DNA from: a virus
IMG/VR virus record: IMGVR_UViG_3300032315_000608
Span: 5,341-69,340 of that record
Direction: 5' to 3' (one strand)
Length of the DNA stretch: 64,000 bases
Every line of letters starts with the position of its first letter. Position 1 is the first letter of the stretch. This document shows, in pieces, positions 1-64,000 of the stretch. The translations under genes and the position numbers were made by a program. The notes beneath the pieces were generated by a model. That model was not told the origin of the DNA. It was given only the letters and a program-made list of their open reading frames with translations, and did not search any database.

Positions 1-330
1 TGAAACACGGCGTGTCTTCGGACGGGAGTCTGAACGGCCGTTACTATATGGCCAGCATTGATGGCTGGACTGGTGAAGGTCTGACCGAGGAGGACGCGGT
101 GCGCGATGCGCATCAGTCCCGTGCGGAAGCTTTGACCAAGCTTCACCACAACAACCGCGTGTTTGGAACGCGCTTAAACTTCGAGGTGGTCTCGTGAGTT
201 GGGCGGAGTTCTTTGAGGTGATGACAATCATCATCCAACTCGTGTGTGCGTTTCTGGTCATACCCGCCTGCATTGTGGCTGGCGTGATTCTCATCAACCG
301 CCTTCTCAAGATGGCCGCGGAGGAACTCTC

Positions 331-684
331 TTGAAAGCTGGCGACAAGCTATGGGTTGATGCCCAAATGATTGAGATATTAAAAGGTCACAATCTTGGGC
401 GGAAGTTCCGCTTGAACACTGGCGTGGTCGAGGTAGCTGGCGACATCTACACCGATGACACGATGGTGCCGAAGGAACTGAATGTAAAAGTCGGTGATGC
501 CCGCTGGGTCAGCTTGCCTTTGGGTGAGCTGGAACGCCCGTGGCGTTACCCAACCTTCCGCCGTTTGCTTGCGGTTATCCGCTCGTGGACTGGTGACTGG
601 TTGTTCCGTGCTCGCAAGAAAGAGCAGGGAATCGACATCGAAGAAACAATCAACAATGAGGAGAACGAAAATGATCAAAGTTAA
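331..684 (+). CDS. hypothetical early protein
   Basis: Part of ORF 244..684; TTG start chosen because GGAGGA lies just upstream. Confidence 0.5.
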   Translation: MKAGDKLWVDAQMIEILKGHNLGRKFRLNTGVVEVAGDIYTDDTMVPKELNVKVGDARWVSLPLGELERPWRYPTFRRLLAVIRSWTGDWLFRARKKEQGIDIEETINNEENENDQS

Positions 685-871
685 GCTTGGTTGGGAGTGG
701 ATGCGTTGCGGATTCTTTATAAATCGATTCTATTCGAATCCATTCAAAAAAGTAATGGTTGCAAGCTTGCAGTTCAAACCTCTCGGGTTTGAATTATATC
801 CTTCAACCGAATCGGCAATCATTTACTTGGAGCTTGTCATCGGCACGCTGATGATCAAGTTGAGCAAATGA
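671..871 (+). CDS. hypothetical protein
   Basis: ATG overlaps the previous gene; GAGGAG upstream. Confidence 0.45.
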   Translation: MIKVKLGWEWMRCGFFINRFYSNPFKKVMVASLQFKPLGFELYPSTESAIIYLELVIGTLMIKLSK

Positions 872-1035
872 AGGCTGACAAATACTTAGATACTTGCACG
901 GAAGCAGAGTGCGAGTTTGTATATGAGAGGTTTTACGGCCAATCGACGCATGAATTGGTTGAAGATCTCCTAAGTTACATTGACCACAAACCTATCAAAC
1001 AATTAGTCGAAAACTATAGAAAGGAAATCAAATGA
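868..1035 (+). CDS. hypothetical 55-aa protein (MKADKYLD...)
   Basis: Read manually; ATGA overlaps at both ends. Confidence 0.5.
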   Translation: MKADKYLDTCTEAECEFVYERFYGQSTHELVEDLLSYIDHKPIKQLVENYRKEIK

Positions 1036-1418
1036 GTTACCCAATCGAAGTAGTAGCCGAAAAGGGAACGCTCCAGCGCAGGCTGGGGCTGACCCCTATC
1101 GACCGAACCTCAACGGCAGACTTCCCGAAAGGGAAGGTGACCATCAGAACAAACAGAGTTCCCACCTTGTCAGAGGGCGGAGCTTATGCGTTCTACTACT
1201 CTAACCCCAAAGGTTACAGAGCAGTGTGTCACGTCGGCCCTGTATTTGAATATACAAGCCAAGGAAGAGTTGCCAGTGATGAAATGTATTATCACTTCAA
1301 CTCTGGAGTCTTAAAGAAATCTGAACTCGACGCGTTTGTCGGAACCATCAAGGCCATCGAAGCCAAAGTCGATGCCCTTATGAGAAAGGAATCCAATGGC
1401 TACCAAGACGAAATCTAG
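1032..1418 (+). CDS. hypothetical protein
   Basis: GAAAGGA RBS; ATGA coupling. Confidence 0.65.
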   Translation: MSYPIEVVAEKGTLQRRLGLTPIDRTSTADFPKGKVTIRTNRVPTLSEGGAYAFYYSNPKGYRAVCHVGPVFEYTSQGRVASDEMYYHFNSGVLKKSELDAFVGTIKAIEAKVDALMRKESNGYQDEI

Positions 1419-1785
1419 TAAGAAGAAGCTGATCAAAGACCATGTCGATCGGATGCTGTTTGATCGGATGATGAATGAGAAGCCGACCAAAGATCGGCTT
1501 GAGAGAATCAGTGTACTTGAGTTCATCGAAATCTATGGCGACGACGACCACAAGGAAAACATCATTCTACTCGATGGCTTGGACAAAGCTTTCATGGGGC
1601 TTTCCTATCGAGATGGACAACACGGAACACAAGTGGCGGTGTATGGAATTACTTCCTGCATTAACCAACTGAAACGCGCCAACAAATGGAACTGGGATAC
1701 AGCTGAAGAATACTTCTACTTCAATACCCGCTATGCTTATGTTGGCGAGTATACCCCGATGTTCATCGAGGAGATGGTGCGATGA
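1396..1785 (+). CDS. conserved phage hypothetical protein
   Basis: LDGLDKAFMG...AEEYFYFN..AYVGEYTPMF motif, recalled from many uncultured phages; GAAAGGA RBS. Confidence 0.7.
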   Translation: MATKTKSSKKKLIKDHVDRMLFDRMMNEKPTKDRLERISVLEFIEIYGDDDHKENIILLDGLDKAFMGLSYRDGQHGTQVAVYGITSCINQLKRANKWNWDTAEEYFYFNTRYAYVGEYTPMFIEEMVR

Positions 1786-2030
1786 CTGCCAAGCTGACAC
1801 CTCAAGAGATTAGGCAAGGCGACACCGTGTGGTGGCGCGGAAGCTTTGGCAACGATGGCTGGGAGAAGGCGAAGGTTCATCGGATTGAACTCGTCCGTCC
1901 AGGCCAGAAAGAGAATGGTCTCCTTGTGCCTTGGGTTCCCACGACCGTGATCGAGAACTGTGTTTTCGATCTGGACAATGGGCATTGGGCATATGGATAT
2001 CAAATCAAACCAGTGGAGGAAGCTATATGA
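1782..2030 (+). CDS. hypothetical protein (SH3/KOW-like beta fold)
   Basis: IRQGDTVWWRG...LDNGHWAYGYQI; coupled to neighbours. Confidence 0.6.
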   Translation: MTAKLTPQEIRQGDTVWWRGSFGNDGWEKAKVHRIELVRPGQKENGLLVPWVPTTVIENCVFDLDNGHWAYGYQIKPVEEAI

Positions 2031-2416
2031 AAATCAAAGACTACCATATTGTTGGGAACAAAACCGACCGCATAGAAGTCACGGAAGCTGACTTGGCTGA
2101 AGGTTGGGAGAATCTTTGCAAGACGAACAAGATGCTCGCTGAGATGGAACAAGCTTCCTTGAAGAAAGAAGGCTTGATTGTTCTCCTGCGAAAACACACG
2201 CTGAAAAACGGAAGGGTGACCCGCAAGGTTGTGGACACTGGTTCCCTCGAGATTGACGGTGTTGACGGCAGAGACGCTCCAGACTTCTCCGACGCCTACT
2301 TCAGTGCTGGTCAGTTTAAAGACGGCACTGAGATGAGCGACGAGGAACTCAACGAGCTAGCCGCCGAGCATCCCGATCTTTTATACGAGAAGATCTACCA
2401 CTACGCATCGGACTAA
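2027..2416 (+). CDS. hypothetical protein
   Basis: GGAGGA RBS; C-terminal IDGVD.RD.PDFSDAY motif common in phages. Confidence 0.65.
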   Translation: MKIKDYHIVGNKTDRIEVTEADLAEGWENLCKTNKMLAEMEQASLKKEGLIVLLRKHTLKNGRVTRKVVDTGSLEIDGVDGRDAPDFSDAYFSAGQFKDGTEMSDEELNELAAEHPDLLYEKIYHYASD

Positions 2417-2426
2417 AGGAGGACAT

Positions 2427-2660
2427 ATGGGGTTACAGAATAAATGCGCTCGCTATTTCTTAGAAGACAACGCTCGCCCGTGCAAAGGCACGTACCGAAA
2501 CGTTAGAGAGGTCTACAAGATCGTGGGCCAGCGTATTCCCAATCTCTTGTTGCACAAGTGCGACAAGTGCGGGCACACGACCCTGCCTTGGTCTTCGGTG
2601 TTAATAGTCGATAAGGCAACTGCTAAACATAGGAGAAAGTTAAAAAGGAGAAACAAATGA
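2427..2660 (+). CDS. YgiT/MqsA-type zinc-ribbon-like protein
   Basis: C..C.G then CDKCG; AAGGAGGA RBS. Confidence 0.5.
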   Translation: MGLQNKCARYFLEDNARPCKGTYRNVREVYKIVGQRIPNLLLHKCDKCGHTTLPWSSVLIVDKATAKHRRKLKRRNK

Positions 2661-2872
2661 AAAAGAAACCATTACTTATCACAGTCGAGCAAGGATTCGT
2701 ATACGGATACGATCTACCCAAGGGGGTAAATGTTCTTGTTGTTGACTTAGATGCAGCGAAACATGAAGGGCAGGAATCAAAAGCTAGGCGTTGGTTAAAG
2801 AGCGTGGCGAAAGGCTCTTGTCCAATGAAGTCCTCTGTGGAACTTAATTGGCACGATTGGACGCTGGCATGA
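2657..2872 (+). CDS. hypothetical protein
   Basis: AGGAG RBS; ATGA overlap. Confidence 0.55.
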   Translation: MKKKPLLITVEQGFVYGYDLPKGVNVLVVDLDAAKHEGQESKARRWLKSVAKGSCPMKSSVELNWHDWTLA

Positions 2873-3081
2873 GATTCTTCTACCACTTCAACAAACCTTT
2901 GACGCAACGACGCAAAGATATCTGGTGGACAATTCACTACCAGAACCAGTGCGTCCCCATCAAAGGCTTTGACTGTCGTGTGGCTACACACGATCGAAAA
3001 CGCAAGAAGCAACCACTCGCAGTTGTATGGGGCGATGCCAGTAGCATCGTCATTCAAAACAACCGCGCAATCATTACATAG
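2869..3081 (+). CDS. hypothetical protein
   Basis: ATGA overlap; FFYHFNKP...WTIH motif. Confidence 0.6.
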   Translation: MRFFYHFNKPLTQRRKDIWWTIHYQNQCVPIKGFDCRVATHDRKRKKQPLAVVWGDASSIVIQNNRAIIT

Positions 3082-3191
3082 GGAGATTATATGACAGAAG
3101 CTCAACAGAAAGAAATTCTGGCTAGAATCACCATTGATGAATGGCTAGGCAAGATGGAAAACGAACGAAAACTAAACGAAAGGAAGACATC

Positions 3192-3494
3192 ATGAAAAAG
3201 AAAAAAGCAAAGGTAACAGAGAAAGTTATGACGATCGATCGGAAAGACGGAAACCTCAACGGAGTTCCATTTATTCAGTTCCTTGTAGCGATGCTGGGGC
3301 TGGAAGCTTTGAATCGTGGAATGATGTTGACTCGAGTCGCAACCCCTAGTCGGTGTATGGAAATCATATCGCAGATCACTGGTCAGCGATACAAACGAAC
3401 CGACAGGAACAAAGCGTTGTATGATGCCGAAGTGATCATGCATGCAATTCGTGAAGAGAAGAGACAGCTAGCCGAGGACGCGGCACTCGCATGA
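3192..3494 (+). CDS. hypothetical protein
   Basis: GAAAGGA RBS before ATG 3192. Confidence 0.6.
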   Translation: MKKKKAKVTEKVMTIDRKDGNLNGVPFIQFLVAMLGLEALNRGMMLTRVATPSRCMEIISQITGQRYKRTDRNKALYDAEVIMHAIREEKRQLAEDAALA

Positions 3495-3817
3495 GAATCG
3501 AAGTAGAGAAGGATGATGTTAAGTTCGAATACGACGGAAAGAAGTATTCGGTAACTGGCACAGCCATCCACAATACCGAGAAGGAAGACATCGGTATTGG
3601 TTCTTATGAGTTCTGGGGTTCGCGTGGTTACGACAGCAGGATTGTCGAACAAAGCGAGTTCTCGGAATGTGAGTTCGATAGCTTGGCAATTTATCCAGAC
3701 GAGGGGATGGAAGAAGTTCCAGAACCTTCTAAAGAACTTGTCGAGGCTGCGCAGGAAGCTTTGTATCAAGCGACCTACGAAACCGCGGAAGAGCGGGCTG
3801 TCGAGTTAAGCGACTAG
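3491..3817 (+). CDS. acidic hypothetical protein
   Basis: GIGSYEFWG motif; strongly acidic. Confidence 0.65.
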   Translation: MRIEVEKDDVKFEYDGKKYSVTGTAIHNTEKEDIGIGSYEFWGSRGYDSRIVEQSEFSECEFDSLAIYPDEGMEEVPEPSKELVEAAQEALYQATYETAEERAVELSD

Positions 3818-3822
3818 ACACT

Positions 3823-3850
3823 CTGCCCCGTCGCTCACACGGCGGGGTAG
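3823..3850 (+). terminator. GC-rich hairpin
   Basis: CTGCCCCGTCG/CGGCGGGGTAG inverted repeat right after a stop; no U-tract. Confidence 0.4.
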
Positions 3851-3888
3851 CAGTCTGGCCGATCGGCTGGAAACAAACGAAAACCAAA

Positions 3889-4221
3889 ATGAAAGGACAC
3901 AATATGGAACTAACAATACCATCAGAAGTGGTAGATGAGTTCGGTCGGGCGACCGAGTGGCTCAAGCTATCCAATGAGAAACGCAAAGAGTATCGGAGTC
4001 TATTCCTAGAATCCGCGAAGCAAGGAATCAAAAGCTGGGTAGGCCAGCACTTCACGGTTCAGATGGATGAGCACGATAAGGCAAGACTTGCCAAACCTTT
4101 GCTCAAATCCAACCTGCTCAAGTATCTGACGCCAGAGCAAGTGAACTACATCATCGATGCCTCAACAGTATCGAGCGAAGAGTGGCACTTCACGGCGCGA
4201 AGGATTCCGACAGGTGAGTAA
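3889..4221 (+). CDS. hypothetical protein
   Basis: ORF; GAAAGGA RBS suggests the real start is 3904. Confidence 0.6.
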   Translation: MKGHNMELTIPSEVVDEFGRATEWLKLSNEKRKEYRSLFLESAKQGIKSWVGQHFTVQMDEHDKARLAKPLLKSNLLKYLTPEQVNYIIDASTVSSEEWHFTARRIPTGE

Positions 4222-4423
4222 CGCTGTAAAGATTGCAAACGAGATAACAAAGTGGGATGGCTACGCTTTGTTTGACAAAGACAATGTATTACTCAACGAC
4301 CAGTTATTCACATACTACGAACGGGCGCAGAAAATTGCTTCCTGTTACGAGAATGGTGAAGCCATCATCTGGAAAGTTGAACTGAACAGAAAGGAAAAAG
4401 TCAATGATAATTACGTCATCTAG
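4214..4423 (+). CDS. hypothetical protein
   Basis: GTG start coupled to the previous stop. Confidence 0.45.
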   Translation: MSNAVKIANEITKWDGYALFDKDNVLLNDQLFTYYERAQKIASCYENGEAIIWKVELNRKEKVNDNYVI

Positions 4424-6749
4424 AAACACGCCAGTATCAAGCGGGGTTACCGACACGATCGATTACAAGATCGATGTGTCCAACCTCGGTCACATCGCCA
4501 GTATCCTACGCAAAGCTTACTCTGACCCGATCAGAGCGGTTGTGCGTGAGTATGGCACCAATGCCTGCGAGGGTCACATCCTCAATGGTAAAACCAACAA
4601 GCCCATCCAAGTCTCGCTTCCGACTGGTATGAAGCCAGTCTTTACGATTCGTGACTTCGGCCCTGGACTTGGCAAGGAGAAGTTCCAAGAGTTGTTCTGC
4701 TCGTATGGCGGTAGCGACAAGCGGACAAGCAACGACTTCACGGGCTGTCTTGGTATCGGTTGCAAATCGTATGGTGCCTACACGGATGCCATTACGGTAA
4801 CCGACTACAACGGAGTTACTCCCCACAAGGACGGAGTCAAGCGTATCTGGAATTGTCACATCGACGAGAGTGAGGTGGGCAAGGCATCGCTGTTAAGCGA
4901 GACCAAGACCAACGAACCCTCTGGTGTTGAAATCTCGATTCCAGTTCGGCCACAAGACATTAGTAGATTCCGCGAAACTGCGATGCAAGTCTATCGTGTC
5001 TTTGATGTCCGTCCCGACATCGTTAACCTATCGCCAGAAGAGAAGAAAGCATATGCCACTCAGACATACAAGGATGGCATTATCAAAGGAACCAACTGGT
5101 CTTTCAATGGTGAAGGCGAAAGCTGGCTCCAGATGGGTCTTGTGCTTTACCCGCTCAAGTCCGACTTCTCTGGCTCACCAGTCATCAAGCAGTTGATTGA
5201 CGCTGGAGTCTACGTGAGGGTCGATCTTGGCGATGTCCAAGTCGCTCCGTCTCGTGAGGACTTGCAGTATTCACAGAAGACAATCCAAGGCTTGGTCAAG
5301 CATCTCAATCCAGTCATTGACTCGATGGGGTCGACCTTGCTTGCGGATATTCAAGCGGCTCCAGACTTCTTCCAAGCTCACATGATCTTGCGTAGATTCA
5401 CTGGCACTGGCGGATATAGTTCCTCCAGTTTTCGTGAAGGCATTGTCAAGAAGCTGAAAGGCAAGCTGAAGTGGAAGGGAATCGCTATGTATGATGACAA
5501 TCGAATTCCTCTATGTGTCTCGCCTCTCAAGAAAGACCAGACTGAAATCGAGTTGCTTAGATCTCACGGCATCACCGCTATGAGCATAGGCAAGCGTAGT
5601 TGGGGCAAGGCTAGATTCAATGTCGATCGCTCCGTTGACGAGCTGATTGTCCACAAGGACACACTCGTCATGATCAACGATACTGGCACTGGCTCGGGTG
5701 AAGCTCGCGTTCGTCACTGGTTGATGAACGGCGGGCCTAATGGAGCGACCGTGACTATCATCAACTTCAAAAATGGTGGCAGGGAGTTCCTTAACAAGAC
5801 TCTCCCTTGGTTCGCGACGACGACATTCCAACAGGTGTCGTCTCTGCCCATGCCCCCACCGAAACAGAAAGGTGTAGATGCAAACGGAGTTGAGGTTGAA
5901 TATGACAAGAATGTCAAGCACACCAAGGGGAATGTGTTTGGTTTACATTCCAAGTATCAACGCCAAGACAAGCGTAGTGACTATTGGGGAATCTCAGCAG
6001 TACCTACGACTGGCAAGAAAGTCTATGTAACACTCGACCAATTCAAGTGGTCAATGCCTGGTAAGGACTACGAGATGGAGGAGTATTATCCTCTACATCG
6101 GGCAAAAGAATACTTGAAAGCAATCGGGTATTGCGATCAAATCTATGGCGTGAAGGAAGCTGATGTCGACAAGAAGGTTGATGCAACTTGGACTAAATTG
6201 CAGGATGCAATCGAGCAGGGGACACAAGCCTTCCTCAAGGCTAATCCCGACAAGGCTCAAAAGATTGCTGATCGTTATGCTGTCTTGAGTTTCTTCAACT
6301 CTCGATCGGTATACAACAGCGATCGGTTTAGGAAAGAGGGTTGCTTCTTTGAGCGATGCTCGCTTGGTCGTTGGGTCGGCAATTCCAAGATTAGTCTACT
6401 CAAAGACATCAAGTCCGACAGCCCATTTCGAATCTTTATGGATAAGGTTCTGGAGATGTCTGGAGGATGCGCAGAAGAAGGAGACAAAGACTTGCCAGCT
6501 TGGCTTGAGGAACCACAGAATACTTGGGCTCTTGGCCGATCGAATAACGATGATAAGAAAGGTGTATACCAACAACTCAAAGCGTCGTTGCCTAAACCTT
6601 CTTATGATCTGAAAGGTGAGGGAACTGCAATAGCTTCGAGGTATCCATTGCTTTGCCACAGTAACTGGCAATCAGATGTAATGGAATATCCAACCGAACA
6701 CACTGTCGAGTATGTGCATCTTGTAGATGCAGCTCGCAAAACAAAATAA
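4404..6749 (+). CDS. rIIA: rIIA-like protein (N-terminal GHKL/Hsp90-type ATPase)
   Basis: YSDPIRAVVREYGTNA, IRDFGPGL, YGGSDKR.SND..GCLGIGCKS, SREDLQY motifs; adjacent to an rIIB-like gene. Confidence 0.88.
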   Translation: MIITSSRNTPVSSGVTDTIDYKIDVSNLGHIASILRKAYSDPIRAVVREYGTNACEGHILNGKTNKPIQVSLPTGMKPVFTIRDFGPGLGKEKFQELFCSYGGSDKRTSNDFTGCLGIGCKSYGAYTDAITVTDYNGVTPHKDGVKRIWNCHIDESEVGKASLLSETKTNEPSGVEISIPVRPQDISRFRETAMQVYRVFDVRPDIVNLSPEEKKAYATQTYKDGIIKGTNWSFNGEGESWLQMGLVLYPLKSDFSGSPVIKQLIDAGVYVRVDLGDVQVAPSREDLQYSQKTIQGLVKHLNPVIDSMGSTLLADIQAAPDFFQAHMILRRFTGTGGYSSSSFREGIVKKLKGKLKWKGIAMYDDNRIPLCVSPLKKDQTEIELLRSHGITAMSIGKRSWGKARFNVDRSVDELIVHKDTLVMINDTGTGSGEARVRHWLMNGGPNGATVTIINFKNGGREFLNKTLPWFATTTFQQVSSLPMPPPKQKGVDANGVEVEYDKNVKHTKGNVFGLHSKYQRQDKRSDYWGISAVPTTGKKVYVTLDQFKWSMPGKDYEMEEYYPLHRAKEYLKAIGYCDQIYGVKEADVDKKVDATWTKLQDAIEQGTQAFLKANPDKAQKIADRYAVLSFFNSRSVYNSDRFRKEGCFFERCSLGRWVGNSKISLLKDIKSDSPFRIFMDKVLEMSGGCAEEGDKDLPAWLEEPQNTWALGRSNNDDKKGVYQQLKASLPKPSYDLKGEGTAIASRYPLLCHSNWQSDVMEYPTEHTVEYVHLVDAARKTK

Positions 6750-6770
6750 AAACGAAAGGACACAGTAAGT

Positions 6771-7622
6771 ATGAACTACATCATAACTGACGAAACAATA
6801 ACAGCGGTCATCAACGGGAAGTCTCACACTATCCGTCGTGACCACGCAAATGCAAAGATGGTAATCAACGCGATCGCAGAGGGTCGTGCGGAGGGTGACA
6901 TCGAGCAATTGATGGACATCACCAACGCACTCAATGCGTATCTCGGCAACTCCGTCGAGGTGAAAGACGGTTCGGTGTATCACCGCGGGGAGATCGTTGA
7001 CGAGCGTATCGCCAAACGAATCCTCAACTTTATGCAGGAGAATCTACCAGTGGAGCCGATGACGCGGTTCTTGGAGAATCTCTACAACAATCCGAGCCAC
7101 AATAGTCGTGCTCAACTCTACAAATTCTTGGAGCACAAGAACATGCCGATCACTGAGGATGGCTGTTTCTTGGCTTACAAGTCGGTTGATGAGAACTATA
7201 TGGACCACCACACTGGCAAGTTCTCGAACAGAGTCGGCCAGGTGTTGAGTATCGCTCGTCGCAGTGTGGACGACAATCCCGAGAACGGATGTTCTTACGG
7301 ATTCCATGCTGGCTCGCTCGAGTACGCCAGCAACTTCGGTGGTGGCGATCGTCGGGTCGTGATCGTCAAGATCAACCCCGAGGATGTGGTGTCGGTGCCC
7401 AATGACTGCGAGTTCCAGAAGCTTCGTACTGCAAAGTATGAGGTTGTCGCGGACTACACGGGACCACTGCCCAAGACATACGCCGAGTCGTATGACTCCA
7501 CAGAAGACGACATCTACAACGAAGAAGATGTAGAGACCGATGAAACTGACAGCGATGACAGCCTTGTTACGGCAATCCGTACCGCGGCTCGTCAGTTGCT
7601 CGACGCAGTATCGAATCGCTAA
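6771..7622 (+). CDS. rIIB: rIIB-like protein
   Basis: NPS...QLYKFL..ITEDGCFLAYKSV, CSYGFH, VKINPEDVVSVP.D...KLR motifs. Confidence 0.9.
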   Translation: MNYIITDETITAVINGKSHTIRRDHANAKMVINAIAEGRAEGDIEQLMDITNALNAYLGNSVEVKDGSVYHRGEIVDERIAKRILNFMQENLPVEPMTRFLENLYNNPSHNSRAQLYKFLEHKNMPITEDGCFLAYKSVDENYMDHHTGKFSNRVGQVLSIARRSVDDNPENGCSYGFHAGSLEYASNFGGGDRRVVIVKINPEDVVSVPNDCEFQKLRTAKYEVVADYTGPLPKTYAESYDSTEDDIYNEEDVETDETDSDDSLVTAIRTAARQLLDAVSNR

Positions 7623-7628
7623 TCATTC

Positions 7629-7658
7629 GGGGCGGGTGGGCAAATCCCATCCGCCCCA
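7629..7658 (+). terminator. hairpin after rIIB
   Basis: GGGGCGGGTGGG-CAAAT-CCCATCCGCCCC. Confidence 0.5.
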
Positions 7659-7672
7659 CTTGAAAGGAAATT

Positions 7673-7912
7673 ATGATCTACACAGTAAGTCAACTAAAAA
7701 AGAAGTTAGCTCTCTTCGAACCTTCCGATGTCCTTTACGTTATGTTTTGGGCTAAAGACGAGTTTGAGGATAACTTCGAGAACCAAAAAATAACCAATAG
7801 AATGTGGTATCAAGCCTTGGAAAACCTTGATTCCGAAAGTGAAGAACAAGTAATTAAAGAAAGTATTGAGAATGAAATTCAATATCAACTTGATGAAAAG
7901 GAGACTGCATGA
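7673..7912 (+). CDS. acidic hypothetical protein
   Basis: GAAAGGA RBS; AT-rich. Confidence 0.6.
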   Translation: MIYTVSQLKKKLALFEPSDVLYVMFWAKDEFEDNFENQKITNRMWYQALENLDSESEEQVIKESIENEIQYQLDEKETA

Positions 7913-8187
7913 TTGAAGTCGAATATAAAGGTAAACAAGCCAAGCTTATTGCGGGAACTAAGTTCCCCTATGGCTTGGGCTGGCATAAAGAGGACGCATC
8001 CGTCATCGAAACATTGAAGCTTCGAGGCGGAGACGCTTCGGTTCTTCTTGCCGAATGGTGTGAGGCAACTGGATTGGACAGCAATAGCAATCTAGTTCGT
8101 AAGGAACGATTCGAAGGCAAAAAACCTTGGAATCAAAAAGATGAGAACAAGAAGATCTACACTCGTGAAATCAGACTCTCTGTTTAA
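7909..8187 (+). CDS. hypothetical protein
   Basis: AGGAG RBS; ATGA overlap. Confidence 0.55.
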   Translation: MIEVEYKGKQAKLIAGTKFPYGLGWHKEDASVIETLKLRGGDASVLLAEWCEATGLDSNSNLVRKERFEGKKPWNQKDENKKIYTREIRLSV

Positions 8188-8815
8188 AAATAAGAAAGAG
8201 GCGGAGAAGATAGTCGGCACTCTATCTAAGCCTTCCAAAATGCCTGGGTTCGCATACTCGACCCCAGCTAAACACTGCCTTATCGGGCAGAAAATGAGGA
8301 AGGTTGCGGGTAGTATCTGTGCGTTTTGTTACGCACTGAAGGGGCGTTATGTATTTCCAAACGTCATGGCGGCGATGGAAAAACGTTTCAAGTCTCTGAC
8401 TGACCCGCTATGGGTAAGCGCCATCTCGTATCTAATCGGAGGACGTAAGAATTCTTATTTCCGCTGGCATGATTCGGGAGATCTCCAAGGTGTATGGCAT
8501 CTAAAGAATATTGTTGAGGTAGCAAACAACCTGCCAAACATTTTCTTTTGGTTGCCGACCCGTGAGTATGCCTTTGTATCAAGTTACATTGAGCAAGGTG
8601 GATTGGTTCCAGACAATCTGTGCATTCGGTTGTCGGCTCTAATGATGGATGGCCCTGCCCCAGAGGGCATAGCCAAACGTCTTGGGTTGACGGTATCGGG
8701 TGCCAGCATGACTGGTAACTTCAACTGCCCATCCTCGAAGCAAGGAAACAAGTGCGGTTCATGCCGTAAATGTTGGGACAAAAATGTATTCGCAATTGAT
8801 TACAAAAAGCATTAG
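8141..8815 (+). CDS. Gp88-like Cys-rich (putative Fe-S) phage protein
   Basis: SKMPG, C...CAFCYA.KG.Y, FRWHDSGDL, WLPTRE, C.SCRKCW motifs. Confidence 0.75.
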   Translation: MRTRRSTLVKSDSLFKNKKEAEKIVGTLSKPSKMPGFAYSTPAKHCLIGQKMRKVAGSICAFCYALKGRYVFPNVMAAMEKRFKSLTDPLWVSAISYLIGGRKNSYFRWHDSGDLQGVWHLKNIVEVANNLPNIFFWLPTREYAFVSSYIEQGGLVPDNLCIRLSALMMDGPAPEGIAKRLGLTVSGASMTGNFNCPSSKQGNKCGSCRKCWDKNVFAIDYKKH

Positions 8816-8947
8816 GACGTCAACCTTAAGTTTACTTATGGTTATCGTAATGATGGACTGCATTCCCGATAAGTACTGGCCTGTGTGGGCTAGACCTGGG
8901 AACGACAACATCATATCCAGAATTAAAATATTCGGAGAAAGGCATGT

Positions 8948-9166
8948 ATGAGTCTATTAAATAAAGCGGCAGTTAAGCGGTCAGCTCTGGATTTGGCGAG
9001 CGCCAAGTTCAAGGAGCGGAACAAGACGAGACTAGAGATGGGGCTTGCCCCTATGAAGTTAGTTCCGTCGAGAGTTAGTAGTGAATTCATGGACACCTTT
9101 GAAGCCAAGGTCATTGGCTTATTGAATGTCATGGTTCACGAGCACAAGACAGGGGTGACACTATGA
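8948..9166 (+). CDS. small protein, possible truncated histone fold
   Basis: LLNKAAVKR...RVSSEF...long helix...GVTL; GAAAGG RBS. Confidence 0.5.
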   Translation: MSLLNKAAVKRSALDLASAKFKERNKTRLEMGLAPMKLVPSRVSSEFMDTFEAKVIGLLNVMVHEHKTGVTL

Positions 9167-9387
9167 ATTGTTATTGTATTACAAAACCAACGGAACAAAA
9201 GTTCCTATCGATCGATGAAACGTGGGTGGACTTTATCACGGGTATCCGTAATGACTCCATCCGAGGCTACACCTCTGAGGAGATGGAAGCCTTGAACAAC
9301 GATGCAACGAAGCATGGAGGCGAGGTGCGACAGCATCCGTCTCCCGACGGAGTCACACTCCCCTTGTTTTATGACTGGGGTACGTGA
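9163..9387 (+). CDS. hypothetical protein
   Basis: ATGA coupling. Confidence 0.5.
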   Translation: MNCYCITKPTEQKFLSIDETWVDFITGIRNDSIRGYTSEEMEALNNDATKHGGEVRQHPSPDGVTLPLFYDWGT

Positions 9388-10009
9388 AGTATTTGAGGGA
9401 CTGAAGTCCCGAGAGGTCAGCCGTTACGTCAATTACTGGGACAAGATTAAGCCCAAGTCCCGTGAAGACGAATGGCGCTTCTGGATATTCTCGATTCTCG
9501 CGGCCAACTTCGGTTGGAAGCAGAACGTGAAAGCCTTTAACGCAATCAAGAATCGCGACTCGTGGAAGTCCGACCTTGGCAAGCTACAGTTCGAACTGTA
9601 TCAAACCAAGACTGGACTGTGGCGGACCAAGGCCGTGAGCATCTGGAAGTTTGATCAGATGTTCGCCGCCAAGCCCCACATCTTCGAGCGTTATCCCAAT
9701 GAGCCGTTGATGCAATACCGTGACAGGATTGCCGACAACGTCCCAGGATTGGCGATTGCCAAGTCAAGCTTCTATGTGGAGATGAAACATCACGAAGAGT
9801 CAAACGTTGTTTGCCTCGATCGTCGTGTGCTTAAGTCTATCCACAAGAGGGATAGGAACGTGAACAGGACTGACTACCTCGCGCTTGAGAACGAGTGGCA
9901 GACCTGCTCACAGGAGTACGGTATCCCAGCGGCTACTGCCAGATTCATCTGGTGGGACAAGTTGCAGGGGTATAAAAATAGTCGGTACTGGAGTGAGGTA
10001 TTAGAATGA
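9371..10009 (+). CDS. HhH DNA glycosylase-like protein (Ogg2/8-oxoG type)
   Basis: FSILAAN, RDRIADNVPGLAIAKSSF (HhH with Lys), VVCLDRRV (Asp). Confidence 0.65.
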   Translation: MTGVREVFEGLKSREVSRYVNYWDKIKPKSREDEWRFWIFSILAANFGWKQNVKAFNAIKNRDSWKSDLGKLQFELYQTKTGLWRTKAVSIWKFDQMFAAKPHIFERYPNEPLMQYRDRIADNVPGLAIAKSSFYVEMKHHEESNVVCLDRRVLKSIHKRDRNVNRTDYLALENEWQTCSQEYGIPAATARFIWWDKLQGYKNSRYWSEVLE

Positions 10010-10215
10010 ATATGAAAAAAGTAAATGGTGAGATTCTTTGGGGCGCTGGTGACAGCATCCATAAGATCGCATTCAAAGCAGAAGTGGACACAGCCAAGGA
10101 AAAGGTCGACAGCCTTAAACTTGAACTGGACCCGCAGTTCCTTGATGACGTTCTTCAGAACGTGTACAAGGCGGGTGCAGATGAAGCCCTCCGATTGGCC
10201 GCTGTCCAAGGATGA
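10006..10215 (+). CDS. hypothetical protein
   Basis: GAGG RBS; ATGA overlap. Confidence 0.5.
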   Translation: MNMKKVNGEILWGAGDSIHKIAFKAEVDTAKEKVDSLKLELDPQFLDDVLQNVYKAGADEALRLAAVQG

Positions 10216-10377
10216 AGAACAAACGAAGATTAGCATCGAAAGTGTTGGAGAGTATTTACTTGTTCTTCACGCTCGTAGGTATGATGGTGGTATGTTGGTC
10301 CGTCTACTCGATGGCCCTCGGTACTTACGTCAAGACCTGCGAAACGATTCAAAAGAAACTATTGATGCGGTGATGAT

Positions 10378-10569
10378 TTAGAAATGTTCGCCTAGCCACG
10401 TTTCGAAGTCATCTAATTTATTCCCGAGTTCTTCAGGGGTGATGATACTCAAGGAACAAGCACGCGCAAATTGCAAAATATCCGTGACTTGTTCTGGAAG
10501 TATTGCCAACTCTGGGGACTCGGGAATATTTTTTAACACAGTTTCATCCTTCTTCCGATAAGTATACAT
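10378..10569 (-). CDS. hypothetical protein
   Basis: Isolated reverse ORF. Confidence 0.4.
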   Translation of the reverse strand: MYTYRKKDETVLKNIPESPELAILPEQVTDILQFARACSLSIITPEELGNKLDDFETWLGEHF

Positions 10570-10660
10570 ACAGTTTTAATAATTGAAAGCGTGATCAGAT
10601 ACGTCAACCAAATAATATCACGCTTTGTGTTCCTCATTTCCCCAGTTTGTCCCAGCTATA

Positions 10661-10688
10661 TTGACTTGGCAACCCTGCCAGTCAGCAT
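10661..10688 (+). promoter_or_regulatory. sigma70-like promoter, 16-bp spacer
   Basis: TTGACT-N16-CAGCAT, 6 nt before GTG 10695. Confidence 0.5.
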
Positions 10689-10694
10689 TGAATT

Positions 10695-10955
10695 GTGCCC
10701 AAGAAGCTTGCAGAAGCAAAGTTCGGCGAACTATCCGAACAGTTCCTCCGTGTATTACTCGCCGCTGCTGCGGTCGATGGTAAATCGGAAGAGCTGGTTA
10801 TTACCCGTAAGGCTTTCCATGACCTCCACCAGAAATTAAAGGATGGCTACAATCCAGAGATAGATGTTTGGTTTGAGGACAATGAGCTTCACATTGCTTT
10901 AGCCTGGAGCGAAGTTCCGATTATCGGTTTTAGAAAAATCCGTGGCCAAAAATAA
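10695..10955 (+). CDS. hypothetical protein
   Basis: ORF directly after a promoter (leaderless). Confidence 0.6.
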   Translation: MPKKLAEAKFGELSEQFLRVLLAAAAVDGKSEELVITRKAFHDLHQKLKDGYNPEIDVWFEDNELHIALAWSEVPIIGFRKIRGQK

Positions 10956-11048
10956 AAAGAAAAAGGTTAAGAGCTTAATCGATCACTCGCATCGACCACG
11001 TCAGGGCTTGCTTGATAAGGTCGCCAAGCTGGCGTTATACCACAAGAA

Positions 11049-12383
11049 CTAGCGGCTTATCTCTTCCCAATCAATGGAAGCGAATAAATCAGAATTGTTA
11101 TTGTTCGCCGCGCAAACAACTGAAAACTCAAAGGCTGTTCCCAAGATACCATTTCGTTCTAACTGATTGGCGAAGAGGGCTTCTTTTAGAATATCGATAC
11201 CTCCACCAGTTTGCTGAGTAGTGCTGAAATAACCAGACGCCATAGTTCTTCCCGCTGTCGTGAGTGTTGTTGCTGTAAGGTTGTATTCTACCGCGCTGTC
11301 GGCGCCAGCGCTTACCCATGTTCCCCCTGAAGATATACTTGCATTCCTAACCTGCCAGTTAAAAGTGTCTCCTGTAGTTTTTCCAAGCAAAGAGAGGGCT
11401 GTTATGATAACTACGGCATCCGTTCGGTCTACAGGAGGAGTGCTAGCGGAAGACTTTAATCTGAGTGTGACGACTGGATAAAAGGTTCCAGCTGTGGTTA
11501 GTCTAAAGGGGCTTGTGACCGCAGTCCCGACAGCTTGTTGGGCTCCTCTCAATTCATATCCGCCTTCGGATAAAACCGTAGAGCAAACTTGTTTGAGGTT
11601 GCTGGAGCTAGAAGTAACCCCTACGTTTTTAATTTCGTACCGAAGTGGGAGACTTGCCGTTGTTATATAAGTTGACGTAATTAAATTGGCATGATGAAAC
11701 GAATGACAAAGAATAAACTGACCGTTAATTATAAATCCTAGACGAACAGTTCCAAGACCTAACCATTCGATGTCCATCCAGAAAATCTGGGCTTTTGTAA
11801 TATCAAGAGTTATACCAGAAGGGCCAGTCCCATCGAGCTTGTCCCCATTCCAATCAGCTTGAGCTACTGGGGTTTCTGTAACGATTCCAGTTACCAAAGA
11901 CCGTTCAACTAGACTCAACGCGTTACCATAAAGTTCAACATATAAACCGTTATCATCGCCATAATAGCCAACCCTCTGGCGAAGATTTGTTTTAGTTGGA
12001 CTCATAACAAATGTATTCATGACCAATAAAGATTTTCCAGGTTGGTAAGAAAATACTTTTGTTGTCTCTCGAATTATCTCGTCATTATTTGCTGTGCCAA
12101 TTGTTAAATCCATGAGACCCTGGCTCGCGTTGAAAGTAGCTGAAGCGGTGCCAGAAGTATAAGTCGACCAAAGCCCATTGTCCCGATAGCGATGGCTAGA
12201 ATCAAAGAGGGTGAAAGGTTCAGAGACCCTTAAACGACCAAAGGAATCGGTAGGGAAAGACCCGATAATACCGCCAGTCCCACCAGTTGAAAGGTTGTCT
12301 AGGCTACTGGAGATTTTTTGAAGACTGCGTACTTCCGTATCAGTCTTGAGCGGAGTATTATTCTCCGGAAAATAGTCAGGCAT
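11049..12383 (-). CDS. conserved beta-rich phage protein, probably structural
   Basis: DSFGRLRVSEPFTLFDS, YQPGKS, QADWNGDKLDGTGPSG, DIEWLGLG motifs recalled from aquatic phages. Confidence 0.7.
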   Translation of the reverse strand: MPDYFPENNTPLKTDTEVRSLQKISSSLDNLSTGGTGGIIGSFPTDSFGRLRVSEPFTLFDSSHRYRDNGLWSTYTSGTASATFNASQGLMDLTIGTANNDEIIRETTKVFSYQPGKSLLVMNTFVMSPTKTNLRQRVGYYGDDNGLYVELYGNALSLVERSLVTGIVTETPVAQADWNGDKLDGTGPSGITLDITKAQIFWMDIEWLGLGTVRLGFIINGQFILCHSFHHANLITSTYITTASLPLRYEIKNVGVTSSSSNLKQVCSTVLSEGGYELRGAQQAVGTAVTSPFRLTTAGTFYPVVTLRLKSSASTPPVDRTDAVVIITALSLLGKTTGDTFNWQVRNASISSGGTWVSAGADSAVEYNLTATTLTTAGRTMASGYFSTTQQTGGGIDILKEALFANQLERNGILGTAFEFSVVCAANNNNSDLFASIDWEEISR

Positions 12384-12400
12384 AAACTATGCCTGGGGTA

Positions 12401-12541
12401 TCAATACTTACCCAATCCCCGACCTTTATTGGAAGGCTGGGGCATAACGTAAGGCTTTTTCTTTTCAATCTTAAGGGAAGGCGACTTGTTGGTCGGCATC
12501 TTTGCGTTCTTTTGATTCAGGTTAATAGATAAATTTTTCAT
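12401..12541 (-). CDS. 46-aa basic protein ending GRGLGKY
   Basis: Manual translation MKNLSINLNQK...PSNKGRGLGKY*; fills the gap between genes. Confidence 0.6.
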   Translation of the reverse strand: MKNLSINLNQKNAKMPTNKSPSLKIEKKKPYVMPQPSNKGRGLGKY

Positions 12542-12545
12542 ATTA

Positions 12546-12929
12546 TCATTTATTCAAACCAGTTTTTTCCAAGGTATCTTGTACCTTCATTCGTCGGGCT
12601 CGAACCATCTGGTCATACTCATCCACCCTACGCATTGCTTCTCGTTCTTGAATCTTTTTATCAATAGCAGCTCGCTTGGCCTCTAGATCTTTAATAACTT
12701 CCGGTGTCATAATTACGCCCGGCTCCTCCTTCATGGAAGGGTTCTCGCTGTATTTAGAATTTTGATAATCCCGCCGTGCGCCACTAACGAGCTGACTATT
12801 TTTTGCGGAGGGCGGCACGTTTTCTTTTGTATAAGCATTCTTTACTTCATCTCTCAATTGTTCTAGGAGAGTAAGCGGTGGGGTTGAAGCCGCGTATTTT
12901 AAAGTTGGGATTATGTCCTTGTAGTCCAT
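12546..12929 (-). CDS. hypothetical protein ending KTGLNK
   Basis: ORF in a tightly packed operon. Confidence 0.65.
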   Translation of the reverse strand: MDYKDIIPTLKYAASTPPLTLLEQLRDEVKNAYTKENVPPSAKNSQLVSGARRDYQNSKYSENPSMKEEPGVIMTPEVIKDLEAKRAAIDKKIQEREAMRRVDEYDQMVRARRMKVQDTLEKTGLNK

Positions 12930-12930
12930 A

Positions 12931-13086
12931 TTATTTATTTTTCGATTTGCCGGCCGCCGTTAATGCAATGGCGATGATCTGTGCCCTCGGACGAACCTTG
13001 CCGCCAGCACCTCGGGCTTTACCTTTTTTCTTGTTATCAGCGTAAAGTTCGCTGATGTTTGCAGATACGTTTTTTCCTAGAGGCAT
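12931..13086 (-). CDS. 51-aa basic protein (MPLGK..., QIIAIAL motif, DUF6496-like)
   Basis: Manual translation MPLGKNVSANISELYADNKKKGK...RAQIIAIALTAAGKSKNK*. Confidence 0.7.
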   Translation of the reverse strand: MPLGKNVSANISELYADNKKKGKARGAGGKVRPRAQIIAIALTAAGKSKNK

Positions 13087-13117
13087 GGGACTATGTTATA
13101 GGGTATAGGGTTGGGGG

Positions 13118-13321
13118 TCAAGAGCCCTTTTCAAGTTCATCCTCAACGCCATCCGAATCCTTGTCCTTAAAGCTTTGTGGATCGCGGGAGAATATCTTGT
13201 TTGCTAGCAGGTACTTTTCTTCGGCCGACATCTCTGTCCACGATTCGGTCCTACCCCTTGGCCTCCAAAGGATTAGGGTTATTACGATCCCAACAAAAAA
13301 TATGATGGGCCAGAAGATCAT
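13118..13321 (-). CDS. small membrane protein
   Basis: N-terminal TM helix; ATGA coupling. Confidence 0.55.
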   Translation of the reverse strand: MIFWPIIFFVGIVITLILWRPRGRTESWTEMSAEEKYLLANKIFSRDPQSFKDKDSDGVEDELEKGS

Positions 13322-13548
13322 TTGCCTAGCCCTGTTTTTTTCTTCCAGCTTATGGGTTTTGAACTCGTTTTTTTCCTAGCTGCCGAGTTGCACATTGACC
13401 TAGTGGGGCGACAAGCTGGATAACTTCCACCGCTATCAGCCGACTTTCGGCCACAAGGACCACCAGTCTTACAGTTGATCCAACCCTTACCTTTGTTGCG
13501 AGAGAACCAACCGTGTAGCCCTTTCTTCTTTTCGAGTTCGAAGCCCAC
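13318..13548 (-). CDS. small basic Cys protein (DUF5872-like) ending KTGLGK
   Basis: GLHGWF...W...KTGGPCGR...YPACRP; GTG overlaps the upstream TAG. Confidence 0.7.
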   Translation of the reverse strand: MGFELEKKKGLHGWFSRNKGKGWINCKTGGPCGRKSADSGGSYPACRPTRSMCNSAARKKTSSKPISWKKKTGLGK

Positions 13549-13697
13549 TATTTCTTCCCCTTGTTCCCCCAATTAGCTGCCCCTACTTTACGGCACTTTA
13601 CCAAAGCTCCGCTGGCGTAGGCCGAAGGCCAAACGGCATAACGAGCTTTTACCTTGCGGGTACAGGCATCATTAGCTTTCTTTTTTCCGAGGGGCAT
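13548..13697 (-). CDS. 49-aa basic protein (MPLGK...DAC..KVK.RY.VWPSAYASGALVKCRK)
   Basis: Manual translation; motif recalled from cyanophage and freshwater phage small proteins. Confidence 0.75.
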   Translation of the reverse strand: MPLGKKKANDACTRKVKARYAVWPSAYASGALVKCRKVGAANWGNKGKK

Positions 13698-13698
13698 C

Positions 13699-13992
13699 TT
13701 AGTATTTTCCCTTCCGATTAGATGGACTAGACTGAGTAGATCCTCCTGGTCCAGCCCATAGATTTTTGCAAGCCCAGTACTTGGCGCTTAATTTAGTTCC
13801 AGGGTTATCGCAGTTATGGCGGGCCCGGAAGGATTTGCGCGCGGCGGCCGAGTAGTTGTGGCCGTATCCTTTGGCCCCAAAGTGTACAAGTCTTTCTTTC
13901 CCGCCCTCGCAAGCTTTGACCATGCGCTTCTTGCCTGGCCGTGTGCTTGGCCGAGGCTGATTGCAGGGCATGCTGGCTTTTCCTAGTGGCAT
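13699..13992 (-). CDS. small basic protein (MPLGK..., VHFG, RKSFRARHNCD)
   Basis: KSFRARHNC...KLSAKYWAC..LW motif common in aquatic phages. Confidence 0.75.
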   Translation of the reverse strand: MPLGKASMPCNQPRPSTRPGKKRMVKACEGGKERLVHFGAKGYGHNYSAAARKSFRARHNCDNPGTKLSAKYWACKNLWAGPGGSTQSSPSNRKGKY

Positions 13993-14005
13993 ACTAAAAC
14001 TCTAC

Positions 14006-17000
14006 TTACTGTCTTTCGGGATACAAGATACCCTCTTGATTTTTCTCAAGAAGAACTTGGTATAGGATTGCTTTTTTAATTGGATTTACAATTGCTCGCG
14101 TCGCCTCTCTAAACTGTCCTGGACTCATCGCCTCCAGCTGGGGAATGACTTGGGATAGCTGTTCCTGAATAACAGGACCAGCTCTCATCATCCATTCGTA
14201 CTTCTCGTCCGTTGAGAGTTCCCGTTTGAGGTTGTAGAAATCGTCCTGTGTTAGCTGCTCGCCTTTGGCTTGAGCGTCCTGAATCATCTCAGCCATAGCA
14301 AAATCTTTAAGGGGGCCGGCATCCCAATCCAATGAGGAACGCTTAGATGCAAACATGGAAATAAGCTTATCGTGAATTGCCTGTGGGGTTCTATCCCCAT
14401 TGTCATAAGCTTTAGAATCAACGCCTGTAGTTGTGAGTCGACGTAAGAAGGGAATAGTATTCGCTACCTGTGTCTTTGTGTTTCCGCCAAGGAAATCAAG
14501 GTCAGGTCTACCAACCTTTGAAGCGAAAGGAACGGACTGAGCAAACGTAGATAGAAAATTTTCTTGATACGGGCGCGCGGATGGCGAACCATATATACCA
14601 TTAAACACTTGTTCAAAATCCCGAAGAGTTGCATAACCCGGTATCAGACCTCCCGCAACATTACCCATGGTTTTACTTAGGTTGGTCATGATTCCTTTTG
14701 CGTCTCGCTGGCCAACGCCGGGAGAAGTGAGAGACATAATCTGACGTATGCCAGATAGAGCCGCCATATCTAGAACACCATACATAGCGAGAAGCGCACC
14801 GGTCGCCCCACCAAGTAGGATAGACTCTGCCACGGATCGTTTCTCGTATCGAATAGATTCCGTAATAGCCCCAGCTAGAAGCAGAGGTCCGGACAACCCA
14901 ACGGGGAAACCCTCAAAACTAAAGAAGCTTGGTTTACCTTCACTGAACCTCCCTAGCTGGATGGAGCGAAGTTTGCCTCCGGCGGCAAAGAAAGCTTCGC
15001 GTTGAGCCGGATCCGTTGGTCCCTTGAAGTGAATATTAAAATATGGGTCATCCTCTCCACTCATAGCGTCCTTAAGGAGGAATAAAAGCCCAATGGTAAT
15101 CGCATATCCAGCATTCATTTTTCCAAGCATAAGATCATGCTCAACTGTTCCGGGAACAGGTGGAGGACGATAATATTTAGTGTCCTTCAACATGGCCGCG
15201 GAACCACGATATAACCTGATGGTGGATATTGCGGGGAGAAAATTTAAAACTTCGTTTGCCAAGCTTGATCCAGTTTTTAAGAACTTAATAAACAGCCTTA
15301 ATGGCCACGCCTTGGCAGAGATACTTGTCAGGCCATCGGCCAGCAACCCAAACCAGCCTTCAAAATTGTTTGTATATGTTGATTGCGCTGCGAATGTTTT
15401 TGCTTTTTCCGTCAAATTTTTAACGCTCTCTTCGTCTGGTCTACCCTGCTCGAGAATTTCTTCTACCCGTAACGATTGCTGTTCGGGCGTTAAATTAAAT
15501 TCCTTAGCCTCCGAGGCGGCTTTGGCCTCCGCACGCTTTCTGGCTTCAGGACTTTGATTTAAAAGGCGGGCAACTTCTGTTTCAATCTCATCGTTTGTCT
15601 GGAGACCTTGTGCAATCGCAATGTTAGTTGCCTCTGCAATCTCATACATTTTACGTGAAGAGATTTTATTGATCGCGTCACCAGCTGCCATGGCTCGACC
15701 GAAGAAAATGAAAGGGGCAAGAGCTCCATACTTACTGCTAAGATATTTAGAGTCTAGCGGAATTCGGTATTCTTGTCCGAACACATTTACGGGAAGCTCA
15801 GGCTGAACAGCTCCTGGTTTACCCGCTCGGTAATCTTCCCCTTGTTTTACAATTGCTTCCCAGATATTAACTCCACCCAATTCCTGGGTCAAAGCATCTT
15901 GAATATTTGAATAATCTCCATTAAAGAATACGTTAGCTGCGGCATTCAACGCCGGCTTCTCGCCAGCAAAGATAGCTGAGTTGAGCGCAATCGCCGCATC
16001 CCTATAAGCTTTGGCTCTTGCCTTGTCTCCGCGAACCCCCTTCATCGCGCCAACTGCCGCAAGAATTGCGGCGTTGAGCTGATTGCTCATCGACGAAGAC
16101 CAAGCATTGATACCGATCGTTCCAACTCCTGCCAGCAAGTTGGAAGTTTGATAATTCACGAGCAACTCTCCCCATAGCTGGGGCGAAACCAACTTTACAT
16201 ACTGATACATCTCAGAAATCTTTTTATTCCGAATCATGCCGACCGGATAGAGAGGGAGGTCTTCAATCAACTTGTTGAGCTTCTTGCGTTCTTCCTCTTT
16301 AAGCTCGGGCAATCCAAGCTGAGAATGCATTTGAGCGAATACTTCACTATCGTTCAAAACTCCAAGGTTGGTGGCCTCAATCAAACGGTCTAAAGCTGAA
16401 CGCATCTTCCTAGTCTTACGTTCTTTTTTTGCGTCAAATCTTTTCTTAATTCTTTCTAGTTCTAGCTTACGTTCTTTAGCAATAAGATCCGTCAATCCTT
16501 CCCGCAGGAAATCGGTCACTTCTTTCTTTTGAGCTTCGTCGAGCGTTGTGTTCTGAGTCAGCAATGCACCTAGCTTGTTTTCAAAATCCATGATATCGCC
16601 CTTGCTCGAACGGATGAGACCGCGAATATTAGTTTGAGGCCCACCGATTGATTCGAGAGAACGAACTGCCTGCTTCAGGCTCGACACAGTAAAGGGACGG
16701 CCAAAGGCTTCATCGATGAAAGGCTCAAGTCCAGCGAGTTCTTCTTCGCTATAAACTTCTTTCAAGGAGTCACGCACATTGTCAATAAACTCCATGACAT
16801 CTGGATACTTCTCAATTCTATCACGAAGAACTTCGGCCTCAGTCGGCTTCGGCTCTGGTGTGTAGGTAGGCTGAAGTCCGCCCTGCTCTTTTGTTCTCTG
16901 TGCGATGAGTCTGCGAATACGTGCAGCAAACTCTTCGAGCTGATCTTTCTTCTTTGGCTCTTGCTGTAGACGGGCTGCCTGCTTTTGTAAAGCTTCCGCT

Positions 17001-20000
17001 GATGCTTCCGCCAAAGCTTCAAGTCTCGAAGTGGCTTCGGTAGGAATTGCAACGGGAGCTTGGTCTTTGGCTTTAGCCTTGGCATCAATCACGCGACGAA
17101 TTGCTTCTCCGCGTGTGGCGGGGGGCTGGATGCCCTCGCGGGCGCGAGCTTCGCCAAGAGCTTGAGCTGAGAAAATTTCAAGAGCATTAGTCAAAGCGGC
17201 ATCAAAATAAAGATCGAGTTTGCGTCGAACATTCTCCTGATTCTTTGCGTCCCGCAGAGCTGGGGTAAGCATCAGCAAGCTTTTGATCTGATCCTCGGAA
17301 GCGGCCGTCACGCCAGGGTTTTCAGAACGCTGAATGATCTCAAGTATCATTCGGCTCAGTGCGGTAGTTTGTTCTGGATTGAGACGAATGCCATCGGCAT
17401 CACTTCCCTCAACCTCGGGGGCAGCGGCTAGATCTGCCCCAAGGAATTCCGCTCCATCTGCCAGCGCTTGCTCGCTTCCAACGTATTCTGCTACTGCCGC
17501 TTCGAGTTCGGCAACAGTTGCTTGCTTCTTATTAAGCTCTACAAGTTTTGCAATCTTTTCAATCGTCGACTTTGTCTTCTTATCTGTCGTTAGTTTGTCG
17601 ACAGCTCTACGAGTGGAGTCAACAAGACCAGAGGATATCTCGCTTTCTTCTTCTGCAAAGCCTGTCAGCCTTCCTCGAATCGACGAATCAATTTGTCGGT
17701 TAATGTACATCTTCATGGCTTCTGGATTGTTGGAGAGTTCCCCTAGTGCATTCCAAAGATCAACGGTTCGTCCAGGTTCGGTGCCGTACTTCCTGCTCAA
17801 TAGGAGCATTACCTCGGCCAACTGTTCCCTGGCGTACAGGTCTGTCTTAGCTTTCGCACCAAGAGCATTGGCCAACTCAAATCCAATTGCACCCTGCAAC
17901 GGCAAGGAGCTTTTGATGTTACCGCTCAAGAAAGCGTTGAGAGAATTCTGCAATCCGTTTGTAGCGATATAAGATTTAGCGTCAGCAAATTGTTGTTCGC
18001 GTGGTACAGATTGGTAGTACCAAGCGTCCAGAAGTTTATCTTTCACCTTGCCTTCGGGAAGAACGTCAACGAACTGCGTGACAATATTTTTTACGGCTCG
18101 GCTTTCACGAATCTCAGGGGCTGGTGATACGCGAATAACTTCGGTTGATGGTACTGGGATTGAAACTGGTCCTCCATCTAATGAGACTGAGTTAATGATT
18201 GGTTTCTCAGGTATAATTTCTATGGCTGGAGCCGGAGAGATAACCTTGGCGAACTTATTATATCCAGCATCGCGGAGAGCAGCGATCAGAGGTCCGGGGC
18301 TGGTATAACGTTGTCCGTTATAGTTAACCACTTCCTGTCGTTCGAATAGTCGGATGACGGCATTAGCCGTGGCTTTTGCTTCTGAGGAAGCTGTGGTCGG
18401 AACGGCTATGTTGCCCGGAATCTTGACGCGATATTGTTGATATGCTGGTTGAGGTTCGAAACTTTGTTCGTTGCTGGTCACTTCAGCGGGTGCAGAAGTT
18501 GCCACAAAAGCTGCGACTGGCAATGACCTTCCAGCCTCTTCCATATTCTCGGCTATCTCAAGGGCTTTATTGGCAATCGCTGGAAGACTTGCCCGACCTC
18601 CGTCCATAACGGCTTGCGTTGCGGAACGGAAAAGATCGCGCTCATCAGCCGTAATAATCCCACGGCGTCGGCTAATATCGAGGGCGTCCAGCCACTCCTC
18701 TACGCCAACAGTCTTGAATAAATCATCGGCAACTGTAACTCCAAGTACGCCTTCGGTTCTTCCCTCAAGATGATTCTCAATCATGCGGTAGATTCGAAGA
18801 TCGTATGAGTCAAATACGGTCGCGGCACGGGGTGCAGTTGGTGAAGTTCCCGGAGCAGGGATGGGTCTGGCCGGAGCTTCTCCAGCTTGTACAAATTCTT
18901 TTGATGTTTTGCGAAGTGTGGAGATTGCGTCCTCGATGCTTTGACGCATTACCAAACGATCTTTTGCGTTCGGAGCCAATCCCAATCCACGCTTGACCAC
19001 TGTAGCCATGCTGTCAAACCACACACCGAGTCTAGCGAGAACAGATCTATTCTCCGATTTAATAATATCCTTGAGACGTTGAGTCGCCCGAGCAATGTCG
19101 TTTGCATTTACGGAGTTGACCTGCTCAGTAATTCCGCCCGTTAATTTTAACTGGGATAGCTGACGAATTCCTTCCATAGCAACGAAGAAAGGATCGTTCG
19201 CAAGAGCTTTAATCTTTGCTTGCGTGTCTGGGTTTGTTATGTCGGACCCTAATGTTGCGTAATACAATCTTCCAATAGCTAGTCTGGAGGCTTGAGATAA
19301 TGAATCACCAATCGCAGTGAGTTCTTCGATAGGATCAAGGCCAAGCTCGCGGTAATACCGAAGCGTCTCCATGTGGATCGTTTCTTCGATCAATGCCTGG
19401 GTTATGTAAGACTTATAAGCATCGGGAGCAAGTGCGTTCCTTCCTTTTTCCAGGAGCGCGGGGTTGATTACAATGACGTCGGAATCATTATCTGACCCCA
19501 CCACAACAGCTATTGGATGATTGAAATTCGGATCAAGTTTTACGTTGTAATTATGGGCTTGGCCCTTGGCGTCGCGGAACGTAATTACATTATTGTTGTA
19601 GTCTTTCCCAAGAGCCAACTTTAAAATCTCGTCTGTAGTTGCGATTTGTTCGGGAGTAGGCTCGGCTTCAGAGCGAACAGTAGCTACACGTTCTTGTGGA
19701 CCAGCCGGAAATTCAGTACCTGTAGTTATAGACTCCTCATTTACGGCTCCCGATAAAACTAATTGTTTTAAGAGCCAATCCGCGTAACCAGAACCAATGT
19801 TCATTTTCTTTTGTATAAATGATTTACTAACTGTCTGTTGACCTTTTAGTAATTCCAAAGCTTGTTTAAATCTCGCTTTATCTGTTTCTCCTCTTACTCC
19901 TTGCCCCAAATTATTTATAAACTCTTCTAAGTTTTTAGTAACTCCGCTTGGTTTAACTATAGTTTCTTCAGCCTTCAGCCCTTCAAACCCAGCACCTGTG

Positions 20001-23000
20001 GTGGCGTCCAGCAAGCGGAGCTTGGCACGCATCCGGTCAATGTTCTGTTGGTCAACTTCGGCTTTCGACTCCAAGAAAATAAGATTGGGTCGGCTGGCGC
20101 TGTCAGTACGCCATACCCTATAGATGAGCTGAACAGCTTGAATCGCGCTGACGGGTGGCGACATAATAATCATGTCGCGAGGCTTGTCCCCGAACTTATC
20201 GTCAAGCTCAATTCCAGTGCCGCCCATTTCCTTCGTGGCGATCAGAACATCAGCTGCGTTCTCATTGAAAGCTGCGAGTGCCTGTTCCTTAGTCTGCTCT
20301 GAACCAGTGTACATCCTTGCAATTTTGAGATCAGGAGCAAGGCGAAGGATTGCCGCTTCTACCGCGGCTGAAGTTGGGTCGACCGTTTCTCCGCGGGCAT
20401 TTGTTTCAGAAACAAACCCGACATAGATAACTGGCTTACGACCTTGGCGGATAGATTGGATGGCTCGCTTGGCCGCGGCATCAACTTTATATTCTTCTAG
20501 CGCCCGCTTCTGAGCGGCTACCAGTTTGCGTAATGATGCGATGTCGGTGTTCTGTGCGCCACCATACATGTTCTTGATGTCTTCCAGTTGCTTAATGATT
20601 GCAGAGTCCAACGGAACATCTTGGAACTCTACATTCACACCATCCAATTTGAGGGATCGGGAACGCAGGATTCCATTCTTTACGAGTCCATCGAGATACG
20701 CTTCGAGACGATCTTGCATCTCGGCTTCGGTAACTCCGGGCGACAATGTCCAATAAGATTTCTTTCCACCCCGGAGGTATTGCTTCTCAAACCCAAGTCT
20801 TTTGATCAAGGCATCGGGCGACTCGGTGTCGAAGATACCAAGTCGTCCAAGCGAGAGAAGCTGATCGGGTGTCTCAAACGGAGTTCCAGAAGCCATCAGT
20901 ACTCGACCGGCCTTCTGTGAAATCTCATTCATCAGGATCGACCAAGCGCGGCTCTTACCTTCTTGAATTGCTTTATGCAGATTTCGTCCGGAATGCTGTT
21001 CGTCAAAAATAACAACTGTCTTTGCATTCACTAACGGAAGAATTTTTTCCAAGTACTGCGAAGTGTAAGTGGAGACAACAACTTTTCCTGGCACATTCTC
21101 AATTGGAAGACCGCGACCACTCTCACCCTTACCACCACGAGCCGCGATCGGAACGCCCATCAATCCGGCATCTTTCTCAATCGAACCGCCGATTGTGTTG
21201 AGATCCCAGTTCGGGGTAACGGCATCGGGAGCCGTCAAATAAAATACATTAAATCCTTTGTTGAGATAGTATTTGGCTGCCGCCAACAACACTCGGGTCT
21301 TGCCAGTTCCAGGACCATTAGCCAAGTAAAAAGCTTTATGCTTGGAGCTTTCCATCGTGGTGATGGCCGCCGCCGCATCTTGCTTTTGCTCTGGAGATAA
21401 GAGGCTAGTAGTTTCTGATCCGATCGGATCTAGAACTTTCTCGCTGTAAGGTTTGCCTAGCTGGTTGCGGGATTCGACGAAGGACTTGGGGATGGGGACG
21501 CCACGAGCGCGTTCAGCTCCAGGTCTCCCGACTCCGGTTGCCCCACCTGCAACAGCTCGTCCCACTTCTTCCCGCTTAACGGGAACGGTTTCTTGAGAAA
21601 CTCGCTTTGTGGTGGCAGCACGTTTGGCTTCGATTTCCGCGAGCTTCTGGCGAGCTTCCTCACGTCGATCATCGGCTGTTTTGGCTTTTGGCTTGGGGGT
21701 TGGTTTAGTTGTTGGTTCTTCATATGTTCCTTCCTCGTTGGTGGTAATTCCGCTATCGGCCAGAATCTGGTCGTTGACCTTTAGCAGATTTGATCGGAAG
21801 GTGGCGGCAATATTGTTCTTTGCCGGTCCCTCTTCCATTGTTTGAGAAGCCAGATAAGGCTCCGCAAGTTTGTTTAATTTATCGACATAGTCATCGGACT
21901 GAGCTTTGGAAATGTTTCCGTCATCGAGGGCAGTCTTAAGATTGCTGTCGACCGCTTCAGCCAGTTCAGTGATACCCTCAGGAGAAAGTTTAGACTCAAC
22001 TACGGAATCCATATATCCTTCAAAAGCCCGAAGGATATTAACGGAGCGGGTGCTTTGGGTTTGTTCGAGCAATGCCTTGGCGGAGGCAAGCTCTACGTCG
22101 TCAAAGAAATCATCGGCCTGTAGTTTTCGGAAGCGTTCGATTGCTGGCTGGATTTGTTTAGCAGTTAGACTTCCCTCTCGGACAATTCCTTCTGGTTCCA
22201 CGACCTCTCGAACTGGAAGAGTTCCAGCTTCCTGATTCTTGCGGTATTCAGCCTGTAACGCAGAAACAAACTTCTGCTGAACCGCCGGCTTCAATGCATT
22301 GATGTTGTCGACAGTAGTTCCAATCTTAGCGGCATCTTGGGCTGTAGCTCCTTTACCGGAAGTCACGGAGTCAAACGCGAGTTTCTCGGCTTCAGTTCCT
22401 AGCGATTGCCTAAAAGGTGCTTGAAGGTTCTGGGCAAGAATGGAAAGGGCTTCTTGCCTCTGGGCTGGCGAAGGAACGTCAGAAGGATTGGCAACTTGAT
22501 TGTCCACCTCTGTTGCATCGATCTGGTCGAGGGCTTCGTTGATCGCTCCGGCAACGGCGGGGTTGATTCCTTGTTCCTCGGCCAGCGTATCAGCATCGAC
22601 TGCATTAACACGAAGGCCGGGAGTCTCAAGGCTAACAGCCGCGCCAAGACCAACTCCCGCGCGCATCCGAGGAACAGCCCTGCGGATAAAGTCCCGAAGT
22701 CGGCTATTAAAAATTGTGCTTAAGGAAAGATTGTTCTTGCCTTGTCTGAGTTCATACAAAAAGCTGTTGATGGTCGCGGCAGATACTTCATCGGCAATAT
22801 TATATTTTTGATATCCAGCCAGCGACTTGCTCTGCAAATAAGATCTCTTACGGTTGACATAAGCCAGAACAGTTTCGGCTGGGGTCATTATGTTGCGACC
22901 GTTCTCGTCGATCGCACCAAGACTTTGGAGCAACTCGATTGTCGCGGGATTCTTTAAGTTAAATACTGCACCGAGAGCCTCGCTCGAATTCTCTCGAGGA

Positions 23001-25489
23001 TCTGGCTCTAGCTTTTGATACTTCTGGAAAGACTCGCTTTCGGGGTTGTTGATCGGGAGAACGATATCGGGACGGGCTTCCAATTCGGGGGCCAGCTTTC
23101 CAGTTCTGGCTTCTTTCGTAGCTTCGTTCTCAAATTGCTGAACTAACTTAGATACCGACTCTTCGCCACGTACTAACCGGGCAGCCTGTCCCTCAATCTG
23201 CATGGCTTGAAGTCTTGCAAGTTGTTCCTGCATGGCGACGGCTTCATCTGCCGGGGCTTCCTTTATTTTATTTTCAAGAACATTAATTTGATCCTGAAGT
23301 TTTTTAGCATTGATCTCGGCTGGTTTCTCCTGCTCAATCAGCTCTTGGCTTTTGGCCAGTTGGCTTTCCAAGGCGACTTCATAATCGGTTGGGCCGAGAT
23401 ATTTTCTGGCAACTTCTTCGATGGCGTCGTCTGTTCCAGCTTTCTCCAACTCAGAATTCATTTGGTCAATCTCGTCGGTCTCAAGACCAATCTCTTCCGC
23501 ACGCAGAATAAACTGATCTTTTAACTCTTGCTTAAATTCAATCGCAGGAATCCCGTTCATCCAATTGCCAGCGTCAGTTTTTACATTCGTTACAGAATAG
23601 GTTTTTCCGTCTTCGGACAATTCACCAATTACCCGACCCTGACTCTCAAGCCATTGAATCTTCGAAGCATTCTCTGGTGTATTAGAAAGGTTAATGGTCG
23701 TGGCACCTTTCTCAAAGACACCAATCAACTCGTTGAGTGCTGAAAGCTTTTCCTCTTCGGTTTCAGGAGCTCTAGTTTCAATCGTTGCTGGCGTACCGAT
23801 TTGCCCCTCTGCTTTTGAAATCTCCTGTGTCAACATGGATTCAACCGATCCTTGCTTCGCGGATTCTACTGCTTCGTCTGCTACCTTTGTTGTCTCGGGA
23901 GTGGTTACCGTATCAAGGGAGGAACGAACATTGACAGCATCAAAAAGAGATTGAGCCTTTGGTGAGGTTAAGGATTGACGAAGTTGGGCTAGTTGTTCCG
24001 CCTTCTGTTGGTCATTAAGATTTGGATCAACTTTAATGCTCGATACTGTTTGCTCTAAAGATTTTGCAAATCGATCGTCCGCTAATTTATATATCTTGGC
24101 TCGACGATTTGCGATAGACGCTGCCCCTATAACTCCAGGGATTGCCATTCCAAGTCCAATACCTCCCGATACAGCCAAGTTCTGGAGCAAAGGTTCTACG
24201 GGATCTTGACCGCGGAGGATGGCCTCAATTTCTTCTGATGCAGTTTCTCCGAGGGTGGTTCCAACTACTTTCCCCGTGCTACCAACTAAAGGCGCAAGGG
24301 CTGGAATTTTTGTGGCCAATGCTTTTGCGGCGACGTGATTGGCTAGGGCGTTATCGATCGAGTTTTCTAATTTGTTTCCAGCACCTTCGGCTAAACCCAG
24401 AACTGCACTCTCGCTGAATATGGAGGACAGACGCTGGGGGACGGTTAGATTCCGTGGGTCGCCCTCGAAAGATTGCGATGCCCCGATAGTTGCATAAGTT
24501 GCCCCTCTGGAAAGAACGGTCGGAACTTTGATAGCTTGATCTGCGATCTGGCCAGCTTTACCCAATAGCTTTGTGGCACCGGCACCAACTCCAATAAACG
24601 AACCCACAGATCCGAGGGCCGATCCAGCCAAGGTTCCGGTCATGTAATCTTTTTGAATTGTATTGTTAATTGCGTTGGAAAGGGCGGCTCGACGGGCAAC
24701 TTGGTCGGGATTGTTTTCGTCAACTATGATGTCACCGAGAGAAACAAAAGGTAGGAAGGCATCGCCAGATTGAATTGCAAAGTTCCGCAGGCTGGCCGAT
24801 CCCAATTTTTTAGAGCGATCGCTTTCAAGATCTCGAAGATAGTTTTCGGCCATTGCCAAATTCATTCCAAGCTTCGCTGTTAGAGGTCCCGTGCCAAAAG
24901 CCATCGCTGGCTTCTCGTCTTTCGGAACGATTGACTTTCCGCTGGTTAATTCATCCTCGTAAAAATTTCCAAGCTCCAAAGCTTTAGCTGCCTGCGCTGG
25001 GTCGGTGATTGTTCCTACATAGTTTCGGGCAGCAAAACTTTTCTGCGTTGCTTCGGCTTCCTCATTTGTAATTCCAAGGCCAGCTTGCAAGTAAGCCCCC
25101 ATAGTCTTTCCCACGCCAAGAAGGGCGAGCTTGGTAAGTTCACCCCAGTCGCCTTTTTTCTCTGCATCTAAAATCTTTTGGCTAGACTCAAGTGAATAGT
25201 TGCGGACGTTGTTTTGTACGTCTTGCCACGCTTGGGTGTTGAATGGAAGTTTCTTTTCTTGGAGTCGAGTCGCCAGACCACCGATAAGATCGGTTGACTG
25301 CGGGTCATCCCTAAGATCGATTAGATTTTGAGCTTGCGCGAGATTGGTGGGCGGGGCTGAAAATAAGGAGTTAATCTCCTGTTCGGGGGTAACTCCAGAA
25401 GGAGCAAACAATGCGTCGATAGCTTGTTGCTCACCCTCGGGGAGACTCGCTATATCAAGCTCTGTCTCAGGGTTAAATGGATCCGCCAT
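14006..25489 (-). CDS. giant polyvalent virion/ejection protein with SF2 (strawberry-notch/DarB-like) helicase
   Basis: 3827 aa; last gene of the internal-protein block; NGPGTGKT, IFDEQH, MASGT, GGTGIEL, RVWR helicase motifs; EETIH peptidase-like motif. Confidence 0.8.
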   Translation of the reverse strand: MADPFNPETELDIASLPEGEQQAIDALFAPSGVTPEQEINSLFSAPPTNLAQAQNLIDLRDDPQSTDLIGGLATRLQEKKLPFNTQAWQDVQNNVRNYSLESSQKILDAEKKGDWGELTKLALLGVGKTMGAYLQAGLGITNEEAEATQKSFAARNYVGTITDPAQAAKALELGNFYEDELTSGKSIVPKDEKPAMAFGTGPLTAKLGMNLAMAENYLRDLESDRSKKLGSASLRNFAIQSGDAFLPFVSLGDIIVDENNPDQVARRAALSNAINNTIQKDYMTGTLAGSALGSVGSFIGVGAGATKLLGKAGQIADQAIKVPTVLSRGATYATIGASQSFEGDPRNLTVPQRLSSIFSESAVLGLAEGAGNKLENSIDNALANHVAAKALATKIPALAPLVGSTGKVVGTTLGETASEEIEAILRGQDPVEPLLQNLAVSGGIGLGMAIPGVIGAASIANRRAKIYKLADDRFAKSLEQTVSSIKVDPNLNDQQKAEQLAQLRQSLTSPKAQSLFDAVNVRSSLDTVTTPETTKVADEAVESAKQGSVESMLTQEISKAEGQIGTPATIETRAPETEEEKLSALNELIGVFEKGATTINLSNTPENASKIQWLESQGRVIGELSEDGKTYSVTNVKTDAGNWMNGIPAIEFKQELKDQFILRAEEIGLETDEIDQMNSELEKAGTDDAIEEVARKYLGPTDYEVALESQLAKSQELIEQEKPAEINAKKLQDQINVLENKIKEAPADEAVAMQEQLARLQAMQIEGQAARLVRGEESVSKLVQQFENEATKEARTGKLAPELEARPDIVLPINNPESESFQKYQKLEPDPRENSSEALGAVFNLKNPATIELLQSLGAIDENGRNIMTPAETVLAYVNRKRSYLQSKSLAGYQKYNIADEVSAATINSFLYELRQGKNNLSLSTIFNSRLRDFIRRAVPRMRAGVGLGAAVSLETPGLRVNAVDADTLAEEQGINPAVAGAINEALDQIDATEVDNQVANPSDVPSPAQRQEALSILAQNLQAPFRQSLGTEAEKLAFDSVTSGKGATAQDAAKIGTTVDNINALKPAVQQKFVSALQAEYRKNQEAGTLPVREVVEPEGIVREGSLTAKQIQPAIERFRKLQADDFFDDVELASAKALLEQTQSTRSVNILRAFEGYMDSVVESKLSPEGITELAEAVDSNLKTALDDGNISKAQSDDYVDKLNKLAEPYLASQTMEEGPAKNNIAATFRSNLLKVNDQILADSGITTNEEGTYEEPTTKPTPKPKAKTADDRREEARQKLAEIEAKRAATTKRVSQETVPVKREEVGRAVAGGATGVGRPGAERARGVPIPKSFVESRNQLGKPYSEKVLDPIGSETTSLLSPEQKQDAAAAITTMESSKHKAFYLANGPGTGKTRVLLAAAKYYLNKGFNVFYLTAPDAVTPNWDLNTIGGSIEKDAGLMGVPIAARGGKGESGRGLPIENVPGKVVVSTYTSQYLEKILPLVNAKTVVIFDEQHSGRNLHKAIQEGKSRAWSILMNEISQKAGRVLMASGTPFETPDQLLSLGRLGIFDTESPDALIKRLGFEKQYLRGGKKSYWTLSPGVTEAEMQDRLEAYLDGLVKNGILRSRSLKLDGVNVEFQDVPLDSAIIKQLEDIKNMYGGAQNTDIASLRKLVAAQKRALEEYKVDAAAKRAIQSIRQGRKPVIYVGFVSETNARGETVDPTSAAVEAAILRLAPDLKIARMYTGSEQTKEQALAAFNENAADVLIATKEMGGTGIELDDKFGDKPRDMIIMSPPVSAIQAVQLIYRVWRTDSASRPNLIFLESKAEVDQQNIDRMRAKLRLLDATTGAGFEGLKAEETIVKPSGVTKNLEEFINNLGQGVRGETDKARFKQALELLKGQQTVSKSFIQKKMNIGSGYADWLLKQLVLSGAVNEESITTGTEFPAGPQERVATVRSEAEPTPEQIATTDEILKLALGKDYNNNVITFRDAKGQAHNYNVKLDPNFNHPIAVVVGSDNDSDVIVINPALLEKGRNALAPDAYKSYITQALIEETIHMETLRYYRELGLDPIEELTAIGDSLSQASRLAIGRLYYATLGSDITNPDTQAKIKALANDPFFVAMEGIRQLSQLKLTGGITEQVNSVNANDIARATQRLKDIIKSENRSVLARLGVWFDSMATVVKRGLGLAPNAKDRLVMRQSIEDAISTLRKTSKEFVQAGEAPARPIPAPGTSPTAPRAATVFDSYDLRIYRMIENHLEGRTEGVLGVTVADDLFKTVGVEEWLDALDISRRRGIITADERDLFRSATQAVMDGGRASLPAIANKALEIAENMEEAGRSLPVAAFVATSAPAEVTSNEQSFEPQPAYQQYRVKIPGNIAVPTTASSEAKATANAVIRLFERQEVVNYNGQRYTSPGPLIAALRDAGYNKFAKVISPAPAIEIIPEKPIINSVSLDGGPVSIPVPSTEVIRVSPAPEIRESRAVKNIVTQFVDVLPEGKVKDKLLDAWYYQSVPREQQFADAKSYIATNGLQNSLNAFLSGNIKSSLPLQGAIGFELANALGAKAKTDLYAREQLAEVMLLLSRKYGTEPGRTVDLWNALGELSNNPEAMKMYINRQIDSSIRGRLTGFAEEESEISSGLVDSTRRAVDKLTTDKKTKSTIEKIAKLVELNKKQATVAELEAAVAEYVGSEQALADGAEFLGADLAAAPEVEGSDADGIRLNPEQTTALSRMILEIIQRSENPGVTAASEDQIKSLLMLTPALRDAKNQENVRRKLDLYFDAALTNALEIFSAQALGEARAREGIQPPATRGEAIRRVIDAKAKAKDQAPVAIPTEATSRLEALAEASAEALQKQAARLQQEPKKKDQLEEFAARIRRLIAQRTKEQGGLQPTYTPEPKPTEAEVLRDRIEKYPDVMEFIDNVRDSLKEVYSEEELAGLEPFIDEAFGRPFTVSSLKQAVRSLESIGGPQTNIRGLIRSSKGDIMDFENKLGALLTQNTTLDEAQKKEVTDFLREGLTDLIAKERKLELERIKKRFDAKKERKTRKMRSALDRLIEATNLGVLNDSEVFAQMHSQLGLPELKEEERKKLNKLIEDLPLYPVGMIRNKKISEMYQYVKLVSPQLWGELLVNYQTSNLLAGVGTIGINAWSSSMSNQLNAAILAAVGAMKGVRGDKARAKAYRDAAIALNSAIFAGEKPALNAAANVFFNGDYSNIQDALTQELGGVNIWEAIVKQGEDYRAGKPGAVQPELPVNVFGQEYRIPLDSKYLSSKYGALAPFIFFGRAMAAGDAINKISSRKMYEIAEATNIAIAQGLQTNDEIETEVARLLNQSPEARKRAEAKAASEAKEFNLTPEQQSLRVEEILEQGRPDEESVKNLTEKAKTFAAQSTYTNNFEGWFGLLADGLTSISAKAWPLRLFIKFLKTGSSLANEVLNFLPAISTIRLYRGSAAMLKDTKYYRPPPVPGTVEHDLMLGKMNAGYAITIGLLFLLKDAMSGEDDPYFNIHFKGPTDPAQREAFFAAGGKLRSIQLGRFSEGKPSFFSFEGFPVGLSGPLLLAGAITESIRYEKRSVAESILLGGATGALLAMYGVLDMAALSGIRQIMSLTSPGVGQRDAKGIMTNLSKTMGNVAGGLIPGYATLRDFEQVFNGIYGSPSARPYQENFLSTFAQSVPFASKVGRPDLDFLGGNTKTQVANTIPFLRRLTTTGVDSKAYDNGDRTPQAIHDKLISMFASKRSSLDWDAGPLKDFAMAEMIQDAQAKGEQLTQDDFYNLKRELSTDEKYEWMMRAGPVIQEQLSQVIPQLEAMSPGQFREATRAIVNPIKKAILYQVLLEKNQEGILYPERQ

Positions 25490-25524
25490 GGCTGGTATAA
25501 TTCAAGGGATTATTCAGCCGTTCG

Positions 25525-27084
25525 TCAACGATTTTGTCCTGAATCTTCAACCGTTCCCGGGGAGACCACATTAGTGGGAACGTTAACTCCGGGGATGGTA
25601 TACCCACGGGCTTTAAGGTTGGCCAAGACCTCTCTAGCCGGTCTGCCATATACAATGGCGTTAGGATCTCTACGATAAGCTTCAGCTATAATAGCTATAG
25701 TGGAATCCGAAATTGGAGCTGGTTGATTTCTAGGGGTTATTGGGATGGAAGCAGTGCCCGGTGTTCTTGGGGCTGTTCCTCCGGCAGTGGTCGCTACATT
25801 CGAAGAATCGTTGGGTATGAATTCAAGTTTCTTTATGTTCGGATTGGCCGGAGCTTCGGAGAGTGCTTTCCCGAGCATAGCCTGCATTGCATTATAATCG
25901 CCATTCATTGCCCTAGTTAACAGCTGATCGTAGTCAGTAATTTCTTTTTGCTTGACCTTTGTTAGCAATCCAGTTCTTGGATCGATGTCTCTATCGGTAA
26001 GATTCATATTGGGCATGGATCTCACAAAAGTTGCCCTCTTCTCTCCAGTGATCGGGTCGGTAGTCTCTACCCCAAGGCTTGCATTTTTCTGCACCAAGTT
26101 TCTTTGGTCGACCGTAAATTTTGTTTTCATCTCGTCGAGATATGCTTGCTGACTATCTTTAGTGATATCTTTTGCGAGGCCACGAAGCTGATTGAAAGCA
26201 TCAGGATTATCAATTCTGTCTTGCCAATTCGGATACTGTTTCTTAATAACATCGTATCTGGCTTGGTATTTTGGGTCGAGAATGTTTCCGGCCGCTCCAT
26301 CTGAATTCAATTGCGTGATACCATTTAACACCACGTCATCAGATAGCTTCGTTAGTGCAGCATTTTTTTGAGATAAAATCTGAGAGAATTTATTAACTGT
26401 ATTATCCGTCATACCAAGATTGGCAAACTGTGTTTCAATGTCATTTAGCGCCAAGCTTGCATCTTCAGGGGTCATGCGATCAATGGGAAGATTTGCTGCT
26501 CGTACTAGAAGTGCGTCGGCTTGTGGTTTCTTCTGCCTATTGGCCACCAAATCATCGACTCTGCGTTTTCTTTCTTCTGCAATATCAAGCCTATCGAGCA
26601 TTGTCATTTTTGTTAGACTTGACAGAGATGTGTTATCGAGTGCTGCCTCAGCCATAGCAATTTGGTCGGGGTCCCCCGAGTTTCTCGCGTCGCGGATATA
26701 AGAATAAAGCCTTCCAGACTCAGCATCTTCTCTATTCTTTCTGTCAATCTCTTCCATCTTTTGTCGTTTTTCTTCTTGGACGAGCTCGAGTTTATCTAAC
26801 TCTAAACGATCTGCTGCGGCTTGACGTTGACGATTGTAAGCAAGACTTTCTAAATCGCGCTGATTTTTTATTCCTTCGAGTTCAATCCTTTGACTATCGA
26901 GGTCAGCTTGTCTGGCTTGATTATCCCTTTGAGCCGCGAGTTGTGCGTAGCCTAATGCAAGTTGAGCCCCGGCTTGTTGTTCTTGTTGGAACAACTGTTG
27001 CTTTTTAAGATAGTCTTCGCGAACATCACCAATGATGCCACGAACCTGACTTACATAATCTGGGGCGTTAGGTGAGAGGGCCAT
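25525..27084 (-). CDS. putative internal virion (ejection) protein
   Basis: Helical, Q/E/R-rich; position before the giant protein. Confidence 0.6.
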   Translation of the reverse strand: MALSPNAPDYVSQVRGIIGDVREDYLKKQQLFQQEQQAGAQLALGYAQLAAQRDNQARQADLDSQRIELEGIKNQRDLESLAYNRQRQAAADRLELDKLELVQEEKRQKMEEIDRKNREDAESGRLYSYIRDARNSGDPDQIAMAEAALDNTSLSSLTKMTMLDRLDIAEERKRRVDDLVANRQKKPQADALLVRAANLPIDRMTPEDASLALNDIETQFANLGMTDNTVNKFSQILSQKNAALTKLSDDVVLNGITQLNSDGAAGNILDPKYQARYDVIKKQYPNWQDRIDNPDAFNQLRGLAKDITKDSQQAYLDEMKTKFTVDQRNLVQKNASLGVETTDPITGEKRATFVRSMPNMNLTDRDIDPRTGLLTKVKQKEITDYDQLLTRAMNGDYNAMQAMLGKALSEAPANPNIKKLEFIPNDSSNVATTAGGTAPRTPGTASIPITPRNQPAPISDSTIAIIAEAYRRDPNAIVYGRPAREVLANLKARGYTIPGVNVPTNVVSPGTVEDSGQNR

Positions 27085-27087
27085 TGC

Positions 27088-28089
27088 TTATACCATTCTA
27101 CCAAAGCCGGGGGCAACAGGTCTTGTGGTAACCCTTGCGCCCGGTTGATAACCAACAAAAGAACCAGTCTTAATATCGAACTGGCCGGGCAAAGCTTGAG
27201 TCTGATAAGCATTGAGCAAGTTCTGGTTGGCAATCTGCTGGTTGACTGAGGCTTGGTTGGCCGCAGTGCTAAAGATCTCATTGGGAGAAATCGGAGTCAT
27301 AGCCTGCATTGCTTGTTGTGCCAACGCGGAAGACCTAGCCAACAAATCAGCTCCCTGCTGTTGAACTTGTAACGACCCCAATCCTAAATCACGGGCAAGA
27401 ATATTACGGCCAATTCCAGAGCGCCCGCCAAGGCCAGTGCTGAAACCAAGGCCCGCGGCTCCACGACCAATTTGACTGGCCATATCGCGAGAAAGTTGTC
27501 CAGTTGCATAAGTAGCTCCAGCTTGAGATAGAGCCCTAGCTCCAGCTTCAGTCTGCGGTGCAAATTGTTTGTACTGCTCCGCAAAAGGTGCATTAGCCTC
27601 CATCGCTCTTTTACCCATTTCTGCATAATCAAGATTTAATCCTTGTAGGGTTGGAGCTGGGCCTAGATAAAACTCCAGAGGCGAGGGTTGTCCAATAGAA
27701 ATTGCTCCGCCACCACCAAATCCGCCACCACCCCCACTTCTCGGTATACTTCTAGCGCTAATCCCGCTTGGATTATCTCGCTGAGTGGCTGCGGCTCGTG
27801 CGGTAGCAATTCCTGGCCCTGTGTATGTGTTATTAAATGCATTTTGTTGACCCATCCACTCGTTCCAATCCTGTCCGGGAGCCCGTGGGATTTCACCATA
27901 CGACATACTCCCGGGATCCCTAGATTGCTGTAACGCGCGGTCATATGAATATTGCTCATACGATTTGCCAGAACCCATGAAATTACCGCTAGGGAAATTA
28001 CTGCTAGGACGAGTTGTAACGGGTGCACTGCCTCGACCATAAGCGCCGGAGGCGGCCGCATTAAAAATTGAACTATAATCAATCGCCAT
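27088..28089 (-). CDS. putative internal virion (ejection) protein
   Basis: G/A/S/Q-rich, ARDLGL motif; synteny. Confidence 0.6.
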   Translation of the reverse strand: MAIDYSSIFNAAASGAYGRGSAPVTTRPSSNFPSGNFMGSGKSYEQYSYDRALQQSRDPGSMSYGEIPRAPGQDWNEWMGQQNAFNNTYTGPGIATARAAATQRDNPSGISARSIPRSGGGGGFGGGGAISIGQPSPLEFYLGPAPTLQGLNLDYAEMGKRAMEANAPFAEQYKQFAPQTEAGARALSQAGATYATGQLSRDMASQIGRGAAGLGFSTGLGGRSGIGRNILARDLGLGSLQVQQQGADLLARSSALAQQAMQAMTPISPNEIFSTAANQASVNQQIANQNLLNAYQTQALPGQFDIKTGSFVGYQPGARVTTRPVAPGFGRMV

Positions 28090-28092
28090 AAA

Positions 28093-29307
28093 TTATGCCA
28101 TCGCGGGGACTTCACCCATCGCGAATGCCTCCATTTGAATCTGGGGTCTGCCAATGTTAGCTCCTTCGACTTCCGCGAGTTCTTCACGCAAGAGTTCGAC
28201 AGCCTTCTCTTCATACTTCATGGCTTCGTCCAGGTTATTGTTTTCTTCTTTTTCAATGGCGATTGCCATCATCTTTAAAGCTCCAAGGTTGGTCACGATC
28301 AAATCGTCGTCATCGGTGACCACGGGAATAAACTTACGCTTTGCAAGTACGGTCACGTTAGCACCATCTTCTCTTTCATGGCCAGGAATTGCATATCGTC
28401 GATACTGGGGCAACGTCTCGTCGGGCGCAAGTATGGCGATGCAGTATTCAGCGCCCGTGGTAGGATCGACTGCATAAACACGGACCCAACCTTTCGTTGC
28501 AGTTTTGTTTATGGCATCGATGCTTCTGAAGGCGTTGACTGTAGTTCGGGGGAGTTCTGTCATGGTTAACCCAGCTGGATAAATCCAATTTATTGTCCAA
28601 GGATATAATCCATTATCGTCTTGTATAACTCCGTCGTTCGTGTTAGCGAGAACCCAGGTTCCACTTCCTGAAGAAGGACCGCTAATACTCCATCCACCTG
28701 TCCCTTGTTTTACATAATTTCCAGGTGTTGAATACGCGTAAACACCATTACCCTCGGCATAAGGTTCAGTTAAGCCAGAAACCAATACGCTGGAATTACC
28801 AGATCCAGCACTCAAGTTTAAACGCTCGCCGTCGATGTAGACTCCATTTTCCTGAGTCTGGACTCGGTTGTTATAGGTATCTGAACCGCGAAACAAAATG
28901 GTCGAGGTGGCGTCTTCGATTAGGTCGGTGTAAACGCGGATGTACTTCTGCGAATCTAACGGACGGAAAGAGGGAACAAAACCGCGGTCCTGTAATTGTC
29001 TCCAAGCCCCGGCGGGGGACATTCCTGGGCCGTTGGCCATAAACTCATACCACTGGTTATAAACTTGCGCGGCCGCGCCGTCGTAATTGTACCCGAGAAT
29101 AGATTCAAACTCGCGGGGCAAGGTGATGCAACCACCATAAACGCAAACGGAATATCGTCCGTAAGTTCCTGCGTACAATCCTTTATTGAGCAAACGTTCC
29201 TGAGCTTCGTTGGTGCGGGCAAGCAGCTGGGGATTATCCGCGCACATCCCGTTCTGGGTTACGCGAGCCAGTTGGTCTTTAACTGATCCGTAGGTACGAC
29301 GGATCAT
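28093..29307 (-). CDS. putative head-tail adaptor / tail tubular protein A-like
   Basis: LARTNEAQERL, ITLPREFESI, C-terminal helical ALKMMAIA; synteny. Confidence 0.55.
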   Translation of the reverse strand: MIRRTYGSVKDQLARVTQNGMCADNPQLLARTNEAQERLLNKGLYAGTYGRYSVCVYGGCITLPREFESILGYNYDGAAAQVYNQWYEFMANGPGMSPAGAWRQLQDRGFVPSFRPLDSQKYIRVYTDLIEDATSTILFRGSDTYNNRVQTQENGVYIDGERLNLSAGSGNSSVLVSGLTEPYAEGNGVYAYSTPGNYVKQGTGGWSISGPSSGSGTWVLANTNDGVIQDDNGLYPWTINWIYPAGLTMTELPRTTVNAFRSIDAINKTATKGWVRVYAVDPTTGAEYCIAILAPDETLPQYRRYAIPGHEREDGANVTVLAKRKFIPVVTDDDDLIVTNLGALKMMAIAIEKEENNNLDEAMKYEEKAVELLREELAEVEGANIGRPQIQMEAFAMGEVPAMA

Positions 29308-29729
29308 TCGTAATACCCCACGTAAACTTTATACTGTGCGTTGGCGGGAGCCACTGGAGTTGTAGGGGTCAATTTAGTAATTCCATTAACTACGTAAGCG
29401 GTGTTGCCGACACCCCAGGGGGATTCAATAGTGGCGTTCGCATCTGTTAAAATAAGATCTCCAAAAGCAAACGGAGTGAACTCTTCCCAAGATCCCGCGT
29501 TGTAAAGTTTGATCGACTGAGGCGCTCCCGAAATCCCAGCCTGAGTCTGAAACCAGACTTTATCGTTGTCTTCTGATTGGGGGGTGGCCGCTGATACAAC
29601 AACGGAGGTTAATGTCGAGTTTGAGGAAACCGACAAATAGGACTGCAACAATTGCAATAAACCTTGGACATTGGCGGGGTATCCTGTATTGGCTGGTAAG
29701 GTCGCCGCGGTTATCGAATATACAGCCAT
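29304..29729 (-). CDS. tail-associated protein (paralog of 29763..30200)
   Basis: Shared TLP.NT.YP..VQ.L, WFQ, W.EF, SPWG, YVGY. Confidence 0.6.
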   Translation of the reverse strand: MAVYSITAATLPANTGYPANVQGLLQLLQSYLSVSSNSTLTSVVVSAATPQSEDNDKVWFQTQAGISGAPQSIKLYNAGSWEEFTPFAFGDLILTDANATIESPWGVGNTAYVVNGITKLTPTTPVAPANAQYKVYVGYYE

Positions 29730-29738
29730 AGCTTATTT

Positions 29739-29766
29739 AGATTAACGACTTATACTTTTGTGTCAA
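29739..29766 (-). promoter_or_regulatory. promoter, 16-bp spacer
   Basis: TTGACA-N16-TAATCT. Confidence 0.55.
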
Positions 29767-30200
29767 CTCTTAGAAGACCAATACCCGACATACCTCTTAT
29801 ACTTTAAGCCTTCGGGGGGAGTTGGCGAAAGAGGGGGCGCGTAGGTGGGCAGGCCGGTATCCCCAAACGCATAAGTAAAGCCATTCTCACCCCATGGGGA
29901 TACAATCTCAGAGGTGGAGGCCACGAGAACCATGTCACCTTGACTCAATTGGGCGAACTCTTTCCACTCACCATTAACGTATAGTCTAGCTACTTTTGGA
30001 AGTCCTTCTGCTGTAATCTGAAACCACAACTGACTCGATGCATCAGCGGGCAAGGCTGTGTCTGAAATCGCGTACTCGGCAGGATTCCCAGCTATCTCAA
30101 CTCTAGAATACTCAGCAACCAGATTGATTAAAGCTTGGACCGTCGGTGGGTAGCAAGTATTATCGGGTAATGTGGTTACAGTAATAGGATTTTCGTTCAT
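29763..30200 (-). CDS. tail-associated protein (paralog of 29304..29729)
   Basis: Same motif series as its paralog. Confidence 0.6.
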   Translation of the reverse strand: MNENPITVTTLPDNTCYPPTVQALINLVAEYSRVEIAGNPAEYAISDTALPADASSQLWFQITAEGLPKVARLYVNGEWKEFAQLSQGDMVLVASTSEIVSPWGENGFTYAFGDTGLPTYAPPLSPTPPEGLKYKRYVGYWSSKS

Positions 30201-30205
30201 AAATT

Positions 30206-30233
30206 AAATTATCTAATATGTTAAATGAGTCAA
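30206..30233 (-). promoter_or_regulatory. promoter, 16-bp spacer, leaderless
   Basis: TTGACT-N16-TAATTT, 5 nt before ATG. Confidence 0.55.
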
Positions 30234-30239
30234 CTTTGT

Positions 30240-30923
30240 TTATACTTCGTGGGCTAATACATACCAAGTTTTAGTTGTTCCGCCAACGCAAACTTGCAAT
30301 TCCCGTCCCTCGTAAGTTCTGCTTGTATCTACATCAAAAATAACGGCCCCAGTTCTATACTCAGTTCCCTCCATAACTAAAGCATCTTTTGTTAACGACA
30401 TTCCAGTTGTTCCGTCTTCCCCAAACAACAATTCTGCATGGTCTAATGTCCAAGAAAATTGTGGATCTCCATCGAGGCCCCCAATTTTATCTTTTTCGTA
30501 ATACCGAACATACGACTCTCGATCATTCGACATAGTTATTACTGGAGCTAAAATTGTACCTGGTTGAAAGCCGGTACAACCCGTGCATCCGCTTTCCACC
30601 TCTTTTCCAAAATATAGTGGCTGTACTAAAACATCATTTTTTGGCGGAACGCAATTTTCACAAAAATTACTACTGAAGCCAGAACCGGATGGGGGCGCTG
30701 GGGCTGGCGGCACAACTTCATTCGTTGGGTCTTCGGGGTCACTTCCTGCGGGGGGTTCTGGATTGGGGGGTGTAACTGTTGGGGCATCTACAACTGGACC
30801 AAACTGTTGAGCCGCCACTACAGTATTAAACCCGGGTAGCACCAAAACAGAAATTGTTCCCCCGCCAAAACCAGGGAGCCCGGTCGGTAAAGGATTCCCT
30901 ACAAACTCAATTCTTTCCGCCAT
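30240..30923 (-). CDS. Pro/Cys-rich tail-region protein
   Basis: Pro-rich linker, two CxxC; ends ELQVCVGG. Confidence 0.6.
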   Translation of the reverse strand: MAERIEFVGNPLPTGLPGFGGGTISVLVLPGFNTVVAAQQFGPVVDAPTVTPPNPEPPAGSDPEDPTNEVVPPAPAPPSGSGFSSNFCENCVPPKNDVLVQPLYFGKEVESGCTGCTGFQPGTILAPVITMSNDRESYVRYYEKDKIGGLDGDPQFSWTLDHAELLFGEDGTTGMSLTKDALVMEGTEYRTGAVIFDVDTSRTYEGRELQVCVGGTTKTWYVLAHEV

Positions 30924-30926
30924 ACA

Positions 30927-32867
30927 TTAACACTCCCCAAGATCGCTGATATCTTTTCTGGAAGCATGCAGCCTAAACAAAGCCAGCTTTGCGTGTCCAA
31001 CCCAAGACATTTTTGGTTGGAACAAATAGCCGAAGCGGGCTTTTCTTCCAACACCCGTCACGCAGGAATCCGAAGGTTTTACCGTTCGCACGTTATAGTA
31101 TCCGAGGGCTAGTTCCAACGGAGCACAGCCGGTAAAAGAATCTGTCTCCGTTTCATAGCTAATTGTGCCTGTTTGGACAGGAAGGAATGTTGGATAATAA
31201 TCTGGGGCAAATTCAAAGTTCCACGATACATCGCCGTAAATCTCCGAAAAGCTCAAATCAGCTCGGAAGAGTTCTTTAATTTCAAATGGTGATTCAAAAG
31301 ACATTCTGCGGAACTCTACAGAAGAAGATATAGGAAGATTTAAAGTGCCTTCGCCGTCCGGAACGGTATCAAAATAATCATCTGTGGTGATCTCATACAA
31401 AGCGTTATTGCCGTCAGATCCGCAAACAATAGCGAAGCATCTTTTGTCCCCATCAAAAACCCCCTGAACTAATTTAGATACTTGTAGCCCGGTCCACTCT
31501 CCATCGTACACGGGCGGGAAATTTCCTTGGTATACCCCGGGGTTAAAGTCTTGGCTAACCAATTTTGTAAAGACAATGTTAAACGCAGTTGGGTCTCCAG
31601 CAACTTTTTGGATCTTGGGGGCGCAACCATATAGCGCTCGGTAATCAAAGTAGACGGATGGGGCAAAACGAATCCACCGTGCAGTGTCATAATTAACGAC
31701 GCGATCAGCCTCAACGCTATCTACTAAAGTAACATTTGCGCTTTTCGTGAATTGAACAGTTTGAACGAAAGATCTAACTCCATCTAAAGATCGAAAGTAA
31801 ACATCGTTATTTGTAACTATCATTGCGTCCGGAGACTCTGCTCCACCGCCAATAAAAATTTTTCTTTGCATTCCTGGCGTCTGTTGCCAGAGGGCTCGAT
31901 CAAAAATATTCGATCGAATTGCCCCCACTTGTTCTCTTGTGAAGACGATTAAATCCCCCTGACCGGTGGAAGTATCGGATCCCGGCAAAAAAGCTAACCC
32001 GGTAATATCGGAATCAAAAGCAAAGCTACCACCGCCAGATAGGTATTGGATCTCAGAAAATCGAACTTCGGCTCCGGCATAACTTCCAGCCAAATCACCA
32101 GCAAACAATTGATTACCTCTAGCAACCCATAGCCGTCCGTTTCCAAAAGCCATGACTGTTCCCACGGGGATGGATACATTCGCTTGTAGTGGTCCGGGGG
32201 GAAAGAACTTTACGGTAGCCAAAGCTGTAAGAGTACAATTATTATTCAACGTAACTTCTGTAGCCGTATCAACAGATACAATTACTGTGTTTGGGGGGAC
32301 TCCTCTTGCAGCCTGCATCAGCATTCCGGGAAACAATCCGGCGGTTGAAGAGACGTTGATTCTTGGGTTGTTAGCCCCCATGGTTACTTGTAGTTCTACG
32401 TAAGAACTGATCTCTTCTAAGATTCTTTCCGAGCGATAAGAGCTTGAGCCGGTGTAAACAATCGGAGAACTAACCCCGTCTTGCACCACTAGAAAATTAT
32501 TGGCGGCCGCAAAGGAGGCTTGTCGGGAAATATAATTATTCGTTTCTCCCACGGGAGCTGCGGGCGTGACATCGAGAACTGGGGCTGATGCATCAACTGG
32601 TTGAACGCTGTAAAGTCTTCCATTAATTAATGTGACCAACTCATCCACGGAGGGATTTTTAAAATAAGAAGCCCCTTGAATTACACCATTAGGTAAAGCT
32701 TTTACAAACTTAAAACCAGGTCGAGATCTTGGGTAACCCCCTCGTATACTTACATTTTCTCCCCAAGAGAATTGATTCGGGGGCAACAGCGCTGGGTCTA
32801 CGCTAGAATTGGCTCCGCCAATGAAGGATTCAATTCCTTCAACTAGCCGATTTGGATCATTGATCAT
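30927..32867 (-). CDS. putative tail nozzle / tubular protein B (stabilisation protein)
   Basis: Beta-propeller-like; N-terminal GG.NS..DP..LP..Q.....NV..RGG; GNGRLWVA. Confidence 0.65.
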   Translation of the reverse strand: MINDPNRLVEGIESFIGGANSSVDPALLPPNQFSWGENVSIRGGYPRSRPGFKFVKALPNGVIQGASYFKNPSVDELVTLINGRLYSVQPVDASAPVLDVTPAAPVGETNNYISRQASFAAANNFLVVQDGVSSPIVYTGSSSYRSERILEEISSYVELQVTMGANNPRINVSSTAGLFPGMLMQAARGVPPNTVIVSVDTATEVTLNNNCTLTALATVKFFPPGPLQANVSIPVGTVMAFGNGRLWVARGNQLFAGDLAGSYAGAEVRFSEIQYLSGGGSFAFDSDITGLAFLPGSDTSTGQGDLIVFTREQVGAIRSNIFDRALWQQTPGMQRKIFIGGGAESPDAMIVTNNDVYFRSLDGVRSFVQTVQFTKSANVTLVDSVEADRVVNYDTARWIRFAPSVYFDYRALYGCAPKIQKVAGDPTAFNIVFTKLVSQDFNPGVYQGNFPPVYDGEWTGLQVSKLVQGVFDGDKRCFAIVCGSDGNNALYEITTDDYFDTVPDGEGTLNLPISSSVEFRRMSFESPFEIKELFRADLSFSEIYGDVSWNFEFAPDYYPTFLPVQTGTISYETETDSFTGCAPLELALGYYNVRTVKPSDSCVTGVGRKARFGYLFQPKMSWVGHAKLALFRLHASRKDISDLGEC

Positions 32868-32873
32868 GCCGGT

Positions 32874-34127
32874 TTAACTCCCGGCCATTATGACCCAATT
32901 AGTGCCGTTACTTACAAGGGTAGCCCATTCCCCAGCAGTTCCAGATAGAATTGAGGAACCAGCAGTACCGCTATTTAGAGGTACTATATTATTAGATGCA
33001 GAATCAACTGCTTGAGCTTGTATTGTTTTTATAAAAATCTCTCGCCCCGGAGTTAAGGCGGCCGATGGGAAAGTAACCGTAGTTGCCAAAACAGCATTAT
33101 TTACAATAATCCAATTCTCGGTAGAAGCGATACTAAAATCTGTAGTTTTTGTTACGGGAGATCCTCTACTAATGGCTCCGACAATATCCAAAGCGACTGT
33201 TGGAGTAGTTTTAAAAATACCAACTCCATTGAAGGGGGTATCAGTACTTAAAACTGTAATGGGTCTTGTGCTATTTGTCCCGTAAACTTGGAAGGAAGGG
33301 TTAGCCGCGATTCCTCCTGGGTTAACCAGAAGGGTATTCATTTCGGCGGCGCCATCTACGTCTAATAGTTTTGAGGGGGAATTTGTACCAATACCAACTG
33401 CGTCGGCACTAGCGTCTACAAAGAAAGTGTCAGAAACATTTTTGGTTTTAATCAAGAAATCGCCGGATGTTCCAGTTCCAGATTGCTCAGAATTAAAGGT
33501 AGCACCTCTAGTGAATTCTGCATCAGATGGGGTTGCAAGAGTCCCTACTTTAAATGATCCATCTACATGAAGAGTAGTCTCTGGTGCGTCAATGGAAACA
33601 CCAACTCTTCCATTTGTTCCGCCATTCGCATCGCAAAATAACAAATGTGTATCGCCATCGCCCTCAACTCTAAAATCAGAATTGTTCCCACTTTCGTTAA
33701 TAGTAACGGGTCCGTCTAAACTAGAGACACCACCGGTAGTTACGGTTAAAGAAGCCAAAGGTGCCGAGTAAACGGCGGAAGCAGATGGAGATACCTTTCG
33801 ACCGCTAGTTACCGTTCCGCCGACGGAGATTCCATCTGTGCTAATTAGGTTAGCTGTCACCGAAGAAAAAGATGGACTTCCACCTAATGCTGATACCGTA
33901 TAAAATCCAGCTTGAGAAATATAAATTGTTTGGCCGACAGCAATCCATCGGTTCTCAACGACCGAAAAAGTAACGGGAGACCCAACGGAAGGCTGAGTAA
34001 AATTAGCACTCGTTGTGGTAAAAGCGTTAAGTCCATTAGTACCGTTCGTACCGTTAATACCAGCAAGACCCTGAGGTCCCGGGGCTCCGGCTTCTCCAAC
34101 AACAAGTGTATTACAATCGCAGCTCAT
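32874..34127 (-). CDS. tail fibre protein
   Basis: Collagen-like GxxGxx start; repeated RVGV/VGIGT..P...LDV.G fibre motifs. Confidence 0.75.
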   Translation of the reverse strand: MSCDCNTLVVGEAGAPGPQGLAGINGTNGTNGLNAFTTTSANFTQPSVGSPVTFSVVENRWIAVGQTIYISQAGFYTVSALGGSPSFSSVTANLISTDGISVGGTVTSGRKVSPSASAVYSAPLASLTVTTGGVSSLDGPVTINESGNNSDFRVEGDGDTHLLFCDANGGTNGRVGVSIDAPETTLHVDGSFKVGTLATPSDAEFTRGATFNSEQSGTGTSGDFLIKTKNVSDTFFVDASADAVGIGTNSPSKLLDVDGAAEMNTLLVNPGGIAANPSFQVYGTNSTRPITVLSTDTPFNGVGIFKTTPTVALDIVGAISRGSPVTKTTDFSIASTENWIIVNNAVLATTVTFPSAALTPGREIFIKTIQAQAVDSASNNIVPLNSGTAGSSILSGTAGEWATLVSNGTNWVIMAGS

Positions 34128-34138
34128 TTAGTTCTCCT

Positions 34139-35740
34139 TTAAGTCTTTAGCGCAATCCGATACCTTGTTCCGTTTAGATAAATAATAAGGTCTTGGCCGG
34201 CACTTGCACCACCAGAGGTTGTCACAAGATTACCCATTGCATTTCCGCCTGTCGCACCGATAACAAGCGACCCATCCACGGCGGGGGAAACCGCCGATTT
34301 CCCAAGGACAATGCACAGGTTTCTTCCGCCGCTGTCCACATCCGCGTCTCCACCCAAAATCGTGTTTCCTTGGCCGTTTGTGATCGTGTCTCCAGCGGCT
34401 TCTCCGATAAGTGTGTTGGAATCACCCGATGTTGCATTAAGCCCTGCGCTTCTTCCGATCATGGTGTTGTAGCTACCCGTCAGAACGAACCCCGCCGCGC
34501 GACCCATGGCAACATTGTCAATGCCAGCGGACAAACTCCCAAGGGCATTATATCCAACCGCGGTGTTCGAGATGCCCGTTGAGATTGCGTCCAGACAATT
34601 TGCGCCCACCGCTGTATTTTGACCGCCAGATGCACTTACCGCACCCAAAAGCGCATTGTATCCAACCGCCGTGTTGTCAGTTGAAACGGCAAAATTCAAC
34701 AAAGCATTGAAGCCAACCCCTGTATTGTTTGCACCCGTGGTGTTACCTTGAAGTGCGTTTGCCCCGTTGGCGGTGTTTGCAGATCCTGTGGTGTTTGCAC
34801 GGAGAGCCTCGCTTCCAACAGCCACGTTGTTTGCAGCGGTTGTGTTTACGAGAAGGGCATTTGCTCCGATGGCTGTGTTGTTACCCCCAGTGGTGTTTGC
34901 TTCGAGGGCACTTGCACCGGAGGCTGTATTTTGAGCCCCGGTTGTGTTTGAATAAAGGGCTTGGCGACCAACCGCTGTGTTAGTGTTTCCGGTTGTGTTG
35001 AGCGTAAGGGCGTTTGTGCCAAGGGCTGTGTTGCTGGATCCAGTTGTATTTAAGCGGAGGGTCTGGTAACCGGTGGCTGTGTTGCTGGATCCAGTTGTGT
35101 TGCTTTGGAGTGCATTTGCACCGGAGGCTGTGTTGTAGTTTCCAGTCGTGTTGGAAATAAGGGCGTTTGCTCCCGTGGCTGTGTTAGCGCCCCCAGTTGT
35201 GTTTGCTGTAAGCGCACCCGCCCCCACGGCCGTATTGTTACTCGCAGTAGTGTTTGCGCTGAGGGCGCTTTTTCCCACTGCTGTATTGCTGGCTCCAGTT
35301 GTATTTAAGCGGAGGGTCTGGTAACCGGTGGCTGTGTTTTCGTCTCCAGTTGTATTCGAGGCGAGAGCATTTGTTCCCGCAGCTACATTAAACAAAGTAG
35401 CACTTGTCGCGGGGGCTGGTCTAAGCAACCGATAATCGGCAGCCCCAACTTCAAAGTATGAAGCTTCCAGTACTTTTGACCCGGTTCCAGAATAAACCCA
35501 TTCACGACCATCAGAAGTTACAACCCAACTACCTTCGTTGATTAACGCTTGTTGCGCAGTTGTTAAATCAGCGATACCGCCTGAACTTACGATTACGTCA
35601 TTTGTCTCTTCAAGAACTGTAACCCGCGTATCAAGCGAATCAATTTCGGCCTGAATAGTGGCTGGAGGAGGAGTGGTGTTAGCCCCGGCTGTTCCGCAAT
35701 CGCAATCTCGGGCGTAGTTATCGGGATTAGGAAAACTCAT
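34139..35740 (-). CDS. tail fibre/adhesin with 14-aa NTTG..NTA.G..AL repeats
   Basis: More than 20 tandem 14-residue repeats. Confidence 0.8.
   Translation of the reverse strand: MSFPNPDNYARDCDCGTAGANTTPPPATIQAEIDSLDTRVTVLEETNDVIVSSGGIADLTTAQQALINEGSWVVTSDGREWVYSGTGSKVLEASYFEVGAADYRLLRPAPATSATLFNVAAGTNALASNTTGDENTATGYQTLRLNTTGASNTAVGKSALSANTTASNNTAVGAGALTANTTGGANTATGANALISNTTGNYNTASGANALQSNTTGSSNTATGYQTLRLNTTGSSNTALGTNALTLNTTGNTNTAVGRQALYSNTTGAQNTASGASALEANTTGGNNTAIGANALLVNTTAANNVAVGSEALRANTTGSANTANGANALQGNTTGANNTGVGFNALLNFAVSTDNTAVGYNALLGAVSASGGQNTAVGANCLDAISTGISNTAVGYNALGSLSAGIDNVAMGRAAGFVLTGSYNTMIGRSAGLNATSGDSNTLIGEAAGDTITNGQGNTILGGDADVDSGGRNLCIVLGKSAVSPAVDGSLVIGATGGNAMGNLVTTSGGASAGQDLIIYLNGTRYRIALKT
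34350..35390 (-). repeat. 42-bp degenerate coding tandem repeat
   Basis: GCTGTGTT..CCAGTTGTG periodicity; near-exact duplicate blocks at about 35040-35083 and 35295-35339. Confidence 0.8.
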
Positions 35741-35747
35741 CGCAGTG

Positions 35748-35775
35748 ATTATGCCTGTCTATAATTATGAGTCAA
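35748..35775 (-). promoter_or_regulatory. promoter, 16-bp spacer, leaderless
   Basis: TTGACT-N16-CATAAT, 7 nt before ATG. Confidence 0.55.
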
Positions 35776-35782
35776 GCAATCC

Positions 35783-36178
35783 CTACTTGAGAACGTTCCA
35801 ATTATCCCGCCACTTGCAGTTAGGTTCAAGATAGATGGATTTGGTGCGGGGGAGCTTTTCTCTTGGTATGACAAATAAAGCATCCAAAGTTGTATTTAGA
35901 AATATAAAAACGTCGCAATCTCCCTTGGTGTATAGCCTTTTCTGCATATGCCCAAAACCGGGACCGCGGATAGCAAAAAACTTTAACTTTCTCCTGCGAC
36001 AATCTTCACCCCCACCAATGGTGGTTTTAACTTGGACGCGTACCATCTTACCCTTCCAATCGGTAACCAAGTCGTATCCATCGTCATAGATGGGCAGGCT
36101 TACGAGAAAGCCTTGCTCCATCAATCTGGTGGAAACCTTTTGTACGCCTATTGCTCCTAATCTAATGTTGTTGCTCAT
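35783..36178 (-). CDS. PD-(D/E)XK endonuclease (PDDEXK_5-like)
   Basis: G..G...V...L...G..VS.P....YDLV.D....RVQVKT, Y...D.D.F. Confidence 0.75.
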   Translation of the reverse strand: MSNNIRLGAIGVQKVSTRLMEQGFLVSLPIYDDGYDLVTDWKGKMVRVQVKTTIGGGEDCRRRKLKFFAIRGPGFGHMQKRLYTKGDCDVFIFLNTTLDALFVIPREKLPRTKSIYLEPNCKWRDNWNVLK

Positions 36179-36717
36179 AACCAGCTCCTTGCGAGTATTG
36201 TACCAAGGGGTCGACGCTTGCGATAGACCCCGTCCCCATCTCTACTACCATCGTCGTTTGTATTACCCTCTATCGTTACAGCCCATTTTCCTTCGACTTT
36301 TTCGATGATACCCGTGTGAGCCACGCGTTTAAGACTTTGAAAATAAATCCCAAAGGCATCGGCTCGATCTGGCTTCTTTCCGCGACCTCTGTCCCATGTA
36401 GGACTTTTAACGAAATCTGGGCTCCAAGCAGATCTCGGGAACGGGTTCTCTTTCTTGCCGAACGCTTCATCTCCTATGTATACCACCCAAGCTGCGCACC
36501 AGGGAGCCCTTGTTCCTTCTAGCCCCACTGAGGCTAGGATCTTGTCCACCAAGGGCCCGGAGTTTCTGCCGACTTCTCGCCAGCCAATGGTTCCCCGAGC
36601 CACTTCAATAAGTCGCGATAGTCTTTCTCCTCGCGTCGGTACGATTCCTTCAGCAATTGCTTCTCGGGTACCCAGCAAAGATATAAACGCCAGAGCCAAC
36701 GCATAAATTATCCGCAT
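36175..36717 (-). CDS. CHAP-domain endolysin with N-terminal signal/SAR
   Basis: PWCAAWV, HTGI, TIEGNT; hydrophobic N-terminus. Confidence 0.8.
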   Translation of the reverse strand: MRIIYALALAFISLLGTREAIAEGIVPTRGERLSRLIEVARGTIGWREVGRNSGPLVDKILASVGLEGTRAPWCAAWVVYIGDEAFGKKENPFPRSAWSPDFVKSPTWDRGRGKKPDRADAFGIYFQSLKRVAHTGIIEKVEGKWAVTIEGNTNDDGSRDGDGVYRKRRPLGTILARSWL

Positions 36718-37049
36718 AACAGGGCGAAAGATATGACGAGCCCTAAGAACACGGCGACCAAGATAGTCGCTCGTGTCTGCCCATCCAACTCCTGCCAGTC
36801 GTCCTCCAAAGCATTGTTGTCCATATATCGATCCAAAAACTTAAACTCAATATTGATTATTAGCCAGGCTAATGTCACCGCAAAGAGTAGCTTAACACCC
36901 GCAAATAGGACGACATGAAGGGCTCCGAGGTCAACAACACCGGCTCCGGGGTCAAGGACTCTAAGGATCGGGCCTAGGGCCAAGAATAGGGTAAGTCCGC
37001 ACAGCAGAGCGCCCAAACCCTGGACGTTATCCTTTAGCCACTTTTTCAC
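36708..37049 (-). CDS. putative holin
   Basis: Three TM segments; adjacent to the endolysin. Confidence 0.6.
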   Translation of the reverse strand: MKKWLKDNVQGLGALLCGLTLFLALGPILRVLDPGAGVVDLGALHVVLFAGVKLLFAVTLAWLIINIEFKFLDRYMDNNALEDDWQELDGQTRATILVAVFLGLVISFALLCG

Positions 37050-37439
37050 TTAAAAGAGTTTAAGAAAGGGAAAGAAATTACGCAAGGCCAAAAATGCGGG
37101 TAAAAGAAGCATCCCGCCGATACCAATTAAACGCCACTTCCATAGCATCCCAACGGCTTTGCTGTACTTGGCCTCAAGATACTCGAGCCTTTCAGCCATC
37201 TCAGAACGTTCTTTGAAGTTCTTATCGACCTGAGATTGAAGCTTTAGGATCTGGTCTTTGGTGTTATCCAGCTCGTCGGCTACGGGTTTGCAAGCTGGGA
37301 TTGAACGGGCAATGGCTTGAGCCTTTAAAACTGAATCAGTCGTGGCCTGAAGGGTTAGAGAACCTGAGGAAGTCGTGCGTGTCGTGGATGCGCAAGAAGA
37401 AAGAATTATACAAAATAAAAATAAAGTAATAAATTTCAT
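37050..37439 (-). CDS. lipoprotein with C-terminal TM (u-spanin-like)
   Basis: LSSC lipobox, coiled coil, C-terminal hydrophobic helix. Confidence 0.55.
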   Translation of the reverse strand: MKFITLFLFCIILSSCASTTRTTSSGSLTLQATTDSVLKAQAIARSIPACKPVADELDNTKDQILKLQSQVDKNFKERSEMAERLEYLEAKYSKAVGMLWKWRLIGIGGMLLLPAFLALRNFFPFLKLF

Positions 37440-37450
37440 ATAAAGTTAAA

Positions 37451-37477
37451 ATCCTGGTGGGTTTTACCCCACCAGGA
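37451..37477. terminator. hairpin
   Basis: TCCTGGTGGG-TTTTA-CCCCACCAGGA flanked by an A-run. Confidence 0.5.
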
Positions 37478-37512
37478 AATAACGCTTTAGCTTATTCTTT
37501 TTCATAAAAGGA

Positions 37513-38319
37513 CTATAATGAAAGCGCATTTACCATTAATTGAATTTTATTTCTAAGATTTGGGTCCCCTTTTGAAGTCATAAAATGACTATAATGTTTT
37601 TCTTCTGCCTCTTGATCATTTGGCCATCCATTTGGAAATAATGATTCAACTTTTTTGTTATAATATTTAGAAAATACTGCAAGATAATATTGCTCTGCTA
37701 TGCAAGCCTTCATCCACCAACTTTTATCAAATGAAAATCCTCTATAATTTAACCAAAAGTCTTTGTTCTTTGGATCTAGTATTAGTTCTAGAGCAGAGTC
37801 GCTATAATTATATAGAAATTCAAGATCATTCCCGCCAATGATTCCAACATTAATAGCATCAGCCAGATTATGATCATGGTCGTCGTCAACTTTTCCTGCA
37901 ATATGTAGATTTGGACAATTAGCTTTCAATTTCTCTATCTCATACCAATGATATGTTCCGTCTTCTTTGTTTTGAGCAAATACATCTGCTTTTTTAAGTC
38001 TATCCTCAAGGCCTTTCCACAAAATAACATCATAATCTACATGCACAAATGGGTCGCCTTTTTTTGCTATTAATTTATAAGCAAGCAACTTACTAATACT
38101 CCAAGTTTCGCTATATTCTTTTGGAAGATCATTAAATTCCTTTGCTACTGATGAGAAATTGATATCTTTAAAATAAGGTAAGCTAGTATCGTCTGTTATA
38201 AAGTGTACTTCACCAAAGTTTTGTTTTAAGAAATAAGCGCACACTTTATGCATATTTACTGTAAACTGATCTGGAGTTTTAGCTTTACCGCCAGACCAAT
38301 AGCTCATGTAGGGCTTCAT
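37513..38319 (-). CDS. DUF6734-like / glycosyltransferase-like protein
   Basis: SYWS, WSISKL.AY, PFVHVDYDVILW, N.GI.GG.D, EQY.L; AT-rich. Confidence 0.6.
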   Translation of the reverse strand: MKPYMSYWSGGKAKTPDQFTVNMHKVCAYFLKQNFGEVHFITDDTSLPYFKDINFSSVAKEFNDLPKEYSETWSISKLLAYKLIAKKGDPFVHVDYDVILWKGLEDRLKKADVFAQNKEDGTYHWYEIEKLKANCPNLHIAGKVDDDHDHNLADAINVGIIGGNDLEFLYNYSDSALELILDPKNKDFWLNYRGFSFDKSWWMKACIAEQYYLAVFSKYYNKKVESLFPNGWPNDQEAEEKHYSHFMTSKGDPNLRNKIQLMVNALSL

Positions 38320-38350
38320 GTATATGTTATATTGATATTTGCAGTATTGG

Positions 38351-39004
38351 TTATGTTACAACCGACCCGTTTTGATAGGTTTGATTATTCCAGTTCCCAT
38401 TCCCAGCCGAATTCAAAGTTGTTTTAACATTATTTATCCAATAAGAATTGTTATAGAAACCATTTGCTGTACCTAGAATGGGAATCCATTCTTGTACATT
38501 GGTTGTGGATGGAACTATAGTGACTTGAAACCCTTGGGCGGTAAATCCTGTTATTGGTATATTGTATTCCGTAAAATTAATCCGTGTATTAGAAAAGAAA
38601 GACACATACGGATCTGGACCAAACGGATTATTAAGCCTTGCAGGATGGGCTAGTTCAATCTTAATACCTTGGATGCCGACTATCAATGTTCCCAGGGGCG
38701 AATTATCGTTTTTAATGGCTCTATATAACTGAAATGAACTATAATTATTACTGGCGGGAGGATTCGCACCATTATTTGTTTCTGTCCAATTTCTAAAGGT
38801 TTCTTCTTCGTTTGAATAACCCATATTCCAGTCGCTAATAGTAAATGACCTAGGCCCAAATAATGGTCCAGATAAGTATCGCAAGAATTGATCTACAAGA
38901 CTTATACCGATACCACCCCCAGAATCGCTCCCATAGCCGCTTCCATAGCCGCTTCCAGAAATCCGAATCTGATTCGCTATCGATAAACCAAGGCCTAGCT
39001 TCAT
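38351..39004 (-). CDS. MKLGLGLS-type putative structural protein
   Basis: N-terminal LGLGLS motif; N/T-rich body. Confidence 0.6.
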   Translation of the reverse strand: MKLGLGLSIANQIRISGSGYGSGYGSDSGGGIGISLVDQFLRYLSGPLFGPRSFTISDWNMGYSNEEETFRNWTETNNGANPPASNNYSSFQLYRAIKNDNSPLGTLIVGIQGIKIELAHPARLNNPFGPDPYVSFFSNTRINFTEYNIPITGFTAQGFQVTIVPSTTNVQEWIPILGTANGFYNNSYWINNVKTTLNSAGNGNWNNQTYQNGSVVT

Positions 39005-39057
39005 TTATTTAGACGCTTAGTCAGCGATAACGATAAGCCTAAGCCGATTTTCGGCAT
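39001..39057 (-). CDS. 18-aa mini-ORF MPKIGLGLSLSLTKRLNK
   Basis: Manual translation; ATGA-coupled to the next gene. Confidence 0.4.
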   Translation of the reverse strand: MPKIGLGLSLSLTKRLNK

Positions 39058-39063
39058 GGCAGT

Positions 39064-39357
39064 TTATCCTGCCTTGTAGGCGATTACTTTTCCAGAGGTT
39101 AGATCGTAGCTAGTAAACGGCCCGTAGATAATAGTCCCAGCAGGAAGAGTTACACCAACTAGATTGCCAACTGTAGAATTTAAAGCAGTCAAAGCTGAAA
39201 AAACAGTATCGGCAATAATTTGAATAGCTGCAAAATTACCATTAACTAAAGTCGTGTCATCTGTATAAATAAACCCACGCTGGCCGAGGGACACAAGCGC
39301 GGCATCAGTTTCTTGAGTTACAGAGGGAGCGAGATTTTCGTCAAAAAAAGTTGGCAT
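39064..39357 (-). CDS. small beta-rich structural protein
   Basis: TLPAGT.IYG.FT...LTSGKVIAY motif; AGGAG RBS. Confidence 0.7.
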   Translation of the reverse strand: MPTFFDENLAPSVTQETDAALVSLGQRGFIYTDDTTLVNGNFAAIQIIADTVFSALTALNSTVGNLVGVTLPAGTIIYGPFTSYDLTSGKVIAYKAG

Positions 39358-39368
39358 ATGGTTCTCCT

Positions 39369-39396
39369 ATTGTGGGGTCTTATTTTTAATTGTCAA
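39369..39396 (-). promoter_or_regulatory. promoter, 16-bp spacer
   Basis: TTGACA-N16-CACAAT. Confidence 0.55.
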
Positions 39397-39608
39397 CTAT
39401 GTTTGCCAAAAATCTTTGACCAAAAGAATTCAGCAAATGTAGAAATCATAAATGTCATAACCGCTACGACTCCATACCCCATGTGAATATGTTTCTCAAC
39501 CTTGCCGATTCGTTGGTCGTGTTTGTCTCGGTCTTCAAGCAGAGAATCAAGTTTCTCGTCCATGCGGGCGGTACGCTCAAGAAGGGTAATTAGATGGTCA
39601 TTTTCCAT
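39393..39608 (-). CDS. coiled-coil + C-terminal TM protein (XhlA/holin-like)
   Basis: ERTARMDEKLD...RIGKVE then a hydrophobic helix. Confidence 0.6.
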   Translation of the reverse strand: MENDHLITLLERTARMDEKLDSLLEDRDKHDQRIGKVEKHIHMGYGVVAVMTFMISTFAEFFWSKIFGKHS

Positions 39609-39861
39609 GGCTAAATATCCTATCCAGGGTGGGGTATAACCGTGATTTCATCTTATTGGCAGTATAGCTCTCAACACCCAGCAAAGGCAAGAATAGTTCG
39701 AAGCATAGTTCAAACGATTCCCGCTCATAACAGGCTTTTGGCCTGGCGGGTTTCTTACCGGCGTCAAGATCCTGGAGATCGTTCCAGGCTTGCTTGACAA
39801 CCGCCAAGATGAGCTTATCCACGGCTTTACGCCATTTCGTTCGACGACATTCCTTGTTCAA
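39598..39861 (-). CDS. hypothetical protein
   Basis: LILAVVKQAWNDL motif. Confidence 0.5.
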   Translation of the reverse strand: MNKECRRTKWRKAVDKLILAVVKQAWNDLQDLDAGKKPARPKACYERESFELCFELFLPLLGVESYTANKMKSRLYPTLDRIFSHGK

Positions 39862-40075
39862 CGGCTTGAACCATTCCCATATCTTCTTCGGGCATTTCGG
39901 CTTCAGCTTCCTCTTCGACTTCTTTGCCGGGGGAAACTGCTACACCTTCAACTGCGGAGAGATACATGGTAGGTCCTTTAAAATAGCCGCTGGCCATGAA
40001 GTCGAATGTATCGCCTTCAGCAACACCTTCTGGAGGTGTAAAGCCTTTGGGTACGGGAAATGAGATATTGTCCAT
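39827..40075 (-). CDS. acidic hypothetical protein
   Basis: FPVPKGFTPPEGV.EGD.FD; GAAAG RBS. Confidence 0.6.
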   Translation of the reverse strand: MDNISFPVPKGFTPPEGVAEGDTFDFMASGYFKGPTMYLSAVEGVAVSPGKEVEEEAEAEMPEEDMGMVQAVEQGMSSNEMA

Positions 40076-40102
40076 AAGAGTTGTCTTTCTTGAAAGAGTA
40101 TG

Positions 40103-40131
40103 ATCCCCCGGGGGATAGAACCCCGGGGGAC
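40103..40131 (-). terminator. terminator after the capsid genes
   Basis: TCCCCCGGGG...CCCCGGGGGA hairpin, followed on the - strand by CTCTTTC. Confidence 0.6.
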
Positions 40132-40141
40132 CAATTAGTTA

Positions 40142-40390
40142 TTAGTTCTGAGCGTTGACGTTATTGATCAGAGTGATCAATTCGTTCACCTTGGAAGCAA
40201 GCGACTTGAAATTGTTATTCAAAGTCGTTTGATTGAAGGATGCGCCAACGTCGCCAATTGTGTCGCTCGCAGTGCCGGTAGCGGCAGTCAGAGCCACAGT
40301 GTTCGTCCAGGTCCCACCATTGGAGAGGACGTTACGAACCTGCGCGGCTAGGACATTGTCCTGCGTGCGAACTTGAAGGGGGAAGCTCAT
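40142..40390 (-). CDS. head decoration/fibre-like protein
   Basis: Directly after the capsid gene; NNNFKSLASKVNELI coiled coil; GAAAGGAG RBS. Confidence 0.6.
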   Translation of the reverse strand: MSFPLQVRTQDNVLAAQVRNVLSNGGTWTNTVALTAATGTASDTIGDVGASFNQTTLNNNFKSLASKVNELITLINNVNAQN

Positions 40391-40411
40391 TTAGAGTTCT
40401 CCTTTCTTTAA

Positions 40412-41836
40412 TTAGCTAACGTAGTCAAGGCTAATGGCAGGCCGTGTGTGCAGGATGACGTAGCCATACTGCGGGAACACGGGCCGAGCACCACTGGCCA
40501 TCACCCCGCGGAAATATCCGACATTTCCGTCCGGGTTGAATGCCCGATCAAGGATGTTGACCCACTTGAACTCACCGCGGTAATTCTGAGCGTTGAAGCC
40601 CATCTTGTTACCAACGGCAATCGGGCTAGGAACCACGGAACGCATAACATCTTGATGGAAGATGTAGCTGATTTCGTAGCTAGCCGTCTCGTAGGCGGGG
40701 TTAATATTGTAAGCATATCCTTTGGTCGTGTTAGGAACCGTTTCCCTGCGGAAGGGGAACACGCGGATGAGCTTATCGTTAGTCGTATTGAACACGTTGA
40801 AGCGTGGGGGATACGGGTCGATGGAGTGGTAGAAACCACCGTAAGAACGCTCAATGCCGAGAGGCGTGAGCAATTCATTCGGTTTGGCATACCGGAAGTC
40901 CTGGCGAATGTCGGCATTCAACCGGATCAGGTTTTCGCTGGTTTCAGCACCGCAGATAAGCATGAACACCGGAGCTCCGTTTTCACGGCCCATAGCATGC
41001 GTACCCGCGCCGTCGCGGATCAACTTCATGTACAACCGTTTCAGGATACCTTGTGTCAGCTGGCTCTGGGGCAGAGCGTTAGCAGCAAAGTCAGTGGAAT
41101 TACAAGTTCCGCTACCAGTGGTAACGGCATTGTAAACACCAACCAAGTCAGTCACGCTGATGCTGTAAGCATTCGACCCAGTCGAGTTGACAGGGAGAAT
41201 ACCAATGGTGGAGGCGCTGGGGATAACAAGGTTACCTTCAGCTGCGACCTGCTCGGTGAAGAGCTGGCGATAGCGATCCTGCCAAACCAAGGAGGTCGAA
41301 TCAGTGAGGACATCCATGATGTTGGAGAGCTGTTCTTTGCGTTTAACGGCAAAGCGCAAATCTTCCAGGGCGATATCGGGGGAATCAACCGAGGCCCACT
41401 TCAAGCTGTACTGACGGAGCTTTTGTCCGAAAGTAACGCCAGTGAGGGGGATGGGGAGTGCGTTTCCAGCCGTCGACGAGGGTGAGCTCGAGGACACGGG
41501 TGGTTGGCTTCCACCCGAGATGGTCTGGGTGTAAGCATTGAACCCGGTGTAGGTCTGGTCAATCGGATTCGATCCGAGGTTACGCCAACCGTATCCCGCG
41601 TCTCCGGTGATATCACCAGCGGTATAACCGTTGGCGGTAGAGGCAGCGATGCTGCTGGAGGGGTAGAAACGTTCGAACGTGACCGAACTGATCACATCGC
41701 CCATCTCCTCGGGGAATTGTTCCTGTTTAGTGAGTTTGAGCCAGGCAGAAGTATCAACGGTCCGGCGAAAAATCTCCGGTCCGATACGCCCAGCTTCTTT
41801 AACGAGCAACTGCTCGATAGAGTAAGTAGTAGCCAT
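40412..41836 (-). CDS. major capsid protein
   Basis: Position after the scaffold, 474 aa, strong codon bias, GAAAGGA RBS; YRGEFKWVN motif. Confidence 0.8.
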   Translation of the reverse strand: MATTYSIEQLLVKEAGRIGPEIFRRTVDTSAWLKLTKQEQFPEEMGDVISSVTFERFYPSSSIAASTANGYTAGDITGDAGYGWRNLGSNPIDQTYTGFNAYTQTISGGSQPPVSSSSPSSTAGNALPIPLTGVTFGQKLRQYSLKWASVDSPDIALEDLRFAVKRKEQLSNIMDVLTDSTSLVWQDRYRQLFTEQVAAEGNLVIPSASTIGILPVNSTGSNAYSISVTDLVGVYNAVTTGSGTCNSTDFAANALPQSQLTQGILKRLYMKLIRDGAGTHAMGRENGAPVFMLICGAETSENLIRLNADIRQDFRYAKPNELLTPLGIERSYGGFYHSIDPYPPRFNVFNTTNDKLIRVFPFRRETVPNTTKGYAYNINPAYETASYEISYIFHQDVMRSVVPSPIAVGNKMGFNAQNYRGEFKWVNILDRAFNPDGNVGYFRGVMASGARPVFPQYGYVILHTRPAISLDYVS

Positions 41837-41839
41837 AGT

Positions 41840-42060
41840 AGTAGTATTTTCCTTTCAACCTTCCCCTGCTCGCGCAAAGGGTAGGTTATGATTTATAGTA
41901 AGTACGCCAACCCCTATCGAGGTTATCCGTCCTCACTACGACTCAAAACTTTTCCCTGGCGGCATCCCAGAGCTTTTAATGCCCGAATTCTGCTAGACCG
42001 TCTCAATCTTTATAGGTCTTGTTCAGTAAGGATCTCAATCTTTATACCTGTGCTGAACTA
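41840..42060 (-). ncRNA. structured capsid 5' leader (candidate cis-regulatory RNA)
   Basis: Two hairpins share the 14-nt loop sequence UAUAAAGAUUGAGA; three further hairpins follow. Confidence 0.55.
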
Positions 42061-42064
42061 GTTA

Positions 42065-42092
42065 AAAGTATCAACCGGATGGAACGTGTCAA
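42065..42092 (-). promoter_or_regulatory. capsid promoter, 16-bp spacer, extended -10
   Basis: TTGACA-N16-TACTTT with TGn. Confidence 0.6.
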
Positions 42093-42107
42093 TAGCTTTT
42101 AACAAAT

Positions 42108-43313
42108 TTATTTCATTCCCCGTTCAAGGGCTTCGACAAAGCTGATATTAGCTGGTATTTCAACCCCGCCACCCTTCGCTCCACCGGAAGAAGGCATGGT
42201 GGATCGAAGTTCTTTAGTCAGCTTCTCAAGTTCAGAAATACGGGTCTGAGTCTTGGCCACGTAATCCTGAAATACATTCATAACCACAGGCATAGCCGCA
42301 GCATTAAAGGTTAACTTGGCTTTAGCCCTAGGATCAAGCTCAGTATTTTCAATCTGCATGGCCTGCTGTTGGATATTGTTTAAGGTGCTATTCCAAGCTT
42401 CATTCCCCTCAATAGGGCGCAATAGAGCATTTTCTTTTTGGAGATTTTGCCACTCAGACTCATAAGCAGTTTTAACCTCTGACTCTATTCTCTGCTGAAA
42501 AGCTGTCGCTTCCTTCTGCTCTTCGGCTTGGATCATCTGTAACACAGTATTAACATCTTTAGTTAGAACTTCTCGTCTATCAAAGACCCTTTGAAGTTCT
42601 TCTGCCTTGCTTCGAATAGCTAAAGAATCTACTGGGTCAAATGCACTTGTGGCTTCTTTTAACAAGGCGCGACGTTTTGCTGGGTCTGGCTCAACCATTG
42701 CGGCGTAGATATTCCGGGGATCAACTCCCTCGTAAAGCTTGGTGATATCGGAAACTTCTTGCTGAATGCTGTTTAAAGGCTCAGTAACGGCTTGTTTATA
42801 TTCCCTGGTAGATTCCAGTCGAGAGAACTTCAACTCATTCTCGTACTCATCGCGCTCCTGCTTGAGCGTATTAAGCTGGTTCTGCAAATCAATCTGCTCG
42901 ACCGAATTAGTGGGAGCTTCGGAAACTTTGCCTTCAAGTTCTTTCAGCTTTGAGCGTGCTTCGCGCAAATCTTTGGTTAAACGGGCCCAAGCAGTCTGAG
43001 CTTCGGGCTTAAGATTCTCGGGTGCTTTAACATCCAAGTCATCGGAAACAGCTTCTGTCTTCGTGACTTCTTCTTGTCCAGTCATCCGTTTAGTCAAAAT
43101 ATCGAGAGGATTGGTGGAGGTAGACGCATCAGTCTTGGCTACTTCAACGGGTTTTGTGGTTTCGGCTGGGGCCGTCACAGCGGTTGCGACGGGAGCTTCA
43201 GTCGCGGGAGCTTTGTCTAGGGCTTCAAATCCAGCATCAAATGCATCGGCAAAACTAAGATTTTCCGATCCTGTTGCTGTAGATGTGGGTTCTGCGGTTG
43301 CTGTTTCACTCAT
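42108..43313 (-). CDS. capsid scaffolding protein
   Basis: Acidic low-complexity N-terminus, long coiled coil; between portal and capsid genes. Confidence 0.7.
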   Translation of the reverse strand: MSETATAEPTSTATGSENLSFADAFDAGFEALDKAPATEAPVATAVTAPAETTKPVEVAKTDASTSTNPLDILTKRMTGQEEVTKTEAVSDDLDVKAPENLKPEAQTAWARLTKDLREARSKLKELEGKVSEAPTNSVEQIDLQNQLNTLKQERDEYENELKFSRLESTREYKQAVTEPLNSIQQEVSDITKLYEGVDPRNIYAAMVEPDPAKRRALLKEATSAFDPVDSLAIRSKAEELQRVFDRREVLTKDVNTVLQMIQAEEQKEATAFQQRIESEVKTAYESEWQNLQKENALLRPIEGNEAWNSTLNNIQQQAMQIENTELDPRAKAKLTFNAAAMPVVMNVFQDYVAKTQTRISELEKLTKELRSTMPSSGGAKGGGVEIPANISFVEALERGMK

Positions 43314-43328
43314 AGTTTATTTTCCTTA

Positions 43329-43619
43329 TTATTGGTTTGTTGTGTCTATTTTGGTTTCCCAAGGTTCCGGAAGATTAGTTGGTTCTCCGGCTTCTTCTGA
43401 CAGGGTTGAAAGGACGCGAATTGCCTCGAAGTAACCTTCTCTTCGTGCGTTTAGAGTCGCATTCCAATCAATGAAATCAACATTCGGGGGAGGAAGAGTT
43501 GCTGATGGAGTACCAAGGTTCAATAAAACTCGCACCAAAGATTCACCGGCTTCTGATTTGCGGAAAGCTCTCCAGGCGTTCTTAAGATCGGTTCTTTTAT
43601 TCCAATCGTTTAACGTCAT
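43329..43619 (-). CDS. hypothetical protein (portal-adjacent)
   Basis: Podovirus synteny; REGY motif. Confidence 0.65.
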   Translation of the reverse strand: MTLNDWNKRTDLKNAWRAFRKSEAGESLVRVLLNLGTPSATLPPPNVDFIDWNATLNARREGYFEAIRVLSTLSEEAGEPTNLPEPWETKIDTTNQ

Positions 43620-45886
43620 GCTTTTGGTGCGTTGGGTGTACTCATCGCAGCACGAAGGTTAGCTGCGGCTTGTGCGTCTTGTAAAGCTAATTTTTGTTTT
43701 AATTCCGCTTCTTTAAAGCGCGCATCAAGCTGTGCTCTCTCCTGCTTGAGTTGCATGTCGAGTTGATGCTCCTGCATTTTCATCTGCATCTGAGGCGAGA
43801 TGCCCTGCACTTGACCTTGTTCTAAAGCGATTTGCTGCTGTTGTTCGTTGGCCGCTCGGATATCCTGCTCGACATCCCTCTGTAAATTCACAACGGCTTC
43901 GCGTAAAAGGTTCATGGCGAGTTTAGCTTGGCCGATTTCCTGTTGCTTTGTCTTGTCGTCAACAATTCTAAGAAGGTGTTCATTCGAGTGCTCGTATACC
44001 ATGGTGAGGAACATCATGGTCGCTTGCTTATCCTGAATCTGGTTGTTTTGAACAGCCTGAACAATTGGTTGAGTTTCTTTTAAATGTACGGCCAAATGAA
44101 TTGCATGATTTTCGTTAGGCATTACCGTCACCTGTCTGCCGGCTTGCATCGAGCCATTTTCAAGTTCTGCAATCTTAGCGTCAGCCGGGATGCGATTCTT
44201 GACATTAGGGTTTGGTAGATATCGATCGACCTGATCGTAACCAACACGAGCGGCTACTCGATCTCGAATCGCATTGACCTGACCGAGTTCGTCAAATCTA
44301 GGTAGCATCTGCATGAACTCGTTGAAGGCTGACAAGCGAGCTGCTGGAGATCCAAGTCCAACTGCCCTTACGGCGTCAACATCATAAACAGCTTTAACTG
44401 CTTCCCACGGAACACCACGTTCTTCGAGTCTGGTGCGGAATTTTATAGCTCCCTCAGATCCCTCTTCTCCAGGAACCCATGTATCGCGTTGTAGCCTTCT
44501 GAATTGTTCGCGTAGCAAACGTCCCCAAGGAACGTAGAACAAATTCATGGAGTTGGTGGTTAGTATCGCCTCGTTCGCAACTTGTGCTTCTACCTCCGTA
44601 GCCGTGCGTGGATTACCGGTAGGCGCATTCATTTGGGTTCGGTAAGAGCCAGTATTGCTCTGACGAACCATCGCCATCTCGTTTACAATCGGCTGCACAT
44701 TCGCGGCCAAATTTGGATACTGAGTTTGAACAACATTCAATCCTGGAGGCAGAAAGGATAATGGTCCAGAATAAGCCATCGTCATCTTGGATACATCTTC
44801 TGCGCTCTGCGGTTGCAAGAGAACTGAGGTCTGCAACATGGCTCCATCTGCCATGGCGCAACGCAAACGATTGGTCATCTGAATGTGCGGGAAAATCTTA
44901 TAACCTAAACCACGAATCGAATAATAAAGACCATTACCAATGCCATAAGTAAAGATATGGAAAGCCTCCGAAGCGGTCTTAAATCTATGGAGTTTTTTAA
45001 ACAAGAAATCGCCAGAACCGTCACGAAGTCCAATGGCGTGGGAATAAGTTCCATCAAATTCCCTTACGTAATAATGAATGACGTGAATTTCTTTTGCTCG
45101 AACGTAAGAAAAATAAAGATCATTCGACTTTAACTGTCTTTGCAATTCTTCCCAGTTAAGACCGTCGCTAGGATAAGTTGAAGTGGCATTGCGGATCGCC
45201 TCTCTTACTGCGTCTACATTCCAACCCGCTTCTTCTGCAACCTTTGGATTCTCAATATATTGATAAAGTTCGTGGACCAAAAAAATCCTTCGAACAGCAG
45301 CAAACTCCACCTTATCTTCTGTGGCGGGAGTTCCGCGGGGCATGAAGAAATCTCCAATTGGGCATACAGTCCACTGCCAATTTCGTTCGTCTTCAAAATA
45401 AGCAACACCAAGACCTTGAGCTACAAAGTAATAGGAAAGTAACTGTTGTTTAAAATAAAAGCTGGACCAATCTTTTGTAAGAAGGCGTGTGAACTCTTCT
45501 GCAATTATAGACGCGTATTCTTCACGCTGGCTCTCATCGCCAAATCTTGTTTTAACATTAATCAATCGATCAACAGAAGTAATCAAATCATTGTAGGACG
45601 TAAGGGCTTTTTCCAAATCTGCCCCGGCTTCACCGAAGTTCAGATTGGCTCTATAGCTTTGACCGAGTCTACGTAAGGCAACGGGATCATAAGGGGCGGC
45701 TCCGTCGAACATGTCCATAATACGGGCGCGGTCGCGGGCTCCCTGCTCGTCCGCCATGTATAAAGATTGATAGATTGAAAAGAGCCCGTTCTGGTCGGTG
45801 ATCCTAGTTTTTGGTGCTTTTCCGGTTGGTGATAGCGTTTTTAGATAATCATCAGGAACGGAATTCGTATTGTATTGAGGTTCCAC
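43616..45886 (-). CDS. portal protein
   Basis: After the terminase; RTATEV motif, ENHAIHL..H, Q-rich C-terminal barrel; start moved to GTG 45886 because a promoter (TTGACA-N17-CATACT) overlaps the TTG. Confidence 0.8.
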   Translation of the reverse strand: MEPQYNTNSVPDDYLKTLSPTGKAPKTRITDQNGLFSIYQSLYMADEQGARDRARIMDMFDGAAPYDPVALRRLGQSYRANLNFGEAGADLEKALTSYNDLITSVDRLINVKTRFGDESQREEYASIIAEEFTRLLTKDWSSFYFKQQLLSYYFVAQGLGVAYFEDERNWQWTVCPIGDFFMPRGTPATEDKVEFAAVRRIFLVHELYQYIENPKVAEEAGWNVDAVREAIRNATSTYPSDGLNWEELQRQLKSNDLYFSYVRAKEIHVIHYYVREFDGTYSHAIGLRDGSGDFLFKKLHRFKTASEAFHIFTYGIGNGLYYSIRGLGYKIFPHIQMTNRLRCAMADGAMLQTSVLLQPQSAEDVSKMTMAYSGPLSFLPPGLNVVQTQYPNLAANVQPIVNEMAMVRQSNTGSYRTQMNAPTGNPRTATEVEAQVANEAILTTNSMNLFYVPWGRLLREQFRRLQRDTWVPGEEGSEGAIKFRTRLEERGVPWEAVKAVYDVDAVRAVGLGSPAARLSAFNEFMQMLPRFDELGQVNAIRDRVAARVGYDQVDRYLPNPNVKNRIPADAKIAELENGSMQAGRQVTVMPNENHAIHLAVHLKETQPIVQAVQNNQIQDKQATMMFLTMVYEHSNEHLLRIVDDKTKQQEIGQAKLAMNLLREAVVNLQRDVEQDIRAANEQQQQIALEQGQVQGISPQMQMKMQEHQLDMQLKQERAQLDARFKEAELKQKLALQDAQAAANLRAAMSTPNAPKA

Positions 45887-45934
45887 AAGTCCAACTAGTA
45901 TGGGGGAAGCCAATATTCCTGTCAATCATCCTTT

Positions 45935-47674
45935 TTAGGAATTCAGGAAGGAGGATTCGGATACGACCGAGTCTAGCTTCTTGGCTTGCGTCTGCCATGA
46001 AGACCTGAGTTTACCTCCAACTAGAGAGCCGGCTGAGATACCAAGCTTTTGTCTGGCTAGGTCTAAGCCAAGGAAAAACGCATCCGCCAAATCGGGCGAC
46101 TTACCTAAACGCAATTTGTAGTCTCTTTTGGGTTCAACTGTTACTTTGCCCCCCGCGGTAGTATTGTATTTCCTGCCGGTCATCTCTTTTGCAAGATCTG
46201 GCACAATCCCCCTCAACTGCCCCGACCTCATATACTCCACGCCAGAAAACCATAGTTCCGTAACTCGATTGGTGTACTTATCCAAGCCGCGAATAGGGTT
46301 AGTTATACTGACGGGAAGTGTCGACGCTTTTTCACCAAACTTAATTCGTAGAATTCGATTCGACCATATTTCAGATAAAATGTCGCAAAAAGGATCTCCT
46401 GCTCCGGTGGCGTCGATAGCCAATCTTTCGGGAGGCACGCCGGACTCTTGGCAAACACGCATAACTTCTTTAGCGATCTGGAAGTTGCGAGGCTCTGCTT
46501 TAGTCACGTCTTCACGAAGATTATGAAATTTGTGTAGAGCGACCGCCGGCCCAGACTCTTCGGTTTGACCGTACTTAAGAATAGCCAATACGGATCTGTC
46601 TCCTCCATTTGTAAACGCAGGATCGAATCCGGCCAGGTAAAGAGGGGGCTGAGACCATCTTGGCTCTTTAGTGACATCATATTTCCTAAAGTCTGCTTCT
46701 GAATATATACCTTCCTCTGCTCCGACGGGCGCGGGGAAGCTACGTATGAATCGCCAGAAAGAAAGAGAGTTCTCGCCTTCGTTATCGATTGCGTACTTAA
46801 CTTGCTTGGAGGTTAGCAAAAAAGGCCATTTGTCGTCGTGCTCAATGTTCGGAGTTTTTAATCCGTCAAGGTGAATACATTTTCCCGTCTTTGTTTCCCA
46901 TTCTTCTGCGTCGACTGTAATTGAATTCCACCCGTCTTTCGGCGTGGAGAATACTCCAAACGGATCGTATTGCGAGTTGAAGTTCCCTAAGGCTACGCAT
47001 TGAAACTGGGGGTTTGCATTAAGATTGGAGATGGCTTCAAACACGGAATTAGTTACGTCCGTCGCTTCGTCGATAATCAAAAACACTCTTTTGTTTTTCA
47101 ATCCGATAAGTTTTGCTGTCGCTTCTTTTTCTTTGTCTGGACTTGACGGAACCAGGGTAATAGACGAACGATCCGATGCTTCGCCCGATTCGGACGCGTC
47201 CAGAACAATCTTTCCCATCGAGTCAACTAACTTGCCCGGCAATCCTGGAACTTGCATATACCGTTCACGAATTGATCCCCACAAACGTTTACGGGCTTCT
47301 CGAACGCTAGTCGTGGTAACCAGCACTAAAGTTTCGTGCGGGGCGCAAAGCCAATTTACAAGACCCCACATGGCCATAGTCGATGTTTTTGCGGAAGACT
47401 TCGGGCCGGAAATAGCTAAATAGTTTTCTTCGCAGGCTCGCTCAATCATCCAGTCGGCCCAAGGATGCCAGTGAAAACCATTTTTGCTTTTTGTTTTATG
47501 GTAGGGCCAAAGCAGATTCACTACATTCTTAAAATGCTGGGCTTTACCCAAACCTCCGTCTTCAGGCTTCAATCCCATTTTGAAAGCCAATAATTCGATG
47601 TCGAGGTCTCCAGCTCCATCTGGCCAGGACTTTCCATATTTTTCTATAGGCAAGGGACTACTCTGCATAATCAC
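45935..47674 (-). CDS. terminase large subunit
   Basis: GPKSSAKT Walker A, LIIDEA Walker B, LGN, GFDPA, IDATG.G, SPDLADA nuclease motifs. Confidence 0.9.
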   Translation of the reverse strand: MIMQSSPLPIEKYGKSWPDGAGDLDIELLAFKMGLKPEDGGLGKAQHFKNVVNLLWPYHKTKSKNGFHWHPWADWMIERACEENYLAISGPKSSAKTSTMAMWGLVNWLCAPHETLVLVTTTSVREARKRLWGSIRERYMQVPGLPGKLVDSMGKIVLDASESGEASDRSSITLVPSSPDKEKEATAKLIGLKNKRVFLIIDEATDVTNSVFEAISNLNANPQFQCVALGNFNSQYDPFGVFSTPKDGWNSITVDAEEWETKTGKCIHLDGLKTPNIEHDDKWPFLLTSKQVKYAIDNEGENSLSFWRFIRSFPAPVGAEEGIYSEADFRKYDVTKEPRWSQPPLYLAGFDPAFTNGGDRSVLAILKYGQTEESGPAVALHKFHNLREDVTKAEPRNFQIAKEVMRVCQESGVPPERLAIDATGAGDPFCDILSEIWSNRILRIKFGEKASTLPVSITNPIRGLDKYTNRVTELWFSGVEYMRSGQLRGIVPDLAKEMTGRKYNTTAGGKVTVEPKRDYKLRLGKSPDLADAFFLGLDLARQKLGISAGSLVGGKLRSSWQTQAKKLDSVVSESSFLNS

Positions 47675-47702
47675 TTGACAGTTGTCAATTTGAGTTCACT
47701 CT
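47675..47702 (+). promoter_or_regulatory. replication-operon promoter with a palindromic -35
   Basis: TTGACA-GT-TGTCAA palindrome; TTGACA-N16-CACTCT. Confidence 0.55.
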
Positions 47703-47731
47703 ACCCAGCACGATGAACATACCCCTAAAAA

Positions 47732-48133
47732 ATGAACAGTTGTACAAAAGGCAAAGTCGGAGAGCGTGAGTGGCGCGACGTCCTCAAGGCGAAGGGCTTC
47801 GAAGCGCGCCGTGGTCGGCAGTTTTCCGGCAGTCCGGAATCGCCCGACGTTGTCAGCAACCTCCCATTTCACTTTGAAGTCAAGCGGGTTGAGGCCCTCA
47901 ACATTAACAAAGCTATGGAACAGGCCAAACGAGACAGTGGCAAGAGTGTGCCAGTGGTGGCCCATAGAAAAAACAAGTGCGCGTGGCTTGTTACGATGGC
48001 TGCGGAAGATTGGCTTGAACTAGTTCGTGAAAAGCATTCAGACGCTTGTTCAACTCCGCCCGTGGCAGGAGAAATCAAAAAGTATTATACTTCAGGCAAT
48101 TCAGAACCACTCGATCGCGCTGGATTGCTCTGA
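47732..48133 (+). CDS. Holliday junction resolvase (Hjc-like PD-(D/E)XK)
   Basis: KGKVGERE..., SPDV, FEVKR motifs. Confidence 0.75.
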   Translation: MNSCTKGKVGEREWRDVLKAKGFEARRGRQFSGSPESPDVVSNLPFHFEVKRVEALNINKAMEQAKRDSGKSVPVVAHRKNKCAWLVTMAAEDWLELVREKHSDACSTPPVAGEIKKYYTSGNSEPLDRAGLL

Positions 48134-49331
48134 TACTGGAACGGGAAAAACTGTTACGGCTTGTGCTGTAGCAAAAGAACTTGGCTTTGAATTTGCCGTA
48201 ATAGCCCCCAAGATTGTACTTCCAGCTTGGAAAAGTTGGTGTAGCACTTTCGGGCTACAGCCAAAATTTGTGCTTAACTATGAAAAGCTACGGACGGGTA
48301 ATACAGAATTCATAACTAAACTGGCGAGCAAGCAGTGGAATTGGAAACATAAGGGAAAAGATTTCCTTTATATATTTGACGAGGTGCATCGTTGCAAGAG
48401 TTACAAGTCTCAAAACGGAGCAATGCTCGAGGCCGCGGCTGGATCGAACGTTCTCATGCTGTCTGCTACCGCCGCGGGAAGTCCTATGGATATGCGTTTT
48501 ACCGGGCGACTTCTCGGGCTTCACAACGGAGTGGATTACTTTAGATGGCTCCACAAAAACGGTGTGGTCAAGGCTCCGTGGGGTGGCATGACATTCCGTG
48601 GCGGGAAGCGTGTGCTAACCGATATCCACTCCAAGATATTTCCGGCTAAAGGCGTTCGTATTCGAATCAGTGAACTCGGGGATGCGTTTCCAAGTAACCA
48701 AGTAAACGCCGAGGTGCTGGACATATCTCCAAAGATTGGTGAGTTATACCAGAAAGTTGAAGAGGAGATTCTGGAATTAAAAGACCGGTCTCGTACTGAC
48801 GCAGATCCAGAGAATCCTCTCACTAAACGTTTACGCATGAGGCAGGAAATCGAACTGCTTCGAGTTCCTGTAATTACGGAAATGGCGGAAGAGTTTATCG
48901 AGGAAGGCAAAAGCGTTGTGTGCTTTGTAAACTTTAGGCAAACACTCGATGCCATCGGGGAAAGAATGAAAAAACACAAACCGGTTTATATTCTTGGCGA
49001 TCAAACAACCGACCAAAGAGAATCGGCAATTGCTTCTTTCCAAGCAAACAAGTCACACTTAATCATCTGCCAAATTGCGGCTGGCGGTGTAGGGGTCAGT
49101 CTTCATGATCTACACGGAAGGCCAAGAGTTTCGCTAATTAGTCCGACGTACTCTGCTGTTGATCTTAAACAAGCTCTCGGTCGTATTCATCGCACGGGAG
49201 CTAAAACTCCCGCGCTACAATACATCCTGTTCGCGGCTAGCTCGGTTGAAGAAGAGGTCAGTAAATCAGTAAAAGCAAAACTTCGGAATATTGATTTGCT
49301 GAACGACGGCGATTTACTCACTCACAATTAG
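48027..49331 (+). CDS. SF2 (SNF2/DEAH-like) helicase
   Basis: TGTGKT, FDEVH, LSAT, GGVGVSL, QALGRIHR. Confidence 0.9.
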   Translation: MKSIQTLVQLRPWQEKSKSIILQAIQNHSIALDCSDTGTGKTVTACAVAKELGFEFAVIAPKIVLPAWKSWCSTFGLQPKFVLNYEKLRTGNTEFITKLASKQWNWKHKGKDFLYIFDEVHRCKSYKSQNGAMLEAAAGSNVLMLSATAAGSPMDMRFTGRLLGLHNGVDYFRWLHKNGVVKAPWGGMTFRGGKRVLTDIHSKIFPAKGVRIRISELGDAFPSNQVNAEVLDISPKIGELYQKVEEEILELKDRSRTDADPENPLTKRLRMRQEIELLRVPVITEMAEEFIEEGKSVVCFVNFRQTLDAIGERMKKHKPVYILGDQTTDQRESAIASFQANKSHLIICQIAAGGVGVSLHDLHGRPRVSLISPTYSAVDLKQALGRIHRTGAKTPALQYILFAASSVEEEVSKSVKAKLRNIDLLNDGDLLTHN

Positions 49332-49334
49332 CAC

Positions 49335-49362
49335 TTGACGATTACGTTTTTAGGGTCACAAT
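49335..49362 (+). promoter_or_regulatory. promoter, 16-bp spacer
   Basis: TTGACG-N16-CACAAT. Confidence 0.55.
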
Positions 49363-49375
49363 CCACGGCACGCTG

Positions 49376-49612
49376 ATGGATACACAACACGCAAGATATA
49401 GCCCTAGCACCCTTAAAAGCCGGGAATTATGCCCAGGCTACGAACCTAAACGGGATGGAGAAGTTCACATAGTTACCCAACGTGGTACCGCTATGCATTA
49501 CGCTTGCGAGATGTCCGACTTTTCAAAACTAAACGCCGACGAAACCAAGCTGGTTATGAAATGCTTGGATTACATTGAGCGTTTAAGATCGGAGTTATCT
49601 ACCGATGCTTGA
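49376..49612 (+). CDS. N-terminal part of a DUF2800/Cas4-like exonuclease
   Basis: HARYSPS......CPG...RGTAMH. Confidence 0.7.
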   Translation: MDTQHARYSPSTLKSRELCPGYEPKRDGEVHIVTQRGTAMHYACEMSDFSKLNADETKLVMKCLDYIERLRSELSTDA

Positions 49613-50468
49613 TCTAAAAGAAATTAAGTTAGAGGTTTTTGACCAATGGGGTTTTGTCGACCGATTGATGATTCGTGGGGATAAGGCTCATCTTATTGAT
49701 TACAAATTTGGATTTAACCCTGTTGACGATGCGGAGCATAATGCTCAGATGTGGGCCTATACTTTAGGCGTTTTTGATAAACACGACTATATCAAAGAAG
49801 TTACTGTACACATTTTACAACCTCGTCTAGATCTTATCTTCACTCACACATTTACCCGTGAGGGAGACTACGAAAGAATACACAAACGAATAAAAGGAAT
49901 CATCGACAAATGCAAAAATCATACAGAAGCCGATTACACGCCTGGGGATCAATGCGTTTACTGCCACAAGCTAGCAGACTGCCCAGCAGTCCACGGAGCC
50001 ACAATGCAGATCGTTAAAGCTTATGACATGGCGCATGACGCTCAATTGCCAGAACTATTTCAACCCGGCCAGTTGTCCACGCCAGAGCGTAGGGCTCAAG
50101 CCCAGCGTATAGCGATGGTCATGGAGGCTTGGTGCTCCAGCGTTCGTAAACATAATTTAGAATTTGCCAAAGAGGGTGGTGAAATACCGGGCTATGGATT
50201 GAAAGAAATCCAGGGCCGCAGGGAAATTAAAGACTCTCAGAAAGCTTGGGATTTGGTGAAAGGTAAACTTACTCCAGAGGAGTTCAGCTCCGCCTGCGAG
50301 ATTAAGTTCACAGATTTGGCCGATCTAGTTGCGGCCAAGGCGCCTCGCGGTCAGAAGACCGTGGCGAAAGAACAACTGGAAGATGACCTCATCGCTGCCG
50401 AAGCAATGACGCGTGGTGAGCCATCTTATCAACTAAGAAAAAATAAAGAGATAAAACAAATAAAATGA
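49605..50468 (+). CDS. catalytic part of a DUF2800/Cas4-like PD-(D/E)XK exonuclease
   Basis: GFVD, IDYKFG, NAQMWAY, CVYC...C, IPGY. Confidence 0.8.
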   Translation: MLDLKEIKLEVFDQWGFVDRLMIRGDKAHLIDYKFGFNPVDDAEHNAQMWAYTLGVFDKHDYIKEVTVHILQPRLDLIFTHTFTREGDYERIHKRIKGIIDKCKNHTEADYTPGDQCVYCHKLADCPAVHGATMQIVKAYDMAHDAQLPELFQPGQLSTPERRAQAQRIAMVMEAWCSSVRKHNLEFAKEGGEIPGYGLKEIQGRREIKDSQKAWDLVKGKLTPEEFSSACEIKFTDLADLVAAKAPRGQKTVAKEQLEDDLIAAEAMTRGEPSYQLRKNKEIKQIK

Positions 50469-51181
50469 AAACATCATTCAGTAAGAAGGATAAAGAAGCC
50501 GTAGAGGCAACCGAAGATAAAGCGTTGGCTGTGGCGGAGAGCAAGTCTCCTACCATCACCAACCGTAACGCTGGGGTAGACGGAGAGTTCAAAGCTTCCG
50601 ACTTCCTTATTCCTAGGATTAACCTTGTGGGTAAGACTGGCAACCTTAGCAATAACTTCCAACCGGGCTCCTTTGTATTCAACAAAGAGATGGTAGTTGG
50701 CAGTAAGGACTCCTCAATGGAAGCCATTATCACTCACATCCAAAAGAAGTACATCCAGGAAATCCCTTATGGGACGGATGTAATCCCGAAGATTTTTGCC
50801 TCGCAAGCCGAGGTAGAGGCTGCGGGTGGAACTTTGGATATTTCTGAGTCGGACGATGTGGATCGGTATATTCCGTTCCTTGTCTTGACCCTTTTGGTTG
50901 CAGAGCCGAAAGATAAGAATCCGATCTTCTCTCTTGAGGGACCGGATAAAAAGAACTACGCGCTGGCGCAGTACAATCTCACCAAGAGTGCGTACCGCGG
51001 AGCGGGTCGTCAGTTGCTAACCGACAGTCAAACCGTCCTGCGTGGCGGGTTGACCAAAGGTCGGTATCAAGTCAGCAGCAAGCTAAACACCAACACGATG
51101 GGTAGCTGGTTTACACCCACGTTCAAGTTGGCTGGAACAAACAATGACGAGTTCCAGGCTTGGGCTTCCAGCTTGATCTAA
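50465..51181 (+). CDS. putative ssDNA-binding protein
   Basis: D..IPR.NL.......PGSF, N..GSWF.P; synteny between the nuclease and PolA. Confidence 0.6.
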   Translation: MKTSFSKKDKEAVEATEDKALAVAESKSPTITNRNAGVDGEFKASDFLIPRINLVGKTGNLSNNFQPGSFVFNKEMVVGSKDSSMEAIITHIQKKYIQEIPYGTDVIPKIFASQAEVEAAGGTLDISESDDVDRYIPFLVLTLLVAEPKDKNPIFSLEGPDKKNYALAQYNLTKSAYRGAGRQLLTDSQTVLRGGLTKGRYQVSSKLNTNTMGSWFTPTFKLAGTNNDEFQAWASSLI

Positions 51182-51346
51182 GTAGATGAAAAAGGGGAGA
51201 CGTTCCGGCATGGTGCGACGCGAGAAGCGTCGACAGGTTAGGTGTGTCCTGCCGCGTGAAACACCGGACGTCCTCCGCCAAGTGGTTAAGTTCTTCTCTG
51301 AACTACTGGAATCAAAATTTCAAAATGTAACGCAAGTAAAGGGTAT

Positions 51347-51649
51347 ATGGATCAAAACGAAATAGTTCCGCCTTCAATTCATGAGGTGGCTTCAGAAGCT
51401 TTTACTACGGTCACTAAGATTATGGAGAAAGGTTCTGACAAGAGTTCATTTGGTGAATGGTTCTATAAAGATTCTCGTCGGTATAACTCCGATAGAGCAA
51501 TTAGCCACATTTGTAGAGCTATGATGCAAATCGATGGTAATAGACAAGATCCGGATTTGGGAGGTGAAACATCTATCGACCACCTGGAACGAGCTTTAGT
51601 AAGGACAGCCTTTCTATTGTTTAAATGCAAAAGGGGGAAAACTCAATGA
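51347..51649 (+). CDS. dATP/dGTP diphosphohydrolase-like (DUF5664-like) protein
   Basis: IMEKG..K....W...RY..DRAISH...DPD.G....HL..A. Confidence 0.55.
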   Translation: MDQNEIVPPSIHEVASEAFTTVTKIMEKGSDKSSFGEWFYKDSRRYNSDRAISHICRAMMQIDGNRQDPDLGGETSIDHLERALVRTAFLLFKCKRGKTQ

Positions 51650-51828
51650 TTGATTCAATTTTATTATGGTTATTTGTTTGGATTAGTAAACGTTGGTTTA
51701 ATTCTGTCGTTTTTGGAACTGATCCTGAAACAGAGCGAGCTACATCTATTTCATTCTTTGAGCATGAGCAGCACGCTGAACAATATTTGGAATTAATCAA
51801 AAGAGGAAAAAAGGAGATGGACAAATGA
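51646..51828 (+). CDS. hypothetical protein
   Basis: ATGA overlap. Confidence 0.45.
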   Translation: MIDSILLWLFVWISKRWFNSVVFGTDPETERATSISFFEHEQHAEQYLELIKRGKKEMDK

Positions 51829-52016
51829 TATTTCATTGGGTTTGGAAGAAGACTGGGTTTCCTTATTTGGAATCCCCTGAAACAGAAACAAAAAGTACAA
51901 CCATGCCAAAAAAGAAAGGTAAGGTGTCAAGTGGAAAATCAAAGCGATCTAGAAAAAGATAGACTTGCTCAAAAAGTTGTTGCAGAATTGGATTACCTTT
52001 TAAAGGAAGGATTTTT

Positions 52017-52382
52017 ATGTCTAAAGAACACGAAGGAACCTCGCATTGTTTTAAGCCGGGAGGCGAACATATGAGCCTAGATGCAATCATTGATACAGAC
52101 ACAATGAGTAAACAACCGGAATACATGCAAAGAGAGCTTCATAGGGTGCATCAGTTTTACAAACGTGTAACAGATCTGGCAGAAACAAACCACAAAACCG
52201 CCTCTACTCTTGTGGAGGAGAATGGGCGGTTAGAAAATGAGAACGAGGGGCTTAGAGAGTTCTGCCAGGAACTCCTTGGCTCTATGGCAGACCTTGAAGA
52301 TGAATGCTCGGGGTTCAGACACAAGGTTAGGTCAGCCGTGCTCGAATTACTACCACATCAGAAAGAAGAAAAAAATGATTGA
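52017..52382 (+). CDS. coiled-coil hypothetical protein
   Basis: ORF; start may be the ATG near 52070. Confidence 0.55.
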   Translation: MSKEHEGTSHCFKPGGEHMSLDAIIDTDTMSKQPEYMQRELHRVHQFYKRVTDLAETNHKTASTLVEENGRLENENEGLREFCQELLGSMADLEDECSGFRHKVRSAVLELLPHQKEEKND

Positions 52383-52719
52383 ATTAGCTATACAAATTAA
52401 AAACGAAATTGGGACTGACAAGATCAGCGTGGAGATGCTTCCCCGTGATAGCGAAGCAAACATTATAGAGAAGGACGTGCTTAACGGTCTCTTCCCACAC
52501 GTTGTTGAGCTTTTAAATGGACTTCTCGGTGGTGAAGGATTCCGCAAAATGGAGAGAATGGCTCAGGAAGTTCCTCCTCAGGAATCTCGTATTGTCGATA
52601 AAAATGGAGCTCCTACATCTATTCCGATGGATGAGGAATATCTCTTAAAGAAAGGTTTGATTGAGCCCGAAGGTGGCGTTCAACCTATCGACAAGAGTTC
52701 AGTAACTATCATAAGCTAA
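52375..52719 (+). CDS. hypothetical protein
   Basis: Coupled start. Confidence 0.55.
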   Translation: MIELAIQIKNEIGTDKISVEMLPRDSEANIIEKDVLNGLFPHVVELLNGLLGGEGFRKMERMAQEVPPQESRIVDKNGAPTSIPMDEEYLLKKGLIEPEGGVQPIDKSSVTIIS

Positions 52720-53009
52720 TGTCTCCTGCCAGTGAGAAACTGGCCGATCAATTCACCGTGATACCTTACCCATTCGTGGGTGAGCATCGCGATGCAATCG
52801 AGGCTGAATATGCGATGCTGCTTAATGGTGGGATAAGACCAACTGAAGTAGTTGATCTCATTCTTCATGCCTTGGAGATATTATTAAACAAAAGAAAAAA
52901 AGCAGAAGGAACGAACACTTATGATGAAGCCACAACTCAGGTGTCTGATATGCTTGGGCGCCTTGTGGTTTTTGAAGAAATGTTCTCAAATAAAAAACAA
53001 AAAAAATAA
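52719..53009 (+). CDS. hypothetical protein
   Basis: TAATG coupling. Confidence 0.55.
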   Translation: MSPASEKLADQFTVIPYPFVGEHRDAIEAEYAMLLNGGIRPTEVVDLILHALEILLNKRKKAEGTNTYDEATTQVSDMLGRLVVFEEMFSNKKQKK

Positions 53010-53011
53010 AA

Positions 53012-54802
53012 ATGAATACATATGCAATTGACTTTGAAACATATTACGACAAGGAGACATCAATCACAACACTTGGGCAGTGGCATTACTTGCGAAACCC
53101 AGCTTCAGATATCTACATGGTTGCCATTCAGGGGCCGGATGTTGACTACGTAGGCTGTCCTAAAAAAGCCCCGTGGGAAAAAATTGATGGCCACAAGTGG
53201 GTGGCTCATAACTACAGCTTCGACGGCGCGGTGATCGAGAGGTTGCGGGAGCAGGGATGTGTTCAATCCAAGCCTGTAGCTTGGGACTGTACTGCAAACC
53301 TTTCGGTTGCCGTAGGTGCTCCGCGTAACTTGTTAGGTGCTTCCAGAGAATTGCTAGATCGTCATATCGACAAAGATCCGCGCGACAAGATGCACTCTAA
53401 GAAGTGGAGCGATGTCGAGGGGACTGAGTTTGGAAAAGAAGTATTAGAGTATGCTCGCCAAGATGCCAAGGCATGTCTTGGTATCTATGAGAAGTTTTCA
53501 GGTGATATGCTTCCAACGGAATCAGAACTATCCAAGCACACCATTGAGATGGGGTGGCGCGGGATTCAGGTCGACCAGGATGCTGTTTCCTCGGGCATTA
53601 AAGCTCTTCAAAGGGTTACTTGGGAGAGTGAAAACGCCTTGCCCTGGATCGATGAGACGGATGGGGTGGTGCTTTCGACAAAGGCATTCCGCAGAGAATG
53701 TGCGAAGGCTGGCATTCCATGGCCTACTTCGTTGGCTGAGAACTCTGAAGAGTGTGCATTGTGGGAGTCCCAGTACGGTGAGCAAGTTCCTTTCGTCGGG
53801 ATCATGCGGGACTGGCGCAAGGCAAACTCTTTGCTGGCCAAGTTAAAGGTCATGCAGGGTCGCATCAAACCAGACGGAACTATGAGCTACGGATTGAAAT
53901 ACATGGGTGCTCACACTGGTCGTTGGTCTGGTGATTCGAAGTTCAACGTTCAGAACCTCCCTCGCAATGAAATGTTCGGAGTAGACCTTAGAGGTTGCAT
54001 CGTACCCCGGCCAGGTAAGAAGTTTGTTATCTGTGACTTGGCTCAGATCGAGCCGCGGGTACTTGCTTGGTTGTCTGGTAACGAAGGACTCTTGGACGCG
54101 ATCAGGAACGGTTATGGCATCTACGAGGCGGCGGCTAAGAACATGAGTTTATGGGATGGCCCGAAAGGGACATTGAAAAAGACTGACGCTCCATTGTATC
54201 AATTGGTAAAGGCGATGGTGCTTGGCCTTGGCTACGGTGCCGGGGCGAAGAAATTCGCTCTTATTGCCAAGATGCAATACGGAATCGACATGACAGAAAC
54301 CAAGTCAAATATGATTGTCAATGATTTCCGTACAAGGAATCAGCCTATTCTTGATCTATGGCGAAAGTTAGAGGGCGACTTCCAGCGGGCGAAAGCGGAC
54401 AAGCAGTTCGAGGTTGGCTTGCCAAGCGGTCGAGTTCTTACCTACCGGAATATTATGTCCCAATGGCCAGACAAGCAGAAGTATGACAAAAGTGGTAAAG
54501 CTAGGAAATCGGCTTGGACGGCTAAAGTCGAAAGGGGAGGACCGCAGATTCCATTTTACGGAGGGAAGCTGTGCGAGAACCTTGTCCAGGCTGTAGCTCG
54601 CGACGTCATGGGCGCGGCAGTATTGCGTTTGGAGAAAGCTGGATGCCCCGTTGTGATGCATATTCACGACGAGGCCGTTTGCGAAGTTGACAATTCAGTT
54701 CCGGCTGGTGAGATTGAACGTCTCATGAGCGTCTGTCCTGAATGGTTGGATGGGTGTCCAATAGGTGCGGAAGCGACCGACGCAGTGAGGTACAAAAAAT
54801 GA
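53012..54802 (+). CDS. polA: family A DNA polymerase with 3'-5' exonuclease
   Basis: IDFETY, AHNYSFD, YARQD, HTGRWSG, NVQNLP, DLAQIEPR, K...LGLGYG, ENLVQAVARD, HIHDE. Confidence 0.93.
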   Translation: MNTYAIDFETYYDKETSITTLGQWHYLRNPASDIYMVAIQGPDVDYVGCPKKAPWEKIDGHKWVAHNYSFDGAVIERLREQGCVQSKPVAWDCTANLSVAVGAPRNLLGASRELLDRHIDKDPRDKMHSKKWSDVEGTEFGKEVLEYARQDAKACLGIYEKFSGDMLPTESELSKHTIEMGWRGIQVDQDAVSSGIKALQRVTWESENALPWIDETDGVVLSTKAFRRECAKAGIPWPTSLAENSEECALWESQYGEQVPFVGIMRDWRKANSLLAKLKVMQGRIKPDGTMSYGLKYMGAHTGRWSGDSKFNVQNLPRNEMFGVDLRGCIVPRPGKKFVICDLAQIEPRVLAWLSGNEGLLDAIRNGYGIYEAAAKNMSLWDGPKGTLKKTDAPLYQLVKAMVLGLGYGAGAKKFALIAKMQYGIDMTETKSNMIVNDFRTRNQPILDLWRKLEGDFQRAKADKQFEVGLPSGRVLTYRNIMSQWPDKQKYDKSGKARKSAWTAKVERGGPQIPFYGGKLCENLVQAVARDVMGAAVLRLEKAGCPVVMHIHDEAVCEVDNSVPAGEIERLMSVCPEWLDGCPIGAEATDAVRYKK

Positions 54803-56928
54803 ACCTCTTTCGTATACCCAATTTATCGTCGTCGATTGCCAGCTCATGCACACCTTGGGACGGTAATGTAAACCAGCCACCTAGTCTTGAGCCAGAAGTT
54901 GCAAAGCGTTGGGCCGTTCAGAATTCAACTGACGGAATGTTCGTCAGCGGATTTGAAGGTCGTGCCGCGGCTATGCGTGTTACCAGAGATAACCCCCCGG
55001 CAAAGATGCATGCGTTCATTGCAGACTATGATTGTGAACTTACATCTGAAGAGTTTATCTCTGGGGTTGGGGCTAAAGCCAAGGCTGGATTAAAACCTAT
55101 GTACGCTCACCGTACTCCGAGTGGAGGTGCGCGGGTTATCTGGATGTTTGAAACACCCATGCAGATTCCAGTCGGACTATTGCCGGCGTTCTTAAAACGA
55201 GTTGCCAAAGAGCTGGGGGCAAAGCGTTTGTTTGCTGGGCTTGATGACAATCATGTTAAGCCCGAGCAGTACTACGCTTGGTACTTGCCAATGACCAAAG
55301 TAGGAGATGTCCCTTTAAGGACAGAGACTTTGTATAGCTGGTTTGCTTCGACGATTGACGCCGACCATAAGTACCGCGGGGAAGGCCCCGTTGAGATCCC
55401 GATGGATCGTGTACGCAATCGCGTACAGGAAATGTACCCCGACAAGTTGCTGGGTAATCTGGAGGTCAACGGCAGAACCAATGCATTCTGGACTGCGACT
55501 TCAGACAATCCTACTGCTTGCGTGGTTACTCCCACTGGTATCGTTAGCTTCTCTCAGGACAAGAGCTTCTATAGCTGGGCAGAAATCCTGGGTGCTGGCT
55601 GGGTCAAAGAGTTTGAGGAGGATCGTCTAGGCGCACCTCTGGCAAATTATTACTTCGACGGCAAGCGGTACTGGAGGCAGGACGGTCGTGGCATCTGGCG
55701 CGATACAGACTCCGAGACTACCCGCAAGGATATTGCTGGTATCTACGGACTGTCTCTTGCTCCAATGCAACGAGGTGGAATGTGTGAAGTCGATCAGACG
55801 GTTTTGCGTGTGCGCGAAACACGGCGGGTTGACGATGCCGGTCCAATCCTATTCAGCAAAGAGGAAGTGGTTTACATGGGCGGTCGCACTGTTCTCAACA
55901 TCTCGCGGGTCAAGGTTCTAGAACCTAGGACTGAAGTCTGTGAGAAGTGGGGTGATGGATTCCCTTGGATCGCGAAGTTCCTCGATGGGTTCTTCAATCC
56001 ACACGACTCCCTCCAATACTTCTTAGCGTGGCTTCACCACTTCTACGTATCTGCCAAGTCGGGAAAGCAATCGCAAGGTCAGGCGATCTTTATCGCCGGA
56101 CCGGTGGGAGTGGGTAAGACGCTTATGGGTACACAGATTGTATCCAGGCTGATGGGTGGTGGTTGCGACGCCTCGGGGCATATCTCCGGGGAGAGCGAGT
56201 TCAACTCGGAAATGTTCGAGGTGGGCGTACTCAACGTCGACGATACCATTGCTTCGACGAGCCACGAGAAGCACTTGCTCTTCTCCAATACGGTGAAGAA
56301 GTTTGTTGCCAATCGTCGCCATCGTTACCGCGCCATGTGGAAGAACCCAGCCACCATCGAATGGTCGGGTCGAGTGTTCGTTACTTTGAATGACGATCCC
56401 GACTCCATGCGGGCGGTTCCATACACAGACGCGAGTATCTTGGACAAGCTTATGCTGTTCAAGGCATCGTCTAAGGGTATGGACTTTCCCCATTCTCAGG
56501 AACTACAGCGTATCCTAGACGGGGAGCTTCCAGCATTTGCCAGATGGTTGACTGACTTTGAGATCCCGGAGGAGCTTAAGTGCTCAAATCGGTTCCAAGT
56601 TAAGTGCTACCACCATGCCGATATCTTGGAAGATACCCGGACTACCCATCCTAACCATGCCTTCTCGGAGTTGCTGGACGAATTCCTCATCGGGTTCAAT
56701 CAGGCTAATCCAAAGGAAAGAACATGGAAAGGTTCAGCTACCCAGCTGCTTAACCAGATGCTGAATGACCAAAACCTCACCAACCTTACCCGCCATTATG
56801 CCTCCACACCGGAAAAAATGGGGCAGAGGTTGGCAAAGCTAATGACGACTAAGGGTATTGAGCGGGTAACCGTAAATGGTAAAGTCATTTGGAAGATCCC
56901 AGTAATAGAACCTGACAAAAATGGCTAA
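54799..56928 (+). CDS. primase-helicase (AEP-like N-terminus + SF3/DUF5906-like P-loop)
   Basis: IADYD, RTPSGG.R, GPVGVGKT, LNVDD, VTLN. Confidence 0.75.
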   Translation: MNLFRIPNLSSSIASSCTPWDGNVNQPPSLEPEVAKRWAVQNSTDGMFVSGFEGRAAAMRVTRDNPPAKMHAFIADYDCELTSEEFISGVGAKAKAGLKPMYAHRTPSGGARVIWMFETPMQIPVGLLPAFLKRVAKELGAKRLFAGLDDNHVKPEQYYAWYLPMTKVGDVPLRTETLYSWFASTIDADHKYRGEGPVEIPMDRVRNRVQEMYPDKLLGNLEVNGRTNAFWTATSDNPTACVVTPTGIVSFSQDKSFYSWAEILGAGWVKEFEEDRLGAPLANYYFDGKRYWRQDGRGIWRDTDSETTRKDIAGIYGLSLAPMQRGGMCEVDQTVLRVRETRRVDDAGPILFSKEEVVYMGGRTVLNISRVKVLEPRTEVCEKWGDGFPWIAKFLDGFFNPHDSLQYFLAWLHHFYVSAKSGKQSQGQAIFIAGPVGVGKTLMGTQIVSRLMGGGCDASGHISGESEFNSEMFEVGVLNVDDTIASTSHEKHLLFSNTVKKFVANRRHRYRAMWKNPATIEWSGRVFVTLNDDPDSMRAVPYTDASILDKLMLFKASSKGMDFPHSQELQRILDGELPAFARWLTDFEIPEELKCSNRFQVKCYHHADILEDTRTTHPNHAFSELLDEFLIGFNQANPKERTWKGSATQLLNQMLNDQNLTNLTRHYASTPEKMGQRLAKLMTTKGIERVTVNGKVIWKIPVIEPDKNG

Positions 56929-58030
56929 TATATTAATTAATACCGCCTGTTGTTCCGCGGCATGTGGCGCGGTAACCGATCCGTGTTTATGCCCGGGGCA
57001 ACCTGGAGTTTATGTTTATTTGGAATCCGCTTGCTCCGCGTATCAAAACCTTTGTGGTACACAGGCATTTACAGGTCCGCAAAGGTGGTTTGCTACTTAT
57101 GAACAAACATGTAATTTGAATTACTCAAATACCAGTTATGGGGGGGCGGAAGATTTGGTACAAGTAGCTATACAAGCTGAAAACTCTACTACCTATTATA
57201 AGTCACAAAGTACAGATGAACACTATGTAGATGAAAACTGTGATATTGTTGGGTCATGTGGAGAAACAACATACACACATACTGGGACAATTTACATATA
57301 TTGGTTTGAGCAGTATATATCTGGGTCAACATTTACGCGGATAGTGAACGCCACATGTACCACATATCCACCAGATCCCGCGCAAAGTGAATGCACTGGT
57401 ACTGAAACAAGAACCTATGTATATTCAGACGGCTCAAGTGATACTACTACGCTCGATTGGCCGTGTTTTACATGTTTAACAAGTCTAGTTTGTTCCAATT
57501 CAGATCCGACTACTACTGTTACAACAGATACAACGCAGACAATTACTTCGAGCATTGGATCAGTTGAGAGAGTGTTATCGGATGAAATAACGTGTGACGC
57601 GGAATCGGGATTACAGGTTGAGGCGGCGATTTGTAAATCTGAAAACTGGGATCCAATGCCCATCAATCAAGGGTATGAAATAGCTCCAAGAATTGAAGGA
57701 GATCCGGAAAGTACATTTACTCCTACCTGTATCAATCTTGTAGTGGAAACTGATATAGAAGGATGCATATATTGTGTTAATAGGGGGAACATATCTTGGG
57801 TACTTCCTCCTCCGGAATCTGGTTCAGTTGAGGTAACTCTATGCCAAACTGAAATTCAACAACCTCCAATATTGCCATGCGAGGATGGGGGAACAACATA
57901 TACATTGACATATTCTGAAGACTCTACGGACATTATTTTAGAAGATTTATCCACGGGTTTTATTTTTGAACTTGGTGATCATATAGCTCAAATATGTGTA
58001 TTAGACGCAGTATATATTGCTGCCCCATAA
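56921..58030 (+). CDS. Cys/Thr-rich acidic hypothetical protein
   Basis: ACCSAACG start, more than 20 Cys; AT-rich. Confidence 0.65.
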   Translation: MANILINTACCSAACGAVTDPCLCPGQPGVYVYLESACSAYQNLCGTQAFTGPQRWFATYEQTCNLNYSNTSYGGAEDLVQVAIQAENSTTYYKSQSTDEHYVDENCDIVGSCGETTYTHTGTIYIYWFEQYISGSTFTRIVNATCTTYPPDPAQSECTGTETRTYVYSDGSSDTTTLDWPCFTCLTSLVCSNSDPTTTVTTDTTQTITSSIGSVERVLSDEITCDAESGLQVEAAICKSENWDPMPINQGYEIAPRIEGDPESTFTPTCINLVVETDIEGCIYCVNRGNISWVLPPPESGSVEVTLCQTEIQQPPILPCEDGGTTYTLTYSEDSTDIILEDLSTGFIFELGDHIAQICVLDAVYIAAP

Positions 58031-58033
58031 TTT

Positions 58034-58444
58034 ATGAAATTCAAAATAGCAGACATAGCAAAAGCAGCGGAAAGAAAGCCTGTTGGTTACTACCAGGATG
58101 TGATGGCCCATGGAAAAGTTGAGGGCGAATACCTGGTTTTATCGGTGGATAACTTCAAGAAACTCCGGTTAAAGTACCGCGGGGAGTCGGTTATGGGCCT
58201 GCCACCGATCATGACACAGGCCAAAACACTGTCCAAAGCAATGGTTGACTTCGCCGGCTCAGGGTTTAAAAAGGTGTCACGCGAGGTTTTTGACAAACGT
58301 ATGAACGAATGCAACAAATGTGAATTCTGGCAAAAGAATGCTTTGGCCGGAATGGGCAGATGTATGAAGTGTGGCTGTAGCGGGGCAAAGCAATGGATGC
58401 CTACGCAACAGTGCCCTATCGGGAGGTGGGGCAAGGAGACCTGA
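58034..58444 (+). CDS. Cys-motif protein (DUF6171-like)
   Basis: R..EC.KC..W....GRC.KCGC....CP.G.W. Confidence 0.7.
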   Translation: MKFKIADIAKAAERKPVGYYQDVMAHGKVEGEYLVLSVDNFKKLRLKYRGESVMGLPPIMTQAKTLSKAMVDFAGSGFKKVSREVFDKRMNECNKCEFWQKNALAGMGRCMKCGCSGAKQWMPTQQCPIGRWGKET

Positions 58445-58848
58445 AACTCCTGCCATACCTGTTGGGTTGCCTTGTGCTGACAATCCAACCAACGGTAGAA
58501 GTTCATCATCAGCCAAAACCAAACAAAAAGATAAAAGTACGTTTGACTGCGTACTGGGTGGGGCAAGACCAATGGACAAACAAGCTACAGTCTTCCACTG
58601 GACGCAGACTAATCAGCGGAAGATCGTGCGCCGTGGACCCCAAAGTAATACCGTATGGGTCGACTCTTATTGTCGAGGGTAAAGAATTTGTCGCAATTGA
58701 TACGGGAACTGCGGTGTTATCAAGGAAGGCATCGAACGGCAGATATCCCGTGGTTGATTTGTTTTATAAGTCGGAAAAGCAAGCAATGCTTGCGCTTGAC
58801 AACTTACCCACGTATGCTTGGGTGGAATTAAAGGGCACATCAAAATGA
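58393..58848 (+). CDS. 3D-domain (MltA-like) protein
   Basis: LTAY, AVDPKVIPYGS, A.DTG.A, VDLF (three Asp). Confidence 0.8.
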   Translation: MDAYATVPYREVGQGDLKLLPYLLGCLVLTIQPTVEVHHQPKPNKKIKVRLTAYWVGQDQWTNKLQSSTGRRLISGRSCAVDPKVIPYGSTLIVEGKEFVAIDTGTAVLSRKASNGRYPVVDLFYKSEKQAMLALDNLPTYAWVELKGTSK

Positions 58849-59111
58849 GCAAAAAAATTTTATCAGCAAAGCGGGTTCCATTGTCCCCAAAGATTGGGAA
58901 GCTTCCCGCTATTAAGATTGTGGCGGAGCGCAAGGTTGACTATGTAGAATTAGACCTTGACGTGGACGACGAAGCGGTGGCAGTATTGGCAAAAGCTGGA
59001 TTGGAAACAATCCGGAATGATAAGGAAGCTCTAGTGAATTACGCGATCACAAAAGCCTTAATGGACCTTGTCAAAAACGAGAAAGAAAAAAATGCAAGAC
59101 ACATTGCTTAA
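58845..59111 (+). CDS. hypothetical protein, possibly ribbon-helix-helix
   Basis: ELDLDVDDE...L...VNYAI..AL. Confidence 0.5.
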   Translation: MSKKILSAKRVPLSPKIGKLPAIKIVAERKVDYVELDLDVDDEAVAVLAKAGLETIRNDKEALVNYAITKALMDLVKNEKEKNARHIA

Positions 59112-59153
59112 GACGTTTCTCGGGGCAGTAGCCGCGTTGCTCGGAGGTGCCAT

Positions 59154-60110
59154 ATGTATATTTATAGCCGTGGTTTGGTTTCGGTGTTGGGAATATTCTC
59201 GTTCGTTCTTTCGTCGTTTGCAGAAGCCCAGGAAAAACAAATCCTACCGTCGGTAGTCCGGATTCAAGTTGTAACAACGGGAGGAACTATCCGCGGGACG
59301 GGATTCGCGGTAGAGGGCGGGGTTATAACGGCAGCCCATGTAGTTGATAAATCCAATCAGGTAAGCGTGCTATGCGATGACGGCGACGATACCGTTGTAT
59401 TTGACGGAGATGTGGTTCGTAAAGATACGCTTTTGGATTTGGCGTTCATCCGGGTCAAGAATGATTTTGAAAAGACAATCAATCTACCAGCAGTAAAGTT
59501 TGCCACAGCTTTTCCTGTAAAGCCGGGTATGCCTGTCTATGCCATTGGTAATTCTTTAGGATTCACGCGTACCATCTCCGCGGGGATTGTATCGGCTTCA
59601 GGCAAGAAGTCGGGTGAGCGTTTCCTATACTCCGATGTTTTGGTTCGGAAGGGTAATTCTGGCGGACCGCTAATCAATTTTAACGGAGAGGTTATCGGCA
59701 TGACGTTGGGGACGATCGACACTTCGCTGGCGGGTGAGTCTAGGACAAAGGACACGGCACCAGAGTTTGCGTATTGCATCTCTGCGGCTGATATCGTTGA
59801 GTTTCTTGAGGCTGATAAGACTAACCAGAAATATGACGGATTCTTGGGCGTAATTGGAAAGCCAGTAACTACGGGGTATAACCAGCCGGGTTGTGACCAA
59901 GGGCTACAGATCACCCGCACAGTGCGTTCTTGCGGTCTCCAGCCAGGCGATATTGTATTTATGCTAGCGGACACACCTATCACATCCCAGCGTGACATGA
60001 TCAGGGTTATCCGCTCGCTACAGCCGGGTACGTTTGCAAAAGCCGATATTTTAAGGAACGGACAATTCAAAACGGTGGAAGTATCGATTGTAAAGAACAA
60101 TGACCTTTGA
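59154..60110 (+). CDS. secreted HtrA/DegP-like serine protease with PDZ
   Basis: Signal peptide; TAAHVV, DLA, GNSGGP; GLQPGDIV..LRNG PDZ. Confidence 0.85.
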   Translation: MYIYSRGLVSVLGIFSFVLSSFAEAQEKQILPSVVRIQVVTTGGTIRGTGFAVEGGVITAAHVVDKSNQVSVLCDDGDDTVVFDGDVVRKDTLLDLAFIRVKNDFEKTINLPAVKFATAFPVKPGMPVYAIGNSLGFTRTISAGIVSASGKKSGERFLYSDVLVRKGNSGGPLINFNGEVIGMTLGTIDTSLAGESRTKDTAPEFAYCISAADIVEFLEADKTNQKYDGFLGVIGKPVTTGYNQPGCDQGLQITRTVRSCGLQPGDIVFMLADTPITSQRDMIRVIRSLQPGTFAKADILRNGQFKTVEVSIVKNNDL

Positions 60111-60663
60111 TACCCGCACTGATCTGGTTAGGAACCTGGTTAGCTCGGGTGGAGTGATCGCGGAGGTCGGAGTCCTCAACGGAGAGTTTTCAAAGGAGCT
60201 AATCGAGATCCTCAATCCTTCCAGGATCTATATGATCGACCGATTTGAGGGCAACTGTTTCTCGGGGGATCGGGACGGAAACAACGGCAAGGTCTACGAT
60301 CTAAATGCAGCTCACAGCAGCCTTGTGGAATATGCTAAGTCCAAACCAGCGGTAACCCTTTTGAAGGGGGACAGCTCAACGTTACTAGGCACGCTAGAGG
60401 CTGATTCACTGGACATGATCTACCTGGACGGTGATCACGAGTACCCGGGGTGCAAGAAGGACGTAATTGCGTCCTGGAGGCTCTTAAAGGCCGGTGGGTG
60501 GCTTATGGGCCACGACTACGCTACCAACATGGACAAAGCCCTGAATAACTATGTTTTTGGCGTAAAGAAGGCCATCGACGAATTCTGTCAGGACTATAAC
60601 CAAACCATTCACGCCCTTGGAAACGATGGTATGGTATCTTTTGCTATTAAGATCTCTAAGTAA
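60100..60663 (+). CDS. class I SAM methyltransferase (Methyltransf_24-like)
   Basis: EVGV..G, IYLDGDHEY, LK.GG.L.GHDY. Confidence 0.85.
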   Translation: MTFDTRTDLVRNLVSSGGVIAEVGVLNGEFSKELIEILNPSRIYMIDRFEGNCFSGDRDGNNGKVYDLNAAHSSLVEYAKSKPAVTLLKGDSSTLLGTLEADSLDMIYLDGDHEYPGCKKDVIASWRLLKAGGWLMGHDYATNMDKALNNYVFGVKKAIDEFCQDYNQTIHALGNDGMVSFAIKISK

Positions 60664-60749
60664 TTGAATCAAAGGTGGAAGCACTTCTGCTTTCAGCAAA
60701 GAGACTTACGTATCCCATATGTCGTAGTTGTAACTCCTTGATACATGGA

Positions 60750-61069
60750 TAGGGTGGGGGGTCGAATGGATGGTTAAATTGATCTATATAATTGTGTATC
60801 AATGATTCATAGCTTCTAGGGTGGTAGGGTGGGGGGTGTAGGGGTGGTTTTGAACTCGTTGTTCCTACAGCTTTGTGTGTGTGGCGTGTGTGTGCAAACA
60901 CCCGGAACGAGTTGGGATACCCCCACCCAGTGGGACCACCCCCACCCTCTCTTTCTTTATATTTATATATATTAATAGTAAACATACACTTAGACAAGGA
61001 CCCAAGGTTCAAAATTTGGGTGGGGGTACCCATTTTTGACCCCCCACCCTAGGAGACACCCCCACCCTA
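60750..61069. repeat. seven GGGTGGGGG iterated motifs around an AT-rich core (origin-like)
   Basis: Copies at about 60752, 60827, 61018 (+) and 60919, 60938, 61040, 61058 (-). Confidence 0.75.
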
Positions 61070-61786
61070 AATCGTAGCCCTTTGGGGATAAACTCGAAGC
61101 AACGAAGCCATCTCACCGTACTTATCGACCATGGACTTCTTGAATCCACAGAAATGGAACAGTTGCTTGGATAAGTCGAGTTCGTTATACCCAGCAAACA
61201 ATTGTACCTTTTGGGCTATGTCGTTGCACTTGCTCATTTCAAAGTTCGTCGACAGGCAGATTCCATAGTTGTAGGATGACTGCTCCAGGATAGCATCATC
61301 TGGTAGTATCGTTTGAATATGGGGTTCGAACAGGGACCTTACCTTGGCTGTGAACCCTAGGTCTTTGAATCCGAAGGTTCCAGCGTTTATCCCTTTTAGC
61401 ATAGTGAACTTTAACCTATCGAGATTGGGTGCCCGCTTGTATTCAAACCATTCGCGGGACATATCGTGCCGCTCTTCCGTTACGATCGTAAAGTCTTTGG
61501 TTGGGTCGATCAGATCCATTGGATTGCCGAAGTAGATAATGTCTGGATCCAGGAACAAATAGTAGTCATACCCTTTGGGGATAAGTTCGGAGTACTTGAG
61601 GAAACCGCCGTAGAGGTAATCCTTTGGGTCGACAATAACTTTGTGACTAAATCCTTCCGGGCCTGGATTGTTTGACATTACGCAGAAGTCGACGTTGTCC
61701 GGTAGAGTCATGTTCGCGACTAGGAGATCGATGCACTTGTGGGACTCCTCGTTGAAGTCTGTCGCCGTGTAAACCAGAACTTTCAC
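61067..61786 (-). CDS. GT-A glycosyltransferase-like protein
   Basis: LFLDPDII (DxD), INAG.F, EQS..N, HFCG. Confidence 0.7.
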   Translation of the reverse strand: MKVLVYTATDFNEESHKCIDLLVANMTLPDNVDFCVMSNNPGPEGFSHKVIVDPKDYLYGGFLKYSELIPKGYDYYLFLDPDIIYFGNPMDLIDPTKDFTIVTEERHDMSREWFEYKRAPNLDRLKFTMLKGINAGTFGFKDLGFTAKVRSLFEPHIQTILPDDAILEQSSYNYGICLSTNFEMSKCNDIAQKVQLFAGYNELDLSKQLFHFCGFKKSMVDKYGEMASLLRVYPQRATI

Positions 61787-61793
61787 CCACAGG

Positions 61794-61821
61794 ATTCTGT
61801 TAAAGATATTGCAAAAGTCAA
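61794..61821 (-). promoter_or_regulatory. promoter, 16-bp spacer, leaderless
   Basis: TTGACT-N16-CAGAAT, 7 nt before GTG. Confidence 0.55.
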
Positions 61822-61822
61822 C

Positions 61823-62725
61823 TTAACTATAAGAGCCAAGGCCAGTCTTGCGGCTGTTCTTTACCATTGCTGGAGCAAGTTGAGAAGCATAGTCCAACAA
61901 CCATTTAACATCGGGCTTGCTTGGGTCTTGCTCTTCATAGAGAGCTTTCCAACCCCTAATAGCCTCGGGTGAATAACCCTCAATAGCCTTTTCGTAAGGT
62001 GTCTTCCTTACGTAGTTCTTTAAGTCGTCCTCGCCTTCAAATCTGCCCTCGCCTTTTTTAAACCTTTCGCGCTGAATCCTACCGACCACGTTTACCAATT
62101 CACTAGGTTCGGCCATGTAATTTGATGGAGTTCCTTCCTTATCTGCATTCTTTACCGCGTACATTGGGCCCCCATCTCCGTAAACAAAAGGCTTGGTGAA
62201 GTGATGCCCAATCTCATGTTCTGCCGCCGAAGCCACATAATCTTTCCCCAAACTCTTTTCATAAGATTCGGGAGTGAATGCGTTTACTTTCATGAATTCT
62301 TCAAACTTCTTTTTATCATCAGGCGTCATTGAATTTGACTTATAGAGTTTAAGTTTATCTCGTTCTTTCGCTAAATATTCCCCGCCCTTTACTTTCACGA
62401 AAGGATAAACATCTCCCCCTTCTCCCTCAGGACGCGCCTTGGCCTTGTAACTTGAGCTAGCCCTATCGAATTGAGTTAGGACTGGATCATAGAATTTGTC
62501 GTAAGCTTCTTTAGTTTGATCAGCAAATTGTCCACCTCTCGAAGCAGCGTATCTTTTAGCCTTCTCCACTTCGGCCTGCATACGTTCACCCCCACCATAA
62601 TACGGGCTAGCCATATTAGCCATTGATATATTTGTTAAATCATAAACAGGATTTCCGTTTTCATCGAACAACTCGTTATAATTTCTAGCTGGACTATCCA
62701 GTGGAGATGTTTTACCTAACGGCAT
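61823..62725 (-). CDS. zincin-like metallopeptidase; starts MPLGK, ends TGLGSYS
   Basis: HEIGH plus downstream Y..EPSE. Confidence 0.65.
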   Translation of the reverse strand: MPLGKTSPLDSPARNYNELFDENGNPVYDLTNISMANMASPYYGGGERMQAEVEKAKRYAASRGGQFADQTKEAYDKFYDPVLTQFDRASSSYKAKARPEGEGGDVYPFVKVKGGEYLAKERDKLKLYKSNSMTPDDKKKFEEFMKVNAFTPESYEKSLGKDYVASAAEHEIGHHFTKPFVYGDGGPMYAVKNADKEGTPSNYMAEPSELVNVVGRIQRERFKKGEGRFEGEDDLKNYVRKTPYEKAIEGYSPEAIRGWKALYEEQDPSKPDVKWLLDYASQLAPAMVKNSRKTGLGSYS

Positions 62726-63347
62726 TTTTCTGTCTCCCCATTAGACGATTGAATTCTTCTTGAGTAATCAAACCACGTTCAAATTGATAAACAGGATCCT
62801 CAGGATCCGACGGACCAGCGAACATAGGGTTCAGGAACTCATACTTGGGCGCTTCGGCTATCCCTCTGACTAAACCACCAAGAATACCGGAAGCGTATTT
62901 ACCAAGACCAGTAGCTTTCGCCTTAACTGGCGTGGCCTCAACATCGATAACCGTGTTCTCGGCCGGTGGAAGAGCAACTTCTTTTTTACCATATTTACTA
63001 ACTAACAAATTGTTGCGTATTTTTTCTAAAGCAGAACCCTCTCCCGGCAACTCAGCCAGTTTGTTCCCGTAAGTCATCAGGGTTTTTCTGGCTCTTTTAG
63101 CGGCCTGTCCTTCAATACCTCCAGGATATTTCTCTAAATCACCACCATAGGTTTCCAAATCCTTTAAACTTTGCACTAATTCCGAAGCCCTTTTTTTCAT
63201 TGCTATCTGAGAATTAAGGACAGCCTGCTCCTCCAGCAATTTTCTTTTAGCTATTTCCGCCATCTTTTGAGATTCAGATGACTGGGGCCTGGGTGGCAGT
63301 TTTATAGTGCCGCGGAACTCAGGCGCAATTTCAAAATTTGGACCCAT
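62712..63347 (-). CDS. hypothetical protein containing TGLGKY
   Basis: ORF directly after a promoter. Confidence 0.6.
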   Translation of the reverse strand: MGPNFEIAPEFRGTIKLPPRPQSSESQKMAEIAKRKLLEEQAVLNSQIAMKKRASELVQSLKDLETYGGDLEKYPGGIEGQAAKRARKTLMTYGNKLAELPGEGSALEKIRNNLLVSKYGKKEVALPPAENTVIDVEATPVKAKATGLGKYASGILGGLVRGIAEAPKYEFLNPMFAGPSDPEDPVYQFERGLITQEEFNRLMGRQKNAVR

Positions 63348-63353
63348 CAAGTA

Positions 63354-63381
63354 AGTGTATTTTCCCCTTTACAGAAGTCAA
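63354..63381 (-). promoter_or_regulatory. promoter, 16-bp spacer, leaderless
   Basis: TTGACT-N16-TACACT, 6 nt before ATG 63347. Confidence 0.6.
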
Positions 63382-63670
63382 TCCGGTTGAGACACTATTC
63401 GAATGCTATGGGGATTCTTTCTTGGCTTGCTCGTATATTGGATCTACGACCAAAGCCGTAAACGTTGTGGCTGGTGCAGGAGGAAATTATGAAATCAGTA
63501 GGACTTAACTTTAGGTTGTTTGGCTACATCTTTAACTTTCAGATCAATCTTTATCGATCCGCGCACCAAGCCCCCGTATTCCATTACGGTTCGGTATCGA
63601 ACTTCGGTAGGTGGAAAGTCCCGCCCGCGGGGATCAGCAACGAGTACAAGCCAAAAAGAAAACGTAAATA

Positions 63671-64000
63671 ATGTCCACCCTTAACGAAAACATTCCGAGC
63701 TTCAAGGCGATGGTTCGGAAGTCCTTCTTTACAAAAGATGAGACAGATAGAAACGAGTTCTACAATGTTTATGTGTTCGCCCTACAATCATACCCAGGGA
63801 CGATCCTGACCTTTCACGTCATGACCGATGCAGGGATGCTTCGAAGCCGAGTCCCCATGTCTGAGATCTATACCCACGAGCCCACCAATGACATCCCGTT
63901 TAATTACAAACAGCTTTGGGATTGTTTCTCGGAAAACGTGACCGTAATCGACTACAGCTTCCTAGCCTACCACCGCGCCCAGATTGTTTTGAGGGACGGA
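63671..64000 (+). CDS. conserved phage hypothetical protein (truncated by the window end)
   Basis: Manual translation MSTLNENIP...TFHV...QLWDCFS. Confidence 0.65.
   Translation, partial: MSTLNENIPSFKAMVRKSFFTKDETDRNEFYNVYVFALQSYPGTILTFHVMTDAGMLRSRVPMSEIYTHEPTNDIPFNYKQLWDCFSENVTVIDYSFLAYHRAQIVLRDG

Follow-up and report, generated by a model that had tools for sequence, protein, structure and literature searches.

What are the two adjacent hairpins with a common loop that begin the major-capsid message of this phage, and what might they do? The window analyzed here is a 64,000-nt stretch of viral DNA from an uncultured, distantly N4-like phage, whose relatives are dozens of uncultured lake phages. 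A first-pass annotation, made from the letters of the window, had described two neighboring hairpins with different stems and a shared 14-nt loop word, and both are real, being conserved in 40 distinct leaders. They form the first 64 nt of a ~229-nt, seven-helix 5′ leader of the major-capsid mRNA. This leader is modular, consisting of an ancient core, a lineage-specific 5′ domain, and, ahead of the ribosome-binding site (RBS), a 3′ domain of variable hairpins, and is very probably a genuine structured RNA under selection. In three related lineages the 5′ domain takes the form of two hairpins showing the same 14–15-nt purine-rich loop. The features of the locus, in the order of the message, are as follows.

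42087–42092, minus strand: −35 hexamer TTGACA of the capsid promoter, invariant in 20/20 lineage-A leaders
42065–42073, minus strand: TG-extended −10 element TGaTACTTT after a 16-nt spacer, nearly invariant in lineage A
42058–42059, minus strand: predicted transcription start, placed at the first base of P1, 6–7 nt after the −10
42021–42058, minus strand: hairpin P1, read from the sequence as 42058–42047 pairing with 42031–42021 around a 15-nt loop (42046–42032); 11 pairs and one bulge by RNAalifold and pair counts
41995–42019, minus strand: hairpin P2, read from the sequence as 42019–42015 pairing with 41999–41995 around a 15-nt loop (42014–42000); three of five pairs compensatory
41978–41983, minus strand: 5′ strand GGCAUU of the predicted pseudoknot, complementary to GAUGCC of the P3 loop
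41954–41972, minus strand: core hairpin P3, 6 bp, with the invariant 7-nt loop GAUGCCG (41960–41966)
41885–41949, minus strand: 3′ domain, in which P4 encloses P5 and P6 (pair counts)
41943–41949 with 41885–41891, minus strand: P4, without variation in lineage A
41934–41939 with 41895–41900, minus strand: P5, four of six pairs compensatory
41919–41930 with 41904–41914, minus strand: P6, six of ten pairs compensatory
41863–41881, minus strand: hairpin P7, just 5′ of the RBS
41834–41856, minus strand: Shine–Dalgarno GAAAGGA (41850–41856) and start codon (41834–41836), read from the sequence and conserved
40412–41836, minus strand: major capsid protein gene, 474 aa, predicted HK97 fold and N4 gp56-like (AF2 and Foldseek)
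40101–40133, minus strand: 13-bp GC-rich, terminator-like hairpin closing the capsid unit, its loop resembling a tRNA T-arm

The capsid gene and its promoter

Structural modeling indicates that the gene served by the leader encodes an HK97-fold capsid protein similar to N4 gp56. The AF2 model based on a 56-sequence alignment had a pLDDT of 67.8 and a pTM of 0.71 (pLDDT 39 with nine sequences), and its top PDB match in Foldseek was the N4 capsid (9e99_A, E = 2.9e-11), followed by Moo19 and DEV; there were 171 matches at E ≤ 0.001, those listed all being phage capsids. Pfam and PHROGs returned nothing for the capsid sequence, and Pfam found no capsid family among 56 capsid homologues. A PDB sequence-profile search gave only designed-ankyrin matches over a short stretch, which we judged spurious. 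Comparison with 50,697 phage records produced no match to the leader (blastn) or the capsid (tblastn), and the terminase and DNA polymerase matched phage records at no more than 27.5% identity.

Wherever downstream DNA is available, the next gene 3′ of the leader is a capsid homologue; the upstream gene varies. The element is single-copy, the covariance model giving exactly one strong match in each of the eight twin-loop genomes and one weaker match in each of the four lineage-B genomes. In relatives, the stems of the hairpin that closes the capsid unit covary and its loop is conserved, and the motif is found at 24 of 39 loci. We considered kissing between the leader loops and this T-arm-like loop and rejected it by eye, the pairing being imperfect and the lineage differences uncompensated.

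The leader has its own conserved sigma70-type promoter. A strict pattern, TTGAC. followed after a spacer by.A...T, is present in 41 of 71 distinct upstream regions. A consensus promoter scan does not list the capsid promoter because its −10 hexamer, TACTTT, matches at only three of six positions; the −10 assignment rests on conservation and on a step in RNA depth. Part of the stretch is contained in 21 runs recorded as RNA from 15 lake or freshwater studies, and metatranscriptome contigs span P2 and half of P1. Contig depth in run X3 is 134–164 over 41960–42047 versus 12–14 upstream of 42048, and in run X4 about 127–280 versus 25, these being single depth figures for assembled contigs of relatives, with DNA carry-over possible. 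A depth-159 contig of run X3 ends in adapter at 42040, inside the P1 loop, and one contig of run X1 passes straight through the promoter. Gaps in cover carry no weight, cover in run X2 ending at 41961 and high-depth cover in X4 near 42003. The N4-like phage LUZ7 offers a precedent, with start and stop sites of its own reported around the capsid and gp57-like genes (figure legend of PMC9163698).

Structure and conservation of the leader

In the 64-kb window the 14-nt word TATAAAGATTGAGA has just two exact copies, at 42033–42046 and 42001–42014, against a chance expectation that we calculate as ~0.02 per window for an exact 14-mer repeat less than 100 nt apart. With up to three mismatches it has 15 matches versus a shuffle mean of 7.23, and none of 100 shuffles reaches 15. 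Conservation across relatives is the decisive evidence for the twin hairpins. In an alignment of 40 distinct relatives from three phage lineages, the inner pairs of P1 and P2 together with P3 are paired in 97.9% of cells versus 85.4% in shuffled alignments, 10 of the 18 pairs show compensatory change on both sides, and 0/500 shuffles match the observed values on four of five measures. Within P1, 4 of the 11 pairs are compensatory and 97.3% of cells are paired (RNAalifold and pair counts), the inner three pairs changing from AGG/CCU to UCC/GGG between lineages. The stems thus change by compensating substitutions and the loops barely change at all, in agreement with the initial description of conserved loops on variable stems. 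Among the first 14 positions, loop 1 has 10 and loop 2 has 9 without variation across the 40 leaders, and the two loops of any one genome agree at 11–14 of these positions. Repeat spacing is 32 nt in 25 leaders, 33 in 2, 34 in 8, and 36 in 5. G·U pairs, which would read A·C on the opposite strand, occupy 41 of 416 lineage-A cells and 32 of 182 lineage-C cells, so the structure is strand specific and belongs to the RNA.

Loop positions 10 and 14 switch jointly, being U and A in both loops of all 26 lineage-A leaders and G and G in both loops of all 14 leaders of C/G001. This concerted change would fit a single partner that reads both loops, and to that extent the original proposal of a repeated binding site has gained ground; on the side of the partner itself, phyletic profiling of 16 genomes (519 ORFs of the phage's own genome searched by tblastn against 15 others) yielded no clean candidate and was confounded by phylogeny. 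The twin-loop lineages form one clade, and the profile therefore carries no independent signal. A 72-aa ORF (window 8948–9166), detected by tblastn in 7/7 twin-loop genomes and 0/8 others, was rejected as evidence after an HMM found weaker homologues in three genomes without the twin loops (G011, G009, and G013). We likewise rejected a trans target for the loops in the portal mRNA, where a 13/14 complement at 45759–45772 is not conserved: the site reads CAACAG or CAAAAT in seven of nine distinct relatives' sequences, which still keep the loops.

Lineage B and more distant lineages keep the core and have no twin hairpins, making the hairpins dispensable for the basic function of the family. Lineage B carries a different 5′ domain on the same core, and this domain also covaries. 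By their distribution among the sequences, the twin hairpins are an accessory, clade-specific 5′ module of the larger leader.

The deeply conserved part of the leader is the P3 hairpin together with the predicted pseudoknot, a point overlooked by the first-pass annotation. The CUGG/CCAG hairpin noticed earlier corresponds to P3 and covaries in other lineages: four of its six pairs are compensatory across lineages and three of six within lineage B, with stem variants CUCUGG/CCAGGG, CUCCGG/CCGGGG, CUUCGG/CCGAGG, CUCUGC/GCAGGG, UCUCGG/CCGGGA, and CUCCCU/GGGGAG. Some 35 nt of the core hardly vary between lineages that share only ~45% capsid identity, and in all capsid relatives examined the core architecture is retained in the capsid leader, down to ~35% capsid identity. 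In more distant capsid relatives this architecture is built from GAGCY and a GGCUC loop that pairs with it. The distance from core to start codon ranges from 75 to 148 nt.

Between the predicted pseudoknot strand and the P3 loop, lineage A could form 6 bp, and lineages B and C 4 bp each. Both strands are invariant within each core type, and strand and loop differ together in the second type. This single between-type switch is what supports the prediction, the geometry of which is tight, with zero to two linker bases flanking the loop strand. In the MAFFT alignment of both core types the pseudoknot partners do not fall in one register, which precludes a single formal pair count, and the types were compared by reading the sequences. 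Scanning viral contigs with the core pattern gave 46 matches, one per contig and all with the 6-bp stem. The 36 matches in bacterial genomes we judged to be due to chance, having stems of 0–3 bp in GC-rich, coding-like DNA and no hairpin. A small ORF from the AUG of the P3 loop was rejected: its peptide (M-P-P-G in the window, M-P-A-G and M-P-G-E in relatives) and its length vary, it lacks a Shine–Dalgarno sequence, and the AUG is missing from the second core type.

Over the whole leader, the 20 lineage-A sequences are paired in 98.7% of cells at 57 pairs versus 94.3% when shuffled, with 17 pairs compensatory; on four of five measures none of 500 shuffles equals the real alignment, and slid controls pair in 37–46% of cells. 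Folding energy by itself is unexceptional (minimum free energy −61.8 kcal/mol, z = −1.86; 7 of 200 shuffles equally stable). In the 3′ domain the GAGG/CCUC pairing proposed earlier found no support, covariation favoring AACCUC/GGGGUU nested inside GUAGUG/UUACUA-type pairs. P7, described at the outset as abutting the RBS, is 100% paired, but its changes are one-sided only. We rejected hiding of the RBS as a common theme, as predicted Shine–Dalgarno pairing is inconsistent between lineages: the probability of being paired is 0.18–0.44 in three lineage-A representatives versus 0.86–0.87 in two of lineage C (lineages D, E, and F, in which the locus start is not the start codon, were dropped from the comparison).

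Searching for a known family produced nothing relevant to the leader. Rfam 15 covariance models at gathering score had no match in the whole window, and at E ≤ 10 the region 41700–42300 gave only mir-205 (opposite strand, within coding DNA; 24 bits vs. 55) and CRISPR-DR8 (14 vs. 39). The leaders of seven other lineage loci gave only a sub-threshold sRNA match and a group I intron elsewhere in one locus (L136). ARAGORN found no tRNA genes in the window. Full-text literature searching turned up no account of a comparable RNA in a capsid leader, although the supplementary motif lists of RNA-discovery papers could hold one.

Proposed working and alternatives

The leader probably sets the amount of capsid protein made. 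We propose that it acts in cis, after transcription, to tune how much of the most abundant virion protein is produced. P1 would begin at, or within one to two bases of, the transcript 5′ end, so that the message would start base-paired; a base-paired 5′ end slows 5′-end-dependent decay. The identical loops, held 32–36 nt apart on rigid stems, could then offer a single bivalent partner a docking platform with two sites; that partner might be a dimeric protein, of either phage or host, or the 30S subunit with S1 in standby. As the conserved functional center, the pseudoknot core would couple docking to mRNA stability, to ribosome loading at a point ~75–120 nt 5′ of the start codon, or to both. 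We give this reading as a whole, with its 5′-terminal P1, docking platform, and pseudoknot core, a probability of roughly 0.35–0.45.

The same concerted loop change would suit a co-evolving partner encoded by the phage, such as capsid protein in free form or the 401-aa head protein encoded upstream, binding the loops as a dimer and throttling capsid translation to keep pace with assembly, a kind of control raised in the first-pass annotation. Autoregulation has precedents in the T4 gene 32 and gene 43 operators and the P22 scaffold, and the capsid and 401-aa proteins diverge between lineages too (about 50% and 33% identity). We nevertheless regard autogenous repression as unlikely, given loops that lie ~170–200 nt from the start codon with stable helices between, a lineage-A Shine–Dalgarno sequence predicted to be open regardless, and a lineage B that has the same head genes without the twin loops. 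Peripheral domains brace large ribozymes and riboswitches, and the leader might similarly be a self-contained tertiary fold in which the loops dock through A-minor or T-loop-like contacts against the core with no protein partner. A-rich loops and a replaceable 5′ domain, lineage B having its own covarying one, are in keeping with this. Two identical loops would need two equivalent receptors, of which none is evident, and the T-loop pentamer reading fails in C/G001, leaving the idea distinctly unlikely. A metabolite or ion bound by the invariant unpaired bases of the core might instead switch capsid expression. This would account for near-invariance of the core at such low capsid identity and for the H-type pseudoknot-like architecture with its A-rich linker. 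Riboswitch classes normally occur in cells, whereas none of the 36 bacterial matches has the hairpin; the leader has neither a terminator nor consistent Shine–Dalgarno sequestration, its core lies far from the start codon, Rfam has no match, and the loop sequence of the second core type differs, which makes a common ligand pocket doubtful. A riboswitch is therefore very unlikely.

Transcription offers further explanations. Phage HK022 put RNAs are described as ~70 nt long with two stem-loops, putL lying just downstream of its promoter, and as contacting the polymerase through both stems (PMC9378689). P1 and P2 match that description in size, in having two stem-loops, and in starting at about +1, and could by analogy engage the host polymerase as it transcribes, so that pausing or termination across the late genes is suppressed; the structural genes 3′ of the leader extend over ~26 kb on the same strand. 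Yet the leader has no internal terminator, the unit ends in a strong hairpin apparently built to stop much transcription, conservation here is in the apical loops where put, as described, uses its stems, and lineage B has no such hairpins, nor has Rfam a match. We think such antitermination quite improbable. The first-pass annotation had raised a DNA operator as another possibility: the direct repeat of 14 bp, whose copies sit at about +13 and +45 just 3′ of the promoter, has a spacing of 32 bp (about three helical turns) and might bind a regulator of the capsid promoter, with the hairpins incidental. Covarying stems with G·U pairs flank the repeats, RNA contigs include them, and their spacing varies between 32 and 36 nt, which breaks the helical phasing; this explanation is barely credible. 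Finally, the leader or a processed part of it might act in trans as a decoy, an anti-defense RNA, or an assembly or packaging cofactor. Its level would be that of the most abundant late message, and the adapter-terminated contig in the P1 loop may reflect a discrete 5′ end. Between the leader and the capsid reading frame, however, there is neither a terminator nor a conserved processing hairpin, and the one trans target examined, the portal complement, is not conserved; a separate small RNA is highly improbable.

A more elaborate version of the docking proposal, which we offer as a long shot, would have the capsid message framed by two devices: at the 5′ end the core and twin loops, capturing a host machine, and at the 3′ end a mimic of a tRNA acceptor/T-minihelix. 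The machine captured might be the ribosome or S1 in standby, or else the transcribing polymerase as with put. If true, it would amount to an undescribed class of cis-acting RNA by which an N4-like phage commandeers host expression machinery to make capsid with no dedicated protein factor.

The catalogue of structured cis-regulatory RNAs is good for bacteria and poor for phages, and the capsid leader adds a candidate family of over 70 distinct examples, rich in covariation and fixed in its genomic role, from a widespread clade of uncultured freshwater N4-like phages. If the twin loops do form a bivalent docking site, they would offer a small natural model of how RNA is recognized at two sites. 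Should the core pseudoknot recruit ribosomes or modify polymerase, it would represent a new phage route to prioritizing capsid and a portable expression part. The invariant core also provides a sensitive sequence marker of this phage clade in metagenomes and metatranscriptomes.

Comparison with known leader RNAs

Set against what is described of HK022 put, P1 and P2 are likewise two stem-loops, together 64 nt, from about +1 of a host-type promoter, and put is proposed to act in cis as we propose for the leader. The leader differs in its conserved and duplicated apical loops, in the conserved predicted pseudoknot core that follows, and in its short capsid unit closed by a strong hairpin; Rfam gave no match of any family, and put was compared by description only. 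The T7 gene 10 leader carries a 5′ stem-loop and a translational enhancer, and boosts both stability and translation of the capsid message. Both capsid genes have their own strong promoter and a stem-loop at the transcript start. The T7 leader is short, simple, and made by the phage polymerase, whereas the present one is ~229 nt long with seven helices behind a host-type promoter, and has duplicated loops and a predicted pseudoknot. A leader pseudoknot serves as the autoregulatory operator of T4 gene 32, with an unstructured region reaching to the start codon over which the protein spreads cooperatively. The predicted H-type pseudoknot here is similarly distant from the start codon, on its 5′ side, and is kept in relatives; in contrast to gene 32, stable covarying helices fill the region from pseudoknot to start codon, and the gene regulated encodes a capsid rather than an ssDNA-binding protein.

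The Escherichia coli tisB leader has a ribosome standby site with a pseudoknot, and CsrA binds two sites at the 5′ end of the flhDC leader, its dimers bridging hairpin-loop sites tens of nucleotides apart. Like these, the capsid leader places its elements ~100 nt upstream of the start codon, a position from which they control translation or protect the 5′ end in the known cases. A two-site CsrA/RsmA target has the word GGA in each of two hairpin loops 10–60 nt apart. Across the 40 leaders this arrangement is confined to 14 (lineages C and G001), which have GGA in both loops; the 26 lineage-A leaders, the window included, have it in neither, so the canonical CsrA site is not conserved.

Interdigitated T-loop modules occur in T-box stem I, RNase P, and the L1 stalk, and the pentamer of such a loop keeps U as its first base and A as its fifth. 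Each lineage-A loop resembles these modules in having two U-N-N-purine-A pentamers, which had prompted a tentative T-loop alternative in the first reading of the sequence. That alternative is now weaker. The first pentamer, UAYAA, is kept, and the second has U10/A14 in 26 of 40 leaders and G10/G14 in 14 of 40, in both loops, so that the pair of pentamers is not constant across the 40 leaders; in C/G001 it presents G and G where the U·A pair is expected. With the register shifted, most P1 loops there show C rather than U, and over all 40 leaders 15 P1 loops have C at position 9. The pentamer is, moreover, a low-information motif, and unlike in the known modules both copies would share one 15-nt apical loop. 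With riboswitches the leader shares a conserved core, but it has no expression platform, the minus strand from 41836 to 42062 being without a terminator-like site. With its duplicated loops, a covarying core with a predicted pseudoknot, and a dedicated promoter in front of the capsid gene, this leader is a candidate new RNA family of a known general kind.

The capsid gene and its surroundings

The leader lies in a 271-nt gap on the minus strand between a 401-aa ORF and a 474-aa ORF, which holds a promoter, then P1, then P2, the two hairpins with look-alike 15-nt loops. Both loops open with an identical 14-nt word that occurs exactly twice in the 64-kb window. The first-pass annotation correctly located twin hairpins with the same loop word at 41995–42058, a span comprising exactly P1 and P2.

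Features of the capsid locus and other ORFs discussed
42108–43313, minus: 401-aa ORF upstream of the gap
42092–42087, minus: TTGACA (-35), read directly
42073–42065, minus: TGaTACTTT (-10 region), with a 16-nt spacer after TTGACA
42058–42021, minus: hairpin P1, 15-nt loop
42019–41995, minus: hairpin P2, 15-nt loop
40412–41836, minus: 474-aa ORF (major capsid) downstream of the gap
40133–40101, minus: 13-bp hairpin closing the capsid unit, after an 82-aa ORF
14006–25489, minus: 3827-aa ORF positioned like the N4 virion RNA polymerase, downstream of the capsid gene
8948–9166, plus: 72-aa basic protein, the best partner candidate
Upstream of the leader, same strand: 769-aa portal-sized ORF
Upstream of the leader, same strand: terminase (PHROG 38)

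The 474-aa protein was recognized by neither PHROGs nor Pfam. Its AlphaFold model, built on 56 homologues (pLDDT 67.8, pTM 0.71), matched solved phage capsids in a structure search, the best being that of Escherichia phage N4 (E 2.9e-11) and the next those of Moo19 and DEV; 171 matches had E ≤ 0.001, and a language-model look-up also pointed in the capsid direction. Pfam yields only helicase-type domains (ResIII, Strawberry-notch-like) in the 3827-aa ORF, at about residues 1366–1832. The source record is a complete 69,340-bp virus with terminal repeats, 64 kb of which is covered by the window, and the phage collection searched contained no cultured relative. Given these capsid matches, the neighboring genes and the lack of a cultured relative, the earlier label of capsid mRNA leader is right, and the source phage is an uncultured, distant relative of the N4-like phages.

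In the N4-like phage LUZ7, according to a report (PMC9163698), start and stop sites of their own have likewise been mapped for the capsid and gp57-like genes. The hairpin closing the capsid unit is found in relatives 16–350 nt 3' of the capsid gene (L120–L184-type loci), with a GC-rich stem of 13–15 bp whose pairs covary between lineages. The 7-nt loop together with its closing pairs has the sequence GG-UUC-N-A-N-Y-CC, which we take to resemble a tRNA T-arm on a stem as long as the acceptor/T minihelix, and in 24 of 39 loci this motif follows the capsid gene by at most 900 nt. ARAGORN called no tRNA in the window, this hairpin included; the hairpin could be a tRNA-minihelix mimic that acts as a 3' stabilizer or processing signal. 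The 11-letter T-arm-like word recurs once with a 5-bp flanking stem (14387–14397, plus), antisense to the 3827-aa ORF, and may be due to chance, at least three matches having been obtained in 15 of 100 shuffles.

A conserved, structured 5' leader RNA of the capsid message

The capsid message begins with a selected, strand-specific, single-copy and phage-restricted multi-helix RNA, which combines a deeply conserved core with a duplicated loop motif. IMG/VR searches with the capsid (34 loci) and with a capsid alignment (79 loci, down to ~35% identity) gave 113 loci combined and 71 distinct upstream regions, one of which (L195) has no recognizable core, and a DNA pattern for the leader core was found in 46 contigs, as a single copy in each. 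Capsid identity to the window is 72–95% in its own group, lineage A, 45–54% in lineage C, 42–46% in lineage B, 35–41% in lineages D, E and F, and 44–50% across matched segments in G001, a single 80-kb record. The gene upstream of the leader varies among these relatives and the gene downstream is always a capsid homologue, which argues that the element belongs to the capsid gene.

A covariance model of P1, P2 and the 6-bp core hairpin P3 gave a single match per genome in all eight twin-loop genomes (90–135 bits) and in each of four lineage-B genomes (31–42 bits), none in four D/E genomes, and one extra, marginal match (E = 0.62). The core pattern was also scanned in 185,579 bacterial and archaeal species, with one genome per species, and the hairpin was missing from all 36 places found, the stem flanking the core loop having 0–3 bp in these cellular matches versus 6 bp in all 46 viral ones. 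The Rfam search proposed by the first-pass annotation returned no family matching the leader.

Two hairpins with look-alike 15-nt loops are present in all of lineages A and C and in G001. Across 40 distinct aligned leaders, AGG/CCU in the inner part of P1 gives way to UCC/GGG, the middle P2 pair goes from A-U to G-C, and four of the six P3 pairs change. The inner P1 pairs, P2 and P3 are paired in 97.9% of cells, compared with 85.4% after partner shuffling and 35–52% when slid. The expectation of conserved loops on variable stems held in the leaders gathered from relatives, the stems covarying (both-sided changes in 10 of 18 pairs) and the loops being nearly fixed: of the first 14 positions, loop 1 has 10 and loop 2 has 9 that are invariant throughout the 40 sequences. 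All lineage-A loops have U at position 10 and A at position 14, and all C/G001 loops have G at both, alike in the two hairpins. For lineage A, a seven-helix RNAalifold structure of 57 pairs, pseudoknot included, is 98.7% paired with 17 compensatory pairs. In lineage C the outer P1 stem differs in register and length, with 154 of 182 cells paired, 32 of these as G.U, and in lineage A G.U pairs fill 41 of 416 cells. These G.U pairs place the selected structure in the capsid-sense RNA and not in the DNA.

Scanning for the lineage-C twin-loop form gave 26 places, 21 of them on capsid-leader contigs (19 already in the capsid-alignment search, and 2 new, which were inspected) and 5 in AT-rich coding repeats unrelated to the leader. 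A possible trans match to the loop word on the opposite strand of the portal gene (13/14; 45759–45772, plus) is unconserved in relatives and was taken as chance.

Lineage B is without the twin hairpins and has a different, likewise covarying 5' domain, followed by a nearly identical ~35-nt core in which an A-rich linker connects an upstream GGGCA to a 6-bp hairpin whose invariant loop is GAUGCCG. Within this lineage the core stem is compensatory in three of six pairs, and six stem versions exist in total. Pairing of the core loop with the upstream strand, by 6 bp in lineage A and by 4 bp in lineages B and C, would form a pseudoknot whose bases do not vary within the GAUGCCG core type, so covariation is no test of the pairing there. 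Lineages D, E and F have the same layout in other letters, with an upstream GAGCU or GAGCC, a linker sometimes carrying an inserted hairpin, a pyrimidine/purine stem (4–7 bp as assigned here) and a 6–9-nt loop whose GGCUC pairs with the upstream strand over 5–6 bp. Should the core types be homologous, both sides would have changed in two of the four pseudoknot pairs that they share, and this switch is the only apparent covariation in favor of the pseudoknot; the two types do not fall in one register under MAFFT, hence there is no formal cross-type pair count. The loop strand is flanked by just 0–2 bases on either side, a tight geometry, and for these reasons the pseudoknot is only predicted.

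Lineage A groups with C in the portal and capsid trees (capsid support 100/100), G001 joins them on a long branch in the portal tree (85/88), and the combined group is sister to lineage B. The simplest history suggested by this topology is one origin of the twin-hairpin domain in the A/C/G001 clade, or its replacement in B.

Transcription and the search for a partner

The -35 hexamer and -10 region of the capsid promoter are invariant in all 20 lineage-A leaders, and the same layout is present in G001 and lineage C. This promoter was missed by a simple consensus scan, since its -10 agrees with the consensus at only three of six positions. The predicted transcription start, at 42058–42059, is the first base of P1. 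Twenty-one runs recorded as RNA, in 15 coded lake/freshwater studies, contain 9–29% of the words sampled from a 1.3-kb stretch, and contigs from four runs were placed on the leader. Contig depth in run X3 is 134–164 at 41960–42047 versus 12–14 upstream of 42048, and 249–570 at 41696–41871 (leader 3' end and capsid gene start); in X4 it is about 127–280 versus 25, and in X1 one contig spans the promoter at even depth. In X3 only, a depth-159 contig runs from 41943 to 42040 inside the P1 loop and then into Illumina sequencing adapter, which implies a preferred RNA or cDNA 5' end there and could reflect either RNA processing or a favored terminus of the cDNA. Since the contigs are those of relatives and each carries one depth value, they give only a hint that the hairpins are transcribed at the level of the capsid message and that the RNA starts, or is processed, at P1 or just inside it.

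A complete group I intron is present at L136:979–1224 (plus; Rfam RF00028, 66.9 bits, E 3.8e-15), such introns preceding the capsid promoter by ~50 nt in some contigs of lineages B and C, and intron-like text also precedes the promoter in L173, L179, L052 and L061. Missing in close relatives such as L172, the intron is an insertion polymorphism adjoining conserved AGGTATTGACA.

A co-occurring protein partner was sought by tblastn of all the virus's own ORFs against 15 genomes, a search without independent power because the twin-loop lineages form one clade. Its best candidate, the 72-aa basic protein, has weaker homologues in non-twin genomes also. This protein is 68–96% identical between A and C, which makes it more conserved than the capsid or portal (about 50–55%). 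G001 has a homologue at 37%, and an HMM gave weak matches in genomes of B and D; no Pfam family was assigned to the protein, and Atlas gives only a weak histone-fold lead (0.84).

Possible function and known systems

The leader probably acts in cis and post-transcriptionally. Stem-loops at the 5' end protect Escherichia coli messages against 5'-end-dependent decay, and a transcript starting base-paired would resist such decay. The identical loops, 32–36 nt apart and changing in concert between lineages, would most simply be read by one bivalent partner, and the invariant unpaired bases of the core imply that something, whether protein, ribosome or tertiary contact, would recognize it. We rank first a protein- or ribosome-docking leader governing stability or translation (probability 0.45, a figure that includes autoregulation by capsid or scaffold, itself an unlikely sub-case). 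A self-contained tertiary fold is less probable than that sub-case; the T-loop module on which the first-pass annotation speculated is weakened by the loop variants. A put-like modifier of the polymerase is a lesser candidate again, a riboswitch seems improbable, and an RNA acting in trans highly so. A DNA operator, which repeated words beside a promoter might suggest, is the least probable of all, since the stems covary and use G.U pairs and the distance between the repeats varies.

The leader is a solid candidate motif with a testable function and as yet no surprise in kind. Literature searches of main-text articles turned up no description of it. Among known systems, its nearest analogues in function would be the HK022 put RNAs, the T7 gene 10 leader, the T4 gene 32 leader pseudoknot and standby/CsrA-type leader elements, and so far it is assignable to none of these. 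We regard it as a new RNA family within a known general class, the structured cis-acting leader, with the unusual feature of duplicated, co-varying apical loops on a predicted pseudoknot core.
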